A DNA stretch of 64,000 nucleotides from Candidatus Hermodarchaeum yapensis. Its GTDB lineage: Archaea; Asgardarchaeota; Hermodarchaeia; Hermodarchaeales; Hermodarchaeaceae. The stretch is from positions 32,001-96,000 of the forward strand of contig JAEOSK010000004.1 of the NCBI GenBank assembly GCA_016840405.1, in the 5' to 3' direction. Both the position numbers and the translations under genes were made by a program. Shown one piece after another: positions 1-64,000 of the stretch; within the stretch, counting starts at the first letter, position 1, and each line of letters starts with the position of its first letter. Below the pieces are notes generated by a model. The model was not told the DNA's origin, did not search any database, and was given only the letters and a program-made list of their open reading frames with translations.

Positions 1-2
1 TT

Positions 3-653
3 CTTGTACCCAGGGCACCTGGACTTCATTCGACCTTAGGGTTATTAGCTACAAATCTCCGTTGTGATCAAAGCCAAACCGTGTTGGAATCAGCTACCTC
101 ACCCGATTTCAGACGTATCCAAAAAGTATACCAGCAATTGGAAACACAACTACGAGATTTACTTCGAAAACAAGGTGTTCCGCAGAAATCGATTTCGATT
201 CAACGTTTCACCGATCTCCGGTATGAAGGACAAGCTTACGAAATCACACTTCAAGTTCCAAGGGGTCGAATCTCAAAGGCTTGGATGCAGGAAGTGGTAA
301 AAGCTTTTCATACCCGCCATGAGCAGCAATATGGCTTTGCAGCAACAGAAGCTCCCGTTACTATTGTGAATCTTCAAGTTATCGCCTTTGGTCCAATGCC
401 GACATTGAAACCTGCGGAAATAGAACCTCAGAAAGAACTCTCACCTACACCTCAGATGACTCGACCTGTGTTTTTTGAAGAAGTTGAAGGAGTTATTGAT
501 ACACCGATTTTTGAACGGACTACGTTGGGACAAGGGGCTGTGATTGTGGGTCCAGCGATTATTGAGCAATTAGATTCAACCACGGTTGTTCATCCTAAGA
601 CCCGAGCAGTCGTAAGCCGAGGAGGTAACTTGGTGTTGGAGGCGATATCATGA
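3..653 (+). CDS. Hydantoinase/5-oxoprolinase subunit A, C-terminal part (5'-truncated by window)
   Basis: Frame is open from the window start (LVPRAPGLHSTLGLL...). Contains DLRYEGQAYEI, FHTRHEQQYGF and GPAIIEQLDSTTVV motifs. Overlaps the subunit B start (ATGA). Confidence 0.92.
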   Translation, partial: LVPRAPGLHSTLGLLATNLRCDQSQTVLESATSPDFRRIQKVYQQLETQLRDLLRKQGVPQKSISIQRFTDLRYEGQAYEITLQVPRGRISKAWMQEVVKAFHTRHEQQYGFAATEAPVTIVNLQVIAFGPMPTLKPAEIEPQKELSPTPQMTRPVFFEEVEGVIDTPIFERTTLGQGAVIVGPAIIEQLDSTTVVHPKTRAVVSRGGNLVLEAIS

Positions 654-2245
654 AAACCGACCCAGTATCCTTTGAGGTTTTCCGTAACGCTTTCATTTCT
701 GTAGCTGAGGAAATGGGGGCGGCCTTAGTTCGAACAGCGTATTCACCAAATATCAAGGAGCGCCGTGATTGTTCGGCAGCAGTGTTTGACGTGGAAGGTG
801 AAATGGTCAGTCAGGCGGAACATATTCCTGTCCATTTGGGAGCAATGCCTGAATCGGTGAAAGCCGCAATCGATGTCTACCCGATTACGCAGTGGGAAAA
901 GGGGGACGTCGTTATTCTTAATGACCCTTATGAAGGGGGGACCCATCTTCCAGATATTACACTCATTTCCCCTGTTTTGTATAAGGAAGAGGTTTCTGGA
1001 TTTGTCGCAAATCGAGCGCATCACGCGGATGTAGGAGGTTCTGTTCCAGGGTCTATGCCTGGTGGAGCCACAGAAATCTACCAAGAAGGCCTCCGAATCC
1101 CTCCTACTAAGTTGGTTGAAGGTGGTAAGGTGAACCAAGGGCTTTGGCGGATGATCTTGGCAAATGTTCGGACTCCCATCGAACGACAAGGAGACTTACG
1201 AGCCCAATTAGCGTCTAATGCAACAGGTGTTACACGTTTCGAATCTATCCTTCGAAAATATTCACGTCTAACAATTTTTACATTCCTCACTGATTTACAC
1301 GACTACTCCAATAACCGGATGTTACAACAACTCCAGCAGATGCCCAAGGGGAAATACACATTCACCGACTACATGGACAACGATGGCGTCACCTCAGAAC
1401 CAGTAAGCCTTACAGTACAAGTCACCATAAAACAAAACCAAATAATCTTTGACTTTACTGGAAGTAATCCTCAAACTCAAGGCAATATCAATGCGCCTTT
1501 CGCTGTCACCCTCTCCTGTTCATATTACGTGCTTCGATGCGTGACTGACCCTACCATTCCGGTGAATGCAGGTTGTTATGCACCCCTTAAGGTCATTGCG
1601 CCAGTAGGGACCGTTCTCAATCCACGTCCTCCTGCAGCAGTGTCAGCCGGTAATGTTGAAACTTCACAGCGAATCGTTGACGTGCTTCTTGGAGCATTAA
1701 AAGAGGCGCTACCAGATCGTATTCCTGCAGCCAGCCAGGGGACGATGAACAACCTCATCATCGGGGGAACCATTCCTGGAACAACACGGGCTTTCACTTT
1801 TTATGAAACAATCGCTGGAGGACTTGGCGCACGTCCGAAATCTGATGGCATTGATGGAATTCACAGCCATATGACGAATACTGCAAATACGCCTATTGAA
1901 GCGCTGGAGAGTGCTTATCCCCTTCGTGTTCGTTGTTACAAGCTCATTCCGAAGAGTGGAGGTAAGGGACAGTATCGGGGTGGTGAAGGTATCCACCGAG
2001 AGATTGAAGTCCTCTCCGACCAGGCGGTTGTATCTATTCAAAGTGATCGCCGTCACTTTGCCCCGTGGGGACTCCGTGGTGGTCAACCGGCGCTTCCAGG
2101 AAGAAACCGCCACTGGGAGGGAACTGAATGGAAAGAGCTCCCTGGCAAAATTACATTTACCGCACGGAAAGGAGATGTCATAAGCATCCAAACCCCAGGT
2201 GGTGGGGGTTATGGGGCTTCCAAAGAGAAAAAACGAGATCTATAG
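650..2245 (+). CDS. Hydantoinase B/oxoprolinase family protein
   Basis: Motifs [41 protein letters not shown] and TPGGGGYG. Confidence 0.95.
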
Positions 2246-2893
2246 TATTCCAAAAAGGACAAGGGCATTAACGTAGAAAACTGCTCCAAATAAGATTAAG
2301 AGGACTCCAAAAATTGCGTTAAGAACGCGGTAGCCTTTGGTTCCGATTAGATGAGTTCCCTTATTGGTGAGCCAAGCAGTTCCTATCAGCCATACATAAT
2401 CGATCCATACGTGACTGAGAAACATGATAATAACTCCAGCTAATGCTGCTAAAAGGAGGGCATCGAGTACGATTTTTGCACCAGCAGTAAACCACCAAAC
2501 GATAAAGAAGGGGTTCAACGCAGAAAACACGAAGCCAATAAGAATTGGGTGCCGGGTTGGTTTGTCCTTTGCCAAGTCGATTTCTTCCACATCTTCAATA
2601 GATTTGGTTGCTTCACGAACTTGAAGGGCACCAAAGACAATGAGAACACTACCACCTGCGATTGCTAGTCCAACATGAAACCCTGGAAGATAGAAAAGGA
2701 AGCTTAATCCAAATGCGATAAGGAGAATGACTGGAAACTCAACAAAAGTATGACCAATCGAGAGCCAGAATCCTCCTCTCCAACCCCACCGAGAGGCATT
2801 GGATAGATTGGTAAACAGAAGAGGGCCTGGCGAGAGGGCACCACTCAATGAGATTAAGATGACACTTAGAAGAAAGAGAGGAAAAGGGTTCAC
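2240..2893 (-). CDS. LysE family translocator
   Basis: SGALSPGPL and GFVFSALNPFFIVWW motifs; about 6 TM segments. Confidence 0.9.
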   Translation of the reverse strand: MNPFPLFLLSVILISLSGALSPGPLLFTNLSNASRWGWRGGFWLSIGHTFVEFPVILLIAFGLSFLFYLPGFHVGLAIAGGSVLIVFGALQVREATKSIEDVEEIDLAKDKPTRHPILIGFVFSALNPFFIVWWFTAGAKIVLDALLLAALAGVIIMFLSHVWIDYVWLIGTAWLTNKGTHLIGTKGYRVLNAIFGVLLILFGAVFYVNALVLFGIL

Positions 2894-3132
2894 AAGTTCG
2901 CCTCAGAATACTTGATTGGATATATAGTAATGGGATAGTTGATTTTTATATTAACGAATCTATGATGCCAATTTCGTCTTTAGAATCAACAACGAATTAA
3001 CAGAATCTAAAAAATCTGGAACAAGAACAATAGGAGATAAACACATTAGGTATAATCGTGTAATGCCCTTGTCAAGAATGAAATAGAATTCGCTGGTTCA
3101 CAGGCGTACTTAATTAATGAGTTGGATTATTA

Positions 3133-3567
3133 ATGATTGATTTAACACCAGAAGAAATTCCAAAATTAGCTGTTATTGTTACCTTAGGTGTAGGATGTTT
3201 AGATTTTGCTCGCGGTGTAATACACACCTTTCTGCTTGAATATGCCGGGGTATTCATAATGGGATTAGATCTTTCTTTTGCTCGTGAAAACCAGTTATTC
3301 TTATTGGGTGTATTTGGAATTTCTAATTATATCACGGGAACGTTCTTGATTCTGATTGCATTAAAAGCGCGTGAGTTGATTCCGTATATTCTTGTAATAA
3401 TTCCTACGTGGTACATTGTAGGGAATGCTGTAATAAGTCGAACTGTTATTCCCCAAGCAGAATTGGGAGGACTTCCAATGATGCTTGGATATTTCATTAT
3501 TTGTATTCTTACTGCGGTATCGTCTTTTGTGGTTATTTATTACAGGAGACGACAAAAATCAACCTAG
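3133..3567 (+). CDS. Hypothetical membrane protein (about 4 TM)
   Basis: 144-aa hydrophobic ORF with AT-rich codon usage that fills the gap between two genes. Confidence 0.7.
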   Translation: MIDLTPEEIPKLAVIVTLGVGCLDFARGVIHTFLLEYAGVFIMGLDLSFARENQLFLLGVFGISNYITGTFLILIALKARELIPYILVIIPTWYIVGNAVISRTVIPQAELGGLPMMLGYFIICILTAVSSFVVIYYRRRQKST

Positions 3568-4772
3568 TACGTGAAGAAGCCCTCTTTGGCTTTCATACCG
3601 AGTTTGCCTTCTTTCACCATTTTCTTGAGGAGTGGATGGGGAACATAGAAGTCATTGTACTCCTTTGCAACAAATTCCAGTTTTTTGACTACTGCATCAA
3701 TACCTAATGAATCCGCAAGTTCAAGAGTGCCGACTGGTTGGTTGAAACCTAGTTTCATTGTTTTATCAATATCTGCTGGTGATGCTACACCGTCTGCAAC
3801 TAGTTCAGCAGCTCGATTAATGCCTACAACAACTACCATCTGCGGATCAAATTTGTCCGCTAATTCTTGTGACCATACTGTTGGGCGTTGCCAGCGATTT
3901 CCAGGATGTTCATAGAAGCCTTTACCAGTTTTGGCGCCTAATTCACCTTTTTCCATTTTCTCTTCGAGACATTTTGCCATCTTCATGCCTGGAATTCGCG
4001 TTGTCATGAATTTCAAGACATTATACACGACATCAATTCCAACGAAGTCTAACAGACCAAAGGTTCCCATTGGAAGGCCTAATTTCATGGTCGTGGCTGA
4101 GTCAATTTCTTCGGGTGTGAACTCTCCAGAATCGACAAGCTGTCCAACAAAGTTCAACGGAAACATCTGGATGCCATTAGCGATGAACCCAGGGACATCT
4201 TTGTTGCACATAACAGGTTCTTTACCCATTTTCTCCGTCAAGGCATAGATGACTTTGGCAGCAGCGTCCGACGTTTTTTCACCTTTGATTATCTCGACAA
4301 TATTCATCCTGACGACTGGTGAGAAAAAGTGCATTCCAACCACTTTCTCAGGATGCTTGGTGGCTGTAGCAATGTCCGTAATGGGCAGTGAACTGGTATT
4401 GGTAGCCAGGATTGCATTCTTAGGGGCCTTTGCTTCGATATCAGCAAACACTTCCTGTTTGAGGGATAAAATTTCTGGGATAGCCTCAACAATAATATCT
4501 GCATTCTTGACTGCTGCATCACGATCAGTTGTTGTTGAGATCCGTTTGAGAGTGGCATCGTGGTCTTCTTGAGAGATTCTCCCTTTTTCTAGGAATTTTC
4601 CAAGGCTCCATTTAATATCTCCCAAACCTTTCTGTACGAACTTGTCTTTGATATCAACCATGACTACATTATAACCCGCTTGAGCGAAGCTTTGGGTGAT
4701 ACCGTGACCCATCAAACCAGCGCCCAAAACGGTGACGTTTTTCACATCTTCAGCCTTCATGTCAATCACCAT
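3564..4772 (-). CDS. 3-hydroxyacyl-CoA dehydrogenase (NAD-binding domain plus two C-terminal domains)
   Basis: GAGLMGHGI, EAIPE, TNTSSL, GMHFFSP and PGFIAN motifs. The C-terminal domain is duplicated (GELGAKTGKGFY / GKLGMKAKEGFFTY). Confidence 0.95.
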   Translation of the reverse strand: MVIDMKAEDVKNVTVLGAGLMGHGITQSFAQAGYNVVMVDIKDKFVQKGLGDIKWSLGKFLEKGRISQEDHDATLKRISTTTDRDAAVKNADIIVEAIPEILSLKQEVFADIEAKAPKNAILATNTSSLPITDIATATKHPEKVVGMHFFSPVVRMNIVEIIKGEKTSDAAAKVIYALTEKMGKEPVMCNKDVPGFIANGIQMFPLNFVGQLVDSGEFTPEEIDSATTMKLGLPMGTFGLLDFVGIDVVYNVLKFMTTRIPGMKMAKCLEEKMEKGELGAKTGKGFYEHPGNRWQRPTVWSQELADKFDPQMVVVVGINRAAELVADGVASPADIDKTMKLGFNQPVGTLELADSLGIDAVVKKLEFVAKEYNDFYVPHPLLKKMVKEGKLGMKAKEGFFTY

Positions 4773-4857
4773 GAGTAATGGAATTCAAACATATGATATA
4801 GGGTCAGTGTGTTGAAGGGACTCTTAAAACTTGATGTTCGTTAATTGCACAATCACC

Positions 4858-7800
4858 TTACAGTAACCCAAGTAATCCAAGGATGAAATTCCGAGTGGGT
4901 TCGAAAAGTAAGAGGATTAGTAAGAGGATGATGATGAACAGAGCCCCATAGACGATTTTGACCTTATGCTTACCCCAGAACCCTGTATGCAACTTATGCA
5001 TGTGCTCAGTGCTCTGGCGGTACCGGGCAAACATCCACGGCAACTGATCTGCAAAATCACCAACTGTCTTCCCTTCTGGGAAATAAGGAGCTAGGGGCTG
5101 ATGTATTGGTGCACCGTCTTTCACTGTTAGTGGTTCGGGTGTGTTCCAGTTAAACAGGAAGTCAATAATGGGATTGACGCCGCTTACTTTCACGGCATTT
5201 TGATACCAGAGCTCACGCCAGTGATAATCTGACGTTACCCATTCGATGTTCCCAGTGCGGGCGTTGACCCAGATGTCAGCGCGTTCCCAGTCTTCGTGGG
5301 GGAGTGGAAGAGTGATTTCCAATGGCCAGTACCAGACATAGCGATAGACCCAGTATGCGTCGGCTTCAAGCCACGTGTTAATCCCATAGGAGAGGTTTTC
5401 GGGGTGATTGGTTGGATGGAAATCTTGAGGGATGAGAACCCATTGTTTTCCAGTCCAGAATTTGGGTTCAGGATAATGAATCCATTGATCTTTGCCTTTT
5501 ACCTCACCTTTGTAATAGGGGTTGAGTTCCCGTCTTGTGCTATAGAAGTAAAGACTAGCAGTATGGATGTCAGGTGGTTTTCCGAAGTATCTTGCAATAA
5601 AGTTGAACCGTCGGCTAAAGCTAACGTGGGGACGGGTCCAGAGTTCAATTTTCCGTGGGTTGATGAGATTTCGAATAATCGTAGGTTTGGCTACATCACC
5701 GGGTGGCGTTATTATAAGGTCGCAGCGGTCGCCTTCACGGGCCTTGATTCCAACTTCGTGGGGGAAAGCTCGTGTCTTAAATCCGCGGATGTATTTGGAT
5801 TGACCGTCACTGCGGTCGTTGGCTTTCATTTCATAGAGGTTGACATCTGTGCCGCCTTGCCAGTCTTCGCGGTACATGCCATGTTCGTAGCGTTGGCTCC
5901 AGTAATCGCGGAAGAGGTGGGCACGTGGTGGTTTGAAGATAACAGGTCCATCGTGTTTGTTGCGTGCCCAGCTGGCGCGTATGAGTTCGATGAAGCCAAG
6001 GCGTTGACCTAATGCAAAGCCGGTGATTTTCAATGGGGTGTCTTTATCAACATCGAGCGGCTTTAGGGCGTGACGGATTTCGGATTCGAAGGGATCGGGG
6101 TATTTGGCTAGTTGGGCTTCACGGAACAGATCAGCGGTAAGGCGTCGTACTCCGAAAACGGTTGAGCTTCCCACTTTGAAGGTGAAAAGGGCTTCTACCC
6201 ATTCTCCGCGCCCATCTTCAAATTCCACATAATAGTCGGTGATTAACAGTTTTGGTTCCCAGGTTTTAGGATCTAAGAAGATATCTAGGCGGTGGTTGGT
6301 CCAACCTTGTCGATAGTTAGCTCCGGGTGCTGGATTTTGTTCACCAGGTTCGAAGCAGAGCCATAATCTGTAGATGTAATATTCTCCATCGTATTTGGCA
6401 TCACCGATGAATACGGTGCCAAAGAAAACTTCTTGGAAGTTCACGCCATTGCGGAGTCGTGCTTGGGCGAGTTCTTCGGCAGTCATGATGCGTGGAGGTG
6501 CCCGAATTCTCAGAAACTCGGATTCCTGAGTGACGCGTTTGGGATCAGGCATTTCGAGGGTAATGGTGCTTTCAACTAAGTAGTTGTTGCCAGAGTGTAG
6601 TTCTCGTTTGCCTTTATAGCGGAGGTTGAACCGGTGTGGGACGTTTTTGAGATGTTTGGTTAATTCGACTGCAGCTGAGCCAAGGGTGACAGTTGGGGTG
6701 AGGGTTTGAGGATTCACATAGTCTTTGATGTCATATTCGGGAGCAAATCGGGGGACGTAGGTTGGGAGTTGAGCACCTTTTTCAAACAGGATGCTGAAGG
6801 TTTCTTCCCATTTGTCCTCTAGTGTGGTTATCCAATTGGTTTCGGCGGTTAGGATTTTTGGACGACTAGCAATTTTGAAGAAGATTGTTTGGATGGAAAT
6901 GGGTTCGGGGGATCCACGATGGTAGATACCAAAGCTTACTGGAAAGAATTGACCAGGGAGAATATTGCCTTCACGGGCTGATTTGGTGAAAACTGTGAAG
7001 AAGGCAGCTTGTGTGAGATCGTCGATTGGAATGAGTGGTGTTTCAGCGGTGGGAGGTTCTTCTGTTGCGCCTTTGAGGGTACCAATGGTTGTTCCATTGT
7101 AGTCGCCTGTCCACATGATACCGAGCCATGGTTGTTCATCTGTTGGTTGTTCAGATGGGAGTTCAGGTTCCAACTCGCGTGAGGGGGCAGCGGCCAGTTC
7201 TATGGGAACGGGTCGAGGAGGGCCAAAGGCATCTGCTGGTTTTCGGTAGAAATCCGTTTCATCGAAAAACCTAGCGTTATCGTCACAGCCAATATAGAAG
7301 TGCTTCATGGTGACTTGGGATGGGTCGCGAGACGCTTGCCAAGGTTGGGAAGTACTTGGGGATAGGTTGGGGAGAACACCAAGTGGACGAACTGTGAGAT
7401 CCGCGGCTTCTTTTTCAGAGACATTCAGGATGGCAAGTTTGATTGGTGTTTCCGCCTCGAAGTAGATGGTGGTTTCAGTTTCAAAGTTGGGATAAACCCC
7501 AATAGCAAAATCACCTTCAAGAAACTCTTTAAGTTCTTCACGAAGAAAGTTCAGAGTTTCGATGGCTTGTTCGGGACCACCAAGTTGTTTTCCGATGCGT
7601 ACTGCTTCTTGGGTATATTCAATGGTCCTGAGATAGACGTTGAGAGTCCAGTTCTCCAATCCAACTTGAGATTGGAGAAATTGCACGATACCGAGAATAT
7701 CCTTGACAGTTTCCACTCTAATCCGGCGTAAAGCATAGAGCCCAACAAGTTCATCAGTAACATTCAGCAATTCCTGTAAACGGGCTTGGGTTGGACGAGC

Positions 7801-9717
7801 ACCTCCACCATCCTCGTCACTTATCACTGCAACTAATTGTCGCATCCACACTTCAAGACAGAGAATTGCTTCGCGATGGCGATTCAATAATTCATAGGCA
7901 TTTTTAGCAAGGAAGAGTTGTCGTCCTCCTTCTTCGACGTTTCCTTCCTCGAGGTTAGCTAGACCAGCAAGCCAGCGGCAGTTTGCAGCTCGCCGACGAA
8001 GATCTTCGGGATCTCGATATGGTACCCAGGTTTCTTCTGAATCCATGGGTAAGCTTTCATCGACGCCCCGTTTCAAACGAAAGGCTTGAGAGTATTGGTC
8101 TGCGGCAGTGGTGAAGTCGATAGAAGGTGCTGCGCCCCAAAAAGGCATCGTCCTGAACTCAAGTTCTTCTTCGGGTGCACCCATTGCCTGCTCAGGAGAG
8201 ACAGAGGGAGTAAATTCGACTTCAAGAAAGCTTAGGTTTTGTCGTAGTTGTCCCTGATTTAGTTTGCAGATTGCTGCAACCCAGTATAAATCCAAGCTTT
8301 TGAATAAATCAACTACATCATCATATCCGACTTCTGCATCAATTAGGCTGCCAAATAGTTGATCCTCTTCGTCAAGCTCCAAGAGAGTGAGGGTTTTTTG
8401 TCGAAGTTCTTCTTTGGAGCCCACGTCCAAGACATCACTGACAATTGCCACACGGTATATATCTGAAATTAATTTTTGGCAAAGTACATTAAGGGCTCCG
8501 CTCGAGCCTTCTGAGAGCCATCGAAAGACCATAGCCATATCAATCAATCGTTGATCTTGGCGTTGCTGAGCTTGAACTAAATTATTGCCGGCTTGTTTTG
8601 CTAGTTCCTTAAAGGCATTGGAACCTTCTAATCCACGTTCTATAAGATTAAACGTCCCGAGCAAGCCCTTCATCGCTTTTTCTGGGTCATCTACAATCTT
8701 TACCTGATGATATCCCAAGCGTTCGATGAGCGTCAGAATGAAATCTGCGGCATATTGAGTCAGCTCTAAACTCTGTTCTCTCGCCTCAGCAACCGTATAA
8801 CCTGAGATGTCCCGTGTAATCCGTAAATTGGCAAAAGCACCTTCCATGTAACTTGAAACAAATCTGAGAATAGAGGGGGAAGGAAGGGCGAGCTCCTCTT
8901 TGCCAGCTTGTTCGAAGAACTCCGCAAGAGCTCGAAATCGATTAAATGCTGTTTCGTCCTCTGGTTCTGCAATGAGGGCGAGAGCCTCTGCCTCATTCCA
9001 GAGAAAAACCGCGGCCAAAGGTACATTGAGTTCGGGATTTTTCTGACGATTTGTTACTGCGGCCATTGCTGTTTTTCGAAAGAGGTCTGCAGCGTCTGTT
9101 AGCATGGCTTGATCTTGGTCAGAAACCTCGCCGCTGACCTCACTGAGGAGTTTTTGAATTGCACGTCCAATATTCAGCACCGTTGAGCCATCATCTAATT
9201 CTTCATAACACCGATACTCACGAATCATGGCAGGAAGAGCAGCAAGAGGAGCTGCATCCACCTTTCTTGTTTGCACCACAGTGCTGAAGCATTTCGCAGC
9301 TCGACGCCATTCCCGAGCTACTCCAAACATTGTGCCTGCAGCATCTAACGCTTGATTTGCTTGCTCTCTAATAATTATAATAGCCTTTTCAGCAGCTTCA
9401 GCCCGTTCTTCGTCGGATCGATATACATAATCATCATACTGAACTTCTTCCTCAAAGTACTGTTCTAATTCCCGCCAACGTTTAGCAACCGTATCAAAGT
9501 CTCGTGCAATCGAGCGAGCAACTTCAACTTCCAGAGTTTTTGCTGAAGCGGCAGACTGAATCCGTTGCAGTAATTCAGCGATCTGTTCGAGAATATCAAG
9601 AATACCTTGACCCTTCGCCTTGGTCAAATGTTTGGCGATTTCTTCGAGATCATCCTGAGCTGCATCAAAAAGGGCTTGATACGCCTTTACCAAAGGTTCA
9701 TGATCCACAGATGCCAT
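4858..9717 (-). CDS. Large 1619-aa protein: helical/TPR-like N-terminus, beta-rich middle, duplicated aromatic-rich C-terminal module, C-terminal TM anchor
   Basis: Uninterrupted 4.86-kb ORF with GGAG upstream of the ATG. Ends in a hydrophobic tail (IVYGALFIIILLLILLLF). Function unknown. Confidence 0.85.
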   Translation of the reverse strand: MASVDHEPLVKAYQALFDAAQDDLEEIAKHLTKAKGQGILDILEQIAELLQRIQSAASAKTLEVEVARSIARDFDTVAKRWRELEQYFEEEVQYDDYVYRSDEERAEAAEKAIIIIREQANQALDAAGTMFGVAREWRRAAKCFSTVVQTRKVDAAPLAALPAMIREYRCYEELDDGSTVLNIGRAIQKLLSEVSGEVSDQDQAMLTDAADLFRKTAMAAVTNRQKNPELNVPLAAVFLWNEAEALALIAEPEDETAFNRFRALAEFFEQAGKEELALPSPSILRFVSSYMEGAFANLRITRDISGYTVAEAREQSLELTQYAADFILTLIERLGYHQVKIVDDPEKAMKGLLGTFNLIERGLEGSNAFKELAKQAGNNLVQAQQRQDQRLIDMAMVFRWLSEGSSGALNVLCQKLISDIYRVAIVSDVLDVGSKEELRQKTLTLLELDEEDQLFGSLIDAEVGYDDVVDLFKSLDLYWVAAICKLNQGQLRQNLSFLEVEFTPSVSPEQAMGAPEEELEFRTMPFWGAAPSIDFTTAADQYSQAFRLKRGVDESLPMDSEETWVPYRDPEDLRRRAANCRWLAGLANLEEGNVEEGGRQLFLAKNAYELLNRHREAILCLEVWMRQLVAVISDEDGGGARPTQARLQELLNVTDELVGLYALRRIRVETVKDILGIVQFLQSQVGLENWTLNVYLRTIEYTQEAVRIGKQLGGPEQAIETLNFLREELKEFLEGDFAIGVYPNFETETTIYFEAETPIKLAILNVSEKEAADLTVRPLGVLPNLSPSTSQPWQASRDPSQVTMKHFYIGCDDNARFFDETDFYRKPADAFGPPRPVPIELAAAPSRELEPELPSEQPTDEQPWLGIMWTGDYNGTTIGTLKGATEEPPTAETPLIPIDDLTQAAFFTVFTKSAREGNILPGQFFPVSFGIYHRGSPEPISIQTIFFKIASRPKILTAETNWITTLEDKWEETFSILFEKGAQLPTYVPRFAPEYDIKDYVNPQTLTPTVTLGSAAVELTKHLKNVPHRFNLRYKGKRELHSGNNYLVESTITLEMPDPKRVTQESEFLRIRAPPRIMTAEELAQARLRNGVNFQEVFFGTVFIGDAKYDGEYYIYRLWLCFEPGEQNPAPGANYRQGWTNHRLDIFLDPKTWEPKLLITDYYVEFEDGRGEWVEALFTFKVGSSTVFGVRRLTADLFREAQLAKYPDPFESEIRHALKPLDVDKDTPLKITGFALGQRLGFIELIRASWARNKHDGPVIFKPPRAHLFRDYWSQRYEHGMYREDWQGGTDVNLYEMKANDRSDGQSKYIRGFKTRAFPHEVGIKAREGDRCDLIITPPGDVAKPTIIRNLINPRKIELWTRPHVSFSRRFNFIARYFGKPPDIHTASLYFYSTRRELNPYYKGEVKGKDQWIHYPEPKFWTGKQWVLIPQDFHPTNHPENLSYGINTWLEADAYWVYRYVWYWPLEITLPLPHEDWERADIWVNARTGNIEWVTSDYHWRELWYQNAVKVSGVNPIIDFLFNWNTPEPLTVKDGAPIHQPLAPYFPEGKTVGDFADQLPWMFARYRQSTEHMHKLHTGFWGKHKVKIVYGALFIIILLLILLLFEPTRNFILGLLGLL

Positions 9718-9899
9718 AATTAGTGTCTCCTTTAGGTCCGATTCATCAATATCCTAGGAGGAAAGATACCGACGAAATTCGCCTTTTCATGTACGTTTGC
9801 CCTCAAAAGCTCTTCCACTCGAAGAGAAAAAGATGAATAGAGGAATATTGGATGAGAAAAATAAAAAGGAAGAGGAGGTCGCCTAGGCTCCGGGTGAGA

Positions 9900-10538
9900 T
9901 TAACCTAAGCGGATAACGGTGCCTCCTCTTCCAGCGACAACGACCTTTTTACGACCGTCTTTTTCAATAAGCTTGTTTCCGCTGAGCACAACCTTCCAAT
10001 CAGCAATTTTCAAAACAATCCGATCGCCACTTGCAATAAGAGCACATTTTCCACGCTGTCTATCAAAAATCTGGGCTACCCAACCCCGTCTGCGTTGGAT
10101 GAAGGTTTCATCAAACCAATCCCGATTGTGCTCAAAGAACCGGTCAAAAATTCCTTGAGCACGTTCCTGTGCTTCATCGACTGATTCGAGTAAATATTCT
10201 TTCAAATGTTTACCCTTAACTGGTATTGTTTCTGGTGGCGACCAGTTGCCATCTTCACTTAGCATAAGCAAACTGCCGTTCCAAAGAAACTCCCGGCTTT
10301 GACCAATAGCACCACGCTTAGTCTCAACAATAGCATCGACAATGACTTGACCAAGACCAATAAAGACACCACCAACCTCCACGTTCCGATGAAAAATGGG
10401 AAAATAGAGTGACCCTTCATTCACACTCAGCAAAGCCTTCTCTGACTGAGCAATATCAGTTGGCTGCTTAACCCTCCCAGCGAGGGCACCTAGCACTAAA
10501 TCCCGGTTTCGATAATTCAATGAAAAACTTGGACTCAT
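9900..10538 (-). CDS. Hypothetical beta-rich protein, probably co-transcribed with the ArsR-type regulator
   Basis: 212-aa ORF with AGGTGA SD upstream, 21 nt downstream of 10560..11255. Confidence 0.75.
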   Translation of the reverse strand: MSPSFSLNYRNRDLVLGALAGRVKQPTDIAQSEKALLSVNEGSLYFPIFHRNVEVGGVFIGLGQVIVDAIVETKRGAIGQSREFLWNGSLLMLSEDGNWSPPETIPVKGKHLKEYLLESVDEAQERAQGIFDRFFEHNRDWFDETFIQRRRGWVAQIFDRQRGKCALIASGDRIVLKIADWKVVLSGNKLIEKDGRKKVVVAGRGGTVIRLG

Positions 10539-10559
10539 CCAGCATCACCTGCTACTTAA

Positions 10560-11255
10560 TCAATCAGTATCCTCTCCAATTCCCGAAGTCATTTGGTTAT
10601 GCAGATACTCAGCTAGCTTCAATGCCATACGACCAGGAATGGTAATGAGGTAGCGACCGCGTACGCGTTCCTGTGTCACGTACCCAGCATCTTCTAATTG
10701 TTTCAGATGATGTGGGAGAGTCCCTGGTTTTAATCCTGATAACTCCATGAGATCTTGATGATATCGTGGAAAATCAGCCAGTAAATAGAGGATGCGAATC
10801 CGCTCCTCGCTTGCTAAAGGGGCGAGTAGTCGTTGAGCTTCTTCAGGTGGCACCTGACGGGCGGCTACTCCTTCGGGGTCCCAACTGACTTCATTGTCAT
10901 CAAAGCGAACGCGAGCACCTTTGGGACCGATAAACACACTACGCATTGCTCTATTAGCTCCACGCATCGCATCAGAGACAACCGTTTTGATGTAATCGCC
11001 TAACTCGACTCCATAGGCTCCCATTTTTCGACCAAATTCTTCCATCTCTTCTTGGAATACCTCGTCATCCAAATCGATGTTAACGCCCTTCGCTCTCCGT
11101 AACTTCTTGGGAGATTTCGGTGAAGGTTCACGTCTGTAATCTTTTTCCTTTTCCATCCTGCGACGAAGATTTGCCATTTGCTCCTCAAGGCGGCGCATCT
11201 CGTCACGTAATTCGTCTTCGCGTTCCTTTTCCTTGTCTTTCTTTCGACCAAACAT
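10560..11255 (-). CDS. ArsR/SmtB-type winged-helix regulator with N-terminal coiled coil
   Basis: LASEERIRILYLL...GTLPHHLKQLEDAGYV...GRYLIT; highly charged helical N-terminus. Confidence 0.85.
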   Translation of the reverse strand: MFGRKKDKEKEREDELRDEMRRLEEQMANLRRRMEKEKDYRREPSPKSPKKLRRAKGVNIDLDDEVFQEEMEEFGRKMGAYGVELGDYIKTVVSDAMRGANRAMRSVFIGPKGARVRFDDNEVSWDPEGVAARQVPPEEAQRLLAPLASEERIRILYLLADFPRYHQDLMELSGLKPGTLPHHLKQLEDAGYVTQERVRGRYLITIPGRMALKLAEYLHNQMTSGIGEDTD

Positions 11256-11396
11256 CTAAATTGTGACTCCTATCCAATCTTACTATACTTCAAAAATTCA
11301 ACTAATGCCTTCTCTTTGACACAACATTGTTTTTCCTGATTTCTCTTCATCATATTCGACTCCATTCGGTTACTAAACGAGTTAATACGGTTTCTA

Positions 11397-11450
11397 AACG
11401 ATAAATTTTATTCGTTCTGAATTAGAATAAAATCGTTCACAGATATAAAC
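11397..11450 (-). promoter_or_regulatory. Putative promoter (TATA) and inverted-repeat operator of the ArsR-type gene
   Basis: Minus-strand TTTATATC at about 11442-11449 with purine-rich GAAAG upstream. Inverted repeat ATTTTATTC (11405-11413) / GAATAAAAT (11425-11433) flanked by AACG/CGTT. Confidence 0.5.
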
Positions 11451-11556
11451 CTTTCGAATTACAACAGAACTTCCTCACCAAAGGTCAGAACCTCGTAAAG
11501 CACATTACACACACTTAAAGGCATTCTCAGCGTCATCTTCCAATGGCGAACATCCT

Positions 11557-12525
11557 GTGAAGGCAAACTCCCAAGCTTTTATCGGTTTTGCGGCGTTTCC
11601 ACTAAGCACCTTCACTTCAGATACGGCTGTTCGTCAAGTGACCACTGTTCTTCGGGCTGAACAGTTGAAAACTGCAGAGCTGCTGTGTCTGTCCAATGTC
11701 CTTGGTCGACCACGGGGCGGGCTTCCCGGTTATCCCTCCCAAGAACGGGCAGCAGATATTGGTAAGCAGATGCAAGAGTTTCATGTTAGTATTCATGGCC
11801 CTTATGTGATTTCACTCACCACCACTGAGAAAGGCAAGCTACGGACAAGTCGAGCACACATGACACGCTGTTTACACATTGCTGATGCAGTCGGAGCGAC
11901 CCACGTCACCTTTCATGCCGGATCCCGCCAAGGAGGAACAGCGGTCAAAACCCGTGTGAAAGAACGATTACTACAAATCATGGCAAAAGCCGAAGGCGAA
12001 GGAATCAACGCAGTACCGGCTCCTGAAGTCGCAGGAAAAATCGCAGGTTTTGGAAATTTTGAAGACACCTGCACTGTTGCGAGTGAGGCAGGATGTTTAT
12101 TTTGCTGGGATTTCGCACATGACTTTGCCAGAGGCGGTGATGTCACGACGGAATCTGGAATCCTACGACGCCTTGAACTCATTGAGCAGAATATCGATTT
12201 GTCTCGCTGGCGACTACCAGTTCACCTCTCAGGTATCGTCGCAGGGCGTCGCGGAGAGGTCCGGCACGCCCCCCTCGAAGGTGGAAGTAACGTTCCTTGG
12301 AAGCTTTTCCTCTCTGTTCTACGGGAACAACGGTTCTTAGACAAGGTGAGTATTGTCTGTGAATCAAAATCCGAGGAAGCAAATGGTCTCGACTTTCGGG
12401 TGAAAGAAGCCCTTCTGTTGAAATCTTTCATTGAGAGTGGACGGATCGAGAAGGATTATCAATCCGCACAGCCTAGCCTTTCACAGTTTTTTACATCAAA
12501 AACGAAGGATAACCAAAAGGATTAG
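11557..12525 (+). CDS. Endonuclease IV-like (AP endonuclease 2 TIM barrel) with C-terminal PIP box
   Basis: Metal-ligand motifs HGPY, FHAG, PEV, DFAH, HLSG, EVRH and CES. QPSLSQFF near the C-terminus. Confidence 0.8.
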   Translation: MKANSQAFIGFAAFPLSTFTSDTAVRQVTTVLRAEQLKTAELLCLSNVLGRPRGGLPGYPSQERAADIGKQMQEFHVSIHGPYVISLTTTEKGKLRTSRAHMTRCLHIADAVGATHVTFHAGSRQGGTAVKTRVKERLLQIMAKAEGEGINAVPAPEVAGKIAGFGNFEDTCTVASEAGCLFCWDFAHDFARGGDVTTESGILRRLELIEQNIDLSRWRLPVHLSGIVAGRRGEVRHAPLEGGSNVPWKLFLSVLREQRFLDKVSIVCESKSEEANGLDFRVKEALLLKSFIESGRIEKDYQSAQPSLSQFFTSKTKDNQKD

Positions 12526-13967
12526 ACATGGATGGGCGGTTGGCGTTTTATCCAAGGCAGAGCTACCTCAATTTGTGCGGCTAGTCGAAAGAGAGTTGCT
12601 TCATCTCCAAAGCGACCCACGAAGTGCGTACCGACTGGTAACCCGTCACTTGTCCAGTGAAGAGGCATTGACATGGCTGGTTGTCCTGTGATGTTTTGGA
12701 TTTGTGTGAAGGGGGTAAATTCACCAGCACGTAAGAAGCCTTTCATGGGATGTTCTGGAGGGCAGTCAAAATAACCCAGGGGAACAGGAGGTTCAATGAG
12801 AGTAGGTGTGAGCCAGATATCATATTCTTGGAAAAAGCGGGCAATATCTCGAGATATTTGCTGGAGCATCATGATTGAAAACAGGTAATCACCAGCATTA
12901 TATTGCCGTCCAATTTTCGCTAACTCCCAGGTGAGAGGTTCAACTTCTTCCTGCAGGACAGGACTTCCACGAAGTTGTTCAATATTCCTGAAGACGGCTG
13001 TCACACCTCCCGACCATAGGGCGACAAAGTTTTGATACATGGCTTGAATGTTAAAATCGGGGTTTGCTTCAACCAACTCATGACCATGTTCAGAACACAA
13101 TGAGACGGCAGTATCAATTGCTTTTACACACTCTTTGTGGGCGACTTCACCCGTTATTGCCTTCGATGTGTAGGCTATACGTATTTTTCCCGGATCCGCT
13201 CCAACTTCTTGGAGGAATGGCCGTTTCGGTGGTGGTGCCCAATAGGGATCACCGACATCTGGACCGGCAGTTGCATCAAGTAAGGCGGCACTATCTCGAA
13301 CGGAACGTGTTAGTGCATGTTCGACGACCAGTCCGCTTTGGATATCACCATGTGTGGGCGCCAAGGGATTGCGGGCCCGTGTGGGTTTTATACCAAATAC
13401 ACCACAACAGGAGGCGGGAATACGGATAGAGCCTCCACCATCACTGGCATGCGCCATTGGTACAATCCCTGCAGCCACCGCGGCTGCAGTTCCTCCACTG
13501 GATCCCCCGGTTGTACGTTCAGTATCCCAGGGATTTCGTGTGGGACCAAAGAATAGCGGTTCAGTGGTTGAAAGGAGACCAAATTCTGGAGTATTAGTTT
13601 TTCCAACGGTAATGAGTCCTGCCCTTTTGAATCTCTTAACAAGTTCACTGTCAAAATCAGGAATGTAATCTTTTAGGGCTGCTGAACCATAACTTAGTCG
13701 AACACCCGCATAAGCAGCCAAGATATCCTTCAACAGGAAAGGAACCCCAGTGAAAGGTCCTTTAGGTAGTTTTCCTTTAGCTGTTTTACGAGCCTCGTCA
13801 AACATGGGGGTGATGACAGCGTTGATTTTTGGATTGATGTGTTCGATGCGTTCAATCACGACCTCTACTAACTCAGAGGGTGTTACTTCTTTTTGGCGAA
13901 CCTTTTCTGCGATAGCCGTAGCATCAAGAGTAGCTAATTCACGAGAGTCGACCATAATCTCACCCAA
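12522..13967 (-). CDS. Amidase signature family protein
   Basis: [14 protein letters not shown] and [14 protein letters not shown] motifs. Confidence 0.95.
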
Positions 13968-14124
13968 ACATCAAGTTTCGCTTTGAATAGGGGACATCCT
14001 ATTCATTATTGTATGGGGATGAATGCACATCTGCTGTTTGCTCGTAGAAGGCTTCTGATGGATGGTTGATTCCTCAGCCTTTAGCAATCACTAAGAATTC
14101 TACCCTGCAGTTTTTGAGAAAAAG

Positions 14125-15066
14125 CTACTCCCGTTCCAATATACCGGTCAAACAGCCAATCCCCCCAGCCGCTTTTGTCACCTCACTGATATTGACCAGA
14201 TGACACTTCAATCCTAGCTCTTCATAAAATCGTTGTGTATTTGGATTTCCACTTGCTGTTAGGATTTTCTTGGGCCCCAATGTGACGAAGTTCATTGATA
14301 GCCCGGTGGCAATTTCAGCTTCATCAGGTGCAAAAAGTGTAGAGAAACCATGTTCCCGTAGTATTTCCAAGGTTGAATCACACAGTCTGCCAGGCCTACA
14401 GATTGCTAGGTCTTGATCTGCAAAGCGAAGGTCCCCCATGAGATGCATAGAACCTGATGGAAGGTCAACTTTTACTGATTCAATTCCCATCTCTTTCAAG
14501 TGACTTGACACCTGCATTGCTCCCTCTTTGTTAGTTCGAAAACCTACGCTAATCATAACCGTGTCAGGGTTGAGCCAAGCCGCATCAGCTCCTTCGAATG
14601 TCCCTTTCCCGTGTATGCTTCTTAAAATGGGTATGCCAAGGCTGGCTAGCCGAGCTGCGACAAATCGTTCCTCTCCTGCGCGGACTGACGAAGCGGGACG
14701 AGAAAGAATCATTCCTTCAGGTGTGGTAAATAACAAATCTGCAACAAACATCAGATTGGGGGGAGGCGTTACATTTGGTTCAAGATACGACACAGTTACA
14801 CCTGAATTTCTGAAGGCTTCTGCAAGGTTATCATGCTGCTTCGTGATTATTTCTATGGATGGAATTTCAATCATCTGCACATCGTCTGGATCTGAGATTC
14901 TCTTAAGCTCAATGCCTGGACGATGAAGAAGCACCTTCCTGAGACGGTTCCACTCATTGTTGACTCCACAGGAACTCCATATGTCCCCAAGTTCTTCTTT
15001 CAACGATCTTTCCCGTGGAGACCAGCCCTTTCCTCCATATGGAGAACCCTTTGACCTGTCTTTCAT
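14125..15066 (-). CDS. Amidinotransferase / dimethylargininase-like (penteine) enzyme
   Basis: LRKVLLHRPG, FEGAD, MHL and C-terminal GGIGCLT with the catalytic Cys. Confidence 0.88.
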   Translation of the reverse strand: MKDRSKGSPYGGKGWSPRERSLKEELGDIWSSCGVNNEWNRLRKVLLHRPGIELKRISDPDDVQMIEIPSIEIITKQHDNLAEAFRNSGVTVSYLEPNVTPPPNLMFVADLLFTTPEGMILSRPASSVRAGEERFVAARLASLGIPILRSIHGKGTFEGADAAWLNPDTVMISVGFRTNKEGAMQVSSHLKEMGIESVKVDLPSGSMHLMGDLRFADQDLAICRPGRLCDSTLEILREHGFSTLFAPDEAEIATGLSMNFVTLGPKKILTASGNPNTQRFYEELGLKCHLVNISEVTKAAGGIGCLTGILERE

Positions 15067-15224
15067 CTAAGACACCACGAATCTTCGAAAACTATGTGAT
15101 GACAAGGGAAGTATCTCCCCTTGCACTACTAATTAGTAAAATTACATTTCTTCTCGTACTTGAAGCTTGACTTGATGTGAAGTTTTTTCAAATTGCAACC
15201 TTATGCCTTAGAACGAGGCCCGAA

Positions 15225-15267
15225 GTTTTTCATGGTTTTATCTGCTTTACTCTCATGTATCGAAGAC
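15225..15267 (+). repeat. Intergenic hairpin-TWTCGAAGAC repeat, copy 1
   Basis: gtttttcatggttttatctgctttactctcatgtatcgaagac; 23 of the first 30 nt are identical to the 18907 copy. Confidence 0.75.
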
Positions 15268-15289
15268 ATAATTACTGCAAATCGCTAAT

Positions 15290-16420
15290 CTAATCGGATA
15301 GGTGGGTCCTGAACCAATCGATGGTATATGGAAGGATTTCGTCTAAGAAGTTGACGCAGCAGTGCTCTCCAGTAGGGTAGAATTTTAGTTCTTTTTTGCC
15401 CTCGGCCCAGTTGATGATGTAGTCAGCGTGTCTTTTTGCATTTGGGATTAGCCTATCTTTTCCTCCTTGAATGAAAAGCAATGGGCGGTCAAGGGGTGGC
15501 GCTTTTTGGATATCGTATTTGGCTAATTCGTCCTGAGCCTCTTCAAGAGTTCCAAACCCCATGACGTGTAAAATGTTTCTGATCCAGAGAGGGTTCATTT
15601 TTTTAATTTGAGAAGGAGGAGGGAGGTATCCTGGTCCGCCGTTTCCTACGGTGCAAGATATTCGGTTTTCGAATGCGGTTACGTAGGGGGCGAGGTATCC
15701 GCCAAAACTCATGCCGTAGGTTCCGATTCGGCTAAGAGCAATATTGTATTCGTTTTTACTCTCAAACCAGTCGATGATTGCACTAACGACGTTGTTGTAA
15801 TCAGGGATCATTTTCATCCTGGACCACATCTCTCCTTGCCCAGGGCCGTCAAAAGCAAAAACATTGAAACCAGCATTCAAGAGAAGATTGCCCAAGTAGT
15901 AGTTTTCAATTTCTTTGATGTTGTCTAAGCCGTTGATTTGAATTATTAGTGGCGTATTAGGTTTTTGAGCGAGTCGAAGGTATCCGGGGATTGAAGTACC
16001 TCGAAAGGGTATCTCGACTCTTTTCGGTCTTTCAACACCATCATAGAGGGCAATAGCTTTTTTGTAAGCGTCCCTTGCCCGTTCTTGGACCGCCACCTTT
16101 TTTGTGAGATCAATAAAGTAGATATGCTGCCCAATGTGAAAACAGCCTGCAGCTTCATGGAACAGCGCCCTAGCCGTAATGGTGTTACTATCAGTAAGTG
16201 CGGTTGTGGCAAGGGTTTCAAGTACCTCTCCTTCTTTGGTCCACTCATCGCACCACATGTAGAAGTTTTTTATTCGTGAGATGACCCTACGAATCCGATC
16301 TAGGCTCACACCACAAATTAGGAACCGGCTGAACCAGTACCTGTAAACACGCTTTTCATTGAATAAGAAACGGTAAAGTATCCTTTCTTTGAGAGATAAT
16401 TTCCCAATTTCGAGTGGCAT
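15290..16420 (-). CDS. Alpha/beta hydrolase (FrsA / 2,6-dihydroxypseudooxynicotine hydrolase-like)
   Basis: GLDNIKE, FDGPGQGE, nucleophile elbow GMSFGGY and GEHCC. Confidence 0.88.
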   Translation of the reverse strand: MPLEIGKLSLKERILYRFLFNEKRVYRYWFSRFLICGVSLDRIRRVISRIKNFYMWCDEWTKEGEVLETLATTALTDSNTITARALFHEAAGCFHIGQHIYFIDLTKKVAVQERARDAYKKAIALYDGVERPKRVEIPFRGTSIPGYLRLAQKPNTPLIIQINGLDNIKEIENYYLGNLLLNAGFNVFAFDGPGQGEMWSRMKMIPDYNNVVSAIIDWFESKNEYNIALSRIGTYGMSFGGYLAPYVTAFENRISCTVGNGGPGYLPPPSQIKKMNPLWIRNILHVMGFGTLEEAQDELAKYDIQKAPPLDRPLLFIQGGKDRLIPNAKRHADYIINWAEGKKELKFYPTGEHCCVNFLDEILPYTIDWFRTHLSD

Positions 16421-16535
16421 AGTTACAAATTGATATCATATATTAATTAAATACTGACTGGAAGCTTGTTAGAGGTAATTCGGTAGTGATTAGAGTCTAT
16501 CTTCTGCAGCATTATATTCTTAAAATGCAGAACCA

Positions 16536-16579
16536 GATTTTTGGTGCTGCATTAACTACATAGATTGAATAACGAAGAC
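16536..16579 (+). repeat. Intergenic hairpin-TWTCGAAGAC repeat, copy 2 (diverged)
   Basis: gatttttggtg...ttgaataacgaagac; the 3' 15 nt match the 27250 copy at 13/15, with the same T-run-to-GAAGAC spacing. Confidence 0.55.
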
Positions 16580-16671
16580 TCACTTTCCTAATTATCTCAA
16601 TCGTTTAAGAAACATCTGCTATCAAGACGGTTTTAATTGCTTTACTAGCGCAATGGTCCTGCTCTTCTTTG

Positions 16672-17241
16672 TCATCTGTATTGTTGGTGGGTTTTGTGGG
16701 GTGCAAATCTCTTGTTAGGAGTTCCTTTCTGAAGTCTTCTTAGCGTCATCAACCATGAAATAACGAAGAAGATTGTTGTTGAGATCATGGCACTTATTGG
16801 AGTCATTAAATGTGCCCATGGTCCTAGAATGGCTTCGCTCATTGCTGTAATTATATTAATCCATCCTGTGGTGATAGTTATAGTCAAATACAGGGAATAG
16901 AAAATCAGGGCACTCATCATCACGTATGTTATAGCTATCCAATTATCTTTTGTCATTCGAACCGCTTCAATTGCGATGATCGCTTCTCGGCCCTGATCAG
17001 TTAGTTCGTATGAACCTTGGTATTTGGCTTCGATGAAGCCAACGAGTTTGTTTAGATGATGGGCGAGGTTCCCACTACTGGATATGCCTAGTTTGCGTTT
17101 TAAGTCGCCAAAGCTTAATGTGGTTTGGCTCAGTACTTGTAGAATTTGTATCCTGGTGGTGTGGGAGATGGCTTCAAAAAGTTCAGCTGTCGCAGAATCT
17201 TTACTTTGTGCAACTTTCCCATTCGTTTCTTGTGAATTCAT
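16672..17241 (-). CDS. ArsR-like winged-helix protein with two C-terminal TM helices
   Basis: LFEAISHTTRIQIL...SGNLAHHLNKL...YELTDQG followed by hydrophobic segments. Confidence 0.82.
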   Translation of the reverse strand: MNSQETNGKVAQSKDSATAELFEAISHTTRIQILQVLSQTTLSFGDLKRKLGISSSGNLAHHLNKLVGFIEAKYQGSYELTDQGREAIIAIEAVRMTKDNWIAITYVMMSALIFYSLYLTITITTGWINIITAMSEAILGPWAHLMTPISAMISTTIFFVISWLMTLRRLQKGTPNKRFAPHKTHQQYR

Positions 17242-17552
17242 CGGGAATTACATTCTCCAATAAATCTCTCAAAACTACACCCTATTTAATTCCTCAGTTC
17301 TTGACCGCTGGTCAATACACCTCGACCAATATTTTTGTCTAAGCTATTGAGTCAATCAAGCACTTTGGTCATGTAAGAAAAACTAGCTAGAGGAAGCCTT
17401 AACTTCTTCAAAAAGCCCAGAAGCGATCAAGTCGGTGTCTGAAAATGAAATAAATTGTAAAAGAGGCAATCCTTCACGGATTGAACCGGAACCAGCGCCT
17501 TTCAGGTTGCACTTCGAACTGGTGGAATGGAATAGATCCAAATCATTGCTTT

Positions 17553-17699
17553 TTAAGGTTAGAGCAAGCGGATTTTCCAGGCGATATACGCCATTCTCTT
17601 GGGTTTCGAAGACAAATATGCCTGATATCGAACTAACGACGTGAAAGATGATTTGTTTCACGTCATATAATCTTGGAAGAAGATGCAATATTGTTAGTG
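17553..17699 (+). repeat. Long copy 3 of the intergenic repeat (core 17571-17613 plus GACGTGAAA/TTTCACGTC hairpin)
   Basis: Aligns end to end with 18889-19047. Perfect 9-bp inverted repeat at 17638-17664. Confidence 0.85.
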
Positions 17700-17777
17700 G
17701 GGTTTTTAGACTAATTTTAAAATCAGGATTTTCTTCAACATTTTCACTTGTGCCTCTGTTCGCTTGTCTTCATCCTG

Positions 17778-18785
17778 TTACTTCTGGAGGGTTAAGCTAT
17801 CAGCATAGGGTGCAAGTGTTTTATCAATTTCAGTCATTTGTTTGTTAGAGAGAGGGCCATATTGGAGTGTTTGGCTGATTTCCTCGACTTGCTTTTCGGT
17901 TTTAAAGCCGGGTATTGGGATGACTTGGGGTCCAAGAGCTAAAAGCCACCCAAGGGCAGCTTGCGTTAAGGTACGTCCGCCTCTGATGAGTATGTCGTGA
18001 ATCATTTCGAGCATCTCAAGTTGTTTCGCTTGTCGTCCTTCTTGCATGTCCCACGCGGCTCGAATGTCGTTAGGTACCTTTGAACTCTTGCTAAATTTTC
18101 CAGTCAGCAGACCCATAGCGAGTGGACCCCGTATGATATTCGCTTGGTCGAATTCTTCACAAAGGGCTAGCATTTCTGTATTGCGCTCAAAGATATTATA
18201 GTGGTATTCCATAGCGGTGCAATGAGGTCCTGCAATAAACGTTCTAGCCCGATCAGGATTGACTGTACTCCACCCATAAGCACGAATCATTCCGTTATCG
18301 ACGAGAGTTTCCATCATAGGTACGAGAGCTTTTGCGAGGTGGGCATCGTACGCATTACAATGAAACAAGTAGAGGTCGATATAGTCGGTGTTAAGGCGTT
18401 GGAGACTGGCTTCACAGGCTTTTCGAATCGATTCGGGTTGGATAAGATCTGGATCACCTAACCAAGTCCTAGTGTCTTCTTCGAACATGCCCCCAAACTT
18501 GGTGCATATGATGACCTCATCTCGGTAACCTTTCAAGGCTTGACCTAGAATTCGTTCACTATGACCGCCTCCATAGGCATCAGCTGTATCAAAGAAATTA
18601 ATACCTAAATTCAGAGCTCTATGGATGGCTTGGATGGAATCGTCGTCGTTCACTTGACCATAACTCAACGCAACTCGTTTACCTTCAGTTTGATACCAAA
18701 GGGGTCCACCAATAGCCCAACAACCGAGTCCTACCGAACTGACTTCAATCCCACTTCGACCTAATTTTCGAGTACGAGTTTTCAT
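17778..18785 (-). CDS. Aldo/keto reductase
   Basis: GLGCWAIGG, FFDTADAYG, SLQRLNTDYIDLY and IPIPG. Start placed at MKTRTRKLG; the upstream in-frame extension runs into the repeat. Confidence 0.93.
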   Translation of the reverse strand: MKTRTRKLGRSGIEVSSVGLGCWAIGGPLWYQTEGKRVALSYGQVNDDDSIQAIHRALNLGINFFDTADAYGGGHSERILGQALKGYRDEVIICTKFGGMFEEDTRTWLGDPDLIQPESIRKACEASLQRLNTDYIDLYLFHCNAYDAHLAKALVPMMETLVDNGMIRAYGWSTVNPDRARTFIAGPHCTAMEYHYNIFERNTEMLALCEEFDQANIIRGPLAMGLLTGKFSKSSKVPNDIRAAWDMQEGRQAKQLEMLEMIHDILIRGGRTLTQAALGWLLALGPQVIPIPGFKTEKQVEEISQTLQYGPLSNKQMTEIDKTLAPYADSLTLQK

Positions 18786-18888
18786 TTTATCATTCTTCAC
18801 GTTTATGTTAATCTGATAACTATCAAACATACATTTTTTCTTATCATTGAACCATCGGCCGGCAATTTCATTAGCACAATATATCTTA

Positions 18889-19047
18889 TTAAGATTAGAG
18901 TAAACGGTTTTTCTTTGATTTATGTGCCATTCTCTCGGGTTTCGAAGACATATGTGCAATTCCGATCAAATGACGTGAAAGATGATTTGGTTCACATTAA
19001 AAACTTCTAAAAATCCTTCGCCGAAGATACTAGCAAAATGCTTAGCG
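18889..19047 (+). repeat. Long copy 4 of the intergenic repeat (core 18907-18949)
   Basis: ttaagattagagtaaacggtttttc...ccattctctcgggtttcgaagaca...gacgtgaaagatgatttggttcac, homologous to 17553-17699. Confidence 0.85.
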
Positions 19048-19060
19048 TGTTCTTCAAATC

Positions 19061-20155
19061 TTATGATTGCAGTTCCATGGTTTCTCTCAGCCTTTTCCCC
19101 CGTAGAGCATTCATTTTGTTCTTGATTAAGCTTAGACCAACAATTTTTCGGTCGAAGGAAATGGTCATTTGAGGTGAAAGATATGTGATGCTAGCACTGC
19201 CAATGGCATCGGGAAATTTTTCGCGATAATTCTCTTCCCACCTAAGATGACTTCCAATGCTATGGTGGTTTCCAAAGAGTAAGATGTTGTATTTTCCATG
19301 GAGGACTTTGTAGCCTATCGGAATGTAAGGATCTTGAACAATCTCACGAATGATCTTTTCTTTAGACTTTTTAATTTCAAATAGTGAATAGGTCAATACA
19401 TAATTTGGTGGTACAAAATAATTAGGAAAACGGCAAATCGGGGTAGCGAGTATATTCTTTTTTAGTAGTGATGCTATCCGCTTTTCAACCGTCTTTCGAT
19501 GTAATCCAGTTTTTTCACATAAAGCAGCGTAGTTGGCTTTAATTCCATTTCCATCAACTAATTGTTTCATGATTTCGATATCGACAATGTCGAGGGGGTG
19601 GCCATTTAAAGTCAGTTCACCCTTCGCTTTGAAATCGCTCTCAATGAGATGAATTCCGGAGTTGGGGTCGTATTTGATTATACGTTGATTCGAAAAATAA
19701 GTCGTGCTCGAATTAAAATTCGCACCTTCCTCAGAGAGCCCATATTGCGATTTTAATATTGAAGGTAATGATTCCATGTAAATTTGGAAGTTTGTGATGT
19801 CTTTATGATAAACGAACAGTATGGTATCATAGTCTCCTTGCCGTGAACTAAAAGCTGCGAATATATATGGATCCTCTTTTACCCAGTTCTCGAATTTTTT
19901 TCGATCCTGTGGCGTTTTCGGTAGGTCTAATTGTAGATCAATGAGTAGCGGATAGTATTGATAAAGACCGGGGAATCTAAAAACGGGGCGATCGAGAATT
20001 TTATGATTAAAGAGTTTTTCAACTTTTTTCCTAATAGTATTTCTGTGTTTACCAAGAGCTCTTGAAAGATTGCTGAGGTTGACATTTACAGCCTCACCAG
20101 ATACCAGACTTTGCATTAGTATCAGATCTTCTTCATTCTTTAGTAAATTTGACAT
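19061..20155 (-). CDS. Tandem (duplicated) Lrp/AsnC-like transcriptional regulator
   Basis: Two HTH+RAM-like units (LSRALGKHRNTIRKKV / LCEKTGLHRKTVEKRI). Divergent from the glutamate dehydrogenase. Confidence 0.8.
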   Translation of the reverse strand: MSNLLKNEEDLILMQSLVSGEAVNVNLSNLSRALGKHRNTIRKKVEKLFNHKILDRPVFRFPGLYQYYPLLIDLQLDLPKTPQDRKKFENWVKEDPYIFAAFSSRQGDYDTILFVYHKDITNFQIYMESLPSILKSQYGLSEEGANFNSSTTYFSNQRIIKYDPNSGIHLIESDFKAKGELTLNGHPLDIVDIEIMKQLVDGNGIKANYAALCEKTGLHRKTVEKRIASLLKKNILATPICRFPNYFVPPNYVLTYSLFEIKKSKEKIIREIVQDPYIPIGYKVLHGKYNILLFGNHHSIGSHLRWEENYREKFPDAIGSASITYLSPQMTISFDRKIVGLSLIKNKMNALRGKRLRETMELQS

Positions 20156-20410
20156 AATTTCACGCACTTTAAGCCAATATTAATATCTTTTTCGTAATAT
20201 TATATCAACTTTGTCATTATTCGTTGTTGATTATTATCTTATCAAATATGAATATTATTTGAACAAATGTGTCAATTATGTCATTTCTCTTTGCATAATA
20301 GTTAATCTATTTTGTATTTTTTCTCAAAAATTTGTAATCTATATTTAATAATATCTATTCTTCAATTTATAATCAGAGCAAACACAAAAATTGTAAAAAA
20401 GGTGTTTATA

Positions 20411-21625
20411 ATGGAACAAACGGTTGTTGATTTACAGGAACAACGAATTTCCGTACTTGATGATTTGCTCGAACAAGTAAACGTTACCAGCCTTCTAGAT
20501 TCTTGGGGACCAGAGAAGGTCATCCAAGTCTATGACCCTAAAATTAAGATGGAGGGGATCCTCGTAATTGATAATACGGCGCGGGGTCCTGGTAAAGGAG
20601 GATTTCGAATTAGCAGTGGTGTCACGCCTACCGAGGTCTTTAAGCTCGCGAGAACAATGACATGGAAATGCGCTTTAGCGGATCTTCCATTTGGCGGAGC
20701 AAAGGGTGCAATTAATGCAGATGCTTATTCGATTGATAAAATTCGATTCGTGAAGACTTTCGCCAGAGCTGTTTCCACTTTTTCACCCGATCAATGGGTG
20801 GCTGCTCCAGACATGAACGTGGGTGAGAAGGAGATTGAAGCGTTCGTTGAAGAAATCGGTAGTATGAAGGCAGCGACGGGGAAACCTGAACGCCTTGGAG
20901 GAATCCCTCATGAACTTGGTACTACAGGGTTTGGAGTGGGTGTATCAATTGAATCCACCTTGGAGGTTCTCAGTAAAACGGTGACAATTCAAGAGACACT
21001 TGAGAACCTAAAAGTCGTCATTCAGGGCTTTGGCAATGTTGGCTCAGAACTCACTAAGTATTTGGCGAATAGAGGCGCGCGGATTGTAGGCATTAGCGAT
21101 TACTGGGGGGCAGCATATAACCCGAAGGGAATCGATGCTTCAAAAGCGTTGAAACACGCCTATGCCTGCGATGAAGCTCATTCTATTAAGGGATGTAAGG
21201 GTGCAACTGCAATTGCCAGAGATGATGTCACTTATTTGAATTGTGATATCTTGGTTCCGGCTGCGATATCAAATGTCATCACAGGCCAAAACGCCTCGAA
21301 AATAAAAGCGAAACTTGTTTTTGAAGCTGCAAACAACCCAACAACCATCATAGCAGAACAGACCCTCTTTAAGAGAGGAGTCTTAGTCATTCCCGATTGT
21401 ATAGTGAATGCGGGTGGGGTTATCGGTTCCTATGTTGAGTATATCGGGGGGAGTCCTGATGAAGCCTTCGCGATGATTGAAGCGAAAATCTCACAAAATA
21501 CACGTAAAGTGCTGAAAAGCGCAATCAACAGCGATACTATCACATTACCACGGGCCATGGCGATGAAGATTGCACAAAAACGCGTTTCACAAGCAATGCA
21601 TCGACGAGCAGGTCAAGAATTATAG
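20411..21625 (+). CDS. gdhA: Glu/Leu/Phe/Val dehydrogenase (glutamate dehydrogenase-like)
   Basis: GPGKGG, MTWKCA, GGAKG, APDMN, QGFGNVG, EAANNP and NAGGVIGSY. AGGTG SD before ATG 20411. Confidence 0.9.
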   Translation: MEQTVVDLQEQRISVLDDLLEQVNVTSLLDSWGPEKVIQVYDPKIKMEGILVIDNTARGPGKGGFRISSGVTPTEVFKLARTMTWKCALADLPFGGAKGAINADAYSIDKIRFVKTFARAVSTFSPDQWVAAPDMNVGEKEIEAFVEEIGSMKAATGKPERLGGIPHELGTTGFGVGVSIESTLEVLSKTVTIQETLENLKVVIQGFGNVGSELTKYLANRGARIVGISDYWGAAYNPKGIDASKALKHAYACDEAHSIKGCKGATAIARDDVTYLNCDILVPAAISNVITGQNASKIKAKLVFEAANNPTTIIAEQTLFKRGVLVIPDCIVNAGGVIGSYVEYIGGSPDEAFAMIEAKISQNTRKVLKSAINSDTITLPRAMAMKIAQKRVSQAMHRRAGQEL

Positions 21626-21652
21626 AGAATAATCTGGAATGGAGGTGAAAAA

Positions 21653-21937
21653 ATGGAAATTAAATTAGTTAGAATCCTACAATGCCTAGATCGATCCTCT
21701 TCGGGTTGTCCGCTAGGTCACATAACACGACATACGAATATCCCTGAGCCATTAAGTCTCCTCGACATCTTGGAAGAAAATAATCTTGTTCAACGCTGTT
21801 CATGTGATGGATGGTCACCTACTGGTCATCCACAATTTGAGATTACATCAAAGGGTTCTCAGAAGCTAAGAGAGATTGAAGCTTCCAGTATTCATATTCC
21901 GATTCGCATTTTAGAAAAAGCTTATGTGGGGCATTAA
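21653..21937 (+). CDS. Small winged-helix-like protein
   Basis: GGAGGTGA SD. The pattern LDILEENNLV...FEITSKG is typical of a wHTH wing. Confidence 0.7.
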   Translation: MEIKLVRILQCLDRSSSGCPLGHITRHTNIPEPLSLLDILEENNLVQRCSCDGWSPTGHPQFEITSKGSQKLREIEASSIHIPIRILEKAYVGH

Positions 21938-22320
21938 TTCAACGCTTCTGAGAAGTGTTCGAAAATACGCATAAGCAGTAGTCTTGGGCGATGAATTATA
22001 TGACGAGGGGGCTGTGGATCCTCCCTTCGGCGAATTGTCAACTACCACTAATTGTAATCTATAGCTTGTATATCGCATCCTGTGATACGGGTTCCTAGCA
22101 ATGGTTGTTGCCATCGCTGGTTGAGCAACGGGAGAGGATTGAAGTCCCCTCAATCATGTTTGTGAGTGAGTTTGATGCTTAGTACTACGCCGCAGCTAGA
22201 ACTGAATTTCTCTCCACCTTGCAATAAAGCACCACATGTAGGACAAGTCGTCAATACTTGTTGGTTGGAAACTCGAGTACGGGGACGGTTTTGAGTGGAT
22301 AGAGACGATTGTGTTAGAGC

Positions 22321-22581
22321 TTACGTGCGGCGATCGTGGATGAATCCTATAACGAAATAAATGGAACAAACGATTAGAAGGAGAACGAGTACCGTGACCG
22401 CGCCAACTATTGCCACAAATGGGTCGAGAAGGGGAGATAGGGACCATGATCCGTAAAATTCAAGGAACAGGTAGAAGCGTATGAAGGCAATAACGATTAC
22501 TACGAGCCTGCATTGACAAAGATAACTCCTGAGCTTTGCGGAGAGAGTTTTATCTTCATTTTCAACACTCAAGTACCCCAC
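22321..22581 (-). CDS. Small putative membrane protein
   Basis: 86-aa ORF with two hydrophobic segments; no family recognised. Confidence 0.4.
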   Translation of the reverse strand: MGYLSVENEDKTLSAKLRSYLCQCRLVVIVIAFIRFYLFLEFYGSWSLSPLLDPFVAIVGAVTVLVLLLIVCSIYFVIGFIHDRRT

Positions 22582-22676
22582 CCAACTTCAAGTTGAAGTG
22601 AAGCCTTCTCATGCGAAATGGTTATGACGTCCTTAGTTAATTGGTGTACGAGATAATTTGTGCAGGAGACTGACTG

Positions 22677-23228
22677 ATGCCCCGACGTCCAAAGTATAAA
22701 ATTGAAAATGTAGTGGCAAGCGTAGAAGTTGTTGCAAAAATCGACCTTAACCTGTTAGTTCGTAAGCAAAAAGATGCGGAATACAACCCTGAACAGTTTC
22801 CAGGGTTGATGCTTCGGATCAAGAATCCGAAGGCCACCATCCTCGTGTTTAGCAGTGGTAAAATGGTGATCACCGGATTACGCAGAGAGACTGAGGCCGA
22901 GGCAGCTGTTGAAAAAGTCGTTAGCAAGATTCGAAAGGCAGGCATTACCGTCACAGGCAAGCCAAAAATCACCATCCAGAATATTGTGGCCAGTGGTGAC
23001 CTTCACAGCCGCATCGATCTGGACCTGGCTCAAATGACGCTGGAACGCTGTCTTTACGAACCCGAAGTCTTTCCCGGACTCATCTACCGAATGAAGACAC
23101 CAAAGGCAGTTTTTCTCATTTTTAGTAGTGGTCGAATTGTGTGTGCTGGCACGAATAAAGAATCCATTACGAAGAAGTCCATCTACCTTCTTGCAGATCA
23201 CCTGCGGGAATTAGGACTCATCGAGTAA
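22677..23228 (+). CDS. tbp: TATA-box binding protein
   Basis: Two TBP repeats: IENVVAS...YNPEQFPGL...FSSGKMVITG and IQNIVAS...YEPEVFPGL...FSSGRIVCAG. Confidence 0.97.
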   Translation: MPRRPKYKIENVVASVEVVAKIDLNLLVRKQKDAEYNPEQFPGLMLRIKNPKATILVFSSGKMVITGLRRETEAEAAVEKVVSKIRKAGITVTGKPKITIQNIVASGDLHSRIDLDLAQMTLERCLYEPEVFPGLIYRMKTPKAVFLIFSSGRIVCAGTNKESITKKSIYLLADHLRELGLIE

Positions 23229-23330
23229 TAGTGCTCCATTGAATGCTCCCACATCGACGTTCTCCACGACTGAAGCCGAGGGAGTTCTCGCTGCCTACTC
23301 TAAAAAAATCAGCAACCGTTGCAGCAGGAC

Positions 23331-23374
23331 ATTTTTCGGGGTGTGATCTGCCCCACGTTACGAATATCGAAGAC
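23331..23374 (+). repeat. Intergenic hairpin-TWTCGAAGAC repeat, copy 5
   Basis: atttttcggggtgtgatctgccccacgttacgaatatcgaagac; shares tttttc, atctgc and tatcgaagac with copy 1. Confidence 0.7.
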
Positions 23375-23455
23375 GTTCCTGAAATGTTTACACCTATGGA
23401 GAATTAATCCACAGCTGCTTATATTAAACCGAGATCTCTGCTCCTTCGGTGATAG

Positions 23456-24226
23456 ATGGTGAACAACAGCATCTGTATCAAAACCGAAGGCTTGACGAAA
23501 ATCTTTGGGTCCGTTCAAGCCATCAGAGAGCTCGATTTAGAGGTGAAATCGGGTAGTCGATTTGGTTTTTTAGGTCCGAATGGGGCTGGAAAGACCACGA
23601 CGGTTCGCATTCTCTCAGGGCTCTTAAAACAGACGAGTGGCACTGGCACGGTCTGTGGATATGACGTATCTACCCAGCGTAATTCGATCAAGGCTGTAAC
23701 GGGTCTTCTCCCCGAAACACCTGGCCTCTACTCCAAGCTTTCTGCCGTGGAGTTCCTCGAGTTTATTGGAGCCCTGAATGGTCGTAATGGAGACTCGCTG
23801 CATCAGCGGATTGACCGCCTTCTGGCCATTCTGGGACTGGAAGGTCGCCAAGAGGATTTACTCGAGTCATATTCGTCTGGGATGAAGCAAAAGGTTCTCA
23901 TGGCTTCGACGTTACTGCATGATCCGCAACTCGTGTTTTTGGATGAACCAACGTCACGTCTCGACCCCGCGGCTTCAGCTCTAGTAAAGGATTTGATACT
24001 CCTTCTCGCCGAGGAAAATGAAACGAGCTTTTTCATCTGCACGCACATTACCAGCTTCGCTGAGGATGTGTGTGATGTAATTGGTATTATCAATGAAGGG
24101 CAATTAGTGATCGTTGATTCGCCTCATCAAATAATTGAATCAACAAAAACGAGGAATCTTGAAGAAGCGTATCTCAAAATCGTCGGTGGCAAGGTCGACC
24201 GCCAGACCTTACTTACATGGAGGTAG
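23456..24226 (+). CDS. ABC transporter ATP-binding protein (multidrug/CcmA-like)
   Basis: GPNGAGKTT, YSSGMKQK and FLDEPT. Confidence 0.95.
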   Translation: MVNNSICIKTEGLTKIFGSVQAIRELDLEVKSGSRFGFLGPNGAGKTTTVRILSGLLKQTSGTGTVCGYDVSTQRNSIKAVTGLLPETPGLYSKLSAVEFLEFIGALNGRNGDSLHQRIDRLLAILGLEGRQEDLLESYSSGMKQKVLMASTLLHDPQLVFLDEPTSRLDPAASALVKDLILLLAEENETSFFICTHITSFAEDVCDVIGIINEGQLVIVDSPHQIIESTKTRNLEEAYLKIVGGKVDRQTLLTWR

Positions 24227-25917
24227 CGGAGATGGAGTGTAGATGGCTTCAGATCGCGAAGGCAGAATTTTTCGTCTTGACTGCGAGATTCAAGGGTCAC
24301 CGGAAACTCTTCATGGGCTTAGTGCTTAGCCTTGGATTGCTCTGGGCAGTTTATTTTGCCCCATTAGTAGTGGGGCTCGTGATGGAGGTCCTTACTCCCA
24401 TAACGCCAATTCGTGTAATTCTCCAAGTCATGTTTCCGGGGCTGATGCGTGCAGTGATGCTATTACTGTGGATGCTTCTCCTTATCATCCCCTTAGGTCA
24501 GGCACTTTCAGAGATTAAGATTGGGCAATGGGAGATTCTCCTTGCCAGTAATGTCACAACCCGCGATATCCTCGTTGGAACCTTTCTTGGCAAGATACCT
24601 AGCTATACGTTGTACGTCCTTGTTTTGGCACCACTCTTACTCTCACCTTTTCTACTTGCCCTTCAGGTCTCGCTTCTAGGGCAGCTACTAATTTACACAA
24701 TCCTTACACTGATGATTCTGACCATTAATTGGCTGTCCAACATCATTTGTGCGGCTCTTCAAGCAAAACTAGGTGAGTCCTCACGCGGTAACGATATCGC
24801 CAAAGCCCTCGCCCTGCTAATGGGTTTGATAGCGATTATTCCAGTATTGGGTCTACAGCTCTTCGCCACTCAGTTCTCTGTGATCTTAGGGCTAAACGTC
24901 TTCTTGGTGTTTCCCTTCACCTGGAGTGCTGACCTCGTTAGCTGGCTCGCTATCACCTTCAACGGTATTAACCTTACTGCTTCACAAATAGCGCACTTTC
25001 AGAATGTCCTGCAATTCGATTTACTCACAAATGGGCTACTCATAGTGGTCTTCGGCGTGGTGTGTATTGGTATTGGTCTCCTATCCGCTGAACGTCTCTT
25101 TACATACCAGATAGGGGCGCGAAGCGAAACGGTGAGAACTGTAAAGCGTGAAAACATCCTTCTACGGGGTCTGCGAAAAATCAGTCCTAGTTCCTTTGGG
25201 TCCCTAGTAGTGACCTGTTTTAAGACCTTCTTCCGACAGGTTCAGAACCTCTCTAAGATCGCGATGGCACTTACCCTTTCAGTGATCCTGCCGTTTCTTG
25301 TGATTCTTGTATACGGACAAGGTTCTCCGATAACGTTGGACTCTCTTTTACCAATAACGGGATATGGTCTGGCATTTATGGGTATCATGGCTTTTAGCGG
25401 AACTTCTTTTCTTGAAAGCAAGGATCAGCTTTGGATGATCCAAGCAGTTCCACGGGGGACGTCACGGTTTGTTAAGGCTCGATTAGTAATAGCAGTTCTC
25501 ATTGCTTTACCGCTTAGTCTTATTCCCACAACTGTATTGACCATCATGATGGGGTTGGAGCTATTCCAATTCTTCTGGCTTTTCGGGTATGGCTACGCCA
25601 TGGTGTGCGGCGCTGCATTGTTCGGCACCGGAATCACAGCCTTGAATCCGAACTATGAGGACATAAAATCACCAGTATATACGACGAGTATGATGATCGC
25701 AAATATGATTTGCTTATTCGTTACTATGGCCAGTCCCTTCATACTCAGTGTCATCACAAGGTTCTTCATCGGCGTCTCTCTTGATACTCTTCTTGTGACA
25801 TGGGGTTTCTTGAGCGCAGGAGTCGGTCGAACAATAATCACAGCAGTATTTCTGCTGGTACTCGGTGCACTAGTTGTGTTGGTGGGAACTCGAAGGCTGG
25901 GTCGACCTGGCACTTAA
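24217..25917 (+). CDS. Putative ABC exporter permease (about 12 TM)
   Basis: Polytopic membrane ORF directly downstream of the ABC ATPase. The true start may be 24232. Confidence 0.8.
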   Translation: MEVAEMECRWLQIAKAEFFVLTARFKGHRKLFMGLVLSLGLLWAVYFAPLVVGLVMEVLTPITPIRVILQVMFPGLMRAVMLLLWMLLLIIPLGQALSEIKIGQWEILLASNVTTRDILVGTFLGKIPSYTLYVLVLAPLLLSPFLLALQVSLLGQLLIYTILTLMILTINWLSNIICAALQAKLGESSRGNDIAKALALLMGLIAIIPVLGLQLFATQFSVILGLNVFLVFPFTWSADLVSWLAITFNGINLTASQIAHFQNVLQFDLLTNGLLIVVFGVVCIGIGLLSAERLFTYQIGARSETVRTVKRENILLRGLRKISPSSFGSLVVTCFKTFFRQVQNLSKIAMALTLSVILPFLVILVYGQGSPITLDSLLPITGYGLAFMGIMAFSGTSFLESKDQLWMIQAVPRGTSRFVKARLVIAVLIALPLSLIPTTVLTIMMGLELFQFFWLFGYGYAMVCGAALFGTGITALNPNYEDIKSPVYTTSMMIANMICLFVTMASPFILSVITRFFIGVSLDTLLVTWGFLSAGVGRTIITAVFLLVLGALVVLVGTRRLGRPGT

Positions 25918-26083
25918 TTTGAATAAGGAGGAACAAAGCAACTTTATACAGGCTACAACTCCTGTAGACTTTGAATCGGTCATGACCTTTCATACCGGTT
26001 CATCGTCTTCAGGAATATACTGGTCAATGAGTGAAATGGATTTCCGAATGAAGCTGTTGGTTGATGGAAGGTGAACGAGTGGA

Positions 26084-26815
26084 TTGAAACAGGCGGAATT
26101 CAGTGCAAACGGTGTACTTAGTAGTCAAAGAGAGCTGTTACCACGGTTGTATCAGAGCCATCGCCTTTTCGTAATTAACTTCTTTGCCTCACTATTGATG
26201 GTTCCTCTCTGGTTTCTCTGGGTAATCTTCTTCGCAGCAGTGATTGCAGAATCTTTTCAGTGGTTTCTCCTAATAACTGCGCCAATATGGATTGCAATAC
26301 CACTTACTGTTTTTATTTTTGGATATAGCGGGAAAGCATTTTTTGTTTATATGCGATCTGCAAAACACTTCTTAGATAATGCAAAAGTGGATGTCAATGC
26401 CTCTAGGACTGCTGAAGATTTCACTACGTATATGAATCTCCTTTTCCCAGTTCTTCTCCCTTCGATGACATCGACACCCAATTCTACGCAGCAAGAACAG
26501 GAGCGAATCCACAAAATAATTCGAAACTTAAAGAGGGCACCGATCATAGAAGGGGCGATTCTTGGAATCCTTATCTTTAGCTTTGTCAGTTTCTTCGTCA
26601 GACATCCGTATCTCCTTCCCCGCCTTCTTCTTACACTGATTATTCCATTTCTCTGTTTCAACTTCGCTATTATGGTAATCCGACTTGGAATTTTCCTTAG
26701 GTGGCGACAATATGTTAGCCGCTGGCTGAATCTTTATGACAGCCTCACCACTTGGCAGGCAAATCTTGAGTTAAAAATCCAACAAAACGCGAACAGTATC
26801 CAGAGGGAGATTTGA
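26084..26815 (+). CDS. Hypothetical membrane protein (about 4 TM)
   Basis: Hydrophobic 243-aa ORF overlapping the next gene. Confidence 0.65.
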   Translation: MKQAEFSANGVLSSQRELLPRLYQSHRLFVINFFASLLMVPLWFLWVIFFAAVIAESFQWFLLITAPIWIAIPLTVFIFGYSGKAFFVYMRSAKHFLDNAKVDVNASRTAEDFTTYMNLLFPVLLPSMTSTPNSTQQEQERIHKIIRNLKRAPIIEGAILGILIFSFVSFFVRHPYLLPRLLLTLIIPFLCFNFAIMVIRLGIFLRWRQYVSRWLNLYDSLTTWQANLELKIQQNANSIQREI

Positions 26816-27255
26816 TGCCAAAAACATCTACCGCCTCTGATAAAACAAGTTACAAGGCACCTCGTCGAGGGAAATTCGAGATATGGTCAGCATTATTAGA
26901 AGCGTGTCTTCGAATCCCGCGAACACAAAGTTGGCTCATGCGGAAAGTTGGCCTCAACACAGCTACCGCCAAAGAAGCACTGAGTAGTCTCACCAGGGGA
27001 AGACTTCTTGAGCAAGAAAGTGAACCCAAAGTGGGTATTTTTGAATATAAGACCACTGAGAAAGGAAAAGCCGCTCTAGCCCAATATTACCAACTAATTA
27101 CATCCTTCTTCGGAACCAGCCACAAAAGCCGAGTGAAGCAATATATGATCGTCTTGCTTTTCGCCCTCTCCTCTTGCTTTGTCTATGGGCAAATCGTTTT
27201 TCGGCAAGTGTACAGTTTCCTTGCAGGGGGAGACTCGGATCATACTCCTATTTGA
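26812..27255 (+). CDS. Archaeal winged-helix (HTH_45-like) regulator
   Basis: RRGKFEIWSALLEAC...LMRKVGLN...YKTTEKG. Confidence 0.8.
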   Translation: MMPKTSTASDKTSYKAPRRGKFEIWSALLEACLRIPRTQSWLMRKVGLNTATAKEALSSLTRGRLLEQESEPKVGIFEYKTTEKGKAALAQYYQLITSFFGTSHKSRVKQYMIVLLFALSSCFVYGQIVFRQVYSFLAGGDSDHTPI

Positions 27256-27294
27256 AAAATAAATTTTCGTGCAATTCTTTTGAATTTCGAAGAC
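27250..27294 (+). repeat. Intergenic hairpin-TWTCGAAGAC repeat, copy 6
   Basis: gcaattcttttgaatttcgaagac is 20/24 identical to 17590-17613. It abuts the GNAT stop codon. Confidence 0.75.
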
Positions 27295-27858
27295 TTACTT
27301 TTCGTTGCTTTTTGCCATGCTTTTTTCGTAAAAACAGCTCTCTTTGTGTGTAGCTGCGAGCTTGTAACCACAAGAGTCGTATAATATGCGTGCGGCTTTA
27401 TTCGATTCAATTACGTGTAGCCCGATGAGTTTCAGACCCTCACTCCTTGTCCACTCTTCGATTTTTTCCAAGAGTAATTTTGCCAGACCCTGTCTGCGAA
27501 ATCTAAGCACAACATGCAGATTATAAATCCACGTTAATGGTTCCTTAAATCGCCAAAATGGCCCACGATGGCACACCCATACTAGCCCAACTGGTTGTCC
27601 TTCACTGGTTTCTCCAATGAACACCACATGATCTGGACTAGACATATCCACCGGATCGTTCTTATCGAATTCCTCATATTTTCGCTTTATTTCTTCTTCT
27701 GATAAGGAATCTGCGTCTGTGAGTGTCCCTTTATATGATTCAAGTTGACAGTAGTCGAAGAACGCTTGATCCGTTTGGCGATTCCATTCTCGAATATGAA
27801 ATTTCAAAGAGAGACCTTCTTCTGCATTGATTTCTATGTGTTCGTGTATCTTATCCAT
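27295..27858 (-). CDS. GNAT family acetyltransferase
   Basis: FRRQGLAKLLL acetyl-CoA motif and NKAARILYDSCGY. Confidence 0.9.
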   Translation of the reverse strand: MDKIHEHIEINAEEGLSLKFHIREWNRQTDQAFFDYCQLESYKGTLTDADSLSEEEIKRKYEEFDKNDPVDMSSPDHVVFIGETSEGQPVGLVWVCHRGPFWRFKEPLTWIYNLHVVLRFRRQGLAKLLLEKIEEWTRSEGLKLIGLHVIESNKAARILYDSCGYKLAATHKESCFYEKSMAKSNEK

Positions 27859-27990
27859 TTTTACATCAAGTGTTTATGAGTAATGATTTAATGGTGAGGG
27901 ATATTTGGCTAATAGTGTGACAAGTCAGAAGTATCATTCTGATGTTTAATGTCAAACAAGTTCTACGTGTCAAAAATATTAAGTGAGAAT

Positions 27991-28596
27991 TTATTCAACT
28001 GTGTCGTTTGATTTTTCCTGAAGAACTTCAACGAGTTTGTACGAGTCCCAGAGATCACCTTGGAATCTAGCAAAAGGAATAATTAGTATAAATTGGACCG
28101 CAAACATGACTAATAACCGGATTATTACGATTGCTAGTGGACCCCAGAGAAGGATTATTGCGTTTTCTATCAGGACAAATGTTGGAGCGAAGAGTTTTGA
28201 AACTGTGAAAGACGCGAGGTTAATGAGGAATAATCCAAAGCTGAATATGAAGTACAAGAGCAGTTGGAGCGTGCTTCGTAGACTTCGGTGAGAATTATGT
28301 CTGAGTTCAACGAATTTTTCTGCAGGGAATTCTTCAGTTTTAACCTTGAGCAACTCTTTCGCCAAATAGAAATTAATTTCGTGACTGATGATAGAACCCA
28401 TAATGGCTAGTCCTAGAGCGTAGGTGATTGTGAGAAACATCATCAGGGGCATCCCCCAGGCTGTGAGAAATTCATGGGGGTATTCAAGGATGTAAATCAC
28501 GACAACGAATAAGAAACCCAGTAGAATCCCAACCAGTGCGAGAATCGCGTCAAAATGGACATCTGGTCGTTGAAGTTTTGTAGGTTTTGTCGTCAT
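27991..28596 (-). CDS. Hypothetical membrane protein (about 4 TM)
   Basis: 201-aa hydrophobic ORF. Confidence 0.65.
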   Translation of the reverse strand: MTTKPTKLQRPDVHFDAILALVGILLGFLFVVVIYILEYPHEFLTAWGMPLMMFLTITYALGLAIMGSIISHEINFYLAKELLKVKTEEFPAEKFVELRHNSHRSLRSTLQLLLYFIFSFGLFLINLASFTVSKLFAPTFVLIENAIILLWGPLAIVIIRLLVMFAVQFILIIPFARFQGDLWDSYKLVEVLQEKSNDTVE

Positions 28597-28806
28597 TTGA
28601 AACCTTCCGATTGGTTCAATTTGATTTTAATTCTTAAAAACTTGAATCGGGGAGATATATTGAATTTGTTCTTAAGAATGAATTCTTTATGATGGTGTGA
28701 AGAATCTAACTTTACCTACTAAGACGTACAAACAGACCGGGTCGGTTGAAGATCACCTCGAAGTGAGTAAATTCTGAATTAATAGTGTTTGTGATGGTGT
28801 CGTGGT

Positions 28807-29001
28807 TTATTCTAGTTTGACCTTGACGGCTTTGAGGCCGCGGTCGCCTTCTTCAACTTCAAAGGTGACTTTGTCGCCTTCGTTGAGGACCTTTTCGCCT
28901 TCGACTTCGCTTCCGTGAACAAATACGTCTGTTCCGGATTCTCGTTCGATGAAGCCGTAGTTTCGGTCGCGGTTAAACCATTTGACAGTTCCTTTTTCCA
29001 T
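28807..29001 (-). CDS. csp: Cold-shock domain protein
   Basis: GTVKWFN, YGFI and DVFVH RNP motifs. GAGGTGA SD upstream of ATG 29001. Confidence 0.95.
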
Positions 29002-29006
29002 ATGAT

Positions 29007-29101
29007 TCACCTCGATTGTCTTCAGTTAGGTGAGGTTCCCTTTCGGGAGGTTTGGCTGTGTCACGCAGCCGTGCTTTTCCCACGAATAGTATTCTAGGGA
29101 A
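29007..29101 (-). promoter_or_regulatory. Structured 5' leader of the cold-shock gene
   Basis: Four consecutive stem-loops, including UCCC-GAAA-GGGA and an anti-SD UCACCU pairing with AGGUGA. Confidence 0.5.
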
Positions 29102-29274
29102 TTGCTGCATAGCACGATAAGTAAAATTTCTGATAAAAAACGAAATTGTCCTATTTGCTACTATGCAATGCTACAAATATGTGCTATATAGGGGTTTCGA
29201 TGGTGTATAATGTTGTAAGTAGACTATGCCTCATTCAAACAATTTGGTAAACGATTGGGAAAGAGTATTGAGAA

Positions 29275-30123
29275 TTAAAAATCCATTACGGGTTTAGGAA
29301 CCACGATTTCTTCTTTCGGTGCGGCTAGTTTCAAGGCTTCATTGATGATATCTAGAGCTTTTTCGCGGTTATTGGGATCGATAGCGACCATTCCGTAGGC
29401 TTTGATGCCCAGAATCCGTTGCACTAGCTGGGGAGACAAGGCGCCGGGTAGATCTTGTTTATTGGCAATAGCGAGGAGCTCTGCTGCAATGTCTTTGCGG
29501 CGGATTAGATCGATGATATCTTTACTGTTCAGGACATTTTCAAGGGTCGAGTCAGTAACGAGGAGGATAATTCGGCTGCCACGGAAGTAGAGTTCCCAGA
29601 GTTTACGGAAGCGGTCTTGTCCAGCAAAGTCCCAGGTGGAGATTTCGTAGGTGCCAATACGAGCGCCTTCGATTTTTTGGATGTCAATGGCGATGGTCGG
29701 GACATAGCTTGTGGGAGGAACGCCGCCATTTAGAAGAGTAACCAGGGTGGTTTTCCCGACGCCACCGTAGCCGATGATGCTGACTTTTAAAGTAGTGACA
29801 ACGTAGTCGTCAACCTTCGCCATGAAGTCTTCGTATTCGACCTCGTAGCTGATAACACGACGAAATTCATAAGTAACACGATCGAGCTTTTCGCGGAGGG
29901 TATCATCGTCGTCTACACTTTCTGCACAAAGTACGACCACACCGCGTCCTAGGGGTTTACCGATGTATTTGATGGGACCAATTTCCTCGATAAGGGAATC
30001 TTGGGCCTCTTGGACGCGGCCAGCGAAATCTTGCATTTCACCTTGATTGATGGTGATAATCCAGAATTTCTTCTGAACGACGATTTCGTCTCGTGCGTCA
30101 ATGATGAAAACGTGGTGTATCAT
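29275..30123 (-). CDS. Small GTPase (Arf/Ras-like) with N-terminal longin-like domain
   Basis: G1 GYGGVGKTT, G2 YVPTI, G3 WDFAGQ, G4 NKQD. The N-terminus MIHHVFIIDARDEIVVQKKF resembles longin/adaptor small-chain starts. Confidence 0.88.
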   Translation of the reverse strand: MIHHVFIIDARDEIVVQKKFWIITINQGEMQDFAGRVQEAQDSLIEEIGPIKYIGKPLGRGVVVLCAESVDDDDTLREKLDRVTYEFRRVISYEVEYEDFMAKVDDYVVTTLKVSIIGYGGVGKTTLVTLLNGGVPPTSYVPTIAIDIQKIEGARIGTYEISTWDFAGQDRFRKLWELYFRGSRIILLVTDSTLENVLNSKDIIDLIRRKDIAAELLAIANKQDLPGALSPQLVQRILGIKAYGMVAIDPNNREKALDIINEALKLAAPKEEIVVPKPVMDF

Positions 30124-30264
30124 CCAGTATCCCCTGGTGAGAGCATCCGCTATTGTCTTTTGTGTATTTCGGGTAAAGCTATTTCAACTTTCCGCACCAA
30201 AACGGAGAAGGAAGGTTTATGTTTACTTTTGCATAAGGTTCATATGGTCGACAATTAAAGCTCT

Positions 30265-31035
30265 GTGGAGTCGATTTCGGTGGAAGTTACAATTCTAGGC
30301 AGTGGCGCATCGCTACTTTCTCCAGACCGTGTTTTATCTGGCTTAATGATTGAAATTGCTGGTGAACCACTTATTTTTGATATGGGTGCCGGCGTGTTAC
30401 ATCGTTTGTCGTGCAGTTTAGTTGAGTTAACACGGATTGAGCATTTGTTCATCAGTCATCTGCACGTGGATCATTGTTCAGACATTGTGGCGCTAGTCCA
30501 AAGCTTATGGTTGATGGGTTATGATAAGACGCTCAATGTGTATGGACCAAAGGATATCCTGAAGATGGGAGAAGCGATTGGTGAGGTGTTTCCCTATCTA
30601 ATTGGAAAAATCAAGATAAAATCTCACACCATTTCTCCTGAGTTTCAGGTAAAGTCAAAGAACTGGACAGTCAAGGCGTTTCCAGTGAATCATGGCGACT
30701 TTGAAGCCTATGGCTACCACCTCGAAGCCGAGGGAAAGCGAATTGTTTATTCAGGTGACACTGCACCAAGCGAAAACTTGGTGAAGGCCGCTAAGGACGC
30801 GGATCTTCTGATTCATGAATGTTCCCTTCCGGACCGTATGAAAGGTATGGCTCCAAATCATTCCACACCTGGTGAAGTCGGGAAGGTGGCGGCGGAGGCG
30901 GATGTCAAAACCTTGGTGATTACCCATTTGTATCCTGAGCTGATAGAAGAACTCGGTGATGCCCTCCGTAGTATTCGAGCGACTTTTTCTGGGAAAATCA
31001 TCGTCCCACGTGATACTCAAATCATTACCTTATAA
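30265..31035 (+). CDS. MBL-fold metallo-hydrolase (RNase Z/BN-like)
   Basis: SHLHVDH, YSGDT, LIHEC, NHST and ITHLYP. Confidence 0.9.
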   Translation: MESISVEVTILGSGASLLSPDRVLSGLMIEIAGEPLIFDMGAGVLHRLSCSLVELTRIEHLFISHLHVDHCSDIVALVQSLWLMGYDKTLNVYGPKDILKMGEAIGEVFPYLIGKIKIKSHTISPEFQVKSKNWTVKAFPVNHGDFEAYGYHLEAEGKRIVYSGDTAPSENLVKAAKDADLLIHECSLPDRMKGMAPNHSTPGEVGKVAAEADVKTLVITHLYPELIEELGDALRSIRATFSGKIIVPRDTQIITL

Positions 31036-31083
31036 TGTTGGACCGAAACATCTTTGAACGGCTAATGATTTTTGGTGGGTTTT

Positions 31084-31557
31084 ATGAACAAGCGAGATTT
31101 CCAAGATATGCTAAACCGGGCTGTTCCTATCGAACAATATATGCGTGAGTGTTCAGCAGATTGTAAATCGAAATACGAGGCCTGTCGAGCGGATTATACA
31201 CTGAAACCTGACATACTCGAATCGATCAAGGCATTTGATAACCAGTTTATTGTTGTAACTATTAGTGCTGATTGGTGTAAAGATTGCATAGCCAATGTAC
31301 CAGTGCTTGATTTGGTTCACGAGGCGACAGGCCTTCCTGTGTATATCTTGGGTGGTGTGAAAACAGACCCCTTGAACCCCGATCGACAATGGGCAGTTCC
31401 ACCAAGTCCTCCCGAAGTAAATACGCTAAACATCAAAGCGATTCCAACGATTCTCATTTATGCAAAGAATGGAAAAGAAATAGGTCGAATCATTGAGAAC
31501 CCATCGATAAAACCCACACTGGAAGAAGAACTCCTTTACTTCTTGGAAAAAGCGTAA
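31084..31557 (+). CDS. Thioredoxin-fold protein
   Basis: WCKDC active site and cis-Pro motif AIPT. Confidence 0.85.
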   Translation: MNKRDFQDMLNRAVPIEQYMRECSADCKSKYEACRADYTLKPDILESIKAFDNQFIVVTISADWCKDCIANVPVLDLVHEATGLPVYILGGVKTDPLNPDRQWAVPPSPPEVNTLNIKAIPTILIYAKNGKEIGRIIENPSIKPTLEEELLYFLEKA

Positions 31558-31584
31558 TTGTGTACTCACTGTATTGTGATTGCT

Positions 31585-31938
31585 TCATAATTTTTCTTCG
31601 TCAATTTCTGGTCGATGTGGAGTAGGACCAGAACCTTCGAAGTGGATAAGCCCTTTCCCCCCACCACCATGGCCTCCAATAAAATGAGCCCGGCGATCAG
31701 CATCTCTTTTTCTTCTTTCCAAATCTTTAGGGCGTTTATCGGGGGGGATAAGGAATAGGAGGAGGAATAGACCAAGGAGCGCCCCATAAAAAGCTGCAAA
31801 GAAAAGATTCGTTATTAGCAGGAAAAAGAAAATTGAAACTAGCGCAATTAGGAGTGATGCCACACAATATCGACGTCTTTTTTGATTTTGGGTGAGTTTT
31901 GGCTTTTGTGGATTGGTCGTGCTTGAAACCCCAATCAC
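31585..31938 (-). CDS. Small membrane protein (2 TM)
   Basis: Two hydrophobic helices followed by a charged, Gly-rich tail. Confidence 0.55.
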   Translation of the reverse strand: MIGVSSTTNPQKPKLTQNQKRRRYCVASLLIALVSIFFFLLITNLFFAAFYGALLGLFLLLFLIPPDKRPKDLERRKRDADRRAHFIGGHGGGGKGLIHFEGSGPTPHRPEIDEEKL

Positions 31939-32055
31939 CTCATGTTCACTAGGAAAATTGGGAGTTATATAGTTATTTCGAGAGTAGACACTTATCGTTT
32001 CGTCCTTCCTAAAGCCTTTAAGTTAAGTGAAGAATCTTCGGGGTGGGAGCGAACA

Positions 32056-34716
32056 TTGTCTTTCCGGATTTGTCCTCGTTGTTCAGGATTTGTGGAAGTG
32101 CGACCGCTGGGTAAGCATTTCCAGATTCGGTGTTCGCAATGTGGAGCCAGTTACAAAACTAAACCTGGCGAGGTAGGTGATCCTGTTGCAGCATATCTGC
32201 GTTTCATGGACGTTATGGAGAGTGGTGAGCCAGCTCAGAGAGCTGATGTGAAGTCCAGACGACCTCCCTCACGATATGACCGAGAACCGAAACGTCGACC
32301 GCGGTCTAAGGAAGAGTGGAAGAAAGTGTTGAAACAAGCGGGAGTTGAATCGGTTGAACAGCTCCCGGAGGTTGTACAGCGTATTCTTAGTGATTCTGCG
32401 TTTCATTTAGTAAAATATCGCCAATTTCCTGAAACTGCACCTGAATCCGGTTGTCAGGTCAAGGATGCTCCATTGAATGACCGATTGAAAGCGGTCCTCG
32501 AACAACAGGGCGTTACTCAGTTGTTCAAGTTTCAGGAGGAAGCTTTACAGCATATTCTTGCAGGGCGGGATGTTGTCATTTCAGCTCCTACAGCGACGGG
32601 GAAGACCGAGGCATTTGCCCTGCCCATTATCGAGCAGATTTTAGCCCGACAGAAGGGTTGGGGGCCATTACGAGCGGCAGAAAAACGGGCAGTACAAGCC
32701 GTGTTCATCTATCCTACAAAAGCATTAGCCCGTGATCAAGCTGGAAAACTTGCCACTCTAACTTCCAGCGTCGGATTGGATGTAGCCGTGCTAGATGGTG
32801 ACACACCCAAATCTGAGCGGGGTGCAATTTACCGGCAGCCTCCTGATATTCTCATCACAAACCCGGATATGTTACATGTTCACCTAATACGCCCTCGAGA
32901 CCCTATTCGGCGACTGATTCGAACGGCCCAACATGTGGTGTTAGATGAGTTGCATGTGTACGTGGGAGCCTTCGGATCGAATGTGCATTTTCTTTTACGT
33001 AGGTTACAGCGGATTTGTCCCCCGCTCCAATTGATTGGGGCATCGGCGACAATTGCCAATGCACAAGAGTTTGCTGAGCTCCTCTTTGGAAGGTCTGTGG
33101 TTGCGATTCATTGTGCCACGGGGAAGAAAGGGATTATTCATTTTATGATGTTATATCCTGAGCGGGTAAGCCAAAGCACAATGATTGCTAGCGTGGCTCA
33201 AGAACTGGTTCGAAGCGATATGAAAACGCTAGTGTTTGCAAATACCCACAAGAACGCTGAAGTCATTAATCTGATTGCGCGACGGACACGGATGTCTAGT
33301 GCTGTACATCGGGCCGGGTTACCAATGTCATATCGTCGGAAAGTGGAAGATGATTTCAGGCGAGGCGAATTGGACTTGCTTGTTTCGACCCCAACTTTGG
33401 AGCTAGGGATTGATATTGGTGACCTGGAAGGTGTTGTGTCGATGTTGGTGGGGATTACTCGCCTGACTCAGCGGATTGGTCGCGCTGGGCGAAAAGGTCA
33501 GGATAGTATTGCTGTGTTAGCTCTCCGAGCGAATGATGCCATCAGCACGTATTATCGCGAACACCCAGATGACTATTTCACAGATATTGATCCTGCCTAT
33601 GTTGAACCCCATAACGAGGTTGTGGCGCATCATCAACTGATAGCAGCAGCCTTGGATATGCCATTAGTTCAGGATGAATTTGCTGAGTTTGAACCAGTCA
33701 TAGAACAATTACTCAAAGAAGGGTTGTTTTCCGAATCACGTGGGAAACTGCGACCGAATATTATTGCAACACGTCGGATACTCGCGCGGTATTCCATTCG
33801 AGGGATTGGTGATACCGTTCAAATCGTTCACAAGGGGAAAATTATTGGTGAGCGCCAGATGCCCATGGCGATGGGTGAACTACACCCTGGTGCTTTCTAT
33901 CTGCATGGAGGAACAACCTATGAATCACTGGAATTCGAGTATCGCCATGGCGTGGGGAGAGCCGTTGTGGAGCGCCTTCCTGTAGGTCACCGTGAGATGA
34001 CCCAGCCACTCCGTCATGTTGATCCGGAGGTCATCCGAGTATTAAACACACGTCAAGTGTACGGTATCACTGTCCATTATGCTGACCTACGTATGACAGA
34101 AGTTGTAACAGGGTATGCGATAAGAGACATCTATACCGATAAGATACTCAAGATTGAGAGTTTAGATCAACCCTTGGAATTCACCTATCCCACGAAAGGC
34201 TTCTTTTTTACTGCCCCTCATCCCGTGAAAGCCATCACAGCGACGTTGGCAAGCAAACAAATCAAATCTAAACCCGAACGAGTTCTAAAAGGAGCTGATG
34301 AGGACGAAGAGATTACAGAAGAAGACCTTCTGATTGGAGGATTCCACGCGTTGGAGCACACTCTGATTGAAAGTAGTGACATGTTAACAGGTGGCGGAAG
34401 CCATGGGATTGGTGGTGTATCCATGGGTTCGACGGGACTCATTTTCATATATGATGGGAGTCCTGGCGGGAGCGGATTATCCAAATTGCTTTATGATCGT
34501 CTGGAAGAAGCGTTCCGCCGGGTCACAGTTATCATTAAGGAGTGTACTTGCGAGGATTTGGATGGATGTCCTGCATGCACCTACTCGTATCGGTGTGGGA
34601 ACAACAACTGGCCCCTCTTCAAAGATGGTGCATTTGAGGCGGCAGATTTAGCTTTGAAAGGTGTAAAGGTGAACACCGCAGTAAGTCCTGAACTCACAGA
34701 AGAACCACTAGTTTAG
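32056..34716 (+). CDS. Hrq1/SftH/MrfA-type SF2 helicase with C-terminal DUF1998 Zn domain and N-terminal Zn ribbon
   Basis: TATGKT, YPTKALARDQ, TNPDML, DELH, SAT, LELGIDIG, QRIGRAGR and C-terminal CTC...GCPAC...C. The start is uncertain (the frame opens at 31942). Confidence 0.92.
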   Translation: MSFRICPRCSGFVEVRPLGKHFQIRCSQCGASYKTKPGEVGDPVAAYLRFMDVMESGEPAQRADVKSRRPPSRYDREPKRRPRSKEEWKKVLKQAGVESVEQLPEVVQRILSDSAFHLVKYRQFPETAPESGCQVKDAPLNDRLKAVLEQQGVTQLFKFQEEALQHILAGRDVVISAPTATGKTEAFALPIIEQILARQKGWGPLRAAEKRAVQAVFIYPTKALARDQAGKLATLTSSVGLDVAVLDGDTPKSERGAIYRQPPDILITNPDMLHVHLIRPRDPIRRLIRTAQHVVLDELHVYVGAFGSNVHFLLRRLQRICPPLQLIGASATIANAQEFAELLFGRSVVAIHCATGKKGIIHFMMLYPERVSQSTMIASVAQELVRSDMKTLVFANTHKNAEVINLIARRTRMSSAVHRAGLPMSYRRKVEDDFRRGELDLLVSTPTLELGIDIGDLEGVVSMLVGITRLTQRIGRAGRKGQDSIAVLALRANDAISTYYREHPDDYFTDIDPAYVEPHNEVVAHHQLIAAALDMPLVQDEFAEFEPVIEQLLKEGLFSESRGKLRPNIIATRRILARYSIRGIGDTVQIVHKGKIIGERQMPMAMGELHPGAFYLHGGTTYESLEFEYRHGVGRAVVERLPVGHREMTQPLRHVDPEVIRVLNTRQVYGITVHYADLRMTEVVTGYAIRDIYTDKILKIESLDQPLEFTYPTKGFFFTAPHPVKAITATLASKQIKSKPERVLKGADEDEEITEEDLLIGGFHALEHTLIESSDMLTGGGSHGIGGVSMGSTGLIFIYDGSPGGSGLSKLLYDRLEEAFRRVTVIIKECTCEDLDGCPACTYSYRCGNNNWPLFKDGAFEAADLALKGVKVNTAVSPELTEEPLV

Positions 34717-34732
34717 TACGTCCTTTTTGTCA

Positions 34733-35980
34733 TTAGAAATCTGGAGTAAGTTGGGCTCGTATTTTCGGAAAAAGCACTCTCACAAGTTGTAACTTCACCG
34801 ATTGGGCTCCTGCATCGGGGTATATTTGGTATAATTCGTCAATAGTTTTGTAACCCATGAGCAGCTGATAGATCACAGGAAAAGGCACTGCCACATGCAT
34901 GTCCTTAATTTCTTCACGTTTTATATAAGTGATTTTCTTAATCTTCCCATTTTTGAAGACTAATTCAATTCCTGCGCGGAACCAGTTGATGCGCAACGAA
35001 TCGGACAATTGGGTAAAATCGGAGTGGGCTAACCGGTTTTCAAGAACGGGTGTAATTGTTTCCATGAAGTGCTTCACTGATGGAATTCGTACGTACCAGG
35101 CATAAGGTCTCGTAAATTTTGACTGGCTTAAGCCCTCAAGAACAGGTTGAATGGCGGGTCGTGATGGGAGATATATTCGGATGGGCAATTTGCGACGTCT
35201 TGCAATGGTTTTCATGTAGCGAAGTATTGATGGGATGTGTGTAAGATCCTTTACCCAGAGTTCATGCATTTCAAGAAAGCCCCAGCCGATTGACAGGATA
35301 AAGGATCCTACGGTCTTAGTGTTGCGTTTTACGACATAGAATCGGTAAACGGAATCATCTCCAAATTTACCATGGGTGAGGTAGGGATATTCTGCTGGTG
35401 TGATAATCCGATAGAAATCGAGATACGAATTCCGGTGTTTTCGTGCAGTGAGATATTCATCAAAGGTTTGCTCTGTAATCTCTTCAATGGTGACAGGTTC
35501 TTTCTCATTCTTTTTGAGGCGAGGAATTAGTTCATTGGGTATGGTTAGGGTTCCATCAAAGTTTATGGCGAATTCGTAGCCGAGGGTTCGGTAGAAGAAG
35601 GGAATTCCAATAATTACGAGTAATGGGAGTTTGTATTCGGCTACCCGTTGTTCAAAGAGGTCATTGAGTTTGCGAATTAATCCTCGGTGACGATATTCAG
35701 GGAGGGTGGCAACGATTTCCATGTGCCCAACGGGAAATTGTGTGCCATTGAGAATACAGGTTGTTCGTGAAAGGCAAAAGTAAGAAACGACCTTCTGTTT
35801 TGTTGTATCCATTATTAGGAAGTGATCAGAAGGTGGGGAATCGTGGTGATAATTAAACAGGCGGTCAATCATTGAGCTGACTTCTTTTCCAAAAACGACC
35901 TTCACTACTCTCTCAATCGCCTTCTCATCAGCAGTGGTTGCGGTTCGCATGATAAGACTTTCGCCTAGATCGACTTGCAT
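34733..35980 (-). CDS. Eis-like GNAT acetyltransferase
   Basis: VATLPEYRHRGL and GIPFFYRTLGYE, with an SCP2-like C-terminal region. Confidence 0.85.
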   Translation of the reverse strand: MQVDLGESLIMRTATTADEKAIERVVKVVFGKEVSSMIDRLFNYHHDSPPSDHFLIMDTTKQKVVSYFCLSRTTCILNGTQFPVGHMEIVATLPEYRHRGLIRKLNDLFEQRVAEYKLPLLVIIGIPFFYRTLGYEFAINFDGTLTIPNELIPRLKKNEKEPVTIEEITEQTFDEYLTARKHRNSYLDFYRIITPAEYPYLTHGKFGDDSVYRFYVVKRNTKTVGSFILSIGWGFLEMHELWVKDLTHIPSILRYMKTIARRRKLPIRIYLPSRPAIQPVLEGLSQSKFTRPYAWYVRIPSVKHFMETITPVLENRLAHSDFTQLSDSLRINWFRAGIELVFKNGKIKKITYIKREEIKDMHVAVPFPVIYQLLMGYKTIDELYQIYPDAGAQSVKLQLVRVLFPKIRAQLTPDF

Positions 35981-36156
35981 AGTGGAATCCCTTCGATATT
36001 GGTGGGTGTTCGAAGTGCCGCTTCCTCAAATGCTTATTGGTGCCTTTTTGTGATATCATGGTGAGTGAAGTGCATCAGAGAACCCAACACTTTAAGACGA
36101 CCAGTTCCCTCACTCTACGTGTTGTCGCCTAAAGATGGAAGAAGGCTGAGATTGCT

Positions 36157-36408
36157 GTGGCGCGATTTAAGTATTATACCATTTACCGCTGCAAGCATTG
36201 TGGCGAACGCATTCGTGTCCATGGCAAACTCGCGTCGAAACTTGTTTTGCCTTCCGGTGTTCAGATGTGTTGTACTCGTCCACGATTAGTTCGAGAACGG
36301 CAAGTTTTAATTTCAGACTATGAATCGGATAAACACACTAAAGGGAAAGAAGAGCCTCGAGCCGAAAAAGTGACACAGAAGAGCTTGTCTGAGTATTCAA
36401 AGAAATAA
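36157..36408 (+). CDS. Small Zn-ribbon protein with C-terminal PIP-like motif
   Basis: CKHC...CC ligands and terminal QKSLSEY; basic composition. Confidence 0.6.
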   Translation: MARFKYYTIYRCKHCGERIRVHGKLASKLVLPSGVQMCCTRPRLVRERQVLISDYESDKHTKGKEEPRAEKVTQKSLSEYSKK

Positions 36409-36426
36409 TCGTTCTCTTTTTTCAGT

Positions 36427-37371
36427 TTAGAGAATCGTATAGCGTGGATGATTCCGTGTTTTGGGAGTGGGAGCTGGGTAGGAACCCTCGGCAGAGGTGT
36501 AGGCAAGGAGGGCATCAGTGACTGCGGTTGCCGTGAAGAAGCGGGGGGCGCGGCGGAGTGGTCCAGCGAGAATGAAGTTGGCTCCATGACATTGAAGATA
36601 AGTGCAAAGGGCTGGAGAAAGGTATCGTTTTGCGGCTGGCGAGATGAGTTTCGCGCGACGCCATATGGCAACACTATTCGCTGATCCAGCACCAACAGGA
36701 TAACCCAATTCAGCTTTGACAAATTGCATTGCAGACGCAGCAATACTGAGACCCGCAAGATCGAGCGCAACAGTATCGATGAGCAATTTTGTGAGTTTAG
36801 CTTTTTTGGCTTTTGTTAGCAAACCTTCTTCATCTGAAGAACCCTTTAATGCGTCTAATCGCCCTTCAGGGCGAATATCGAGTGGATTATGAGCGAGGAC
36901 AATTGCAGCTTGGATTTTTGCGCTTCGAAGTGCTTCGAGTTCTTCGTTAGAAGTATGATGACTAATAGCATCATAGATAGCGAGATTCGTTCGACCAGTC
37001 TGTTCAACGTAAGAAACCCCTGCGAATCGTGCTTCCTGTGAACTACTATCAATGAGGAAAGGAATTGTTTCAGCAACTTCCGTGAGATAGGGTAGGTAGT
37101 TGTTCATCGCCTCTGGTGTTTCTGCAAGGACATCGAGGATTAGAGGATTGCCAGTTGTTTGACTGAGTTTGATGGCTCGGTCAATGTATCGTCTGGCTTT
37201 TTTCTTATCAAAGCGACCAACGCGATGATCTGTGACTAGACGATCACCGCGATGGAAAATGGATAGCATCAGAGTTGTGGGATATTCTCCGCGACGACCG
37301 CCTAGGATAACGTCACCAATCTGAACGGTCTTGGGATCAACAGGGGAGGATTGCTGGATCATTGAGTTCAT
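36427..37371 (-). CDS. mtrH: Tetrahydromethanopterin S-methyltransferase subunit H family protein
   Basis: IGDVILGGRRGEYPT...SIFHRG, FDKKKA, TGNP, PFLIDSS, GYPVGAGSAN and GANFILAGP. Confidence 0.85.
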   Translation of the reverse strand: MNSMIQQSSPVDPKTVQIGDVILGGRRGEYPTTLMLSIFHRGDRLVTDHRVGRFDKKKARRYIDRAIKLSQTTGNPLILDVLAETPEAMNNYLPYLTEVAETIPFLIDSSSQEARFAGVSYVEQTGRTNLAIYDAISHHTSNEELEALRSAKIQAAIVLAHNPLDIRPEGRLDALKGSSDEEGLLTKAKKAKLTKLLIDTVALDLAGLSIAASAMQFVKAELGYPVGAGSANSVAIWRRAKLISPAAKRYLSPALCTYLQCHGANFILAGPLRRAPRFFTATAVTDALLAYTSAEGSYPAPTPKTRNHPRYTIL

Positions 37372-37503
37372 CTCATTAGGTGAATTTTCCTATTTCCTAG
37401 AAGGGGGTTGAATGGCATTTTAAGTTCTACTTCAACGGATATTACCGAACACGCGAATGCTTTTTAGGAACCTTCACGCCCAGCATGGTCTTCATAGAAT
37501 GCG

Positions 37504-38847
37504 GTGAAGCCTATTTTAAAACCAACTCCCACTAATGAAAGCTTTGAATCAAGACCTTACTTAGGTCAAATCCTTCTCTTGGCAGCCGCACAAGCAATTC
37601 TAATGTTGGGCTATGGAGCCGTCCTGCCCATCTTACCCTATTATCTCATTGAATTTGGGGCAGGCGCTTTTGAATACGGACTGCTTGTTGCTACCTTTTC
37701 GATTTTCGCCTTCATTGCTGCCGGTCCATTGGGAACTCTTTCTGATCGAATTGGACGGAAACCCGTCATCATGATTTCCCTCGCCGGTGCAGGCCTCTCA
37801 CTGGTCGTGTTTAGTCTGTCGAATTCTCTCATTTTACTTTTCATTACTCGAGCAGCCGAGGGTTTTTTTACTGCAGGGTTATGGCCTTCGGGCGATGCCT
37901 TGGTCTCTGATATTGTGCCTCCCAAGAAACGCGGAAGCGCTTGGGGGAACCTTTTGGCCGGTCGGACTACGGGAATGATTTTTGGACCCACCATCGGAGG
38001 CATCCTTGCGTTTTATCTCGGCGTTCGAATTCCGTTCATGATTTGTGCAGCCCTTGCCTTCGTTGCCCTGCTTCTGAGTGGTCTTTTCATCCGCGAACCA
38101 CCACGTACTCGGTCCAAAGAAGATCTTCTCCACGATCAGATCAGTCAACCGTGGTGGGATAGATTCTATCTAGCTCTCAAAGCCTATTGGAATGTGCTGC
38201 TAACTGGTGGGCTGCTGCTTGTGGTTGCTATGATTGTGAGGTTCACCCGTATCCTTTCGATTGCCACGGTAGAACCCATGTTTGCCATTTACACAACTGA
38301 TCCGCGAACTTTCGGATTAACACCCTTAGAGTTAGGTCTATTTTTCTTCTGCTTTGCAATCACTAATGCAATTTCTCAATTAGTGTTCGGACGACTTGCC
38401 GATCGAATAGGACATGGTAGCCCGATGGTTCTTTCCGGCTTTGTGACAGCATTTGGGTTGTTTCTTGCCATTATTGCCACATCAACACTTCAATTCTATC
38501 TCGTCGCAGTTTTCTTGGGATTGGGTGGTGCGATGGCATTACCCTCTACGGTAGCTGTTGCAGCGGAGGCTGCTCCTCCAACTGAACGAGGACGGGTTAT
38601 GGGATTATTATCCATGTCTGGAAGCTTAGGACGAGCGACGGGACCGATTGTTGGAGGTTTCTTGTATGCTAGTATTCTCGCCTTGACTGATAATCCCTAT
38701 CTTGCCGCATTGCCACCCGTAACAATTGCTTTGATTGTTGGGATTCTTGGAAGTTTTGCTGCAATTCCGTTATTCCTTAGAGTCCGGAGAACTGCGATGA
38801 ATAAAAACACTGGAGAGGAAAAGCCTTTGAAGACCGATGAGGGCTAG
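37504..38847 (+). CDS. MFS transporter (TetA/DHA1-like)
   Basis: GTLSDRIGRKP motif A; about 12 TM. Confidence 0.92.
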   Translation: MKPILKPTPTNESFESRPYLGQILLLAAAQAILMLGYGAVLPILPYYLIEFGAGAFEYGLLVATFSIFAFIAAGPLGTLSDRIGRKPVIMISLAGAGLSLVVFSLSNSLILLFITRAAEGFFTAGLWPSGDALVSDIVPPKKRGSAWGNLLAGRTTGMIFGPTIGGILAFYLGVRIPFMICAALAFVALLLSGLFIREPPRTRSKEDLLHDQISQPWWDRFYLALKAYWNVLLTGGLLLVVAMIVRFTRILSIATVEPMFAIYTTDPRTFGLTPLELGLFFFCFAITNAISQLVFGRLADRIGHGSPMVLSGFVTAFGLFLAIIATSTLQFYLVAVFLGLGGAMALPSTVAVAAEAAPPTERGRVMGLLSMSGSLGRATGPIVGGFLYASILALTDNPYLAALPPVTIALIVGILGSFAAIPLFLRVRRTAMNKNTGEEKPLKTDEG

Positions 38848-39682
38848 TCCTAGCTTGATACTGATGACATCACAAGTTCTCCCCCATGTCAAGAAACCTG
38901 CAACGATTCTTATTGTGGAAGCACATCCTGACGATGCTGCAATTTTTGCTGGTGGAACTTTGGTTAGGCTAGCTGAGGAGGGGCACACCCTAGTTAATCT
39001 GTGTTCGACGTATGGTGAAAAGGGCACTTTAGACCGTTCAATGACTCGTGAAAAAATGATTGATATTCAAAAAAGTGAATCCCTACGAGCAGCGGATGTG
39101 ATAGGGATTAGCGAGGTTATCTTCCTAGGAATTCCGGATGGTGAGCTACAACCGGAGCTAGAACTGCGTCAGCAGTATACAGAAATCATCCGTCGCGTCC
39201 AACCGGATTTTGTATTTAGTTTTGACCCGCATATTCCCTATGATCCCCATCCTGACCATCAAGCAACGAGCCGAACAATCTATGAAGCCTGTTTGAATTG
39301 CCACTTACCATTGGTGTTTCCTGATCAGCTTGCAGATGGACTAAAACCACATTATGTGAATCGATTCTTTGGTTGGGAGTCTTCGAACCCGAACACCTAT
39401 GTTGACATTACTGCGTCCTTAGAGACGAAACTACGAGCCTTAGAAAAATATGAGAGCCAAATGCAAATGATACTCGATGAAACGCGGAATCGCTCTTCAC
39501 GTGCAGGAATTGATGTTCCGATAAGTAGAGAAACAACATCGAAAGAATTCATTCGCGAGTGGATTACGACGGAAGCACAAAGAATTGGCAAACATGCCAA
39601 TTGCCAACATGCAGAAGCATTCAATAGCATCGGGTTTAGTGCCGTTAGAATTATTGTAGAACAATTAGAAACCGAAGAGTAG
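38837..39682 (+). CDS. PIG-L/LmbE family deacetylase
   Basis: AHPDD and HPDH metal motifs. Confidence 0.92.
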   Translation: MRASPSLILMTSQVLPHVKKPATILIVEAHPDDAAIFAGGTLVRLAEEGHTLVNLCSTYGEKGTLDRSMTREKMIDIQKSESLRAADVIGISEVIFLGIPDGELQPELELRQQYTEIIRRVQPDFVFSFDPHIPYDPHPDHQATSRTIYEACLNCHLPLVFPDQLADGLKPHYVNRFFGWESSNPNTYVDITASLETKLRALEKYESQMQMILDETRNRSSRAGIDVPISRETTSKEFIREWITTEAQRIGKHANCQHAEAFNSIGFSAVRIIVEQLETEE

Positions 39683-39755
39683 TGAAGGTCTGTATTCCCG
39701 GAAAATGCTAAGCCTTTTAGGTAACTTCATTTCCGGAAGTGACCGGTGATTACCC

Positions 39756-40307
39756 GTGAATGGTTGGGACCACGTCTTCATTACAACGATTGTATTTTTT
39801 GTGAGTTGGATAGCCATTTACTTCCTTGCTCTCTATGGCTTTATCGCATTCCCAGCATACCTTACTCTCTGGTTTATCTTCGTCGCCTGGGTTGGTGGAA
39901 TCTTTCCAGATTTCGATATTCACTGGAAACCCCTTCTCGGACATCGGTCTGTCATTACTCATAGTGTCTTAGCGCCACTCCTAATTGTTGGCATCTTCTA
40001 CCTTCCGATACTCATTGTTCCTGAGTTATGGATGGAAATTGATCGCTATTTCATCGTCATCTTCTTACTGGGATGTGCCCTACACTTACTCCTCGATTTA
40101 ATTCCTAGCTCTCGCTCAGTACTCAATCGATTCATGAAAAATCCGTTGGAAGCCTTTGCCTATATTGAGAAAAATCAAACATCAGCACCTGGAAACATCA
40201 CAAGAATCCCTGAAAAGTATGAAAGAGGATGGCTAATCGGTAATGCCGTTGCCCTTATCTTCTTTGCTGCGTTTCTCTGGTGGTTCTTTGTTACCTTCTT
40301 TCCTTGA
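39756..40307 (+). CDS. Membrane-bound metal-dependent hydrolase (YdjM-like)
   Basis: PDFD, HRSVITHS and HLLLD motifs. Confidence 0.78.
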   Translation: MNGWDHVFITTIVFFVSWIAIYFLALYGFIAFPAYLTLWFIFVAWVGGIFPDFDIHWKPLLGHRSVITHSVLAPLLIVGIFYLPILIVPELWMEIDRYFIVIFLLGCALHLLLDLIPSSRSVLNRFMKNPLEAFAYIEKNQTSAPGNITRIPEKYERGWLIGNAVALIFFAAFLWWFFVTFFP

Positions 40308-41496
40308 GCACCTGCGCTAGTATTTCCATTAAATCCAAAATCTTGAGATCAGTCTCCTTTACCTGATTCTGGGTTTCGGTGAAGTGGAGTTTACAGTTTG
40401 GACAAGCTGAAACCAAGTATGAGTTCGAAGCTGATGGTGTATCAGCTAGTCGGGTCCGGGTAATTTCCTCAGCTAGAGCCGGAAAGGTTTTGGGTAAGGC
40501 GCCGCCTCCACCGCAGCAATCCGCATATTCTCGATTGTGAGGAAATTCCATTAGGTCGGCTCCTGGGATAAGTTTGAGAAGCTGTCGGGGGGGTTCGTAA
40601 ATGCCTAGTTCTCGTCCTAAATGGCAGGGATCATGGTATGTCATTGTTAAAATTGAACCAGTTTGCTTCGTCTGTAAAGGGGATTTGATCAGTGGAGCGA
40701 GTTGTTCACTTTGCTTGACTAAAAATTCGACCATGTGAAGTACTTTAACTTTCTTGGGTAGGTGTATACCTAGTTGTGGATAGTCGAGTTTAAGGGCTCT
40801 GGCGCACCCGGGGCACGTTGTGAGTATTGTCTTTGCACCGGATTCTTTGATGGCTTTAACGTTTTGTTCTGCCAAGGATTTGGCACTTTCGATGAACCCG
40901 GCTCGGATAAGGGGTGATCCACAACAGACTTCATTTTTCTCTCCATTGAGAAAGGTGAAATCAATTCCTAGTCTAGCTAGCACTGTATGAGTTGCTGAAG
41001 CGATTTCTGGATGTCTGTATGCTGTAGTACATCCAACAAAATAGGCAATCTCGGCTGTGGATGTTTGATTCTTCAAAATACTTTGAAGTTGTGCAAACCG
41101 CTCATCATGTGGTTCGCCATAGACGTTGAAGAATTCACTGGTGTTCTTATCGAGCTCAAGAGTTCCAGCAGGAGCTCGGTGTTCAGCTACTACGCGTTCA
41201 CGACTAAGTTCGATGATGCGTGGAAGTTCATGACGAGGCATACACCAAGCCTTGCACGCCCCACAGAGATTGCATTGATACAAACGATCCACCGCTGCTT
41301 CTGTGAGCGCACTTTTTCCTCCCCGATACAGTTCAATGATAAGGGCTCGACCAACAGGACTGCAGGCATCAGAACGAGTAACCAAATGAGTGGGGCAGGA
41401 ATGGCGACACATACGGCTGCAGAGACTACATAGACGACTAATTTTAGCGAAATCATCCAACGTGTTTGATAGGGCGGTTGAATTGGGTGGTGTCAT
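40291..41496 (-). CDS. Fe-S oxidoreductase (GlpC/HdrD-like; 4Fe-4S dicluster plus two CCG domains)
   Basis: CSLCSRMCRHSCP, CNLCGAC, VCCG, CPGC, YHDPCHLGR, CCGGGG and ACPNC. Confidence 0.9.
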   Translation of the reverse strand: MTPPNSTALSNTLDDFAKISRLCSLCSRMCRHSCPTHLVTRSDACSPVGRALIIELYRGGKSALTEAAVDRLYQCNLCGACKAWCMPRHELPRIIELSRERVVAEHRAPAGTLELDKNTSEFFNVYGEPHDERFAQLQSILKNQTSTAEIAYFVGCTTAYRHPEIASATHTVLARLGIDFTFLNGEKNEVCCGSPLIRAGFIESAKSLAEQNVKAIKESGAKTILTTCPGCARALKLDYPQLGIHLPKKVKVLHMVEFLVKQSEQLAPLIKSPLQTKQTGSILTMTYHDPCHLGRELGIYEPPRQLLKLIPGADLMEFPHNREYADCCGGGGALPKTFPALAEEITRTRLADTPSASNSYLVSACPNCKLHFTETQNQVKETDLKILDLMEILAQVLKERR

Positions 41497-42971
41497 TGTG
41501 AAGCTCCCTCTTTAGGAAATTTCGAGGTTTCATTCCCAAATCCCAATTTGCCAGGGTTCATGATATTATTGGGATCCAAATACTGTTTGATGGCTTGTAG
41601 AAGCGCAAAGCCGGTTTCTCCATGTTCGATTGGCATCCAAGGGGCTTTGAGAAGCCCCACGCCATGTTGATGGCTGAGTGTGCCGCCTGCACGATGTGCA
41701 GCTTCTAAGCCTGCATCCCAGATTTGTTGGTATTTTGTCTCAACTTCTTCTGGTGAGTTAGCGTGACCGACGAAGATGACGTAGATGTTACCACCGTCGG
41801 GGTAGAAGTGGGAGAAGTGACTCATAGTGCCAACTCCGAAGGCTTCGATGGCTTTCCGCATCTCCCAGTACATCTTCTCTAAATTGGCATAGCTAGAAGC
41901 CACGTCTAAAACATCGTAAAGCATGCCTGGACCCATGTTCATGCTCGAAGGATAATAGAGATCGAAACGGTTGTTCCACCAGTGCTTTGAAGGCCCCGGT
42001 CCTAAATCCTCAGCACCTCCTTCTAAACAAATCTTGGTTACCGTGCGTTTTTCCAGTCGAACAAAGTCTTTTGTTGCCCGATAAATGAAGTTCAGGACGC
42101 AAGCGCCGTCTGAAGGTGGTTTGAACCGGCTGAGCACGAAACGTGTTTCGTTTTCATCGTATAGACGGATGAGCGCAGGTTTCAGGTCTTGGCGAAATAC
42201 CTGTTTGACAGCATTCATCCCTGAATGTAGGTCGGGAAAGAGAAAGGAAGCAAACTGTGTTTCCTCGGGGGATGGAGCAATTCGAAGCGTGAGTTCAGTG
42301 ATGATTCCATAGGTTCCTTCTGATCCGATGAAGAGTTGTTTGAGATCGGGTCCCATTGAGGAACGAGGCACGGCTTTAGTCCGAAGTAACTCCCCGGTAG
42401 GAAGCACGACTTCTAATCCAGTAATCATATCTTCGATTTTCCCATACTTGGATGAAAGAACACCGGCTGACCGGGCAGCAGCGAATCCACCAAGGGCAGA
42501 GCTGTAGATGGAGGAGGGAAGATGTCCAGTAGTGTACCCTCGTGCCTCTAGATACTCTTCTAGCTCATAACCTAAAATACCCGGTTCTACTGTCACGGTG
42601 AATGATTCTTCATCAAGAAATAGCACCCTGTTCATTTTCTTGACATCAACGATGATTCCCCCAGTTGTGGCTAATATCCCACCAGCAACACCACCTGCTC
42701 CAGATACAGGAATAATGGGTATGGATTCTTGGTTGGCGAGTTTGACAATTCTTTGAATTTGCTCAACAGTTTGTGGCCAGACAATCAAATCCGGTTTAGC
42801 CTCGATGATTAACCGCCCCAACCGTAGCAGACGGAGAGGCCATGCATCTCGCGAATAGTTAATTTTGTCCACTTCTGCATCAGATACATTCTCTTTACCT
42901 AACCAAACTTCCAGTTGGCGTTTTACTCGATTGACATTGAAGGCAGTTGAAGCGGCAGACACGGATAACAC
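41493..42971 (-). CDS. FAD-linked oxidoreductase (GlcD / alkyl-DHAP synthase-like)
   Basis: GHLPSS, SSKYGKIED, GPDLKQLFIGSEGTYGIIT, SHFSHFY, SHQHGVG and DPNNIMNPGKL. Confidence 0.9.
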   Translation of the reverse strand: MLSVSAASTAFNVNRVKRQLEVWLGKENVSDAEVDKINYSRDAWPLRLLRLGRLIIEAKPDLIVWPQTVEQIQRIVKLANQESIPIIPVSGAGGVAGGILATTGGIIVDVKKMNRVLFLDEESFTVTVEPGILGYELEEYLEARGYTTGHLPSSIYSSALGGFAAARSAGVLSSKYGKIEDMITGLEVVLPTGELLRTKAVPRSSMGPDLKQLFIGSEGTYGIITELTLRIAPSPEETQFASFLFPDLHSGMNAVKQVFRQDLKPALIRLYDENETRFVLSRFKPPSDGACVLNFIYRATKDFVRLEKRTVTKICLEGGAEDLGPGPSKHWWNNRFDLYYPSSMNMGPGMLYDVLDVASSYANLEKMYWEMRKAIEAFGVGTMSHFSHFYPDGGNIYVIFVGHANSPEEVETKYQQIWDAGLEAAHRAGGTLSHQHGVGLLKAPWMPIEHGETGFALLQAIKQYLDPNNIMNPGKLGFGNETSKFPKEGASQ

Positions 42972-43087
42972 CCACCATTCGAACTATGAATAGGAATTAT
43001 TACATAAAAGCCACCTTGAACAACGAAATCCCTGTCCAGAATAAACAGGAGAGGGGTTGGTCTAGATGGAACACAGATACTGTTGAC

Positions 43088-43840
43088 TTAGATGGGTTCT
43101 GAGACAAAGATTGCTCGCTCAGCTTCAGGGGTCCAAGGTGCGCGAGTGAAGGAGGAGTAGATAGTTTCTACTTGGAACTGCATCTCAGCTAGCAGAAATT
43201 TCACATCTTCGACTGTCATGATGGCAAGTTGCGACCAGTCATAAAAGGTGTCGGTGATACGCCCTGTTTTGTCATGGACATCGAATCGGAGTACTGTATC
43301 GATAATCCCCTTTGATTCTTGAGCACGGGTTGAGATGGAACGGGTTACAGCGCCACCTTTGGGGAGGGAAACGGTTTCCAGTCGTCGCCATGTGCCTGTT
43401 GGGTCTGAATCACCCACCCAGATGTCAAACACAAAGGAGCCTTCGGAGTGTAAATGGGCTTTCACACTTTTGAGACAGCCCAACTGCTCTTTGCGGGTTG
43501 TAAGGTATTGGAAACTCCCCGATGGGACATAGATAAATCGAAATTGCTGATCGAGTGAAAAGTCACTCATATCCCCAGCAATGAAAAGAAGTCGTTTGGC
43601 AATTTCGGGTGGGGCTTTTTGCAGCTTTTTCCGGGCTTCCTGAAGCATCTCGCGGGACTTTTCGAGCCCAACCACCGTGATACCATCTTCAGCTAAATGG
43701 AAGGCAAAGACACCAGTTCCGACGCCTAATTCTAGTGCCGGTGATCCTACCTCTTGAGCAAGGAGCTGATAGAAAGCCTGTTCCTCTTCTTTGCCAAGGG
43801 TAAAGAGATCATAGAACTGTGCACTCGCTTGATACGCCAT
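43088..43840 (-). CDS. Class I SAM-dependent methyltransferase
   Basis: LELGVGTG, GDM and AHLHSEGSFVFD. Confidence 0.9.
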   Translation of the reverse strand: MAYQASAQFYDLFTLGKEEEQAFYQLLAQEVGSPALELGVGTGVFAFHLAEDGITVVGLEKSREMLQEARKKLQKAPPEIAKRLLFIAGDMSDFSLDQQFRFIYVPSGSFQYLTTRKEQLGCLKSVKAHLHSEGSFVFDIWVGDSDPTGTWRRLETVSLPKGGAVTRSISTRAQESKGIIDTVLRFDVHDKTGRITDTFYDWSQLAIMTVEDVKFLLAEMQFQVETIYSSFTRAPWTPEAERAIFVSEPI

Positions 43841-43967
43841 ACGAAACCATCACACCTGAATGCATTGGGGATTGTGGACTATTTGAGGGTTTTTGTCTAG
43901 CAATCTGTAGTCGCGTTCCACAGTGGACTGTGTTTCCTCCCACCTTTACACCGGGAAGGATGATGTC

Positions 43968-44765
43968 ATGTTTCAAACCGCGTTCTCTATGGCACAGCAA
44001 ACCCAGAAAGCGAAGTGTTCCACTGGTATCACTATCCTCGATGATCTATTGGAAGGTGGCTTTGAACCAGGACTAAGCTACTTGCTATACGGTAGCCCGC
44101 ACTGTACACAAATGATGCAGCAGTCAGTGGCGAGTGCATTGGAACATACCTCCAGTGAACAGGGAGTGGCCGTCATTGATGCCAATAACGGCATTCGCCC
44201 CGACAAAATCATTAGTCACCTCCGGGCAACCTCACAGCAGACCCCACCAACAAAATACCTCAACCGACTTTATGTGGCACGAGCCTTTACAACAGACCAG
44301 TTTCTTTCTCTACTCGATGATGCTGTAAACGCCATCCAAGAACAGAGAGCTCCGATTCTATTCGTCAACGGTTTGATGCACCTCGTTCAAGAAGAAGAGG
44401 AGGGGGGACCCACTCCACCCTCGCCTAGAGCCTCTCCTGACCCTCGCGTCTTTCGTCGCGCTCAACTTGCGGCACACCCGAAACAACTTGCCTTCACGCA
44501 GCAAATCGCCGTTGTGGTTAGTGCAGATGGGCCCAAACGCTCCTCTCAGCCACCCCTCCGATTGGGTCAATTCACCCGTCACCGGTTCCATGTCTTGATA
44601 CACCATTCCCGCCAAGACACTGTTGAAACATTCACCTTGGAGAAACATCCAAGTCGTCCCTGGCTTCAACGGAGTAGAGTGATACCACGAATTCGTCGCT
44701 ATCCGGGTACTCAGCAGACAACACTCCTTGATAGTGCAAATCCCAAAGCTAGATTGGTTCCGTGA
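43968..44765 (+). CDS. RadA/Rad51-like paralog with degenerate Walker motifs
   Basis: STGITILDDLLEGG, VIDANN and YVARAFTTDQ. Walker A is replaced by GSPHCTQM. Start placed at MFQTA. Confidence 0.8.
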   Translation: MFQTAFSMAQQTQKAKCSTGITILDDLLEGGFEPGLSYLLYGSPHCTQMMQQSVASALEHTSSEQGVAVIDANNGIRPDKIISHLRATSQQTPPTKYLNRLYVARAFTTDQFLSLLDDAVNAIQEQRAPILFVNGLMHLVQEEEEGGPTPPSPRASPDPRVFRRAQLAAHPKQLAFTQQIAVVVSADGPKRSSQPPLRLGQFTRHRFHVLIHHSRQDTVETFTLEKHPSRPWLQRSRVIPRIRRYPGTQQTTLLDSANPKARLVP

Positions 44766-44839
44766 GTGTGAAAGACCTTACTCAATACTAGCATTTTTAC
44801 CAGCGTTCATGTAGAGAAGTTGCTCACAAGAGGAGCCAT

Positions 44840-45769
44840 TTGGGCATGAAACTCGGTTCTTGGAAATACTATATTCTGCTCATCCTAGCCATGGTGTTTT
44901 GGGGTGGGAGCTGGGTTTCCGTGAAAATCGTTGTCTCAAATGCTCCACCGATGACTGTGGGATTCTTCCGTTTCTTAACGGCAAGTCTGATTTTCATTCC
45001 CATTTTACTCGTAACCCATCGAGAAGATATCCAATCCTATACTCGACGTGATATTGGTCTGTTTTTTGTTTTGGGATTAGTGGGTGTATTGGGGTACGGT
45101 GTTCTCTTCTTGGTGGGGATGCAGTTTACCTCATCAGCGCAGGGATCGATTATCGCAGGAGTCAATCCTATCACGGTAAGTCTCCTAGCGTTTCTGCTGT
45201 TAAACGAACGCCTAGCTCCGAAATGGAGATACTTGGGATTTCTTTTCAGTTTTCTCGGTATTTTCTTCGTCGTGGGAGTCCAATCCTTCCTTGAATTTCG
45301 ACCGGACTATTTGATTGGAAACCTCATTCTTTTGTGTGGGATGTTAACGTGGGGACTCTACTCTGTTCTAGGAAAAAAGGTGATGACTCGGTACTCATCC
45401 TTGGAAACTACCGCGATAGGTATTTTCTTTGGTACAGTGCTCTTCTTTGGTGCAGCACTTACAGAGCAATTTTGGACCCTTCCCATAATGGCTGATCCAG
45501 CGTTTTGGCTTCATATCCTGTATTTGGGTATCTTTGTCACAGTCGTGGGATTTCTATTCTATTTTATCGGTATCGAGAATCTCGGAGCAAGTCGGGCGGC
45601 TGTTTTCATATCTTTGGTTCCTGTATTTGGCACGCTCTTCTCTATCCTGATACTCAGTGAACCGCTCTATTGGACATTTATTGTTGGCCTAATTCTGGTT
45701 GTTATAGGAATATTGGTGATTAATTATCCACGAAAGGAAAAAACCACAAACACTGCAACTAATCCTTAG
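44840..45769 (+). CDS. DMT/EamA family transporter
   Basis: FWGGSW...FFRF; two EamA repeats, about 10 TM. Confidence 0.92.
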   Translation: MGMKLGSWKYYILLILAMVFWGGSWVSVKIVVSNAPPMTVGFFRFLTASLIFIPILLVTHREDIQSYTRRDIGLFFVLGLVGVLGYGVLFLVGMQFTSSAQGSIIAGVNPITVSLLAFLLLNERLAPKWRYLGFLFSFLGIFFVVGVQSFLEFRPDYLIGNLILLCGMLTWGLYSVLGKKVMTRYSSLETTAIGIFFGTVLFFGAALTEQFWTLPIMADPAFWLHILYLGIFVTVVGFLFYFIGIENLGASRAAVFISLVPVFGTLFSILILSEPLYWTFIVGLILVVIGILVINYPRKEKTTNTATNP

Positions 45770-46418
45770 ACGACTTACGCGGATAAGGACAATTACGATT
45801 CAGAGGACATTCTTGGCAGCTAGGTTTTCGAGCGGTACACACGGTTGCACCAAAGTCGAGGAGTGCTTGATTCATCGTATAGGCTTGCCCTGGCGGGATA
45901 ACCCTTTCAGCTAGATGCCACAGCTGCTTCTTCGCCGGCTCACGCATCGGGTCGCCTTGGATCTGAAAATACCGTTGTAGTACACGTCGTACGTTTGTAT
46001 CAAGAATGGGAGCATCTTTATGATACGCAAAGCTAAGGATGGCGCCTGCAGTATATCGTCCGATTCCTCGTAAAGCCATCAATTCTTCTAATGTGTTAGG
46101 GAGACGGCCATTGTACTTCTTAACGACAAGTTTGGCAATCTGTTGGAGGCGTCCAGGACGAAAATTATACCCCAAGGGACGCCACAACTGTTTAACCTCT
46201 TTTTTTGGTGCAGCAGCCAGAGCCTCGAATGTTGGATAGGCTTCCAGGAATTCGTGATACTTGGGAACCACCCGATCGACTTGAGTTTGATGAAGCATGA
46301 TTTCAGAGACAAGAATGTGATAAGGATCCTTGGTGCGACGCCAGGGAAGGTCGCGTCCATTAAGGGCATACCATTTGAGCAGCATTCGTTGAAACGTCTG
46401 AATCTGCTTGCGGCTCAT
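45759..46418 (-). CDS. mutY: HhH-GPD DNA glycosylase, MutY/Mig-like (no C-terminal MutT-like domain)
   Basis: RDLPWR, VSEIMLHQT, LRGIGRYTA, DTNVRRV and the Fe-S cluster motif CTARKPSCQECPLNRNC. Confidence 0.85.
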   Translation of the reverse strand: MSRKQIQTFQRMLLKWYALNGRDLPWRRTKDPYHILVSEIMLHQTQVDRVVPKYHEFLEAYPTFEALAAAPKKEVKQLWRPLGYNFRPGRLQQIAKLVVKKYNGRLPNTLEELMALRGIGRYTAGAILSFAYHKDAPILDTNVRRVLQRYFQIQGDPMREPAKKQLWHLAERVIPPGQAYTMNQALLDFGATVCTARKPSCQECPLNRNCPYPRKSSKD

Positions 46419-46492
46419 AGTCTAGCACGTCCTCAGTGAATTAAAAAAGCCATGCATTTTCATCTTCTAAGTAAATGGGCTTCATTTTGGGT

Positions 46493-47404
46493 CTAATATT
46501 TCTTGACGAAATAATATTCTTTGATCGGTTTTGGATAACCATCGGAGACTCCAAAGATTTCGTATCCGAGTTTCTGAAAGAATTCCGGGGCTTGGAAGGA
46601 GTACACCATTGCGAGACTTGAGATGCAACCTTCCTTTCTGGCAATTCCTTCCGCGACCATCATGAGCTCCTTACCATAACCTTGACCACGGTATCGCTCA
46701 TCAATCCAGAGTTGATCAATATACAAAGCTTTGAGTATTGAACCCCCATTTAATCCCCCAATAACTTGTCCTTCCGCATTTTTGATAATCAAGTTAATTT
46801 GAATTCTAGGATTCTTTTTTCGCAATTCGCCAATATGCTCAAGGACATATTCACGAAGACCTGTATGAAGAACATTCATTGACTCTTCAGACGAATCTTC
46901 AGAAATCGAGAATTCAGCTTTCCCCTGTCTGGTAGTTTCATTGAGTGTATCATGAGTTGTATCTAATCTTTTCATGAGAACATATTCTGTGATACCACTG
47001 GTGTATCCATCGAATATTCCTAAGACTTTGTATCCAATACTTTGGTAAAATTCGGGGGCCTGAAAAGAAAAGGTCCATGTTTGGGCAGCGGTATAGCCTT
47101 TTTTCTTTCCGATTCTTTCTGCTTCCAATACGAGAGCTCTTCCGTAACCCTTTCTCCGATGCGTCTTATCGACCCAGAGAACCTCAAGGTGCATGACTCC
47201 AACCAACATGCTTGTAATTACTCCACCAATAATTTGGCCAGCCTTATCTTTCAAGACCAAACTGATATCAGGTGTAGGAATGTCTAATTCGCCGTTAGGG
47301 TGCTTTTTGTTATGCTCTTCCAATCCCTTCTTGACACTCTCTATCTCTTCCTTGGAGGGATTCGTAATGATGGCAAATCGGTTGGAATGCTTGCAACTAT
47401 TCAT
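46493..47404 (-). CDS. Tandem double GNAT acetyltransferase
   Basis: Two similar halves (LWV..RRKGYG..FQAPEFY / LWI..RGQGYG..FQAPEFF). Confidence 0.9.
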   Translation of the reverse strand: MNSCKHSNRFAIITNPSKEEIESVKKGLEEHNKKHPNGELDIPTPDISLVLKDKAGQIIGGVITSMLVGVMHLEVLWVDKTHRRKGYGRALVLEAERIGKKKGYTAAQTWTFSFQAPEFYQSIGYKVLGIFDGYTSGITEYVLMKRLDTTHDTLNETTRQGKAEFSISEDSSEESMNVLHTGLREYVLEHIGELRKKNPRIQINLIIKNAEGQVIGGLNGGSILKALYIDQLWIDERYRGQGYGKELMMVAEGIARKEGCISSLAMVYSFQAPEFFQKLGYEIFGVSDGYPKPIKEYYFVKKY

Positions 47405-47473
47405 CCAATCAGCTCCGGGTTTGAATACTAGTAAGAGTAGAAATTTTGGATATAGTTCTGAGCAGGAACCTCT

Positions 47474-48814
47474 TTGCTCTCTATTAATTTTGTTGAACGG
47501 GTAGCATGGACATGTATGGGCATACGAAGGTTTATCAACAGGATGAATCCAAGGCTGCCCATGGTGGCGCCTGAAACAGAGATTACTGAATCCCCCACGC
47601 CATTAGTACCCCGTCGGTATATTTGGGGGCTTTTCCTTGGTTTTTCACTGTTTCATATAGCACAAGCAATTTTCTGGCAGTTTGGCTCCTACTATCTCTT
47701 CGTTGGAATTGGTGAAACCCAATTTCTCCTGATTGGATTGGTGGGCGGATTACCTGTTCTTATCGGACTAACTGGAGTTTACCTTTGGGGATCAATCTCG
47801 GATAAATTGCATCGGCGTCTCCCTTTCATCATATTCGGATTCCTCGGTCAAGCGATTTCTTTTCTGCTCTACATCTTCATCCAAGACAGTATAACATTCC
47901 TAATCGTTACTTGTGCAGCCTATTTCTTCTCTCTAGCGGCTGTTCCTCTAGCCAATGCTTATCTCACTGAAGCTCAGACTCAAAAAGGAGGAGCCGTGGG
48001 TTTACTCCTTGCCACGAGCAGTCTAGGTTGGGCAGTGGGAGCGTTTTCAGGTGGATTCTTATTCACTCTCATTGGCATGGAGGGCTTGTTCCTACTCGGT
48101 GCTATTGCATACTTTATCGCCATTTTCACTATTCTCATATTAGTCCGTGAACTTCCAGCGCCCGCCCAAGGATCAATCATTGACGAGGAAACAATGAGTG
48201 AACCATTAAATCCTGATAGAAAATGGATGACCCCACGTATTATACTCCTATTGATAGCTACTGCTGTGGCTATTGGCAGTGTTGGAGTAAATGCCCTATC
48301 TTTCTTTTTTGGGATTTTCTTAATTGAAGAACTTGCAGGAACAGCAATCATGCTTGGATTAGCCAACGGATTTGCGTCTCTCACCGGTTTTGCCGTTACC
48401 TTAGTTGCAGGACGGGCAACGGATCGCTTAGGTCGAAAACCTATGCTCCTCATGGGATTTGGTAGTTATGCAATTTTTATGACGGTTTACCTGTTTGTGG
48501 TGGATCCCTGGGTTGCAATGATTCTTTGGATTGTCCCCTTCTATCCCCTGATCTTTACAGCAAGCTATGCAGCAGCCGCGGATTTAAGCAAAGTGGCACG
48601 TCGAGGACGCGCGATGTCAACCATCGCTACGGCAAATTCCTTGGGATCTGGAATAGGTCCAATAATTGGTGGAGCCTTAGTTCAGTTTGTATTCATCTCA
48701 ATTCGGGGAAATATGGTCTTCGCTGTTTTGATGAACATAATCGCCTTGACGTTGGTGCTTCTATTCGTACCTGAAACGCTGCGACGGTTAAGGAATCGTA
48801 CCGATTCACAATAA
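47474..48814 (+). CDS. MFS transporter
   Basis: GSISDKLHRR and GRATDRLGRKP; about 12 TM. The true start is probably somewhat downstream. Confidence 0.88.
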   Translation: MLSINFVERVAWTCMGIRRFINRMNPRLPMVAPETEITESPTPLVPRRYIWGLFLGFSLFHIAQAIFWQFGSYYLFVGIGETQFLLIGLVGGLPVLIGLTGVYLWGSISDKLHRRLPFIIFGFLGQAISFLLYIFIQDSITFLIVTCAAYFFSLAAVPLANAYLTEAQTQKGGAVGLLLATSSLGWAVGAFSGGFLFTLIGMEGLFLLGAIAYFIAIFTILILVRELPAPAQGSIIDEETMSEPLNPDRKWMTPRIILLLIATAVAIGSVGVNALSFFFGIFLIEELAGTAIMLGLANGFASLTGFAVTLVAGRATDRLGRKPMLLMGFGSYAIFMTVYLFVVDPWVAMILWIVPFYPLIFTASYAAAADLSKVARRGRAMSTIATANSLGSGIGPIIGGALVQFVFISIRGNMVFAVLMNIIALTLVLLFVPETLRRLRNRTDSQ

Positions 48815-48827
48815 ACGGGCTCGCGTG

Positions 48828-49289
48828 TTATGCGTTATTGTTCTCTTTCTTCTTTCGTCCAGCGCCAATCATGTCCCCAATGATAATTAGAATGACAGCT
48901 GTGACTCCGATTCCACTTGTTAGGAAGTAGAAGATGATATCTTGTATTGGCAGACTGAAGATACCTAATCCGATTATTGAGAGGATTTGGAGGGCCAGGT
49001 AGTAGAAGGCTGAGAATGTAGCGAGCATGACTAAGATTTTACCGATGAGGGCGAAGATACCTTCGCCAGCGGCATACCAGAGAATAGATCCGACAATGAC
49101 GAAGATTCCACCGAGACTAGTAAAATATAATAAAATCCCGACGAGAAGGTGGCCATTGGGTGCTCCGATAATCGTGTTTAGAAATTCGCCTAACGCTAAT
49201 GCTGTTCCAACATCAATAGCGATGGAGGTGCCCGAATAGAGTAGGATACCGCCACCTGCGAGGAGGAGGATTAATCCAATTAAAGCCAT
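48828..49289 (-). CDS. Hypothetical membrane protein (about 4 TM)
   Basis: Strongly hydrophobic 153-aa ORF with a basic tail. Confidence 0.7.
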   Translation of the reverse strand: MALIGLILLLAGGGILLYSGTSIAIDVGTALALGEFLNTIIGAPNGHLLVGILLYFTSLGGIFVIVGSILWYAAGEGIFALIGKILVMLATFSAFYYLALQILSIIGLGIFSLPIQDIIFYFLTSGIGVTAVILIIIGDMIGAGRKKKENNNA

Positions 49290-49471
49290 AGTGTGTCAAC
49301 ATCCAGAAATGTGTATAGATACCCCCAAAGATATGCCCTTATAGTTTACGTGAAGGATGTCAGAGAACGGTTTTCACGTTGTTTTCCGTAATTTTGGGGG
49401 ATGATTAGTTTTTTATCATCGCGCCATTGTGTAGTGGTAGAAGCCTTTCTCGACGATTTTATGGGTGTATT

Positions 49472-50803
49472 ATGTTGAATCTTGGAGAAACCATTAAGAC
49501 ACTCCCTTCAGAAGCGTGGCAAGCCTTGAAAAAGTACTTCGCGGGTTTGCGACTATTCTTCAATCGGGAAAATTGGTCTCACAGCATTGTCTTTTTGGGC
49601 ACAATGACATTTTTCCTTATATTCGCGATGTTTCAAAGACCGATACGGAATCTTGTAATTGAAGCAGGACTTAGTGGTGGGATCTTTATTGTCAATATCG
49701 TTACGGTTGTTTATCTCGCCGGCATAGGGGCTTTCATCGGGTTTCTTCTCCTAGGTTTCATTGGCGTGTTTGCTCAAGGGCGGAAAGTTCTCTATGAATC
49801 TAGGATTCGCCACTTCATGTCCCCACTCCTCATTGGTGGTTTTATCATCCTTTTCGTCTTCATCCTTCCACAACTACTCCGAAACAACGGTATCTTTTGG
49901 TTTCTCCTTCATGGTCAAGAGGGAAGTTTAGGCGTTTTTCAGATGATCTTCCTCGGATGTTGGGTGGTTTTCGTCTTCCTCCAAGTCATCCTCCTAGGAT
50001 ATACCGTCGTGAAATCAATCAAGTGGCTTTCAGGATACCTCCAAGTTCCTGAAACCAAAAGGAATATCAGAAAATACTGGGTGCCTCTCATCATTCTTGT
50101 TATTCTAATTCCAATCGCCATTTGGGGGTGGTTTCCAATCATGTATACTCTCATGATTATGCCTCGACCTCCTCCCGTGATTCCTGCGATTCCCATTCCA
50201 TCGTATGTGAGACTATTGTTAGAGCAAAGCCCGCTGGATTATCTTTCATATTTGCTCATGGTGTTCCCCATTGTTGCCATTGTGGCAGCAATTGTACTCT
50301 GGCGGCGCCTCCCACAAGTTTCTCTTGCCCTGGCTAGTTTCGGTATTTTCTATCCTGTTTTAGTGTATTACTATCGGTTCCGTGTTATCCAATATTTTCA
50401 CAATTGGTCAGACATCATTGCAGCTGTAACCTCACCCGTCCAAGGGTCAGTCTTTGTTGAGATGGCACTATTGATAATTACATTTGCTCTAGCGTTGTTA
50501 GGAGCTGCGAAACTGCAACGGGGTGTCTCACCGAATCCTTTTGGACTCTTCGCAGTAATGATTGGTGTGCTAGTGTTTGTGCTATCTTGGGTTCTCTTCG
50601 TAGATGTTCCCGTATTTGGGCTAGAATATTATGGAATGATTACGGCAGCTCTTTCTGCACTACTCGCCGTTTTCGTCTTTGTCATTCTCCCCATTGCTTA
50701 CAGCATTTACCGATGGAAACATTTTCCATCAACTACGGAGGAGAAATCTCCAACCTTCGAATTGTCAGAAGAGACTCTAATCGATGAAACAGGTGAATTG
50801 TAG
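49472..50803 (+). CDS. Polytopic membrane protein of unknown function
   Basis: About 10 TM; its stop overlaps the start of the HD gene. Confidence 0.7.
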   Translation: MLNLGETIKTLPSEAWQALKKYFAGLRLFFNRENWSHSIVFLGTMTFFLIFAMFQRPIRNLVIEAGLSGGIFIVNIVTVVYLAGIGAFIGFLLLGFIGVFAQGRKVLYESRIRHFMSPLLIGGFIILFVFILPQLLRNNGIFWFLLHGQEGSLGVFQMIFLGCWVVFVFLQVILLGYTVVKSIKWLSGYLQVPETKRNIRKYWVPLIILVILIPIAIWGWFPIMYTLMIMPRPPPVIPAIPIPSYVRLLLEQSPLDYLSYLLMVFPIVAIVAAIVLWRRLPQVSLALASFGIFYPVLVYYYRFRVIQYFHNWSDIIAAVTSPVQGSVFVEMALLIITFALALLGAAKLQRGVSPNPFGLFAVMIGVLVFVLSWVLFVDVPVFGLEYYGMITAALSALLAVFVFVILPIAYSIYRWKHFPSTTEEKSPTFELSEETLIDETGEL

Positions 50804-51444
50804 TGGATGCATCCTTAGTCCAGGCGATTGAAAAATTCGCTCGCAATGCTCTTCAAGTTGGGAAAGGGGGAGCCCATTCGTATGAACATACTCTTCGGGT
50901 GCGTCAACTCTGCATGCTAATAGGCAGAACTGAAAATGCTGATCTTGAAGTGTTAGAGGCTGCTGCCTTGCTTCATGATATTGGTCGTCCTGAAGAAGAG
51001 GTAACAGGAGAATCACATGCAATCGTTGGAGCGAATATGGCTGTCACCTTCCTTGCCACGACTTCATTTCCCCCGGAGAAACTTCCATTGGTTGCGAGTA
51101 CCATTCGGACGCACCGGTTTAGTGAAAACTTGACGCCTGATTCCTTAGAGGGAGAGATTCTAAGTGATGCTGATAAGCTCGATGCGATGGGAGCCTTAGG
51201 GTTAGCTCGGACCATTGCTGAAAGCTTGATGCAAAAACGTGGACTCCAGGGAACGATTGAGCACTTGGACCGAAAGCTACTGAAACTTCTCAGCAGGATG
51301 TATACTAATACTGGGAAACGATTGGCTGCACCACGTCATCAATTACTAGTTGAATTCATGGAACAGCTGGCCGCCGAATTCCAAGCAATTGGAGAACTCC
51401 TGCCACCCGAACTTCGTCCGTTTGATTCTAAAGAGAGTAAGTGA
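50803..51444 (+). CDS. HD-domain phosphohydrolase
   Basis: HSYEH..RV, ALLHDIG and DADKLDAMGA. Confidence 0.92.
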   Translation: MDASLVQAIEKFARNALQVGKGGAHSYEHTLRVRQLCMLIGRTENADLEVLEAAALLHDIGRPEEEVTGESHAIVGANMAVTFLATTSFPPEKLPLVASTIRTHRFSENLTPDSLEGEILSDADKLDAMGALGLARTIAESLMQKRGLQGTIEHLDRKLLKLLSRMYTNTGKRLAAPRHQLLVEFMEQLAAEFQAIGELLPPELRPFDSKESK

Positions 51445-51505
51445 TTTAACACTCCTCAATACAGAGGACTGTTCCTATTGATATCTGTAAATTGGTTGTG
51501 AGGAT

Positions 51506-52189
51506 ATGACTTCAAAATCAACAGAATCACAGGAAGCTTTCCCAGAAAGTTTCCTATTTTCATCAAGGTTAGGTGCCATCTGTGGCATCCTGGGACCGTT
51601 GATTGGCTTTGCCAGCATCGCCATTGCGATTGGTCTTTCTCCTACGTGGTTCAATTGGTGGATCAACGCCCTAAGCGATCTTGGTCATCCAGCAATGCTA
51701 GGTGGCCTTAATGGCACTCCTGGTCTCAATCCTGCTGCCCCATACTTTAACGGAGGACTCATCCTCACTGGAATCGTTACGATAATCTTTTGCACGCATT
51801 TGCTCATGTTCTTCTATTTGCGTAAGAACATCATTGGCATGATTGGAACCTTTCTCTTCATGATTTCCATGGCGTTTCTTGCTCTTGTGGGTGTCTATCA
51901 TGAAGCCCTCCTTTTTCCACATGCGATTGCCGCGTTAGGCTTCTTCTTTACTCTTTTCATCTGTTCGATTATCCTTGGAATTGCTTTCGTCCGAAATCCA
52001 TCCACTCGAATCGAAGGAATCATCGCTTTGATCATGGGAGTGATTATTACGATTACCCTCTTTGTAGGATTCAGTAACCTGGTCCCGTGGACTGGGGCTG
52101 CAATCCCGGAAATGATTATGGCCATTGCAGGATTCATCTGGATCATTCCAGTGTGCATTAGGATGTACCGGTATGGATATGAAATGTGA
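51506..52189 (+). CDS. DUF998 family membrane protein, paralog 1
   Basis: WFNWWINALSDLG, FNGGLI, VGVYHE and AIPE. Confidence 0.8.
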   Translation: MTSKSTESQEAFPESFLFSSRLGAICGILGPLIGFASIAIAIGLSPTWFNWWINALSDLGHPAMLGGLNGTPGLNPAAPYFNGGLILTGIVTIIFCTHLLMFFYLRKNIIGMIGTFLFMISMAFLALVGVYHEALLFPHAIAALGFFFTLFICSIILGIAFVRNPSTRIEGIIALIMGVIITITLFVGFSNLVPWTGAAIPEMIMAIAGFIWIIPVCIRMYRYGYEM

Positions 52190-52207
52190 AGAGATTCTGG
52201 AATACGG

Positions 52208-52945
52208 TTGAGGCACAAGTCTTATTTGTCTCATAATGGCTTAGGTGGGTTTCCAGAGGAGTTGACTCTTGTGTCAAATGACGAGGAGGCTCAAAAAATC
52301 CATCCTGCCCGAGAATTCATTTTTTCGTCTCGGTTTGCAGGATTATGTGGAATTATTGGTCCGTTGATTGCCATCTCAGGTATTGCCCTCGCAATTTTAG
52401 TCTCACCCTGGTTTAACTGGTTTACAAACGCGTTAAGCGATCTTGGTCATCCATGGATGCTTGGCGGCTCAAATGGTACGCCCGGATACAATCATGCAGC
52501 GCCCATTTTCAATTCTGCTCTCTCCTTAACTGGGCTCGTTACCCTCGTGTTGACAATTTGGCTTATCAGGTATGAATACTTTGAACTTTCGACCTTTGGA
52601 GTGATTGCCGCGGTTCTGCTGACGGTTTCCCAATTCTTCCTCATCGGAATCGGGATTTTCCATGAGGGCTATGGTGAACTTCATTTCATTGTATCGTTGG
52701 GTTTCTTCGTACATCTGATAATTGCTGGAATGCTGTTTGGAATACGGTTAATACTCGAAAAGAAAATGCGAATCTTTGGAATATCAGCATTCATCCTTGC
52801 CTTCATCAGCATGATAATGTGGGTTTTGTACTATCTTGATTTGACAGTGTTTACTGGTGTAGCTATTCCTGAAATCATTTCAGCCATCGCGGCCATGATT
52901 TGGGTCTATCCACTCTGTATCCGAATCATCCTTCAGAAAAACTAG
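52208..52945 (+). CDS. DUF998 family membrane protein, paralog 2
   Basis: WFNWFTNALSDLG and AIPE; tandem paralog. The start is probably near 52271. Confidence 0.8.
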   Translation: MRHKSYLSHNGLGGFPEELTLVSNDEEAQKIHPAREFIFSSRFAGLCGIIGPLIAISGIALAILVSPWFNWFTNALSDLGHPWMLGGSNGTPGYNHAAPIFNSALSLTGLVTLVLTIWLIRYEYFELSTFGVIAAVLLTVSQFFLIGIGIFHEGYGELHFIVSLGFFVHLIIAGMLFGIRLILEKKMRIFGISAFILAFISMIMWVLYYLDLTVFTGVAIPEIISAIAAMIWVYPLCIRIILQKN

Positions 52946-52964
52946 CTCAACTACCTAGCGCCCT

Positions 52965-54428
52965 TCAAACATGCTTGAGAAGTTCCTGGAGATTCTCCAT
53001 TACCAGGGTTTGGAACTTTGAATACCCTTGGTTGTAGACCTCAGCATTCTCAGGATTCGGAGAATGAACTTCAGTCTGATGAACCATAGCGTCCACAGCC
53101 TTCTCAACCGTCGGATACTGATTCATACCCACTGCAGCTAAAATTGCCGCACCCAAAGCGGTCCCCTCATCCACACCTGTTTTTATGCAGGATCGGCTAG
53201 TGATGTCACATTGAATTTGTCTCCACAAGGCTGATCGGGAGCCCCCGCCATCCAGACGCAACTCCTCAACAGTAACACCTGCAGAAAACATCACATCAAT
53301 GAGAAATCGAGGAATGTACCCCCCAGCTTCGAGAATCATTCGAGCAACATCTGCACGTGAGTGATGAAATCCCAACCCTTTGATAAGTCCCATTCCAAAA
53401 CTGAAGAATGGAAAAAGAACCAAACCTTTACTTCCCGGAGGTGATTGGGCGGCCTGTTCCACGATATAATCATACGGATCACGGCCCAACCGTTCAGCCA
53501 CTGCTGACTCGATATGCCCAAAATTATCCCTAAACCAGCGAAGAATAGTCCCAGTCCCGGGAACGACTCCTTCAATAACCCATTGATTCGGCAAAACGTG
53601 GGGAACGGAAAACGTGATTCCCATAGGATCCTTAGTTTCTTTCTCTACAGGTGTGACAACAAAGGTTCCAGTTCCTGTGGTTACTTTTGCAACCCCTTGC
53701 TTCAGGACACCTAATCCCACTGCCGAACATTGTTGATCTCCGCCACCAGTCACAACTGGTGTTCCTGCAGCTAACCCGGTTTGTTTGGCGGCTTCTGTTG
53801 TTAGCTCACCTATGATATTACCGGAGGGTACTATTTCGGGCCACATCAGTACTGGCAAATCAAGTTGTTCAGCGATTGTATCCGATAACTTGTAAGTTTC
53901 AGTATCAAGGAGTCCATAGGAATGATTTGTATAATCAGAGGCTAGCTCTCCAGTGAGTCGGTGATAGATGAATGCATCCGGTGTAGCAAACTTCTCGGTT
54001 TTTTTGAACACCTTTGGCTGCATGTCCTTAAACCACAAGGCACGACGCAAACTTGTACGCTGTTTAACAATCGCCTCATGCGCTTCAGCAGAAGGTGAGG
54101 TACGGAAATCCATCCACGTAATTGCATTAGCTAAAGGGTTCCCATCCTTATCCAAGGGCACAAGGGTCACACGTTGAGTAACCACCGAGATGGCAAACAC
54201 ATCAGCCGGATTAATATTCCCTTTTTGTAAGACCTCTTGCATGGTTTCTTGAGTGGTCCGCCACCAATCCTCAACATTCTGTTCTGCTTGTTTCTCAACC
54301 TCAGCGATGGTCGGAAATTCTCGGTATGCTTTCACAATTTCAGACCCTTTCAAATCGAAGAGCACAGAGCGATTTCCGGTTGACCCTAAATCAATGACAG
54401 CGATGAATTGTCCTTTTACCATACTCAA
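52965..54428 (-). CDS. FGGY-family carbohydrate kinase (xylulokinase-like)
   Basis: IDLGSTG, EQNVEDWW, GGGDQ, TGTG, DGGGSRS and ALGAAILA. Confidence 0.92.
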   Translation of the reverse strand: MSMVKGQFIAVIDLGSTGNRSVLFDLKGSEIVKAYREFPTIAEVEKQAEQNVEDWWRTTQETMQEVLQKGNINPADVFAISVVTQRVTLVPLDKDGNPLANAITWMDFRTSPSAEAHEAIVKQRTSLRRALWFKDMQPKVFKKTEKFATPDAFIYHRLTGELASDYTNHSYGLLDTETYKLSDTIAEQLDLPVLMWPEIVPSGNIIGELTTEAAKQTGLAAGTPVVTGGGDQQCSAVGLGVLKQGVAKVTTGTGTFVVTPVEKETKDPMGITFSVPHVLPNQWVIEGVVPGTGTILRWFRDNFGHIESAVAERLGRDPYDYIVEQAAQSPPGSKGLVLFPFFSFGMGLIKGLGFHHSRADVARMILEAGGYIPRFLIDVMFSAGVTVEELRLDGGGSRSALWRQIQCDITSRSCIKTGVDEGTALGAAILAAVGMNQYPTVEKAVDAMVHQTEVHSPNPENAEVYNQGYSKFQTLVMENLQELLKHV

Positions 54429-54533
54429 ACCTCCGAGAATCCGTATTCTAGCCTGTGTTTGACTAGATGTCCCTCAAAAGGCTTTACCAAATGGTTTCAG
54501 AGTCAATATTGCCAGGTAAGCAAAATGGTGAAT

Positions 54534-54908
54534 CTAACCTTTGACAATTAATCGATCTAAGGCACCTGAGGCGGTCAGCTTATCAATAGCTGTCTGGTAT
54601 TGATCTTCGTCGTTAATCATCGTGTTACATGCCTCTTCCCGCATATGTGTTCCAGACTTCACCGTAACAGTAACCTTCTTGTCAGGAAATTCATCCTCTA
54701 ACGCCTTCCGAATAATTATCCCAATAACAGCGCCCATTGGACACATGGGACTGGTTGGAGCAAATTCAACGCGAATGGTCTCATCGGTGATTGTTACATC
54801 TTCATTTTTCACCAAACCCATCTCAACAACATTAACCGGATGTTCAGGATCAAGCACCCGACGAAGAACCACTAGAACCTCTTCAGTTTTCATATGCTTC
54901 AGCTTCAA
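54534..54908 (-). CDS. DUF59/SufT-MIP18 (CIA2-like) Fe-S assembly protein
   Basis: VLDPEHPVNVVEMGLV, PTSPMCPMG and GTH..E...N..IND. Confidence 0.85.
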   Translation of the reverse strand: MKLKHMKTEEVLVVLRRVLDPEHPVNVVEMGLVKNEDVTITDETIRVEFAPTSPMCPMGAVIGIIIRKALEDEFPDKKVTVTVKSGTHMREEACNTMINDEDQYQTAIDKLTASGALDRLIVKG

Positions 54909-55010
54909 TTTAGTTCGTTGTTTTGTTGATAGCGGTGTTCCCTTTAAACACTAAGGTTACTAAATTCATAGACTACAAAGAGGGCTCGATTTAATCCTTA
55001 GTTGTACATC

Positions 55011-56540
55011 TCATCTTTTTCGTTGAAGAAGCCTTAGTTTGGGATTCATTACGGTATTGATTCCATGACCAAAAAACACCCAACCAAGAGCAAATAGAGT
55101 AAGGCACAATCCAGCTGGCACAAACAACCACCACTCACCACCACTAATTGCACCATTATAATAAGCAGCACCAAGCATACGGCCCCAAGAGACATAGTTG
55201 ATTGGCAAGAATAGGGGTGAATCTACTGTGCCTCGCCACTCGTCGAAATTGTGCAGATAGTCAAAGAACCCCAAGTTCGCTTCAATAACAACAGCTGTGG
55301 CTGCAGTAAGGGCGAATTGCACAAAGAAAATTGTCATAACACTGGGAACTAAAGTACGAAATATTATATAGAATGAAGAGGCCCCTGATGCCCGGGCAGA
55401 CTCCACATAGAGCTTCTCCTTTTCCACCAAAACTTGGGAACGAACCATACGAGCAGTACGAGGCCACCAAAGGATTGAGAGAATAAGAATAAGAAATGAA
55501 TAACTTGCGCCTTGAAGGAGGACCATCAGTACCATCAGAACGGGTATAACGGGAATAATTAGGAAAAATGTTGAAATCCCCATTAGTAACTCATCAAGAA
55601 AGCCTCCGACATATCCTGCTGTAACACCAACAGCAAGCCCTATCACTGATGTTAATACAGCCGTACAGACGGCAATGAAAATCGTCACATGTGTGCTCCA
55701 AAAAATCTGTGCAAGAACATCGTTCCCATATTGTGTCGTTCCTAACAGCCCATAGGCTTTTCTTTCCCCCAGAATTTCCATTTTGTCAAACCAGACTTCA
55801 ATCATCCCTGTACAGTTGGGATCGGATTCCACGAGCTTCACACCAAACTCCATTTTTATTTCTGCCCCGGGTTTAAAAATGAAAAAACTTAGAAATTCAG
55901 GGATATACCCTTCATAGATTTCCCAATAATCGGCATAGGTAAGAAACGTGAAATGGTGGAAACGGGAGTCAACATTGATGTGTTCCGGAACGTCAATTCG
56001 GACATAAGGCAAAAAAGAGTATTTCGTGAAATTCCCCGAAAAAAGGGATTTCATTGCTAAATTAATTCGGATATTCGCGGGAGCCCGATAAGAAAAAGGA
56101 AACGCCATTTTAGCGCTGACATTCTCGTGAAAAGCCATGCTATCATCAGAATCGATAAATCCCAGACGAACCGATTGATTCCCAAAATAAACTTCATTTT
56201 CATCATAAGAGAAAAAGCCTACATCTGGGTTAGATGTGTTAAATTCTAAATTGGTATCACCATAAAAGTAAGGGTCAGGAACATAGTTACCAGTTGGGGC
56301 CCATAGCGGATCGAAAAATGCCTGCCAAGCTGGTGGAGATGCATTCGGTCCCACCCCATACACAAAACGCAGACCAGGATAAACTGGAAACAAAATTGGA
56401 GCCAACAAAGCCATCGCAAAAAAACCACTCAGTATAATTAATCCAATTACACCAAACTTCACTCTTCGAAAATCCTTCAGAAACTGGATTAAACGCTCTT
56501 TCCGAGTTTTTCGATATCTAAGCTTTTGCCGGCTCATCAA
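55011..56540 (-). CDS. Peptide/nickel ABC permease (DppC/OppC-like) with large extracytoplasmic insertion
   Basis: LLGTTQYGNDVLAQ, WPRTARMVRSQVL, EAA-loop YVESARASGAS and SWGRML. Confidence 0.88.
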   Translation of the reverse strand: MMSRQKLRYRKTRKERLIQFLKDFRRVKFGVIGLIILSGFFAMALLAPILFPVYPGLRFVYGVGPNASPPAWQAFFDPLWAPTGNYVPDPYFYGDTNLEFNTSNPDVGFFSYDENEVYFGNQSVRLGFIDSDDSMAFHENVSAKMAFPFSYRAPANIRINLAMKSLFSGNFTKYSFLPYVRIDVPEHINVDSRFHHFTFLTYADYWEIYEGYIPEFLSFFIFKPGAEIKMEFGVKLVESDPNCTGMIEVWFDKMEILGERKAYGLLGTTQYGNDVLAQIFWSTHVTIFIAVCTAVLTSVIGLAVGVTAGYVGGFLDELLMGISTFFLIIPVIPVLMVLMVLLQGASYSFLILILSILWWPRTARMVRSQVLVEKEKLYVESARASGASSFYIIFRTLVPSVMTIFFVQFALTAATAVVIEANLGFFDYLHNFDEWRGTVDSPLFLPINYVSWGRMLGAAYYNGAISGGEWWLFVPAGLCLTLFALGWVFFGHGINTVMNPKLRLLQRKR

Positions 56541-56774
56541 ACAATACCCTCAATTATACTGACGGCCCTTAACAAAGAATCAATTTAGAGAACTATTTCC
56601 ATTAAGTAAAAAGCATTTGCATTACAACACCAAATTAATTGATGCATATTCTCAAGAAGAACTGGATTTCTTTCATACAAACTTATGAATTTTGGCTTTT
56701 GGGAGCAAACCTTATCTAGGTTCGTCTGCTCAGACTAGAGTATTCAGGATTCTTCCCAATTTAAGGTGTGTTCA

Positions 56775-58283
56775 ATGGCACAAAATGCAGCAGATAAAGC
56801 CGCAAAATCTGAGGAATTGAAACGTCAAATCGAAGCGCTAACCACGGATCTCGTCGATGCCATTGACGTGTTAACCCGTGATTTACAGCGTAGCCTCCTC
56901 ATGTTAGCTGACCGGGTTGAGCAGCGTATGGAAGCCATTGGCTTCGGACGTCTTTCCGGACCGGTTGTGAACGATATTCAGGAGGGTGTAACAGCAGAGT
57001 CGAAGCGGTTTAGTGAGCAGGCCCGTGCTAAGATTCAAGAGATTACCCGGGCGAAGGCAGGGCTTGCTGGGGCAGCAGATGAACTCAGTGCTTTAGCATC
57101 GATGACGGAAGCAGAGCGAGAAGAACTGCGGAAGCGGCTGCAGGATGAGATTGCGGCATCACAGAAGACGCGTGAGGAACTGGAGAAAGAATTGGCAGAT
57201 GCGAAGGTGCGAGTTGCGGATTTGGAGAAGCGTTTGCAGTCGCAATCAACGCGTGATGCACGTCGTGTTGATAAGTTAAAGGAAACGAATAAGCAGCTAT
57301 CAGAATCGTTGAAGCAGGCTGAATCTGAGCTTATCAAAGTGCGGGAAGAGAGTCAGAAAGCATTGAGTGAACGTGATACTGCGGTGAGCCAAGTCAATGA
57401 GTTGAATGCAAAATTGGCATCAGCAACAGCAGCAGCCGAAACAGCATCGGCAACAGCAGCATCTTCGAAGAAGGAACTTGAAGCCCAAGTGAAGACATTA
57501 ACGGAGCAGTTAGAGCAAGCACAGCTAGCAGAGGCAGCTGCGAAGAAAGAGCTAGCAGAAAAAGTAACCACGGTTGAGGAGAAACTTCAGACATCAGAAC
57601 AGGAAGTTGTAGAGCTTCGACAATCGGTACAGAAGCTAGAAGAGGTCAAGACGCAAGCAGCACAGGATTCAGCATCCCTTGCGGAACTCCAACAGGAATT
57701 ATCTACTTCAAAAAGCCACCTTGAAACAGTGAATAAGCAGGTAGCCGATCTTGAAGCACAAGTTCAAACACTAACGACATTGAAGGAATCACAGGAGCAG
57801 AAGATAGCAGCTTTAGAAGAAGAGCAACTGGGTTTGAAGGAGCTTACCAAGGATCGTGAAGCGATTAGCAAGGATAAAGAAGATCTTGAAAGGCGGTTAG
57901 AGGAAGCCCTTGCTGAAATCGAGAAGATGAAAGAGGAGTATGCCCGGTTTGCTGAAATCCGGGATCGCCTGGAAATGTTGGAAACACGGGTTAGCATTCA
58001 GGATATTCTCTTACAGAAGAACCAGCAGTATCTTGTCTTGACAGCATTTGCCACCAAGATTGTGGAAGGCAAGTCTCGTGTGGGAGCCAAGGAGATTGGG
58101 TTTGCAGCCGCTTTGGGTATCTCGCTTGCAGCGTGGTTGGATACTCACTTTTTGGATCTACAAGAAGAAGGTGTAGTGTCCATTCATCGCACCGCTGGTC
58201 GTGGATTACCATCCGCAGATATCGAAGTGAGTAAGAAGGGTCAACAGCTTTTTGAAGAAGCAAAGCAGAAAGCTGCACTCTAG
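56775..58283 (+). CDS. Long coiled-coil protein with C-terminal winged-helix-like domain
   Basis: About 400 aa of heptad-rich E/K/L/A/Q sequence followed by a compact domain (LQEEGVVSI...VSKKG). Confidence 0.8.
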   Translation: MAQNAADKAAKSEELKRQIEALTTDLVDAIDVLTRDLQRSLLMLADRVEQRMEAIGFGRLSGPVVNDIQEGVTAESKRFSEQARAKIQEITRAKAGLAGAADELSALASMTEAEREELRKRLQDEIAASQKTREELEKELADAKVRVADLEKRLQSQSTRDARRVDKLKETNKQLSESLKQAESELIKVREESQKALSERDTAVSQVNELNAKLASATAAAETASATAASSKKELEAQVKTLTEQLEQAQLAEAAAKKELAEKVTTVEEKLQTSEQEVVELRQSVQKLEEVKTQAAQDSASLAELQQELSTSKSHLETVNKQVADLEAQVQTLTTLKESQEQKIAALEEEQLGLKELTKDREAISKDKEDLERRLEEALAEIEKMKEEYARFAEIRDRLEMLETRVSIQDILLQKNQQYLVLTAFATKIVEGKSRVGAKEIGFAAALGISLAAWLDTHFLDLQEEGVVSIHRTAGRGLPSADIEVSKKGQQLFEEAKQKAAL

Positions 58284-58304
58284 CATTTGCTTGGAGAGCC
58301 CTTC

Positions 58305-59048
58305 ATGTCAAGGATATCTGAACGGTATCAACGGTTTGTTGTGCTACGTGATGTTGGCAAAGAAGGATTGCAACGAATCCGAAAATCCAAAGTCGCTGTA
58401 ATCGGGATTGGTGGATTAGGCAGCATTTCCGCAACAAAACTGGTCACACTAGGTGTTGACCACTTGCGTATTGTTGATCCCGATGTTGTGGATGCGACAA
58501 ACCTTCAACGTCAATTTTTGTATCGTGAAAAAGATATTGGCCAGCCAAAGGTTCATCTGGCCGCTCGAAGATTACAACCCCTGAATCCCGAGGTTACGAT
58601 TGACTCTATTGAGGTCCAATTGACCAAAGATACAGTCGATGACCTCGTCAAAGACATGGATGTAATAATTGATGGACTGGATCGTTTTGCCCCACGTTAT
58701 ATTCTGAATGATGCCTGTTGCCGATACAACGTCCCTTACATTTTTGCCGGTGCACTTGGAGCCACAGGGAATTTAACAACGATTCTTCCCGGAAGAACCG
58801 CATGCCTAGAATGTATCTATGGTGGAGTTGACGACGCGCAACAACCTACTTGTCACTCGATTGGTGTTTATCCAACACTCTTAGGTGTGGTGGCGAATAT
58901 TCAGGTGCATGAAGCGCTCCGGATAGTTTTGGGTCATTCGCCCCGACTTGCAGGCCATCTCTTATTTGTCGATCTGAACAGTTTGCGGTTTGATCAGTTT
59001 CCAATTGCTCGCCATGAGGATTGTGTGGCATGCAAAAATTGTAAGTAG
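58305..59048 (+). CDS. ThiF/MoeB/UbaA E1-like adenylyltransferase
   Basis: RYQR, GIGGLG, DVVDATNLQRQ, Zn ligands CLEC and CVAC, and the catalytic Cys in PTCHSIGV. Confidence 0.92.
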   Translation: MSRISERYQRFVVLRDVGKEGLQRIRKSKVAVIGIGGLGSISATKLVTLGVDHLRIVDPDVVDATNLQRQFLYREKDIGQPKVHLAARRLQPLNPEVTIDSIEVQLTKDTVDDLVKDMDVIIDGLDRFAPRYILNDACCRYNVPYIFAGALGATGNLTTILPGRTACLECIYGGVDDAQQPTCHSIGVYPTLLGVVANIQVHEALRIVLGHSPRLAGHLLFVDLNSLRFDQFPIARHEDCVACKNCK

Positions 59049-59060
59049 TCTAGGTGACTG

Positions 59061-60335
59061 CTAGCCGGCCAGGGTCTTGAGGGCTTCAATAAGGGTGTCA
59101 ACTTCTTCGATTAAGTTAAAGTAATGGAAACTAGCTCGCACATTTCCAGCGTAGGTATCCCAAATGTTAAGCAGGCGCATGAGAGGCTGACAACAATGAT
59201 GTCCAGCCCGGGTTAGTATCTTCCATTGGGAATCTAACGCCAGACTCAAGTCATGAGATGCCCAGCCTTCAATGTTGAAACAGACGGCACCCACCTTCCA
59301 AGTCATATCTTCTTTGGGTCCATAGATGACAAGGTTTGGAATTTCCCGTAAACCATCGAGTAGGTGTTTGGTTAATTTGTGTTCATGTTCCACTATTCGC
59401 TGGGTTCCTATTCGGTTAAGATATTTGACCGCAGCGCCTAATCCAATAAGTCCGATGATATTGGGTGTTCCGGGATCCCACCGTCGTGCACGGTGATCGC
59501 TGCGAAGCATATAGTCGTTGGCTGTGACATCTGCGATAGCCCCGCCTCCAACTTCTGCAGGTTCCATTCGTCGGAGGAGTTCATCACGAACATACAGTCC
59601 TCCTGTTCCAGGTGGTCCGAGGGGTCCTTTGTGACCAGAAAAGGAGTAGAAGTCACAGCCCAGGGTTTTGACATTAACAGGCATGTGACCAGCGCCTTGG
59701 GCACCATCAATAAAGACCAGACATTGAGGGTTAGCGGCTTTAATCGCTCGGATAATAGCTGCCACATCGTGTTTTGTACCCATGGCATTGGATGCATGTT
59801 GGAAAGCGACTAACTTGGTGTGTTCATCGACGACCTCAGTGAACATTTCTGGTAATAACCGTCCTTCCTCGGTGGGTGTAATGCTGTGAAATTGGGCATC
59901 GACATGTTTGGCTAGACGCAACCAGGGCAGATAATTTGAATGATGTTCGATAAGCGTGGATACAATTTTACTCTCAGGGGTCCACTTCACGAGCGGTTGA
60001 GCGAATTTGAAACCGGTGCTCCAGCGATTCAGAAATGGATGTTCTAATGAATATGCAACGAAGTTTACAGCTTGAGTCTGATTCCGTGTGAAAATGAATT
60101 CGTCCAGATCACAATGGAGCAACTGTCCTGCGATTTGTTTGCGTGCGTCATCACAAACTTGAGATGCTTTCGCTGCTATAGAATACGCTCCCCTTTCGAT
60201 GTTGGCACAATATTCTTCGAAATATTCAATCATTTCATCGATAATCGGGCTAGGGACTGGGGTGGTTGCAGCATTATCCAAGTAAACATATTGTTGGGTG
60301 ATGGAAAGATCTCGTCGCATGTCTTCAGGCATCAT
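59061..60335 (-). CDS. sufS: Cysteine desulfurase (group II, SufS-like)
   Basis: YLDNAATT, EHHSN, DGAQ, PLP lysine in SGHK, GTPN and RAGHHC. Confidence 0.9.
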   Translation of the reverse strand: MMPEDMRRDLSITQQYVYLDNAATTPVPSPIIDEMIEYFEEYCANIERGAYSIAAKASQVCDDARKQIAGQLLHCDLDEFIFTRNQTQAVNFVAYSLEHPFLNRWSTGFKFAQPLVKWTPESKIVSTLIEHHSNYLPWLRLAKHVDAQFHSITPTEEGRLLPEMFTEVVDEHTKLVAFQHASNAMGTKHDVAAIIRAIKAANPQCLVFIDGAQGAGHMPVNVKTLGCDFYSFSGHKGPLGPPGTGGLYVRDELLRRMEPAEVGGGAIADVTANDYMLRSDHRARRWDPGTPNIIGLIGLGAAVKYLNRIGTQRIVEHEHKLTKHLLDGLREIPNLVIYGPKEDMTWKVGAVCFNIEGWASHDLSLALDSQWKILTRAGHHCCQPLMRLLNIWDTYAGNVRASFHYFNLIEEVDTLIEALKTLAG

Positions 60336-60592
60336 GATTAATCACCAGAAAGTTTTAGACCGTAAGGGCATTGACTAAAGAACCTAAAGATATTACCCTT
60401 CAAAACCTTCATGCTAATAACAAATTTTCCGAGTATCTCTTCACAATAATCAGAAGTAACCTCGCAAAATTGTCACGAATTTCATCTCTGTGGAATTGCC
60501 ATTAGGACGTGGCTAATACTTATATTAATGACATTGACTATGACTTAACGTTGTTAATTCCCACTAACCCCCATTAACGAGGATTCTGAGCT

Positions 60593-60943
60593 ATGGCATT
60601 TCCTTGTCAGACCGTTGCTAGAGAAGCGTTGCCTGCTATTAAAGCAGCGTTAGCGAGGGCTCTAGTAAAAGAGGGAATGACGCAGGTTGAGATTTCCAAA
60701 CTTCTTGGAACTACAGAGGCGACGATTTCGCATTATATGAAAGGGGAACGGGGAACCGCTGTTGTTTTGGGTCAACATATCGTAGATGATATCGATCAAG
60801 TGGCACACAAAATCAAGGAAGGTAGTTTAACAGAAAAACAAACATCCCAAAAGTTGTGTCAAATCTGTCTAAAAGCCCGAAACACCTGCGCAGTGTGTGG
60901 AGCAGAGACAACCCAAGATTGTAATCATTGCACTCACACGTAA
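60593..60943 (+). CDS. Archaeal HTH transcriptional regulator (COG2522-like) with Cys-rich tail
   Basis: PCQ...LPAIKAALA...GMTQVEISKLLGTTEATISHY..GERG, followed by CQIC, CAVC and CNHC. Confidence 0.82.
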   Translation: MAFPCQTVAREALPAIKAALARALVKEGMTQVEISKLLGTTEATISHYMKGERGTAVVLGQHIVDDIDQVAHKIKEGSLTEKQTSQKLCQICLKARNTCAVCGAETTQDCNHCTHT

Positions 60944-61027
60944 CTTGGCTCAGAAGCCGAAATCTTTTGAATAGCTACTTACAAGTAGTGGAGAATAGAA
61001 CACACCGGTTAGGGTGAATACTTCACC

Positions 61028-62236
61028 GTGGCATCCATCCCCAATGTCCTTCGTAAAGAAGGCGTCTTTAGCTTCGTTGTTCTTCTTTTCGTCTGTAGCA
61101 TAATTTGGGCTATGTTTTTGTCCATTTCGTGGGGTGCACATTTCGCACCGCGTATCGCGTTAGACGATGATACGATGCACAAGACGGTTATCTATTACAT
61201 GTTGAATGGTGAAGATTTCTATACAGCTTGGCGACATGCAGCACAGGCTACTGGAGATTTAGGTGATTTACGTATCTATCGGACGCCCCTCATCTTCTAT
61301 CCAGTCGTATTTCTTACTGGTTGGGCAGGTGCAGGCTTTATTTTTCCGTTAAGTGTACTTTGTGTTTGTGTCGCTGCATTGAATCTCATCCTTACATTTT
61401 GGACTACTCGGACCATTACGGGATCGGGTTGGGCAGGCTTGGCGGCAACGGGTGTTCAATATACCTTCTTTTTCAACGTCATTCCCTTATTCCAAATCTC
61501 CCTCTTTGCAATGCCCTTCCTCATTCTAACCATCTATTGGGCGTGGACTGACCGACCATGGTTGGCAGGAGGGTTCCTGGCCATGGCATTTCTCATCAAA
61601 GAAACCTTTGCCTTTGCTCTCCCTGCGATTGTTATCTTCTTCCTGATGAAACGACAAGGACGACACGCCCTGATCATCCTTGGGATTTTCATGGGAGCAT
61701 TGAGTATCTATTTTCTGCATACAATAATTGCACAACCAGTTTCAGGGCTCGAATTATTATTTGGTGCAAGTCTTCCAGTTTTCATTTCAAACCTAGCAGG
61801 ATTTCTCTGGTTTGGTTTTGGAGCCCTATACTACAATGTCTTGGCTCCGGCGACATTTGAGGGCTATTACCCCTCCAACCCAGTTCCTGTATTTATTCCC
61901 TTACCCGTCTTCTATTGCGTGTTGTGTCTTCAGATTATCTTGGTGTGGGGAACCTTCCTATGGTGGACCGTGAGATATATTCGGACCCGACAAACACCTC
62001 CCAAACCCCTTCTGGTAATGGCTCTAATAATGTGGATTGTACCCCTTGTATTTACAGCGACTACTACGGTCTGGGATTTTCCATTGTTCTGGATGGAGTA
62101 TGCCATTTGGCGATGGTTTGCCGCCTCCTATGTGGGATTCCAGTTACTCGTTGCATTAAGCTGGACTAATCTAAAACCTGCGATAAAAAGGACCTTGGCA
62201 GGACTTGTATCATCTACTCCCATTTTTTCTTCGTAA
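61028..62236 (+). CDS. GT-C fold membrane glycosyltransferase-like protein
   Basis: Acidic first loop (LDDD...GEDFY), YRTPL and LIKE motif; multiple TM segments. Confidence 0.65.
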   Translation: MASIPNVLRKEGVFSFVVLLFVCSIIWAMFLSISWGAHFAPRIALDDDTMHKTVIYYMLNGEDFYTAWRHAAQATGDLGDLRIYRTPLIFYPVVFLTGWAGAGFIFPLSVLCVCVAALNLILTFWTTRTITGSGWAGLAATGVQYTFFFNVIPLFQISLFAMPFLILTIYWAWTDRPWLAGGFLAMAFLIKETFAFALPAIVIFFLMKRQGRHALIILGIFMGALSIYFLHTIIAQPVSGLELLFGASLPVFISNLAGFLWFGFGALYYNVLAPATFEGYYPSNPVPVFIPLPVFYCVLCLQIILVWGTFLWWTVRYIRTRQTPPKPLLVMALIMWIVPLVFTATTTVWDFPLFWMEYAIWRWFAASYVGFQLLVALSWTNLKPAIKRTLAGLVSSTPIFSS

Positions 62237-62312
62237 TCGGTTACTCAAAGAAATGCTGAGATGTGCCCTCAATTACACAAGCAGTATAAAAAGCAACATA
62301 CGCCCCATACAA

Positions 62313-62533
62313 GGTTAGTTACCGGCAATCAGAATATTAGACCACCCTTGAGTTAATGCCTCTTGGTGGAGGGCGGTGTTGTTTATTCGGCACCTGCCCT
62401 CCGAACTGTCCGGTAACCGCAGCAGATGCTTGGGAAGCATCCGGGGAGTATTGATGACCCATCTAGACGGATGGCGAGAAGAAACAGGACCCCCATATTT
62501 GGGGAGCAGAGTGGGAGGGGGGATTCATTTTTT
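62313..62533 (+). ncRNA. Candidate structured non-coding RNA of unknown family
   Basis: Six stems in about 190 nt, with G-U pairs favouring the + strand. TATAAAAA at 62285 and a T6 tract at 62528-62533. Confidence 0.55.
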
Positions 62534-63418
62534 CATCGGTGGTTTCCGGATTTGCCATATACGGACCAAACCATCAGCTGATCCCACTGCCAGCCAACGC
62601 CTAGTTGGTGATACCGACACAGTATACACCCCTTTAACAGGTAGTTCATACTGCTTGTGAATCTCACCAGATCGAATGTCCCACATACGAACACCATAAT
62701 CGATGGCCGCAGCGACCTTCTTGTTGTCTGAAGTAAAATCGAGGTCACTGGCCCGAGATTCCAAAGATATTGAAAGATGTTCTTCCCAATCTTTTGTCGA
62801 CCGAATTTTCAGGGTTTGTTCATAGCCTATTGAGCCTAGCCACTCACCATCTGGGGAAAAAGTCACGGCGGAAACTGCAGTTTCGTGTCCTGTTATTTGT
62901 CTGATGAACTCACCGGAGGGAAACTCCCAGAGAAAAATATCATCGCCTAATCCCCCAGCCACTAAGAATTTTCCATCAGGTGAGAATGAAATGGAAGCAA
63001 TATTCCGTCTCAAATTCGTAAGTGTCAGCTGCTCTGTTCCAGATGTCACATCCCAAATCTTGACATGCCCATCATATGAACCAGAAGCAACGTATTCACC
63101 AGTCGGCGAAAATGCCACAGTTGCGACAGTCTTCCTATGTCCACTGAGCGTGTGTTCAAGCGTTCCAGAGGGATACTGCCAAATCTTTACAGTGGCATCT
63201 GTGGATCCCGTTGCCAAGAAGTCACCCTTAGCGGCTATTGCCACTGAATTCACACTGTTCGTATGTCCAAAAAGTGTGTTGAGTTGGTTCCAATCGTTTA
63301 CAGACCAAATTTGGGTGAGATTATCCATTCCACATGTGATTAGTACACTATTATCTAGAGAGAAGAGGATATCAGACACATGGCGAGTATGAGCATCGAT
63401 AACGATGGGCGGATCCAT
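62525..63418 (-). CDS. WD40 repeat beta-propeller protein
   Basis: About 7 GH...WD repeats (e.g. GHRKTVATVAFSPTGEYVASGSYDGHVKIWD). AGGTG SD before MDPP. Confidence 0.93.
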   Translation of the reverse strand: MDPPIVIDAHTRHVSDILFSLDNSVLITCGMDNLTQIWSVNDWNQLNTLFGHTNSVNSVAIAAKGDFLATGSTDATVKIWQYPSGTLEHTLSGHRKTVATVAFSPTGEYVASGSYDGHVKIWDVTSGTEQLTLTNLRRNIASISFSPDGKFLVAGGLGDDIFLWEFPSGEFIRQITGHETAVSAVTFSPDGEWLGSIGYEQTLKIRSTKDWEEHLSISLESRASDLDFTSDNKKVAAAIDYGVRMWDIRSGEIHKQYELPVKGVYTVSVSPTRRWLAVGSADGLVRIWQIRKPPMKK

Positions 63419-63532
63419 TTCGAACGACACCTTCTGAATTCTCTTTTTGGCTTGGAGAGAACGAAGATGTCTATATTGTAGTGTTAGACAGGTAAAAAGC
63501 CTAGCTAGTTGCAAACAAAGAGAACCTTGAAT

Positions 63533-64000
63533 TTAAGGCTCATATCCGAGATTGTGGTATAACTGTTCAACCTCTTTTTTCCAATCAGGAAATGCAGCCA
63601 TCGATTCGGGAAAGCTACGGTAAAGGTTCAGCATTTCTGCCATTGCCCTTGAGACTTTCTGGATCCGTCGGAGTAAGCCAAGTCGTCTTAAACCACGGAG
63701 AAATCGCCCCGCCTTATCAGAGGCTGAGAGTTGAATGCCCTCTCCTGCGTTTGCACGAAGTAAATCTTCTGTGGTGATGATTCGATTGTTGATGACAAAT
63801 TCGAATTCTTCGTTGCCTACTTCTTGGAGTAATCGTCGCATAAGATCCAATGACGCGATTTTTTGACCATAATGATGACGATTATACTCCACGTTGAATC
63901 CCCACAGACCTTCAGCAGAGATGTCACCGGCTTCGATCGCATCTTTGATAAATGGGGTGGCAACGTGACCTGCTTCAATGGCCGAGCCTATCCCGCCTCC
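63533..64000 (-). CDS. Geranylgeranyl reductase family flavoprotein, C-terminal part (5'-truncated by window)
   Basis: The frame is open to the window end and reads GGGIGSAIEAG...AIEAGDISAEGLWGFN, typical of the GGR C-terminus. Confidence 0.8.
   Translation of the reverse strand, partial: GGGIGSAIEAGHVATPFIKDAIEAGDISAEGLWGFNVEYNRHHYGQKIASLDLMRRLLQEVGNEEFEFVINNRIITTEDLLRANAGEGIQLSASDKAGRFLRGLRRLGLLRRIQKVSRAMAEMLNLYRSFPESMAAFPDWKKEVEQLYHNLGYEP

Follow-up and report, generated by a model that had tools for sequence, protein, structure and literature searches.

What separates the accessory genes of an Asgard archaeon when the same short repeat, always read in the same direction, lies in the gaps between genes that are otherwise unrelated? 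In this study, we address this question for a 64,000-nucleotide stretch of Candidatus Hermodarchaeum yapensis (contig JAEOSK010000004.1, positions 32,001 to 96,000), hereafter the window, which carries six copies of such a repeat. A preliminary description of the window had proposed that the repeats are recombination sites of a cassette system distinct from attC, whose enzyme is encoded outside the window. Integrons are the textbook modular gene-capture machine and are defined by the integrase IntI and the attC site, and we found no published description of a cassette array in Hermodarchaeota. We propose that the repeats are probably the junction sites of a mobile gene-cassette array which undergoes site-specific recombination at a 7-bp overlap, CGAAGAC. 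As far as sequence comparison can tell, the array splits a long stretch of the chromosome into swappable accessory-gene cassettes in one genus of Hermodarchaeota.

Structure of the element

All six copies lie on the + strand with the coordinates and 3' ends first reported for them (Table 1), and the surrounding gene layout is as it had been described, now on the basis of Pfam matches. The element itself is not the 43- to 45-nt unit of the preliminary description. It is a composite of about 130 nt in which a variable stem and a T-run are followed by box L, TTTCGAAGAC and box R (ATAnnTGCnATT), the last directly following the core, and box L is a direct repeat of box R located 30 nt upstream. In about half of the copies a hairpin with a conserved 11-bp stem stands 20-50 nt further on. 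A sequence logo built from 102 copies places the T-run, expected about 43 nt upstream, at -41 to -37, and the consensus of these copies lacks the RYYYAAC and GTTRRRY ends of attC, as had been stated. The hairpin that had been placed in the 43-nt stretch did not hold up: this stretch folds no better than shuffled sequence, and the hairpin that is well supported, with covariation, lies 3' of GAAGAC (the G·T versus A·C counts, 102 versus 74, are too close to decide its strand). The upstream stem ("hairpin 1") is weakly better than shuffles (38% versus 24% at ≤ -6 kcal/mol), and whole elements treated as one structure are no better than shuffles, with only local hairpins forming.

All 19 copies of the source genome have an identical 7-nt core. 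The right arm is conserved, with 83 of 115 copies matching at least five of seven positions; at the cassette junctions the inverted left arm is at chance level and box L is conserved. The 8-mer TCGAAGAC occurs seven times in the window versus 2.2 expected, and the extended similarity captured by a six-copy profile is the stronger signal. The T-run and a TTAT box look like an archaeal terminator and a weak TATA element. A confident match to a known attC, IS end or terminator family was to have counted against a new system; no match was found to attC features or an IS end, and an Rfam scan of the array matched no family. Readings of the element as a sigma-54 promoter, a C/D-box sRNA or a leaderless ORF were judged by eye and dropped because the spacing or frames did not fit.

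Table 1. Element copies and the segments that they delimit, in window coordinates
Feature	Position	Strand	Details
Element-free stretch, right part	1..15267		belongs to 24.6 kb, contig C58 22672-47267
Element copy 1	15195..15329	+	core CGAAGAC 15261-15267; junction of 24.6-kb left segment and alpha/beta-hydrolase cassette
Alpha/beta hydrolase cassette	15268..16579	-	gene 15290-16420; Pfam; between cores 1 and 2
Element copy 2	16507..16641	+	core 16573-16579; AA in place of TT before core
ArsR-type winged-helix protein cassette	16580..17613	-	gene 16672-17241; Pfam
Element copy 3, full-length form	17541..17675	+	core 17607-17613; box R 17614-17628; downstream hairpin 17636-17666; covariance model 111.7 bits
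Aldo-keto reductase cassette	17614..18949	-	gene 17778-18959, true start probably further in; Pfam
Element copy 4, full-length form	18877..19011	+	core 18943-18949; downstream hairpin 18969-18998; covariance model 112 bits
Multi-gene cassette	18950..23374		HTH regulator 19061-20167 (-); glutamate dehydrogenase 20312-21625 (+); TBP paralogue 22677-23228 (+); Pfam
Element copy 5	23302..23436	+	core 23368-23374; left border of ABC-exporter cassette
ABC exporter cassette, four genes	23375..27294	+	genes 23456-27255; Pfam
Element copy 6	27222..27356	+	core 27288-27294; weakest copy; last element on contig C58

Occurrence and orientation across genomes

A search with the six-copy profile found 16 copies on contig C58 and three on contig C9 of the source genome, 19 of 19 on the + strand; neither the profile nor a covariance model detected the element elsewhere in the 2.7-Mb assembly, two of whose 77 contigs carry copies. 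The covariance model found the element in 13 of the 14 other genomes of the genus, in none of the four genomes searched of a sister genus, and gave one borderline match among 42 further Asgard genomes. The count of copies is confined to the contigs fetched from 10 genomes, each of a different species of the genus, and comes to 116 copies on 18 contigs, with no contig of mixed orientation. Random scatter in both orientations would have spoken against a cassette system; these scans of the genome and its relatives instead showed copies confined to arrays and strictly co-oriented, and on all contigs examined the sites are direct repeats, none of them inverted. The ORFs between copies face both ways (108 + versus 89 - relative to the element). 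The units have a median size of 1.5 kb and often hold a single gene, and there are at least 19-33 junctions per genome. Since about a quarter of the cores in the sampled genomes have a single-base change, and since some cassette genes abut without a detectable element between them, part of the array may be fossil.

Cassette content and order across species

The cargo resembles that of integrons and comprises toxin-antitoxin pairs as well as genes for efflux pumps and transporters, for regulators and for small modifying enzymes. It also includes small GTPases of the Ras family, LRR proteins and the TBP paralogue of the window, one of three TBP loci in the genome, to which a TBP on an array contig of another genome (G014) is 90% identical. 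No element was detected in the 24.6-kb stretch to the left of copy 1, whose transport and metabolism genes encode peptide ABC permeases, hydantoinase B, LysE, 3-hydroxyacyl-CoA dehydrogenase, amidase and an amidinotransferase-like protein.

Gene order conserved across the sites would likewise have told against the preliminary description; it is not conserved between species. Orthologous cassettes occur in different orders and keep their orientation relative to the element, in every case for orthologues of at least 70% amino-acid identity, and the apparent inversions are paralogues at 35-45% identity. In 12 comparisons of orthologous cassettes the alignment begins either within the cassette or 6-9 nt ahead of the end of the upstream core, and it ends 1-3 nt past the downstream core or runs into the shared consensus of box R and the hairpin. 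The CitMHS cassette, for example, is 96.9% identical over 1939 nt, ending at +1, and the ABC exporter block matches, at 91% identity across 3.9 kb, a block of genome G012 that has different neighbours there, with homology from 14 nt past core 5 to 1 nt past core 6. Moreover, none of the 11 cross-genome pairs of elements with left halves at least 80% identical has right halves that reach 80%, and none of the 13 pairs with similar right halves has similar left halves. Judged from these alignments, the left half of an element goes with the gene on its left and the right half with the gene on its right.

Other metagenomes contain alternative junctions at the same place. A contig of run X6 departs from the reference exactly after position 15267 (copy 1) and one of run X9 exactly after 16579 (copy 2), in both cases after GAAGAC, and the left halves of the two copies are there joined to a different right half. 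Each joint rests on a single low-depth contig whose shorter side is 31 nt, and the parts of the window left uncovered in runs X7-X9 were not used as evidence. Homology breaks and metagenome junctions alike map to the core, where the preliminary description had proposed to look for them, and they support its proposal of recombination sites of a non-attC cassette system. The core variants gave too few informative pairs to place the crossover within the 7-mer.

A two-armed site beside a recombinase gene

Of all inverted pairs of box motifs in the genome the best one, with the same 7-nt spacer as in the cassettes, is the sequence ATGGCATATAA-CGAAGAC-ATATATGCCAAT, which has 9-bp perfect inverted repeats, arms of about 11 bp and a 7-nt centre, and which we refer to as the primary site. 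In the source genome, 23 nt separate it from the end of contig C35. In genome G010 and on metagenome contig L079 it stands 55 nt upstream of a gene for a 359-aa tyrosine recombinase, which in G010 occupies positions 288-1367 of contig C24, and on contig L097 it precedes the first codons of the same gene, where the contig ends. In total, four assemblies place the site about 55 nt upstream of this XerA-like recombinase gene or its first codons, and in G005 it is joined to the right half of a cassette instead. The gene on the left flank is common to G000, G010, G005 and L079. In G000 and G010 the integrase gene, not cassettes, comes after the site, and no contig links the site physically to an array. 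The candidate integrase gene is on the same strand as the site, reads away from it, and was found with it in only two of the 15 genomes of the genus (for G000, the upstream 53 nt only) and on two metagenome contigs.

The candidate matches PF00589 (Phage_integrase) at E = 2e-21 and has the conserved R...HxxR...Y motifs; its alignment to the XerA structure 5HXY spans GARISEL, HLFRH and YTHL. A tyrosine stands before the catalytic tyrosine, where histidine or tryptophan is usual, and the protein, which resembles XerA, carries a zinc ribbon at its C terminus. The model that it fits best is that of archaeal XerA, where it reaches 118 bits and stays under the model's cut-off of 220 bits. Distant homologues (33-62% identity) lack the site and resemble ordinary integrases of small integrated elements, and repeat searches around them found no cassette arrays.

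The expectation of an enzyme encoded outside the window has so far been met by a candidate, namely this tyrosine recombinase with its palindromic site, whose action on the sites is inferred. No HUH/Y1 transposase was found in the genome, nor any member of the serine recombinase families, and the one IS110 transposase was rejected as the array enzyme, being alone on a 2.8-kb contig with no link to an array. A second tyrosine recombinase, on contig C53, is strain-specific (elsewhere only a short fragment was found, in G006) and is therefore not the array enzyme. Exact-match scans of metagenomes and genomes with the left arm and core returned mostly bacterial chance matches, the real ones being L097, G010 and G005 only; of two near-matches in G007, one was a coding-sequence coincidence and the other an ordinary junction. 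A palindrome with similar arms at C67:4200-4223 was set aside as a chance match because it lies inside a conserved gene, presumably that of cysteinyl-tRNA synthetase (read from the translation alone).

Discussion

The restricted and co-oriented distribution, the breakpoints at the core, the shuffling between species, the junctions in other metagenomes and the palindromic site beside an integrase gene were all computed from the data. The reading that fits them best, and which we hold to be likely, is that of a tyrosine-recombinase cassette-capture array, with the link to the enzyme inferred. Under this model a cassette begins just past the core with box R and often the conserved hairpin, carries one or a few accessory genes in either orientation, and terminates in a variable stem, a T-run, box L and TTTCGAAGAC; joined in a circle, its ends would restore a single site of about 130 nt. 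The two-armed primary site adjoins a conserved chromosomal flank, with the XerA-like recombinase gene 55 nt downstream. The recombinase is predicted to bind box R, and at the primary site the left arm as well, and to cut at the edges of the 7-bp overlap before strand exchange. Cassettes might thereby be released as circles between adjacent cores, and the primary site or a different core might take them up again; the circular intermediates are inferred, no circular cassette having been observed, and so is what box L, the T-run and the hairpin do. Because only the right arm of a cassette is canonical, the two-armed site would stay at the flank after each integration, which would leave internal junctions with a degenerate left arm.

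It is possible, though we think it unlikely, that the array is the same and the catalyst is the host XerA, with cassettes that exploit Xer in the manner of IMEX or dif modules and a neighbouring integrase that belongs to an unrelated element sharing the core. XerA is present in the source genome and is the sole tyrosine recombinase found in most genomes of the genus, the candidate integrase is absent from most bins, and the primary site has a Xer/dif-like geometry of 11-bp arms around a 7-bp centre. Against this stand the uniqueness of the palindromic site in the genome and its position in four assemblies, directly in front of the dedicated integrase gene or the first codons of that gene; the fact that no separate dif-like site with similar arms was found, apart from the palindrome on C67; and the genomes of the sister genus, which have recombinase matches yet no element. 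It is very doubtful that the element is instead a transcription module, a terminator joined to a promoter or operator, common to the parts of an accessory island that is reshuffled by homologous or microhomology recombination without a dedicated recombinase. Its resemblance to a terminator and TATA element is what would be expected of such a module. Zero copies in the remaining ~2.6 Mb are not, nor are an orientation that stays constant though the genes face both ways (108 +, 89 -), a core invariant in 19 of 19 copies with halves that segregate independently, or a palindromic two-armed version beside an integrase gene. We note that short-homology recombination would also break at the sole strongly conserved stretch.

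The two remaining explanations seem to us scarcely tenable. A MITE, REP or PATE-like mobile repeat inserted many times in a single orientation could account for the short size, the local hairpins and a strand bias comparable to that of IS200/IS605-derived repeats; yet this element does not travel in one piece (each half belongs to the cassette on its side), is not dispersed and has neither terminal inverted repeats nor target duplications, and the genome is without a HUH (Y1) transposase. A classical integron array that has lost its integrase (CALIN) deserves mention in view of the reported enrichment of integrons in Asgard archaea and of CALINs in Asgard MAGs (Ghaly et al., 2022; PMC9668308), and the co-oriented layout and integron-like cargo agree with it. 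However, the element lacks the attC ends and does not fold as one imperfect palindrome, the cassette genes have no common orientation, and the candidate integrase scores only 51 bits against the integron-integrase model TIGR02249 (cut-off 265) and 39 bits against PRK15417 (cut-off 435).

We give about even chances to a broader proposal: that the array is an independently evolved archaeal capture platform, built from a XerA-like integrase of its own, a primary site with two arms and dozens of cassettes that lack an integrase and carry composite 130-nt sites. Such a platform would move accessory genes within and between species of an Asgard genus, among them paralogues of eukaryote-like genes (Ras-family GTPases, LRR proteins and TBP). 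Integron-like behaviour achieved with a Xer-like double-armed core, a composite site and another recombinase would mean that the strategy arose more than once, and would place it in the archaeal group closest to eukaryotes. It would also offer a concrete and testable route by which Asgard archaea could rapidly gain, lose and exchange accessory genes, and the array would account for the breaking of metagenome assemblies in these regions. Should the integrase be active, its short and well-defined site could serve as a recombination tool.

With integrons the array shares a long series of co-oriented sites between unrelated accessory genes, toxin-antitoxin pairs among them, cassette boundaries within a short invariant core, a site divided between neighbouring cassettes that would re-form on circularisation, and a distinct primary site adjoining a tyrosine recombinase gene. 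Unlike attC, the site lacks R''/R' cores and does not fold into one long palindrome; it is built on CGAAGAC with one canonical arm and a direct-repeat box. The recombinase is XerA-like with a zinc ribbon rather than IntI, and its gene, on the same strand as the primary site, points away from it. Multi-gene cassettes are common, and with ORFs in both directions the integron hallmark of mostly promoterless, co-oriented cassette genes behind a platform promoter is unmet.

IMEX such as the CTX and TLC phages and the gonococcal genetic island accrete in tandem at dif. They resemble the present system in a core site of about 11-bp inverted arms around a 6-8-bp centre, in an incoming element whose site has only one good arm, and in the outcome of successive integrations, namely hybrid sites that all face one way, with a single fully functional site kept at the end. 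Here the two-arm geometry is satisfied at the primary site only, the cassette junctions retaining the right arm alone. Unlike IMEX, the cassettes number in the dozens and carry neither replication nor phage genes, a dedicated integrase gene lies beside the site, and neither identity of the site with dif nor action of XerA has been shown. The pdif (dif) modules of Acinetobacter plasmids are likewise small accessory modules with Xer-like sites in varied contexts, carrying toxin-antitoxin and resistance-type genes, whereas their sites are inverted and plasmid-borne and those described here are all direct repeats in a chromosomal array. ICE/IME/CIME arrays and the composite SCC islands of staphylococci at orfX target a tRNA or the 3' end of a gene, which was not seen here, and differ in scale from an array of at least 19-33 junctions per genome, 1.5-kb median units and a composite 130-nt site; they are alike in that units without an integrase have the same att core as an element that carries one, and that units bounded by direct repeats accumulate at one chromosomal site.

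Cassette junctions

Judged from sequence comparison alone, the repeated elements with the core CGAAGAC are cassette junctions. When contigs were oriented by the element and their ORFs then clustered, the same gene families were found in different species beside different neighbours, and orthologues with amino-acid identity of 70% or more were in no case turned around relative to the element. Apparent cassette inversions were rejected, the pairs involved being paralogues of 35-45% identity. In flank alignments homology stops at the core. The CitMHS cassettes of the source genome (G000) and of another genome of the genus (G010) are 96.9% identical over 1939 nt, with the alignment ending 1 nt past the downstream core and unrelated sequence upstream of the left core; the left half preceding the G010 cassette is the one that follows, in G000 (contig C9) and in a third genome (G014), a three-gene module of a B12-binding-domain protein, an octopine-type dehydrogenase and an ArsR regulator. 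In all 12 cassette comparisons the alignment starts either at the shared core, 6-9 nt short of where the upstream core ends, or further inside the cassette, and ends at +1 to +3 from the end of GAAGAC or about 50 nt into the shared consensus box R and hairpin. Among inter-genome element pairs, 11 had left halves at least 80% identical, the right half reaching that level in none, and 13 had similar right halves, again without a single similar left half; no junction was conserved between species. The crossover is confined to TCGAAGACA, positions -7 to +1. The preliminary description had suggested that these may be recombination or cleavage sites of a gene-cassette system; it asked whether breakpoints fall at the GAAGAC end, and named conserved gene order across the sites as a refutation. 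Both checks came out in its favour, and its reading is supported by the core breakpoints, the segregation of the halves and the polarity.

Contigs of four public metagenome runs were also aligned to window 13500-28500. One contig (run X6) matches copy 1 through its left half as far as 15267, where GAAGAC ends, and then switches to another box R (17 other letters) and a hairpin; another (run X9) diverges after 16579, in copy 2, and has nearly the same right half as the X6 contig. Both break at the predicted base, which is modest evidence, since each joint rests on one contig of low depth whose shorter side spans 31 nt.

Anatomy and distribution of the element

The source MAG is archaeal (2.7 Mb, 86% complete, 44.7% G+C). 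The window corresponds to positions 32001-96000 of its contig C58 and contains a gene for a TATA-binding protein (TBP). On re-checking, all six window copies were in place, on the + strand and with the 3' ends first quoted for them. A profile built from them, with one iteration, was run over all G000 contigs and found 16 copies on contig C58 (contig positions 4.8-59.3 kb, i.e. up to window 27342) and three on C9, all 19 on the + strand, and none on the other 75 contigs; a covariance model (R1) recovered the identical set. The repeat was thus real, but longer than the 43-45 nt initially assigned to it, as seen in a logo of 102 copies (Table). Box R is a direct repeat of box L at an offset of 30 nt. 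The hairpin, too, had been misplaced: the stretch from the T-run to GAAGAC has no folding advantage over shuffled sequence, and only a weak tendency to fold is seen in the upstream stem, but about half of the copies carry a hairpin downstream of GAAGAC. There, 80% of cells are paired versus 32-53% in slid controls, and 65 double changes were counted versus 29 ± 4.5 in shuffles, a covariation that supports this hairpin. In one G000 element CAAATCCTCC, the reverse complement, replaces the loop GATGATTTG, and the hairpin module looks as if flipped. The core is invariant in 19/19 G000 copies, a single deviating value at copy 6 in the variant count being an anchoring slip; outside G000, about one quarter of the cores have single-base variants. 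Tyrosine recombinases need an invariant overlap between partner sites, and we infer that the invariance of CGAAGAC fits this requirement.

Parts of the element (positions relative to the end of GAAGAC) and other loci named in the text
Feature	Location	Strand	Remark
Upstream stem	5' part of element	+	poorly conserved (logo)
T-run	-41 to -37	+	logo, 102 copies
Box L (gTTaT..GC.atT)	-30 to -16	+	logo, 102 copies
TTTCGAAGAC	-9 to 0	+	logo, 102 copies
Box R (aTA..TGC.aTtt.T)	+1 to +15	+	logo, 102 copies
31-nt hairpin ATGAYGTGAAA-GATGATTTG-TTTCACRTCAT	about +20 to +50	+	about half of copies
Element with reverse-complemented loop	contig C58:13928-13976 (L001)
TBP gene in array	window 22677-23228	+
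Ras/Arf-family GTPases and LRR protein	C58:1129-1653 (L001); C9:6567-8059 (L003); window 29275-30123		in or beside arrays
1619-aa ORF	window 4858-9717	-	no Pfam match
1076-aa ORF	contig C58:19186-22416	-	no Pfam match; sole occupant of its cassette
Two-armed site	C35:7214-7244
Second palindrome, GCACTATAGTGC(GAAA)	C35:7160-7190; L079 about 430-450		about 55 nt upstream of primary site
Direct copies of second palindrome, about 30 nt	G010 C24 (L057 reverse strand), about 1270 and 4380 of first 6000 nt
24-nt direct repeats	L082: 4827-4850 and 11654-11677		88% identical
Integrase fragments	G008 C51 (L128): 7246-7628 and 667-773	-	49-59% identity to candidate
Tyrosine recombinase gene	C53:4215-5312 (L037)		strain-specific; at contig end
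IS110-family (RNA-guided) transposase	C7:1734-2771 (L038)		single; on 2.8-kb contig

With R1, the element is detected in 13 of the 14 remaining genomes of the genus and in none of the 4 searched from a sister genus; 42 other Asgard genomes gave one borderline match (E = 0.009). The 116 copies counted on 18 fetched contigs from 10 genomes, G000 included, are strictly co-oriented on each contig (mixed orientation on 0/18). Median spacing on these contigs is 1.5 kb, 54 of the 98 inter-element intervals contain just one ORF of 90 aa or more, and ORF direction relative to the element is mixed (108 + vs 89 -). Array contigs are often short, as expected if repeats or strain variation break assemblies.

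Genes lying between elements encode transporters (a CDF efflux protein, CitMHS and MFS transporters, an ABC exporter), ArsR-type regulators, enzymes (methyltransferases, a luciferase-like oxidoreductase, octopine-type dehydrogenases, a GNAT acetyltransferase, an aldo-keto reductase, an alpha/beta hydrolase), two toxin-antitoxin-type pairs (a UPF0175-family gene with an unannotated neighbour, and a nucleotidyltransferase with HepT), a TBP paralogue, and eukaryote-like Ras-family GTPases and an LRR protein. Several cargo proteins have no Pfam match, and a recombinase gene is absent from the arrays examined. The array TBP gene is one of three genomic TBP loci (the others are on C76 and C47). A second species also has a TBP, 90% identical, on one of its array contigs, so that a paralogue of a basal transcription factor is present in cassette-array contigs of two species. 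The Ras/Arf small GTPases and the LRR protein, eukaryote-like hallmarks of Asgard archaea, are met again in the arrays of other species.

A two-armed site and a candidate integrase

Scanning G000 for inverted pairs of the box motif gave one outstanding match, gATGGCATATAA-CGAAGAC-ATATATGCCAAt on contig C35, in which 9-bp perfect inverted arms flank the same 7-nt core, 23 nt from the end of a 7.3-kb contig. This site recurs in G010 (contig C24), where it and the 53 nt shared with G000 (98% identical) run on into a gene for a 359-aa protein that starts 55 nt after the site. This protein has a SAM-like N-terminal domain, a Phage_integrase catalytic domain and a C-terminal zinc-ribbon-like tail, and was aligned to the XerA structure 5HXY over the motifs GARISEL, HLFRH and YTHL; its top model is archaeal XerA, with a score below that model's cut-off, and it lies far below the cut-offs of integron-integrase models. 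One metagenome contig (L079) carries the same flank gene, site and integrase (87% identical), and a second (L097) joins G000's upstream sequence to the site and to the initial codons of the integrase gene, which is itself missing from the G000 bin. An enzyme encoded outside the window had been suspected, and a candidate gene does lie there, its action on the sites being only inferred.

We propose that a circular cassette with a right arm only would integrate into the two-armed (primary) site, leaving the left arm at the flank and giving all internal junctions a degenerate left arm. G005, another genome of the genus, shows the product expected from such an integration: the flank gene has a homologue there, and downstream of it a left arm and core adjoin box R and a hairpin, as in the right half of a typical cassette. 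Of 115 copies, 83 have a right arm that agrees at 5 or more of 7 positions, while the inverted left arm does no better than chance, and these arm statistics fit one-armed-cassette integration.

The second palindrome near the primary site is also conserved. Its two direct copies in G010 flank a 3.1-kb insertion encoding a PQQ-type beta-propeller protein and a GYD-domain protein, and on this pattern it may be another insertion site.

Catalyst and alternative origins of the breakpoints

Integrase and site were found together in only 2 of the genus's 15 genomes and on two metagenome contigs, always on short contigs or contig ends; more distant integrase homologues lack the site. No contig was found that physically links the primary site to an array, and the order of site then integrase in G000 and G010 means that the gene may be either the first array unit or a separate element with the same core. 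XerA, encoded by most genomes of the genus, remains an alternative to the neighbouring integrase as catalyst. Short-homology recombination, without any dedicated recombinase, would also put breakpoints at the most conserved stretch, where they do fall. It would leave unexplained, however, why the element is so restricted in distribution and strictly polar, why its geometry is one-armed, and why a palindromic site lies beside an integrase.

Other recombinase genes were seen. In the metagenome contig L082, a distant integrase homologue occupies the left end of a 6.8-kb segment with direct repeats on either side, which by its sequence looks like an ordinary integrated element. In another genome, G008, integrase fragments lie on the same contig as an element, 6.5 kb to its left and in the same orientation as it. 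The C53 tyrosine recombinase gene probably belongs to a separate integrated element; a GC-rich stretch near its start is reminiscent of a tRNA 3' end, an assumption from resemblance only. G000 also has an IS110-family transposase gene (Table).

Comparison with known systems

Integrons of the attC type are reported from Asgard MAGs (Ghaly et al., 2022; PMC9668308), and in the literature we found no CGAAGAC-type or Xer-like cassette array for Asgard archaea. Integrons are closest in function and layout; however, the attC structure, when tested, fails on the elements, as had been anticipated, the candidate enzyme is not an IntI-type integrase, and the array does not consist of co-oriented promoterless cassettes. 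In site geometry and one-good-arm logic, the closest systems are Xer-exploiting elements accreting at dif and, likewise, cis-mobilisable elements piling up beside an integrase-bearing element, whereas pdif modules differ in that their flanking sites are inverted. We place the array with site-specific-recombination cassette arrays.

Follow-up and report, generated by a model that had tools for sequence, protein, structure and literature searches.

A probable non-coding RNA gene with a kink-turn module and a predicted promoter of its own, conserved in the archaeal class Hermodarchaeia

The locus at 62318..62496 (+ strand) in the 64,000-nucleotide window, i.e. the whole stretch of Candidatus Hermodarchaeum yapensis DNA that was analyzed, is very probably a real non-coding RNA gene, as judged from sequence comparison with its relatives. 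The start of the RNA is predicted at 62316-62318 and its 3' end near 62495, both ends having been inferred from conservation and TATA spacing, and its conserved length is ~180 nt in genus 1 and ~150 nt in a sister genus. An initial annotation of the window had proposed a stand-alone structured RNA of an uncatalogued family at this place. That proposal is upheld by the TATA spacing, by covariation and by the lack of a match in Rfam, while three of its details were not: the conserved element is shorter than the ~220 nt suggested, the run of six T that follows it, and that might have been a terminator, belongs to a gene, and the 3' GGAGGG (~62514-19), suggested as a possible part of a switch or pseudoknot, falls outside of the conserved part. 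The letters of the window do contain all of the motifs that had been named, namely the 8-bp closing helix (62318-25/62410-17), ccacc/ggtgg (62342-46/62365-69), the long stem (62368-62402), the hairpins 62425-31/62435-41, 62459-64/62469-74 and 62491-95/62500-04, the TATA-like TATAAAAA (62285-92) and the T6 tract (62528-33).

The gene lies between two converging neighbors, as had been noted and as the positions of the open reading frames in both genera bear out. Upstream is a GT87-like membrane protein gene (61028..62236, + strand; weak PF09594 match) that is syntenic in both genera. The convergent gene encodes a WD40 protein (62525..63514, - strand) and is adjacent to the RNA in genus 1 only. 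The sister genus lacks the WD40 gene and has, in its place, a geranylgeranyl-reductase gene converging on the RNA. That the downstream neighbor differs between genera argues against the RNA acting in cis on the WD40 gene. With no same-strand gene downstream in either genus, the earlier argument that the element is not a 5' riboswitch stands. Read in reverse complement, the T6 tract gives the final two Lys codons of the WD40 gene and, as it lies inside that reading frame, is not independent evidence for a terminator. On the - strand, a hairpin followed by a U-rich run (62489-62507) is found just 3' of the WD40 stop codon and may end the WD40 transcript in the window lineage. Elsewhere in the window, the gene at 56766-58283 encodes a long coiled-coil protein of 505 aa with weak Pfam matches only, and adjoins E1-like (ThiF/MoeB-type by eye) and cysteine desulfurase-like genes.

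The search for homologs in Asgard genomes that had been called for recovered copies with conserved structure, amounting to 17 syntenic copies in two genera of Hermodarchaeia. Searching with the DNA sequence brought up 11 genomes of the genus that contain the element, with identities of 66-96%, tracing of the upstream gene led to two further copies in the sister genus, and metagenomes provided three additional distinct variants. The covariance model R1 was positive in 14 of the 19 genomes of the family, with one gene per genome; in the five negative genomes, the contig breaks off at this place or the genes on either side of it were not recovered. When an exact pattern of 23-24 bases was scanned over 185,579 genomes, it occurred in 11 places, ten of them in Candidatus Hermodarchaeota/Promethearchaeota MAGs and one in an 'uncultured archaeon', and a pattern scan of viral contigs was empty. 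Application of R1 to 150 genomes of the phylum gave no homolog in the ~130 other Asgard genomes; there, as in a search with looser filters in 40 non-family genomes, the matches were weak and of chance level, lacking a TATA box and apparently in coding DNA. No such RNA was found downstream of the geranylgeranyl-reductase orthologs of other Asgard groups, nor was a paralog found in the window genome. As found, the RNA therefore appears limited to Hermodarchaeia, with a very divergent homolog elsewhere being possible. One weak R1 match (L085; E 0.03) inside a coding region of genome G001 was treated as a chance match, which it probably is. This place (G001:C37:8861-8942), alanyl-tRNA-synthetase-like by eye, resembles hairpin P4 over 24 nt, including a stem with compensated pairs, and was seen in G001 only.

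In the predicted promoter, the TATA box (62285..62292, + strand) shows 98% identity, and in 17/17 copies 30-33 nt separate it from where the closing helix begins, so that the TATA-like element pointed out in the initial annotation is conserved in all of the relatives. Archaeal transcription is expected to start at such a distance downstream of a TATA box; sigma-70 promoter scans are not applicable to archaea. Directly upstream, and spanning the BRE position, is the motif TGTG...TACAC.AGC (62262..62284, + strand), with a mean identity of 81% in ten genus copies and a related form in the sister genus. For the same ten copies, mean identity is 35% just upstream of this motif, 98% in the TATA box, 54% in the spacer, 76% in the 5' domain of the RNA and 87% from the linker through to box C, to be compared with a baseline of 31% at the 4-fold sites of the neighboring gene. 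Since the TATA box is kept at a fixed spacing while the spacer has drifted to 54%, the pattern of conservation argues that the RNA is transcribed from its own promoter. A matrix built from the genus copies revealed no second TATA-linked copy of the upstream motif in the genome, and the motif may be the site of a dedicated transcription factor. As for the strand, the helices of the alignment contain 28 G-U cells vs 16 A-C cells, an excess that would mildly point to the + strand, and the kink-turn described below is readable on the + strand only.

Folding energy by itself is weak evidence for the element, and it is the comparison with relatives that makes the predicted structure real. The folding z-score is -1.23 for the originally flagged interval (62285-62533) and -2.36 for the core (62318-62496), while two homologs scored -0.74 and -1.63. 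Over 14 distinct full copies, 94% of the helix cells are paired and nine pairs are altered on both sides; none of 500 shuffles reached the real covariation score, nor did any of the slid controls, which were 37-59% paired. The helices thus covary in relatives, the outcome by which the initial annotation had proposed to judge the structure. It should be noted, however, that these controls overstate the support, as the sequences are related, as the structure was partly derived from them and as alignment A4 was fitted to the model. A MAFFT alignment gave a similar result to A4, and the alignment base is small for all of these values (~14-17 related sequences).

The 5' domain (62318..62417, + strand) consists of the closing helix P1 (62318-25/62410-17), the open junction that it encloses, and stem P3. 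Both the closing helix and the long stem of the initial annotation are kept and covary in homologs, with three pairs changed on both sides and 98% pairing for P1, and two such pairs and 96% pairing for P3. The junction contains the near-invariant motif GCCUCUUGG (62358..62366, + strand; alignments A1, A2 and A4), a second copy of which (CUCUUGG) is found in the loop of an upstream hairpin in most genus-1 copies. Stem P3 is followed by the start of the 3' junction strand (together 62368..62403, + strand), which is CUCCUUUU in relatives and CUCCGAACU in the window copy. The smaller ccacc/ggtgg helix did not survive the comparison, as 2 nt of it also belong to the long stem and it occurs in the window lineage only, with relatives forming a different hairpin. 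The linker RCAGCA and hairpin P4 follow (62419..62441, + strand). P4 has a 5-bp stem, a conserved loop that contains UGGGAA, two pairs changed on both sides and 97% pairing. Homologs confirm these inner 5 bp of the hairpin proposed at 62425-41, whose outer pairs are not among the confirmed part.

The 3' module (62443..62493, + strand) comprises a terminal stem, formed by a G-run (62443-46) and a C-run (62490-93) and present in the predicted fold of the window copy, a kink-turn and a variable cap hairpin (62459-74). The hairpin previously placed at 62491-504 is not conserved, as in relatives it is the C-run that closes the terminal stem with the G-run. The kink-turn consists of the bulge GAU (62453-55), GA (62456-57) and the partner GA (62476-77, positions read off the alignments), with the box C-like UUGAUGA at 62451-57. 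A C-stem, a 3-nt bulge, tandem G-A/A-G pairs and an NC-stem can all be recognized, the partner GA being conserved. GAUGA is invariant in 17/17 copies, and the C-stem is retained as CG, UG or UA pairs, with a compensatory change in copy L091. The UGAUGA element noticed earlier as k-turn-like is thus kept throughout, its C-stem conserved by alternative pairs. L7Ae, Nop5 and a Cbf5-type domain are encoded in the window genome, and by analogy with known kink-turns, this one is probably bound by L7Ae. In Sulfolobus acidocaldarius, L7Ae binds sRNAs for which a function is unassigned (Daume et al. 2017, PMC5539422).

The window copy is, by comparison with the others, a drifted member of its family. 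Its lineage has no looped copy of the junction motif, the second junction strand lacks its U-run, and the kink-turn C-stem has only 2 bp (U-G and U-A), after which comes an insertion rich in purines. In other lineages, the gene has been split by an insertion sequence (IS). The insertion site, between GG and AG at 62445..62447 (+ strand), is empty in the window and filled in two close relatives (G005, i.e. L008, and L088) and a distant one (G009, i.e. L011), where both halves of the RNA are still recognizable. The inserted module, which is the right end of a tnpB-type IS or its omega-RNA, lies between P4 and the kink-turn, has a TATA-like motif of its own and matched nothing in Rfam. It corresponds to the 3' end of tnpB elements; ~ten copies of the module occur in the window genome, after tnpB-like ends on contigs C6, C10, C17, C20 and C76 and as stand-alone modules with no tnpB upstream on contigs C18, C30, C45, C54 and C77. 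The module terminates in GG, like IS607-family elements, which end in GG and insert at GG without duplication (PMC6188088). For the same-site insertions in two distant lineages, a hot spot is possible, as is one old insertion followed by precise excisions.

Known RNA classes do not account for the element. In Rfam 15, to which the initial annotation had deferred, three divergent copies (that of the window, the consensus-like one of G004 and that of G018 in the sister genus) matched no known family, with nothing above 18 bits or below an E of 0.09 on the RNA. RNase P, SRP and 5S identities, already doubted, were rejected, as the genome's own copies were found on other contigs (C17, C24 and C11, respectively). 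ARAGORN found no tRNA or tmRNA at the locus; for tmRNA, moreover, SmpB was not found in the genome and the frame is broken across copies. A box C/D sRNA was rejected, as one C-like and one degenerate D-like motif surround a hairpin and no C'/D' pair is present, and so was a C/D guide, as the sequence preceding the D-like motif is itself base-paired, varies between copies (52% identity) and yielded no common duplex. By these sequence features, and those considered below, the RNA would fail membership in the C/D, H/ACA, tmRNA and riboswitch families. As a separate observation, the 16S gene of the window genome spans 3594 nt (C71:619-4212) and the 23S gene is broken up into several parts (C17/C60, L054-L060). 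The rRNA introns are many, some long with ORF-like content and some of ~30 nt, while the 16S gene of G016 is nearly uninterrupted.

The function that we tentatively prefer, giving it somewhat less than an even chance, is that of an L7Ae-bound, trans-acting RNA that pairs with the ribosome-binding sites of mRNAs. From known kink-turn biology, L7Ae would bind the 3' kink-turn and so protect and organize the RNA. The 5' domain might then keep two conserved C/U-rich strands open, and these could conceivably pair in trans with Shine-Dalgarno regions, so that translation of the mRNAs concerned would be repressed or tuned. Whenever the L7Ae-stabilized terminal stem is unformed, the second strand may be masked by the internal G-run, in a helix that shows no covariation. 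The window genome does use Shine-Dalgarno sites, with GGAGG ~6x and AAGGAG ~8x enriched before starts, the two junction strands are complementary to GAGG and AAGGAG, and the locus has the promoter of its own and the intergenic position expected of an anti-Shine-Dalgarno sRNA. Against such pairing, neither the U-run of the second strand nor the looped first copy of the motif is left in the window copy. No conserved mRNA target was found among exact 9-mer sites of one genome, with one candidate compared across the family. This candidate, a small GTPase gene (C3), has a site that overlaps its ribosome-binding site but exists in the window lineage only. Complements of the seed are neither enriched nor depleted genome-wide.

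The lack of a base-pairing target also speaks for the main rival, an RNA serving as structure, scaffold or protein sponge, in which the CUCUUGG repeats and the UGGGAA loop would be the protein-binding sites of a class-specific ribonucleoprotein. Such a role is rather unlikely, although most genus-1 copies carry the motif in duplicate and display it in the loop of a hairpin, and loop and linker are conserved (87%) beyond the needs of pairing. No partner gene is linked to the RNA, adjacency to WD40 is confined to one genus, and Ro60/TROVE, the lack of which also led us to reject a Y RNA, was not found in the 86% complete genome. With a C'/D-like kink-turn placed after a long 5' domain, the layout recalls, in turn, the 5'-extended box C/D RNAs, and in a genome with L7Ae, Nop5 and heavily interrupted rRNA genes, a U3/U8-like chaperone or guide for the folding or processing of pre-rRNA could be imagined. 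We consider this improbable, as antisense comparison of the conserved strands with 16S, 23S, 5S and flanks (the flanking pre-rRNA in few genomes) gave no long, consistent or common duplex, and as 23S helix 89, the sarcin-ricin loop, 5S loop D and the 16S central pseudoknot gave short or lineage-specific matches only. The RNA is, furthermore, restricted to one class, and the IS module splits its gene in three genomes. Reading P1, the junction and P3 as the pseudouridylation pocket of a eukaryote-like H/ACA guide, with RCAGCA as the H box, would agree with the Cbf5-type domain and with the position of RCAGCA after P1, 15-16 nt from a possible pocket top, where it fits ANANNA in some of the copies. 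It is nonetheless very unlikely: a terminal ACA is absent, P3 carries no K-turn or K-loop above the pocket (the kink-turn sits in the separate 3' module), the 3' pocket strand is altered in the window lineage, and the best target common to 12 guides scored 9.8, within the 8.7-11.5 of shuffled targets, for a target set of 20 tRNA calls (incomplete) and rRNA partly from relatives. A composite of these two, i.e. a snoRNA-like Asgard RNA that joins a eukaryote-type H/ACA-like hairpin, an H box and a C'/D-type kink-turn and acts on rRNA or other stable RNA, as U3, U8 and scaRNAs do in eukaryotes, is a quite improbable reading.

Coding was considered for the 32-codon ORF at 62356-62454, which would make the RNA peptide-coding or dual in function. 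An ATG or TTG occupies the same column in all genus-1 copies, and the 3' ten codons have 4 synonymous vs 2 non-synonymous changes. The frame, however, is open from end to end in only 8/15 copies, G007 has a stop at codon 5, the sister genus has no start and the 5' part shows 5 synonymous vs 11 non-synonymous changes, so that we give this reading very little probability. Even less probable is a ligand- or tRNA-sensing switch, in which the G-run would toggle between the terminal stem and the C/U tract, and UGGN would pair with the NCCA of tRNA in a T-box-like manner. The alternative helix of C/U tract and G-run is pairable in 88% of the cells, UGG occurs in nearly all copies and tRNA genes of the window genome encode CCA ends, but the helix shows no covariation, a T-box stem I or specifier loop was not found, Rfam gave no match and no same-strand gene lies downstream to be controlled. 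Finally, the modest folding z-scores, and the fact that our reading is drawn from sequence, would allow for an element that acts at the level of DNA, or for a 3' UTR signal belonging to one of the flanking genes, with no separate RNA. The compensatory changes, which include G-U pairs, the kink-turn readable on one strand only, the TATA box at start-site spacing and the change of downstream neighbor between genera make this highly unlikely and agree with the separate RNA gene that we favor.

Hardly any non-coding RNAs have been described from Asgard archaea, and our literature search found nothing on Hermodarchaeota RNA structure or on surveys of Asgard structured RNAs. A class-wide, single-copy RNA is a candidate for a new Rfam family and a marker for Hermodarchaeia, and offers a concrete case for the use of L7Ae by Asgard archaea outside of C/D and H/ACA guides. 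For now, the importance of the RNA is limited by its occurrence in one class only, by the tolerance of drift and IS insertion in some lineages and by a function that is only proposed.

Among known systems, the U3 and U8 snoRNAs have a long 5' domain before a C'/D-like kink-turn in a terminal stem, a layout that the Hermodarchaeia RNA shares, although it has no B/C motif, no rRNA complementarity and no Rfam similarity to them. Like H/ACA guides (PMC7991803), it presents a stem, a bubble and a stem, followed by an ANANNA-like linker, but by the criteria of the same work it lacks an above-chance target, a pocket K-turn and a terminal ACA. In archaeal box C/D sRNAs, the C box is RUGAUGA and the D box is CUGA (PMC5539422); the Hermodarchaeia RNA resembles these in its kink-turn of box C-like YYGAUGA and D-like NGA and in the presence of L7Ae and Nop5, but differs in having a single kink-turn, no C'/D', a hairpin in the guide position and three times the length. 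With sRNA162 of Methanosarcina mazei (PMC3510493), it shares an intergenic position, its own promoter, a size of 150-200 nt and C/U-rich single strands able to mask ribosome-binding sites; unlike sRNA162, it carries a kink-turn and its pairing targets are only proposed, with similarity between the two compared through Rfam alone. The closest likeness in kind is to the L7Ae-bound sRNAs of Sulfolobus acidocaldarius (PMC5539422), stand-alone archaeal kink-turn sRNAs that are neither C/D nor H/ACA guides, from which the RNA differs in its class-wide multi-domain fold and its extended promoter motif. The RNA thus falls among the orphan archaeal kink-turn sRNAs (PMC5539422), a known kind, of which it represents an uncatalogued family.
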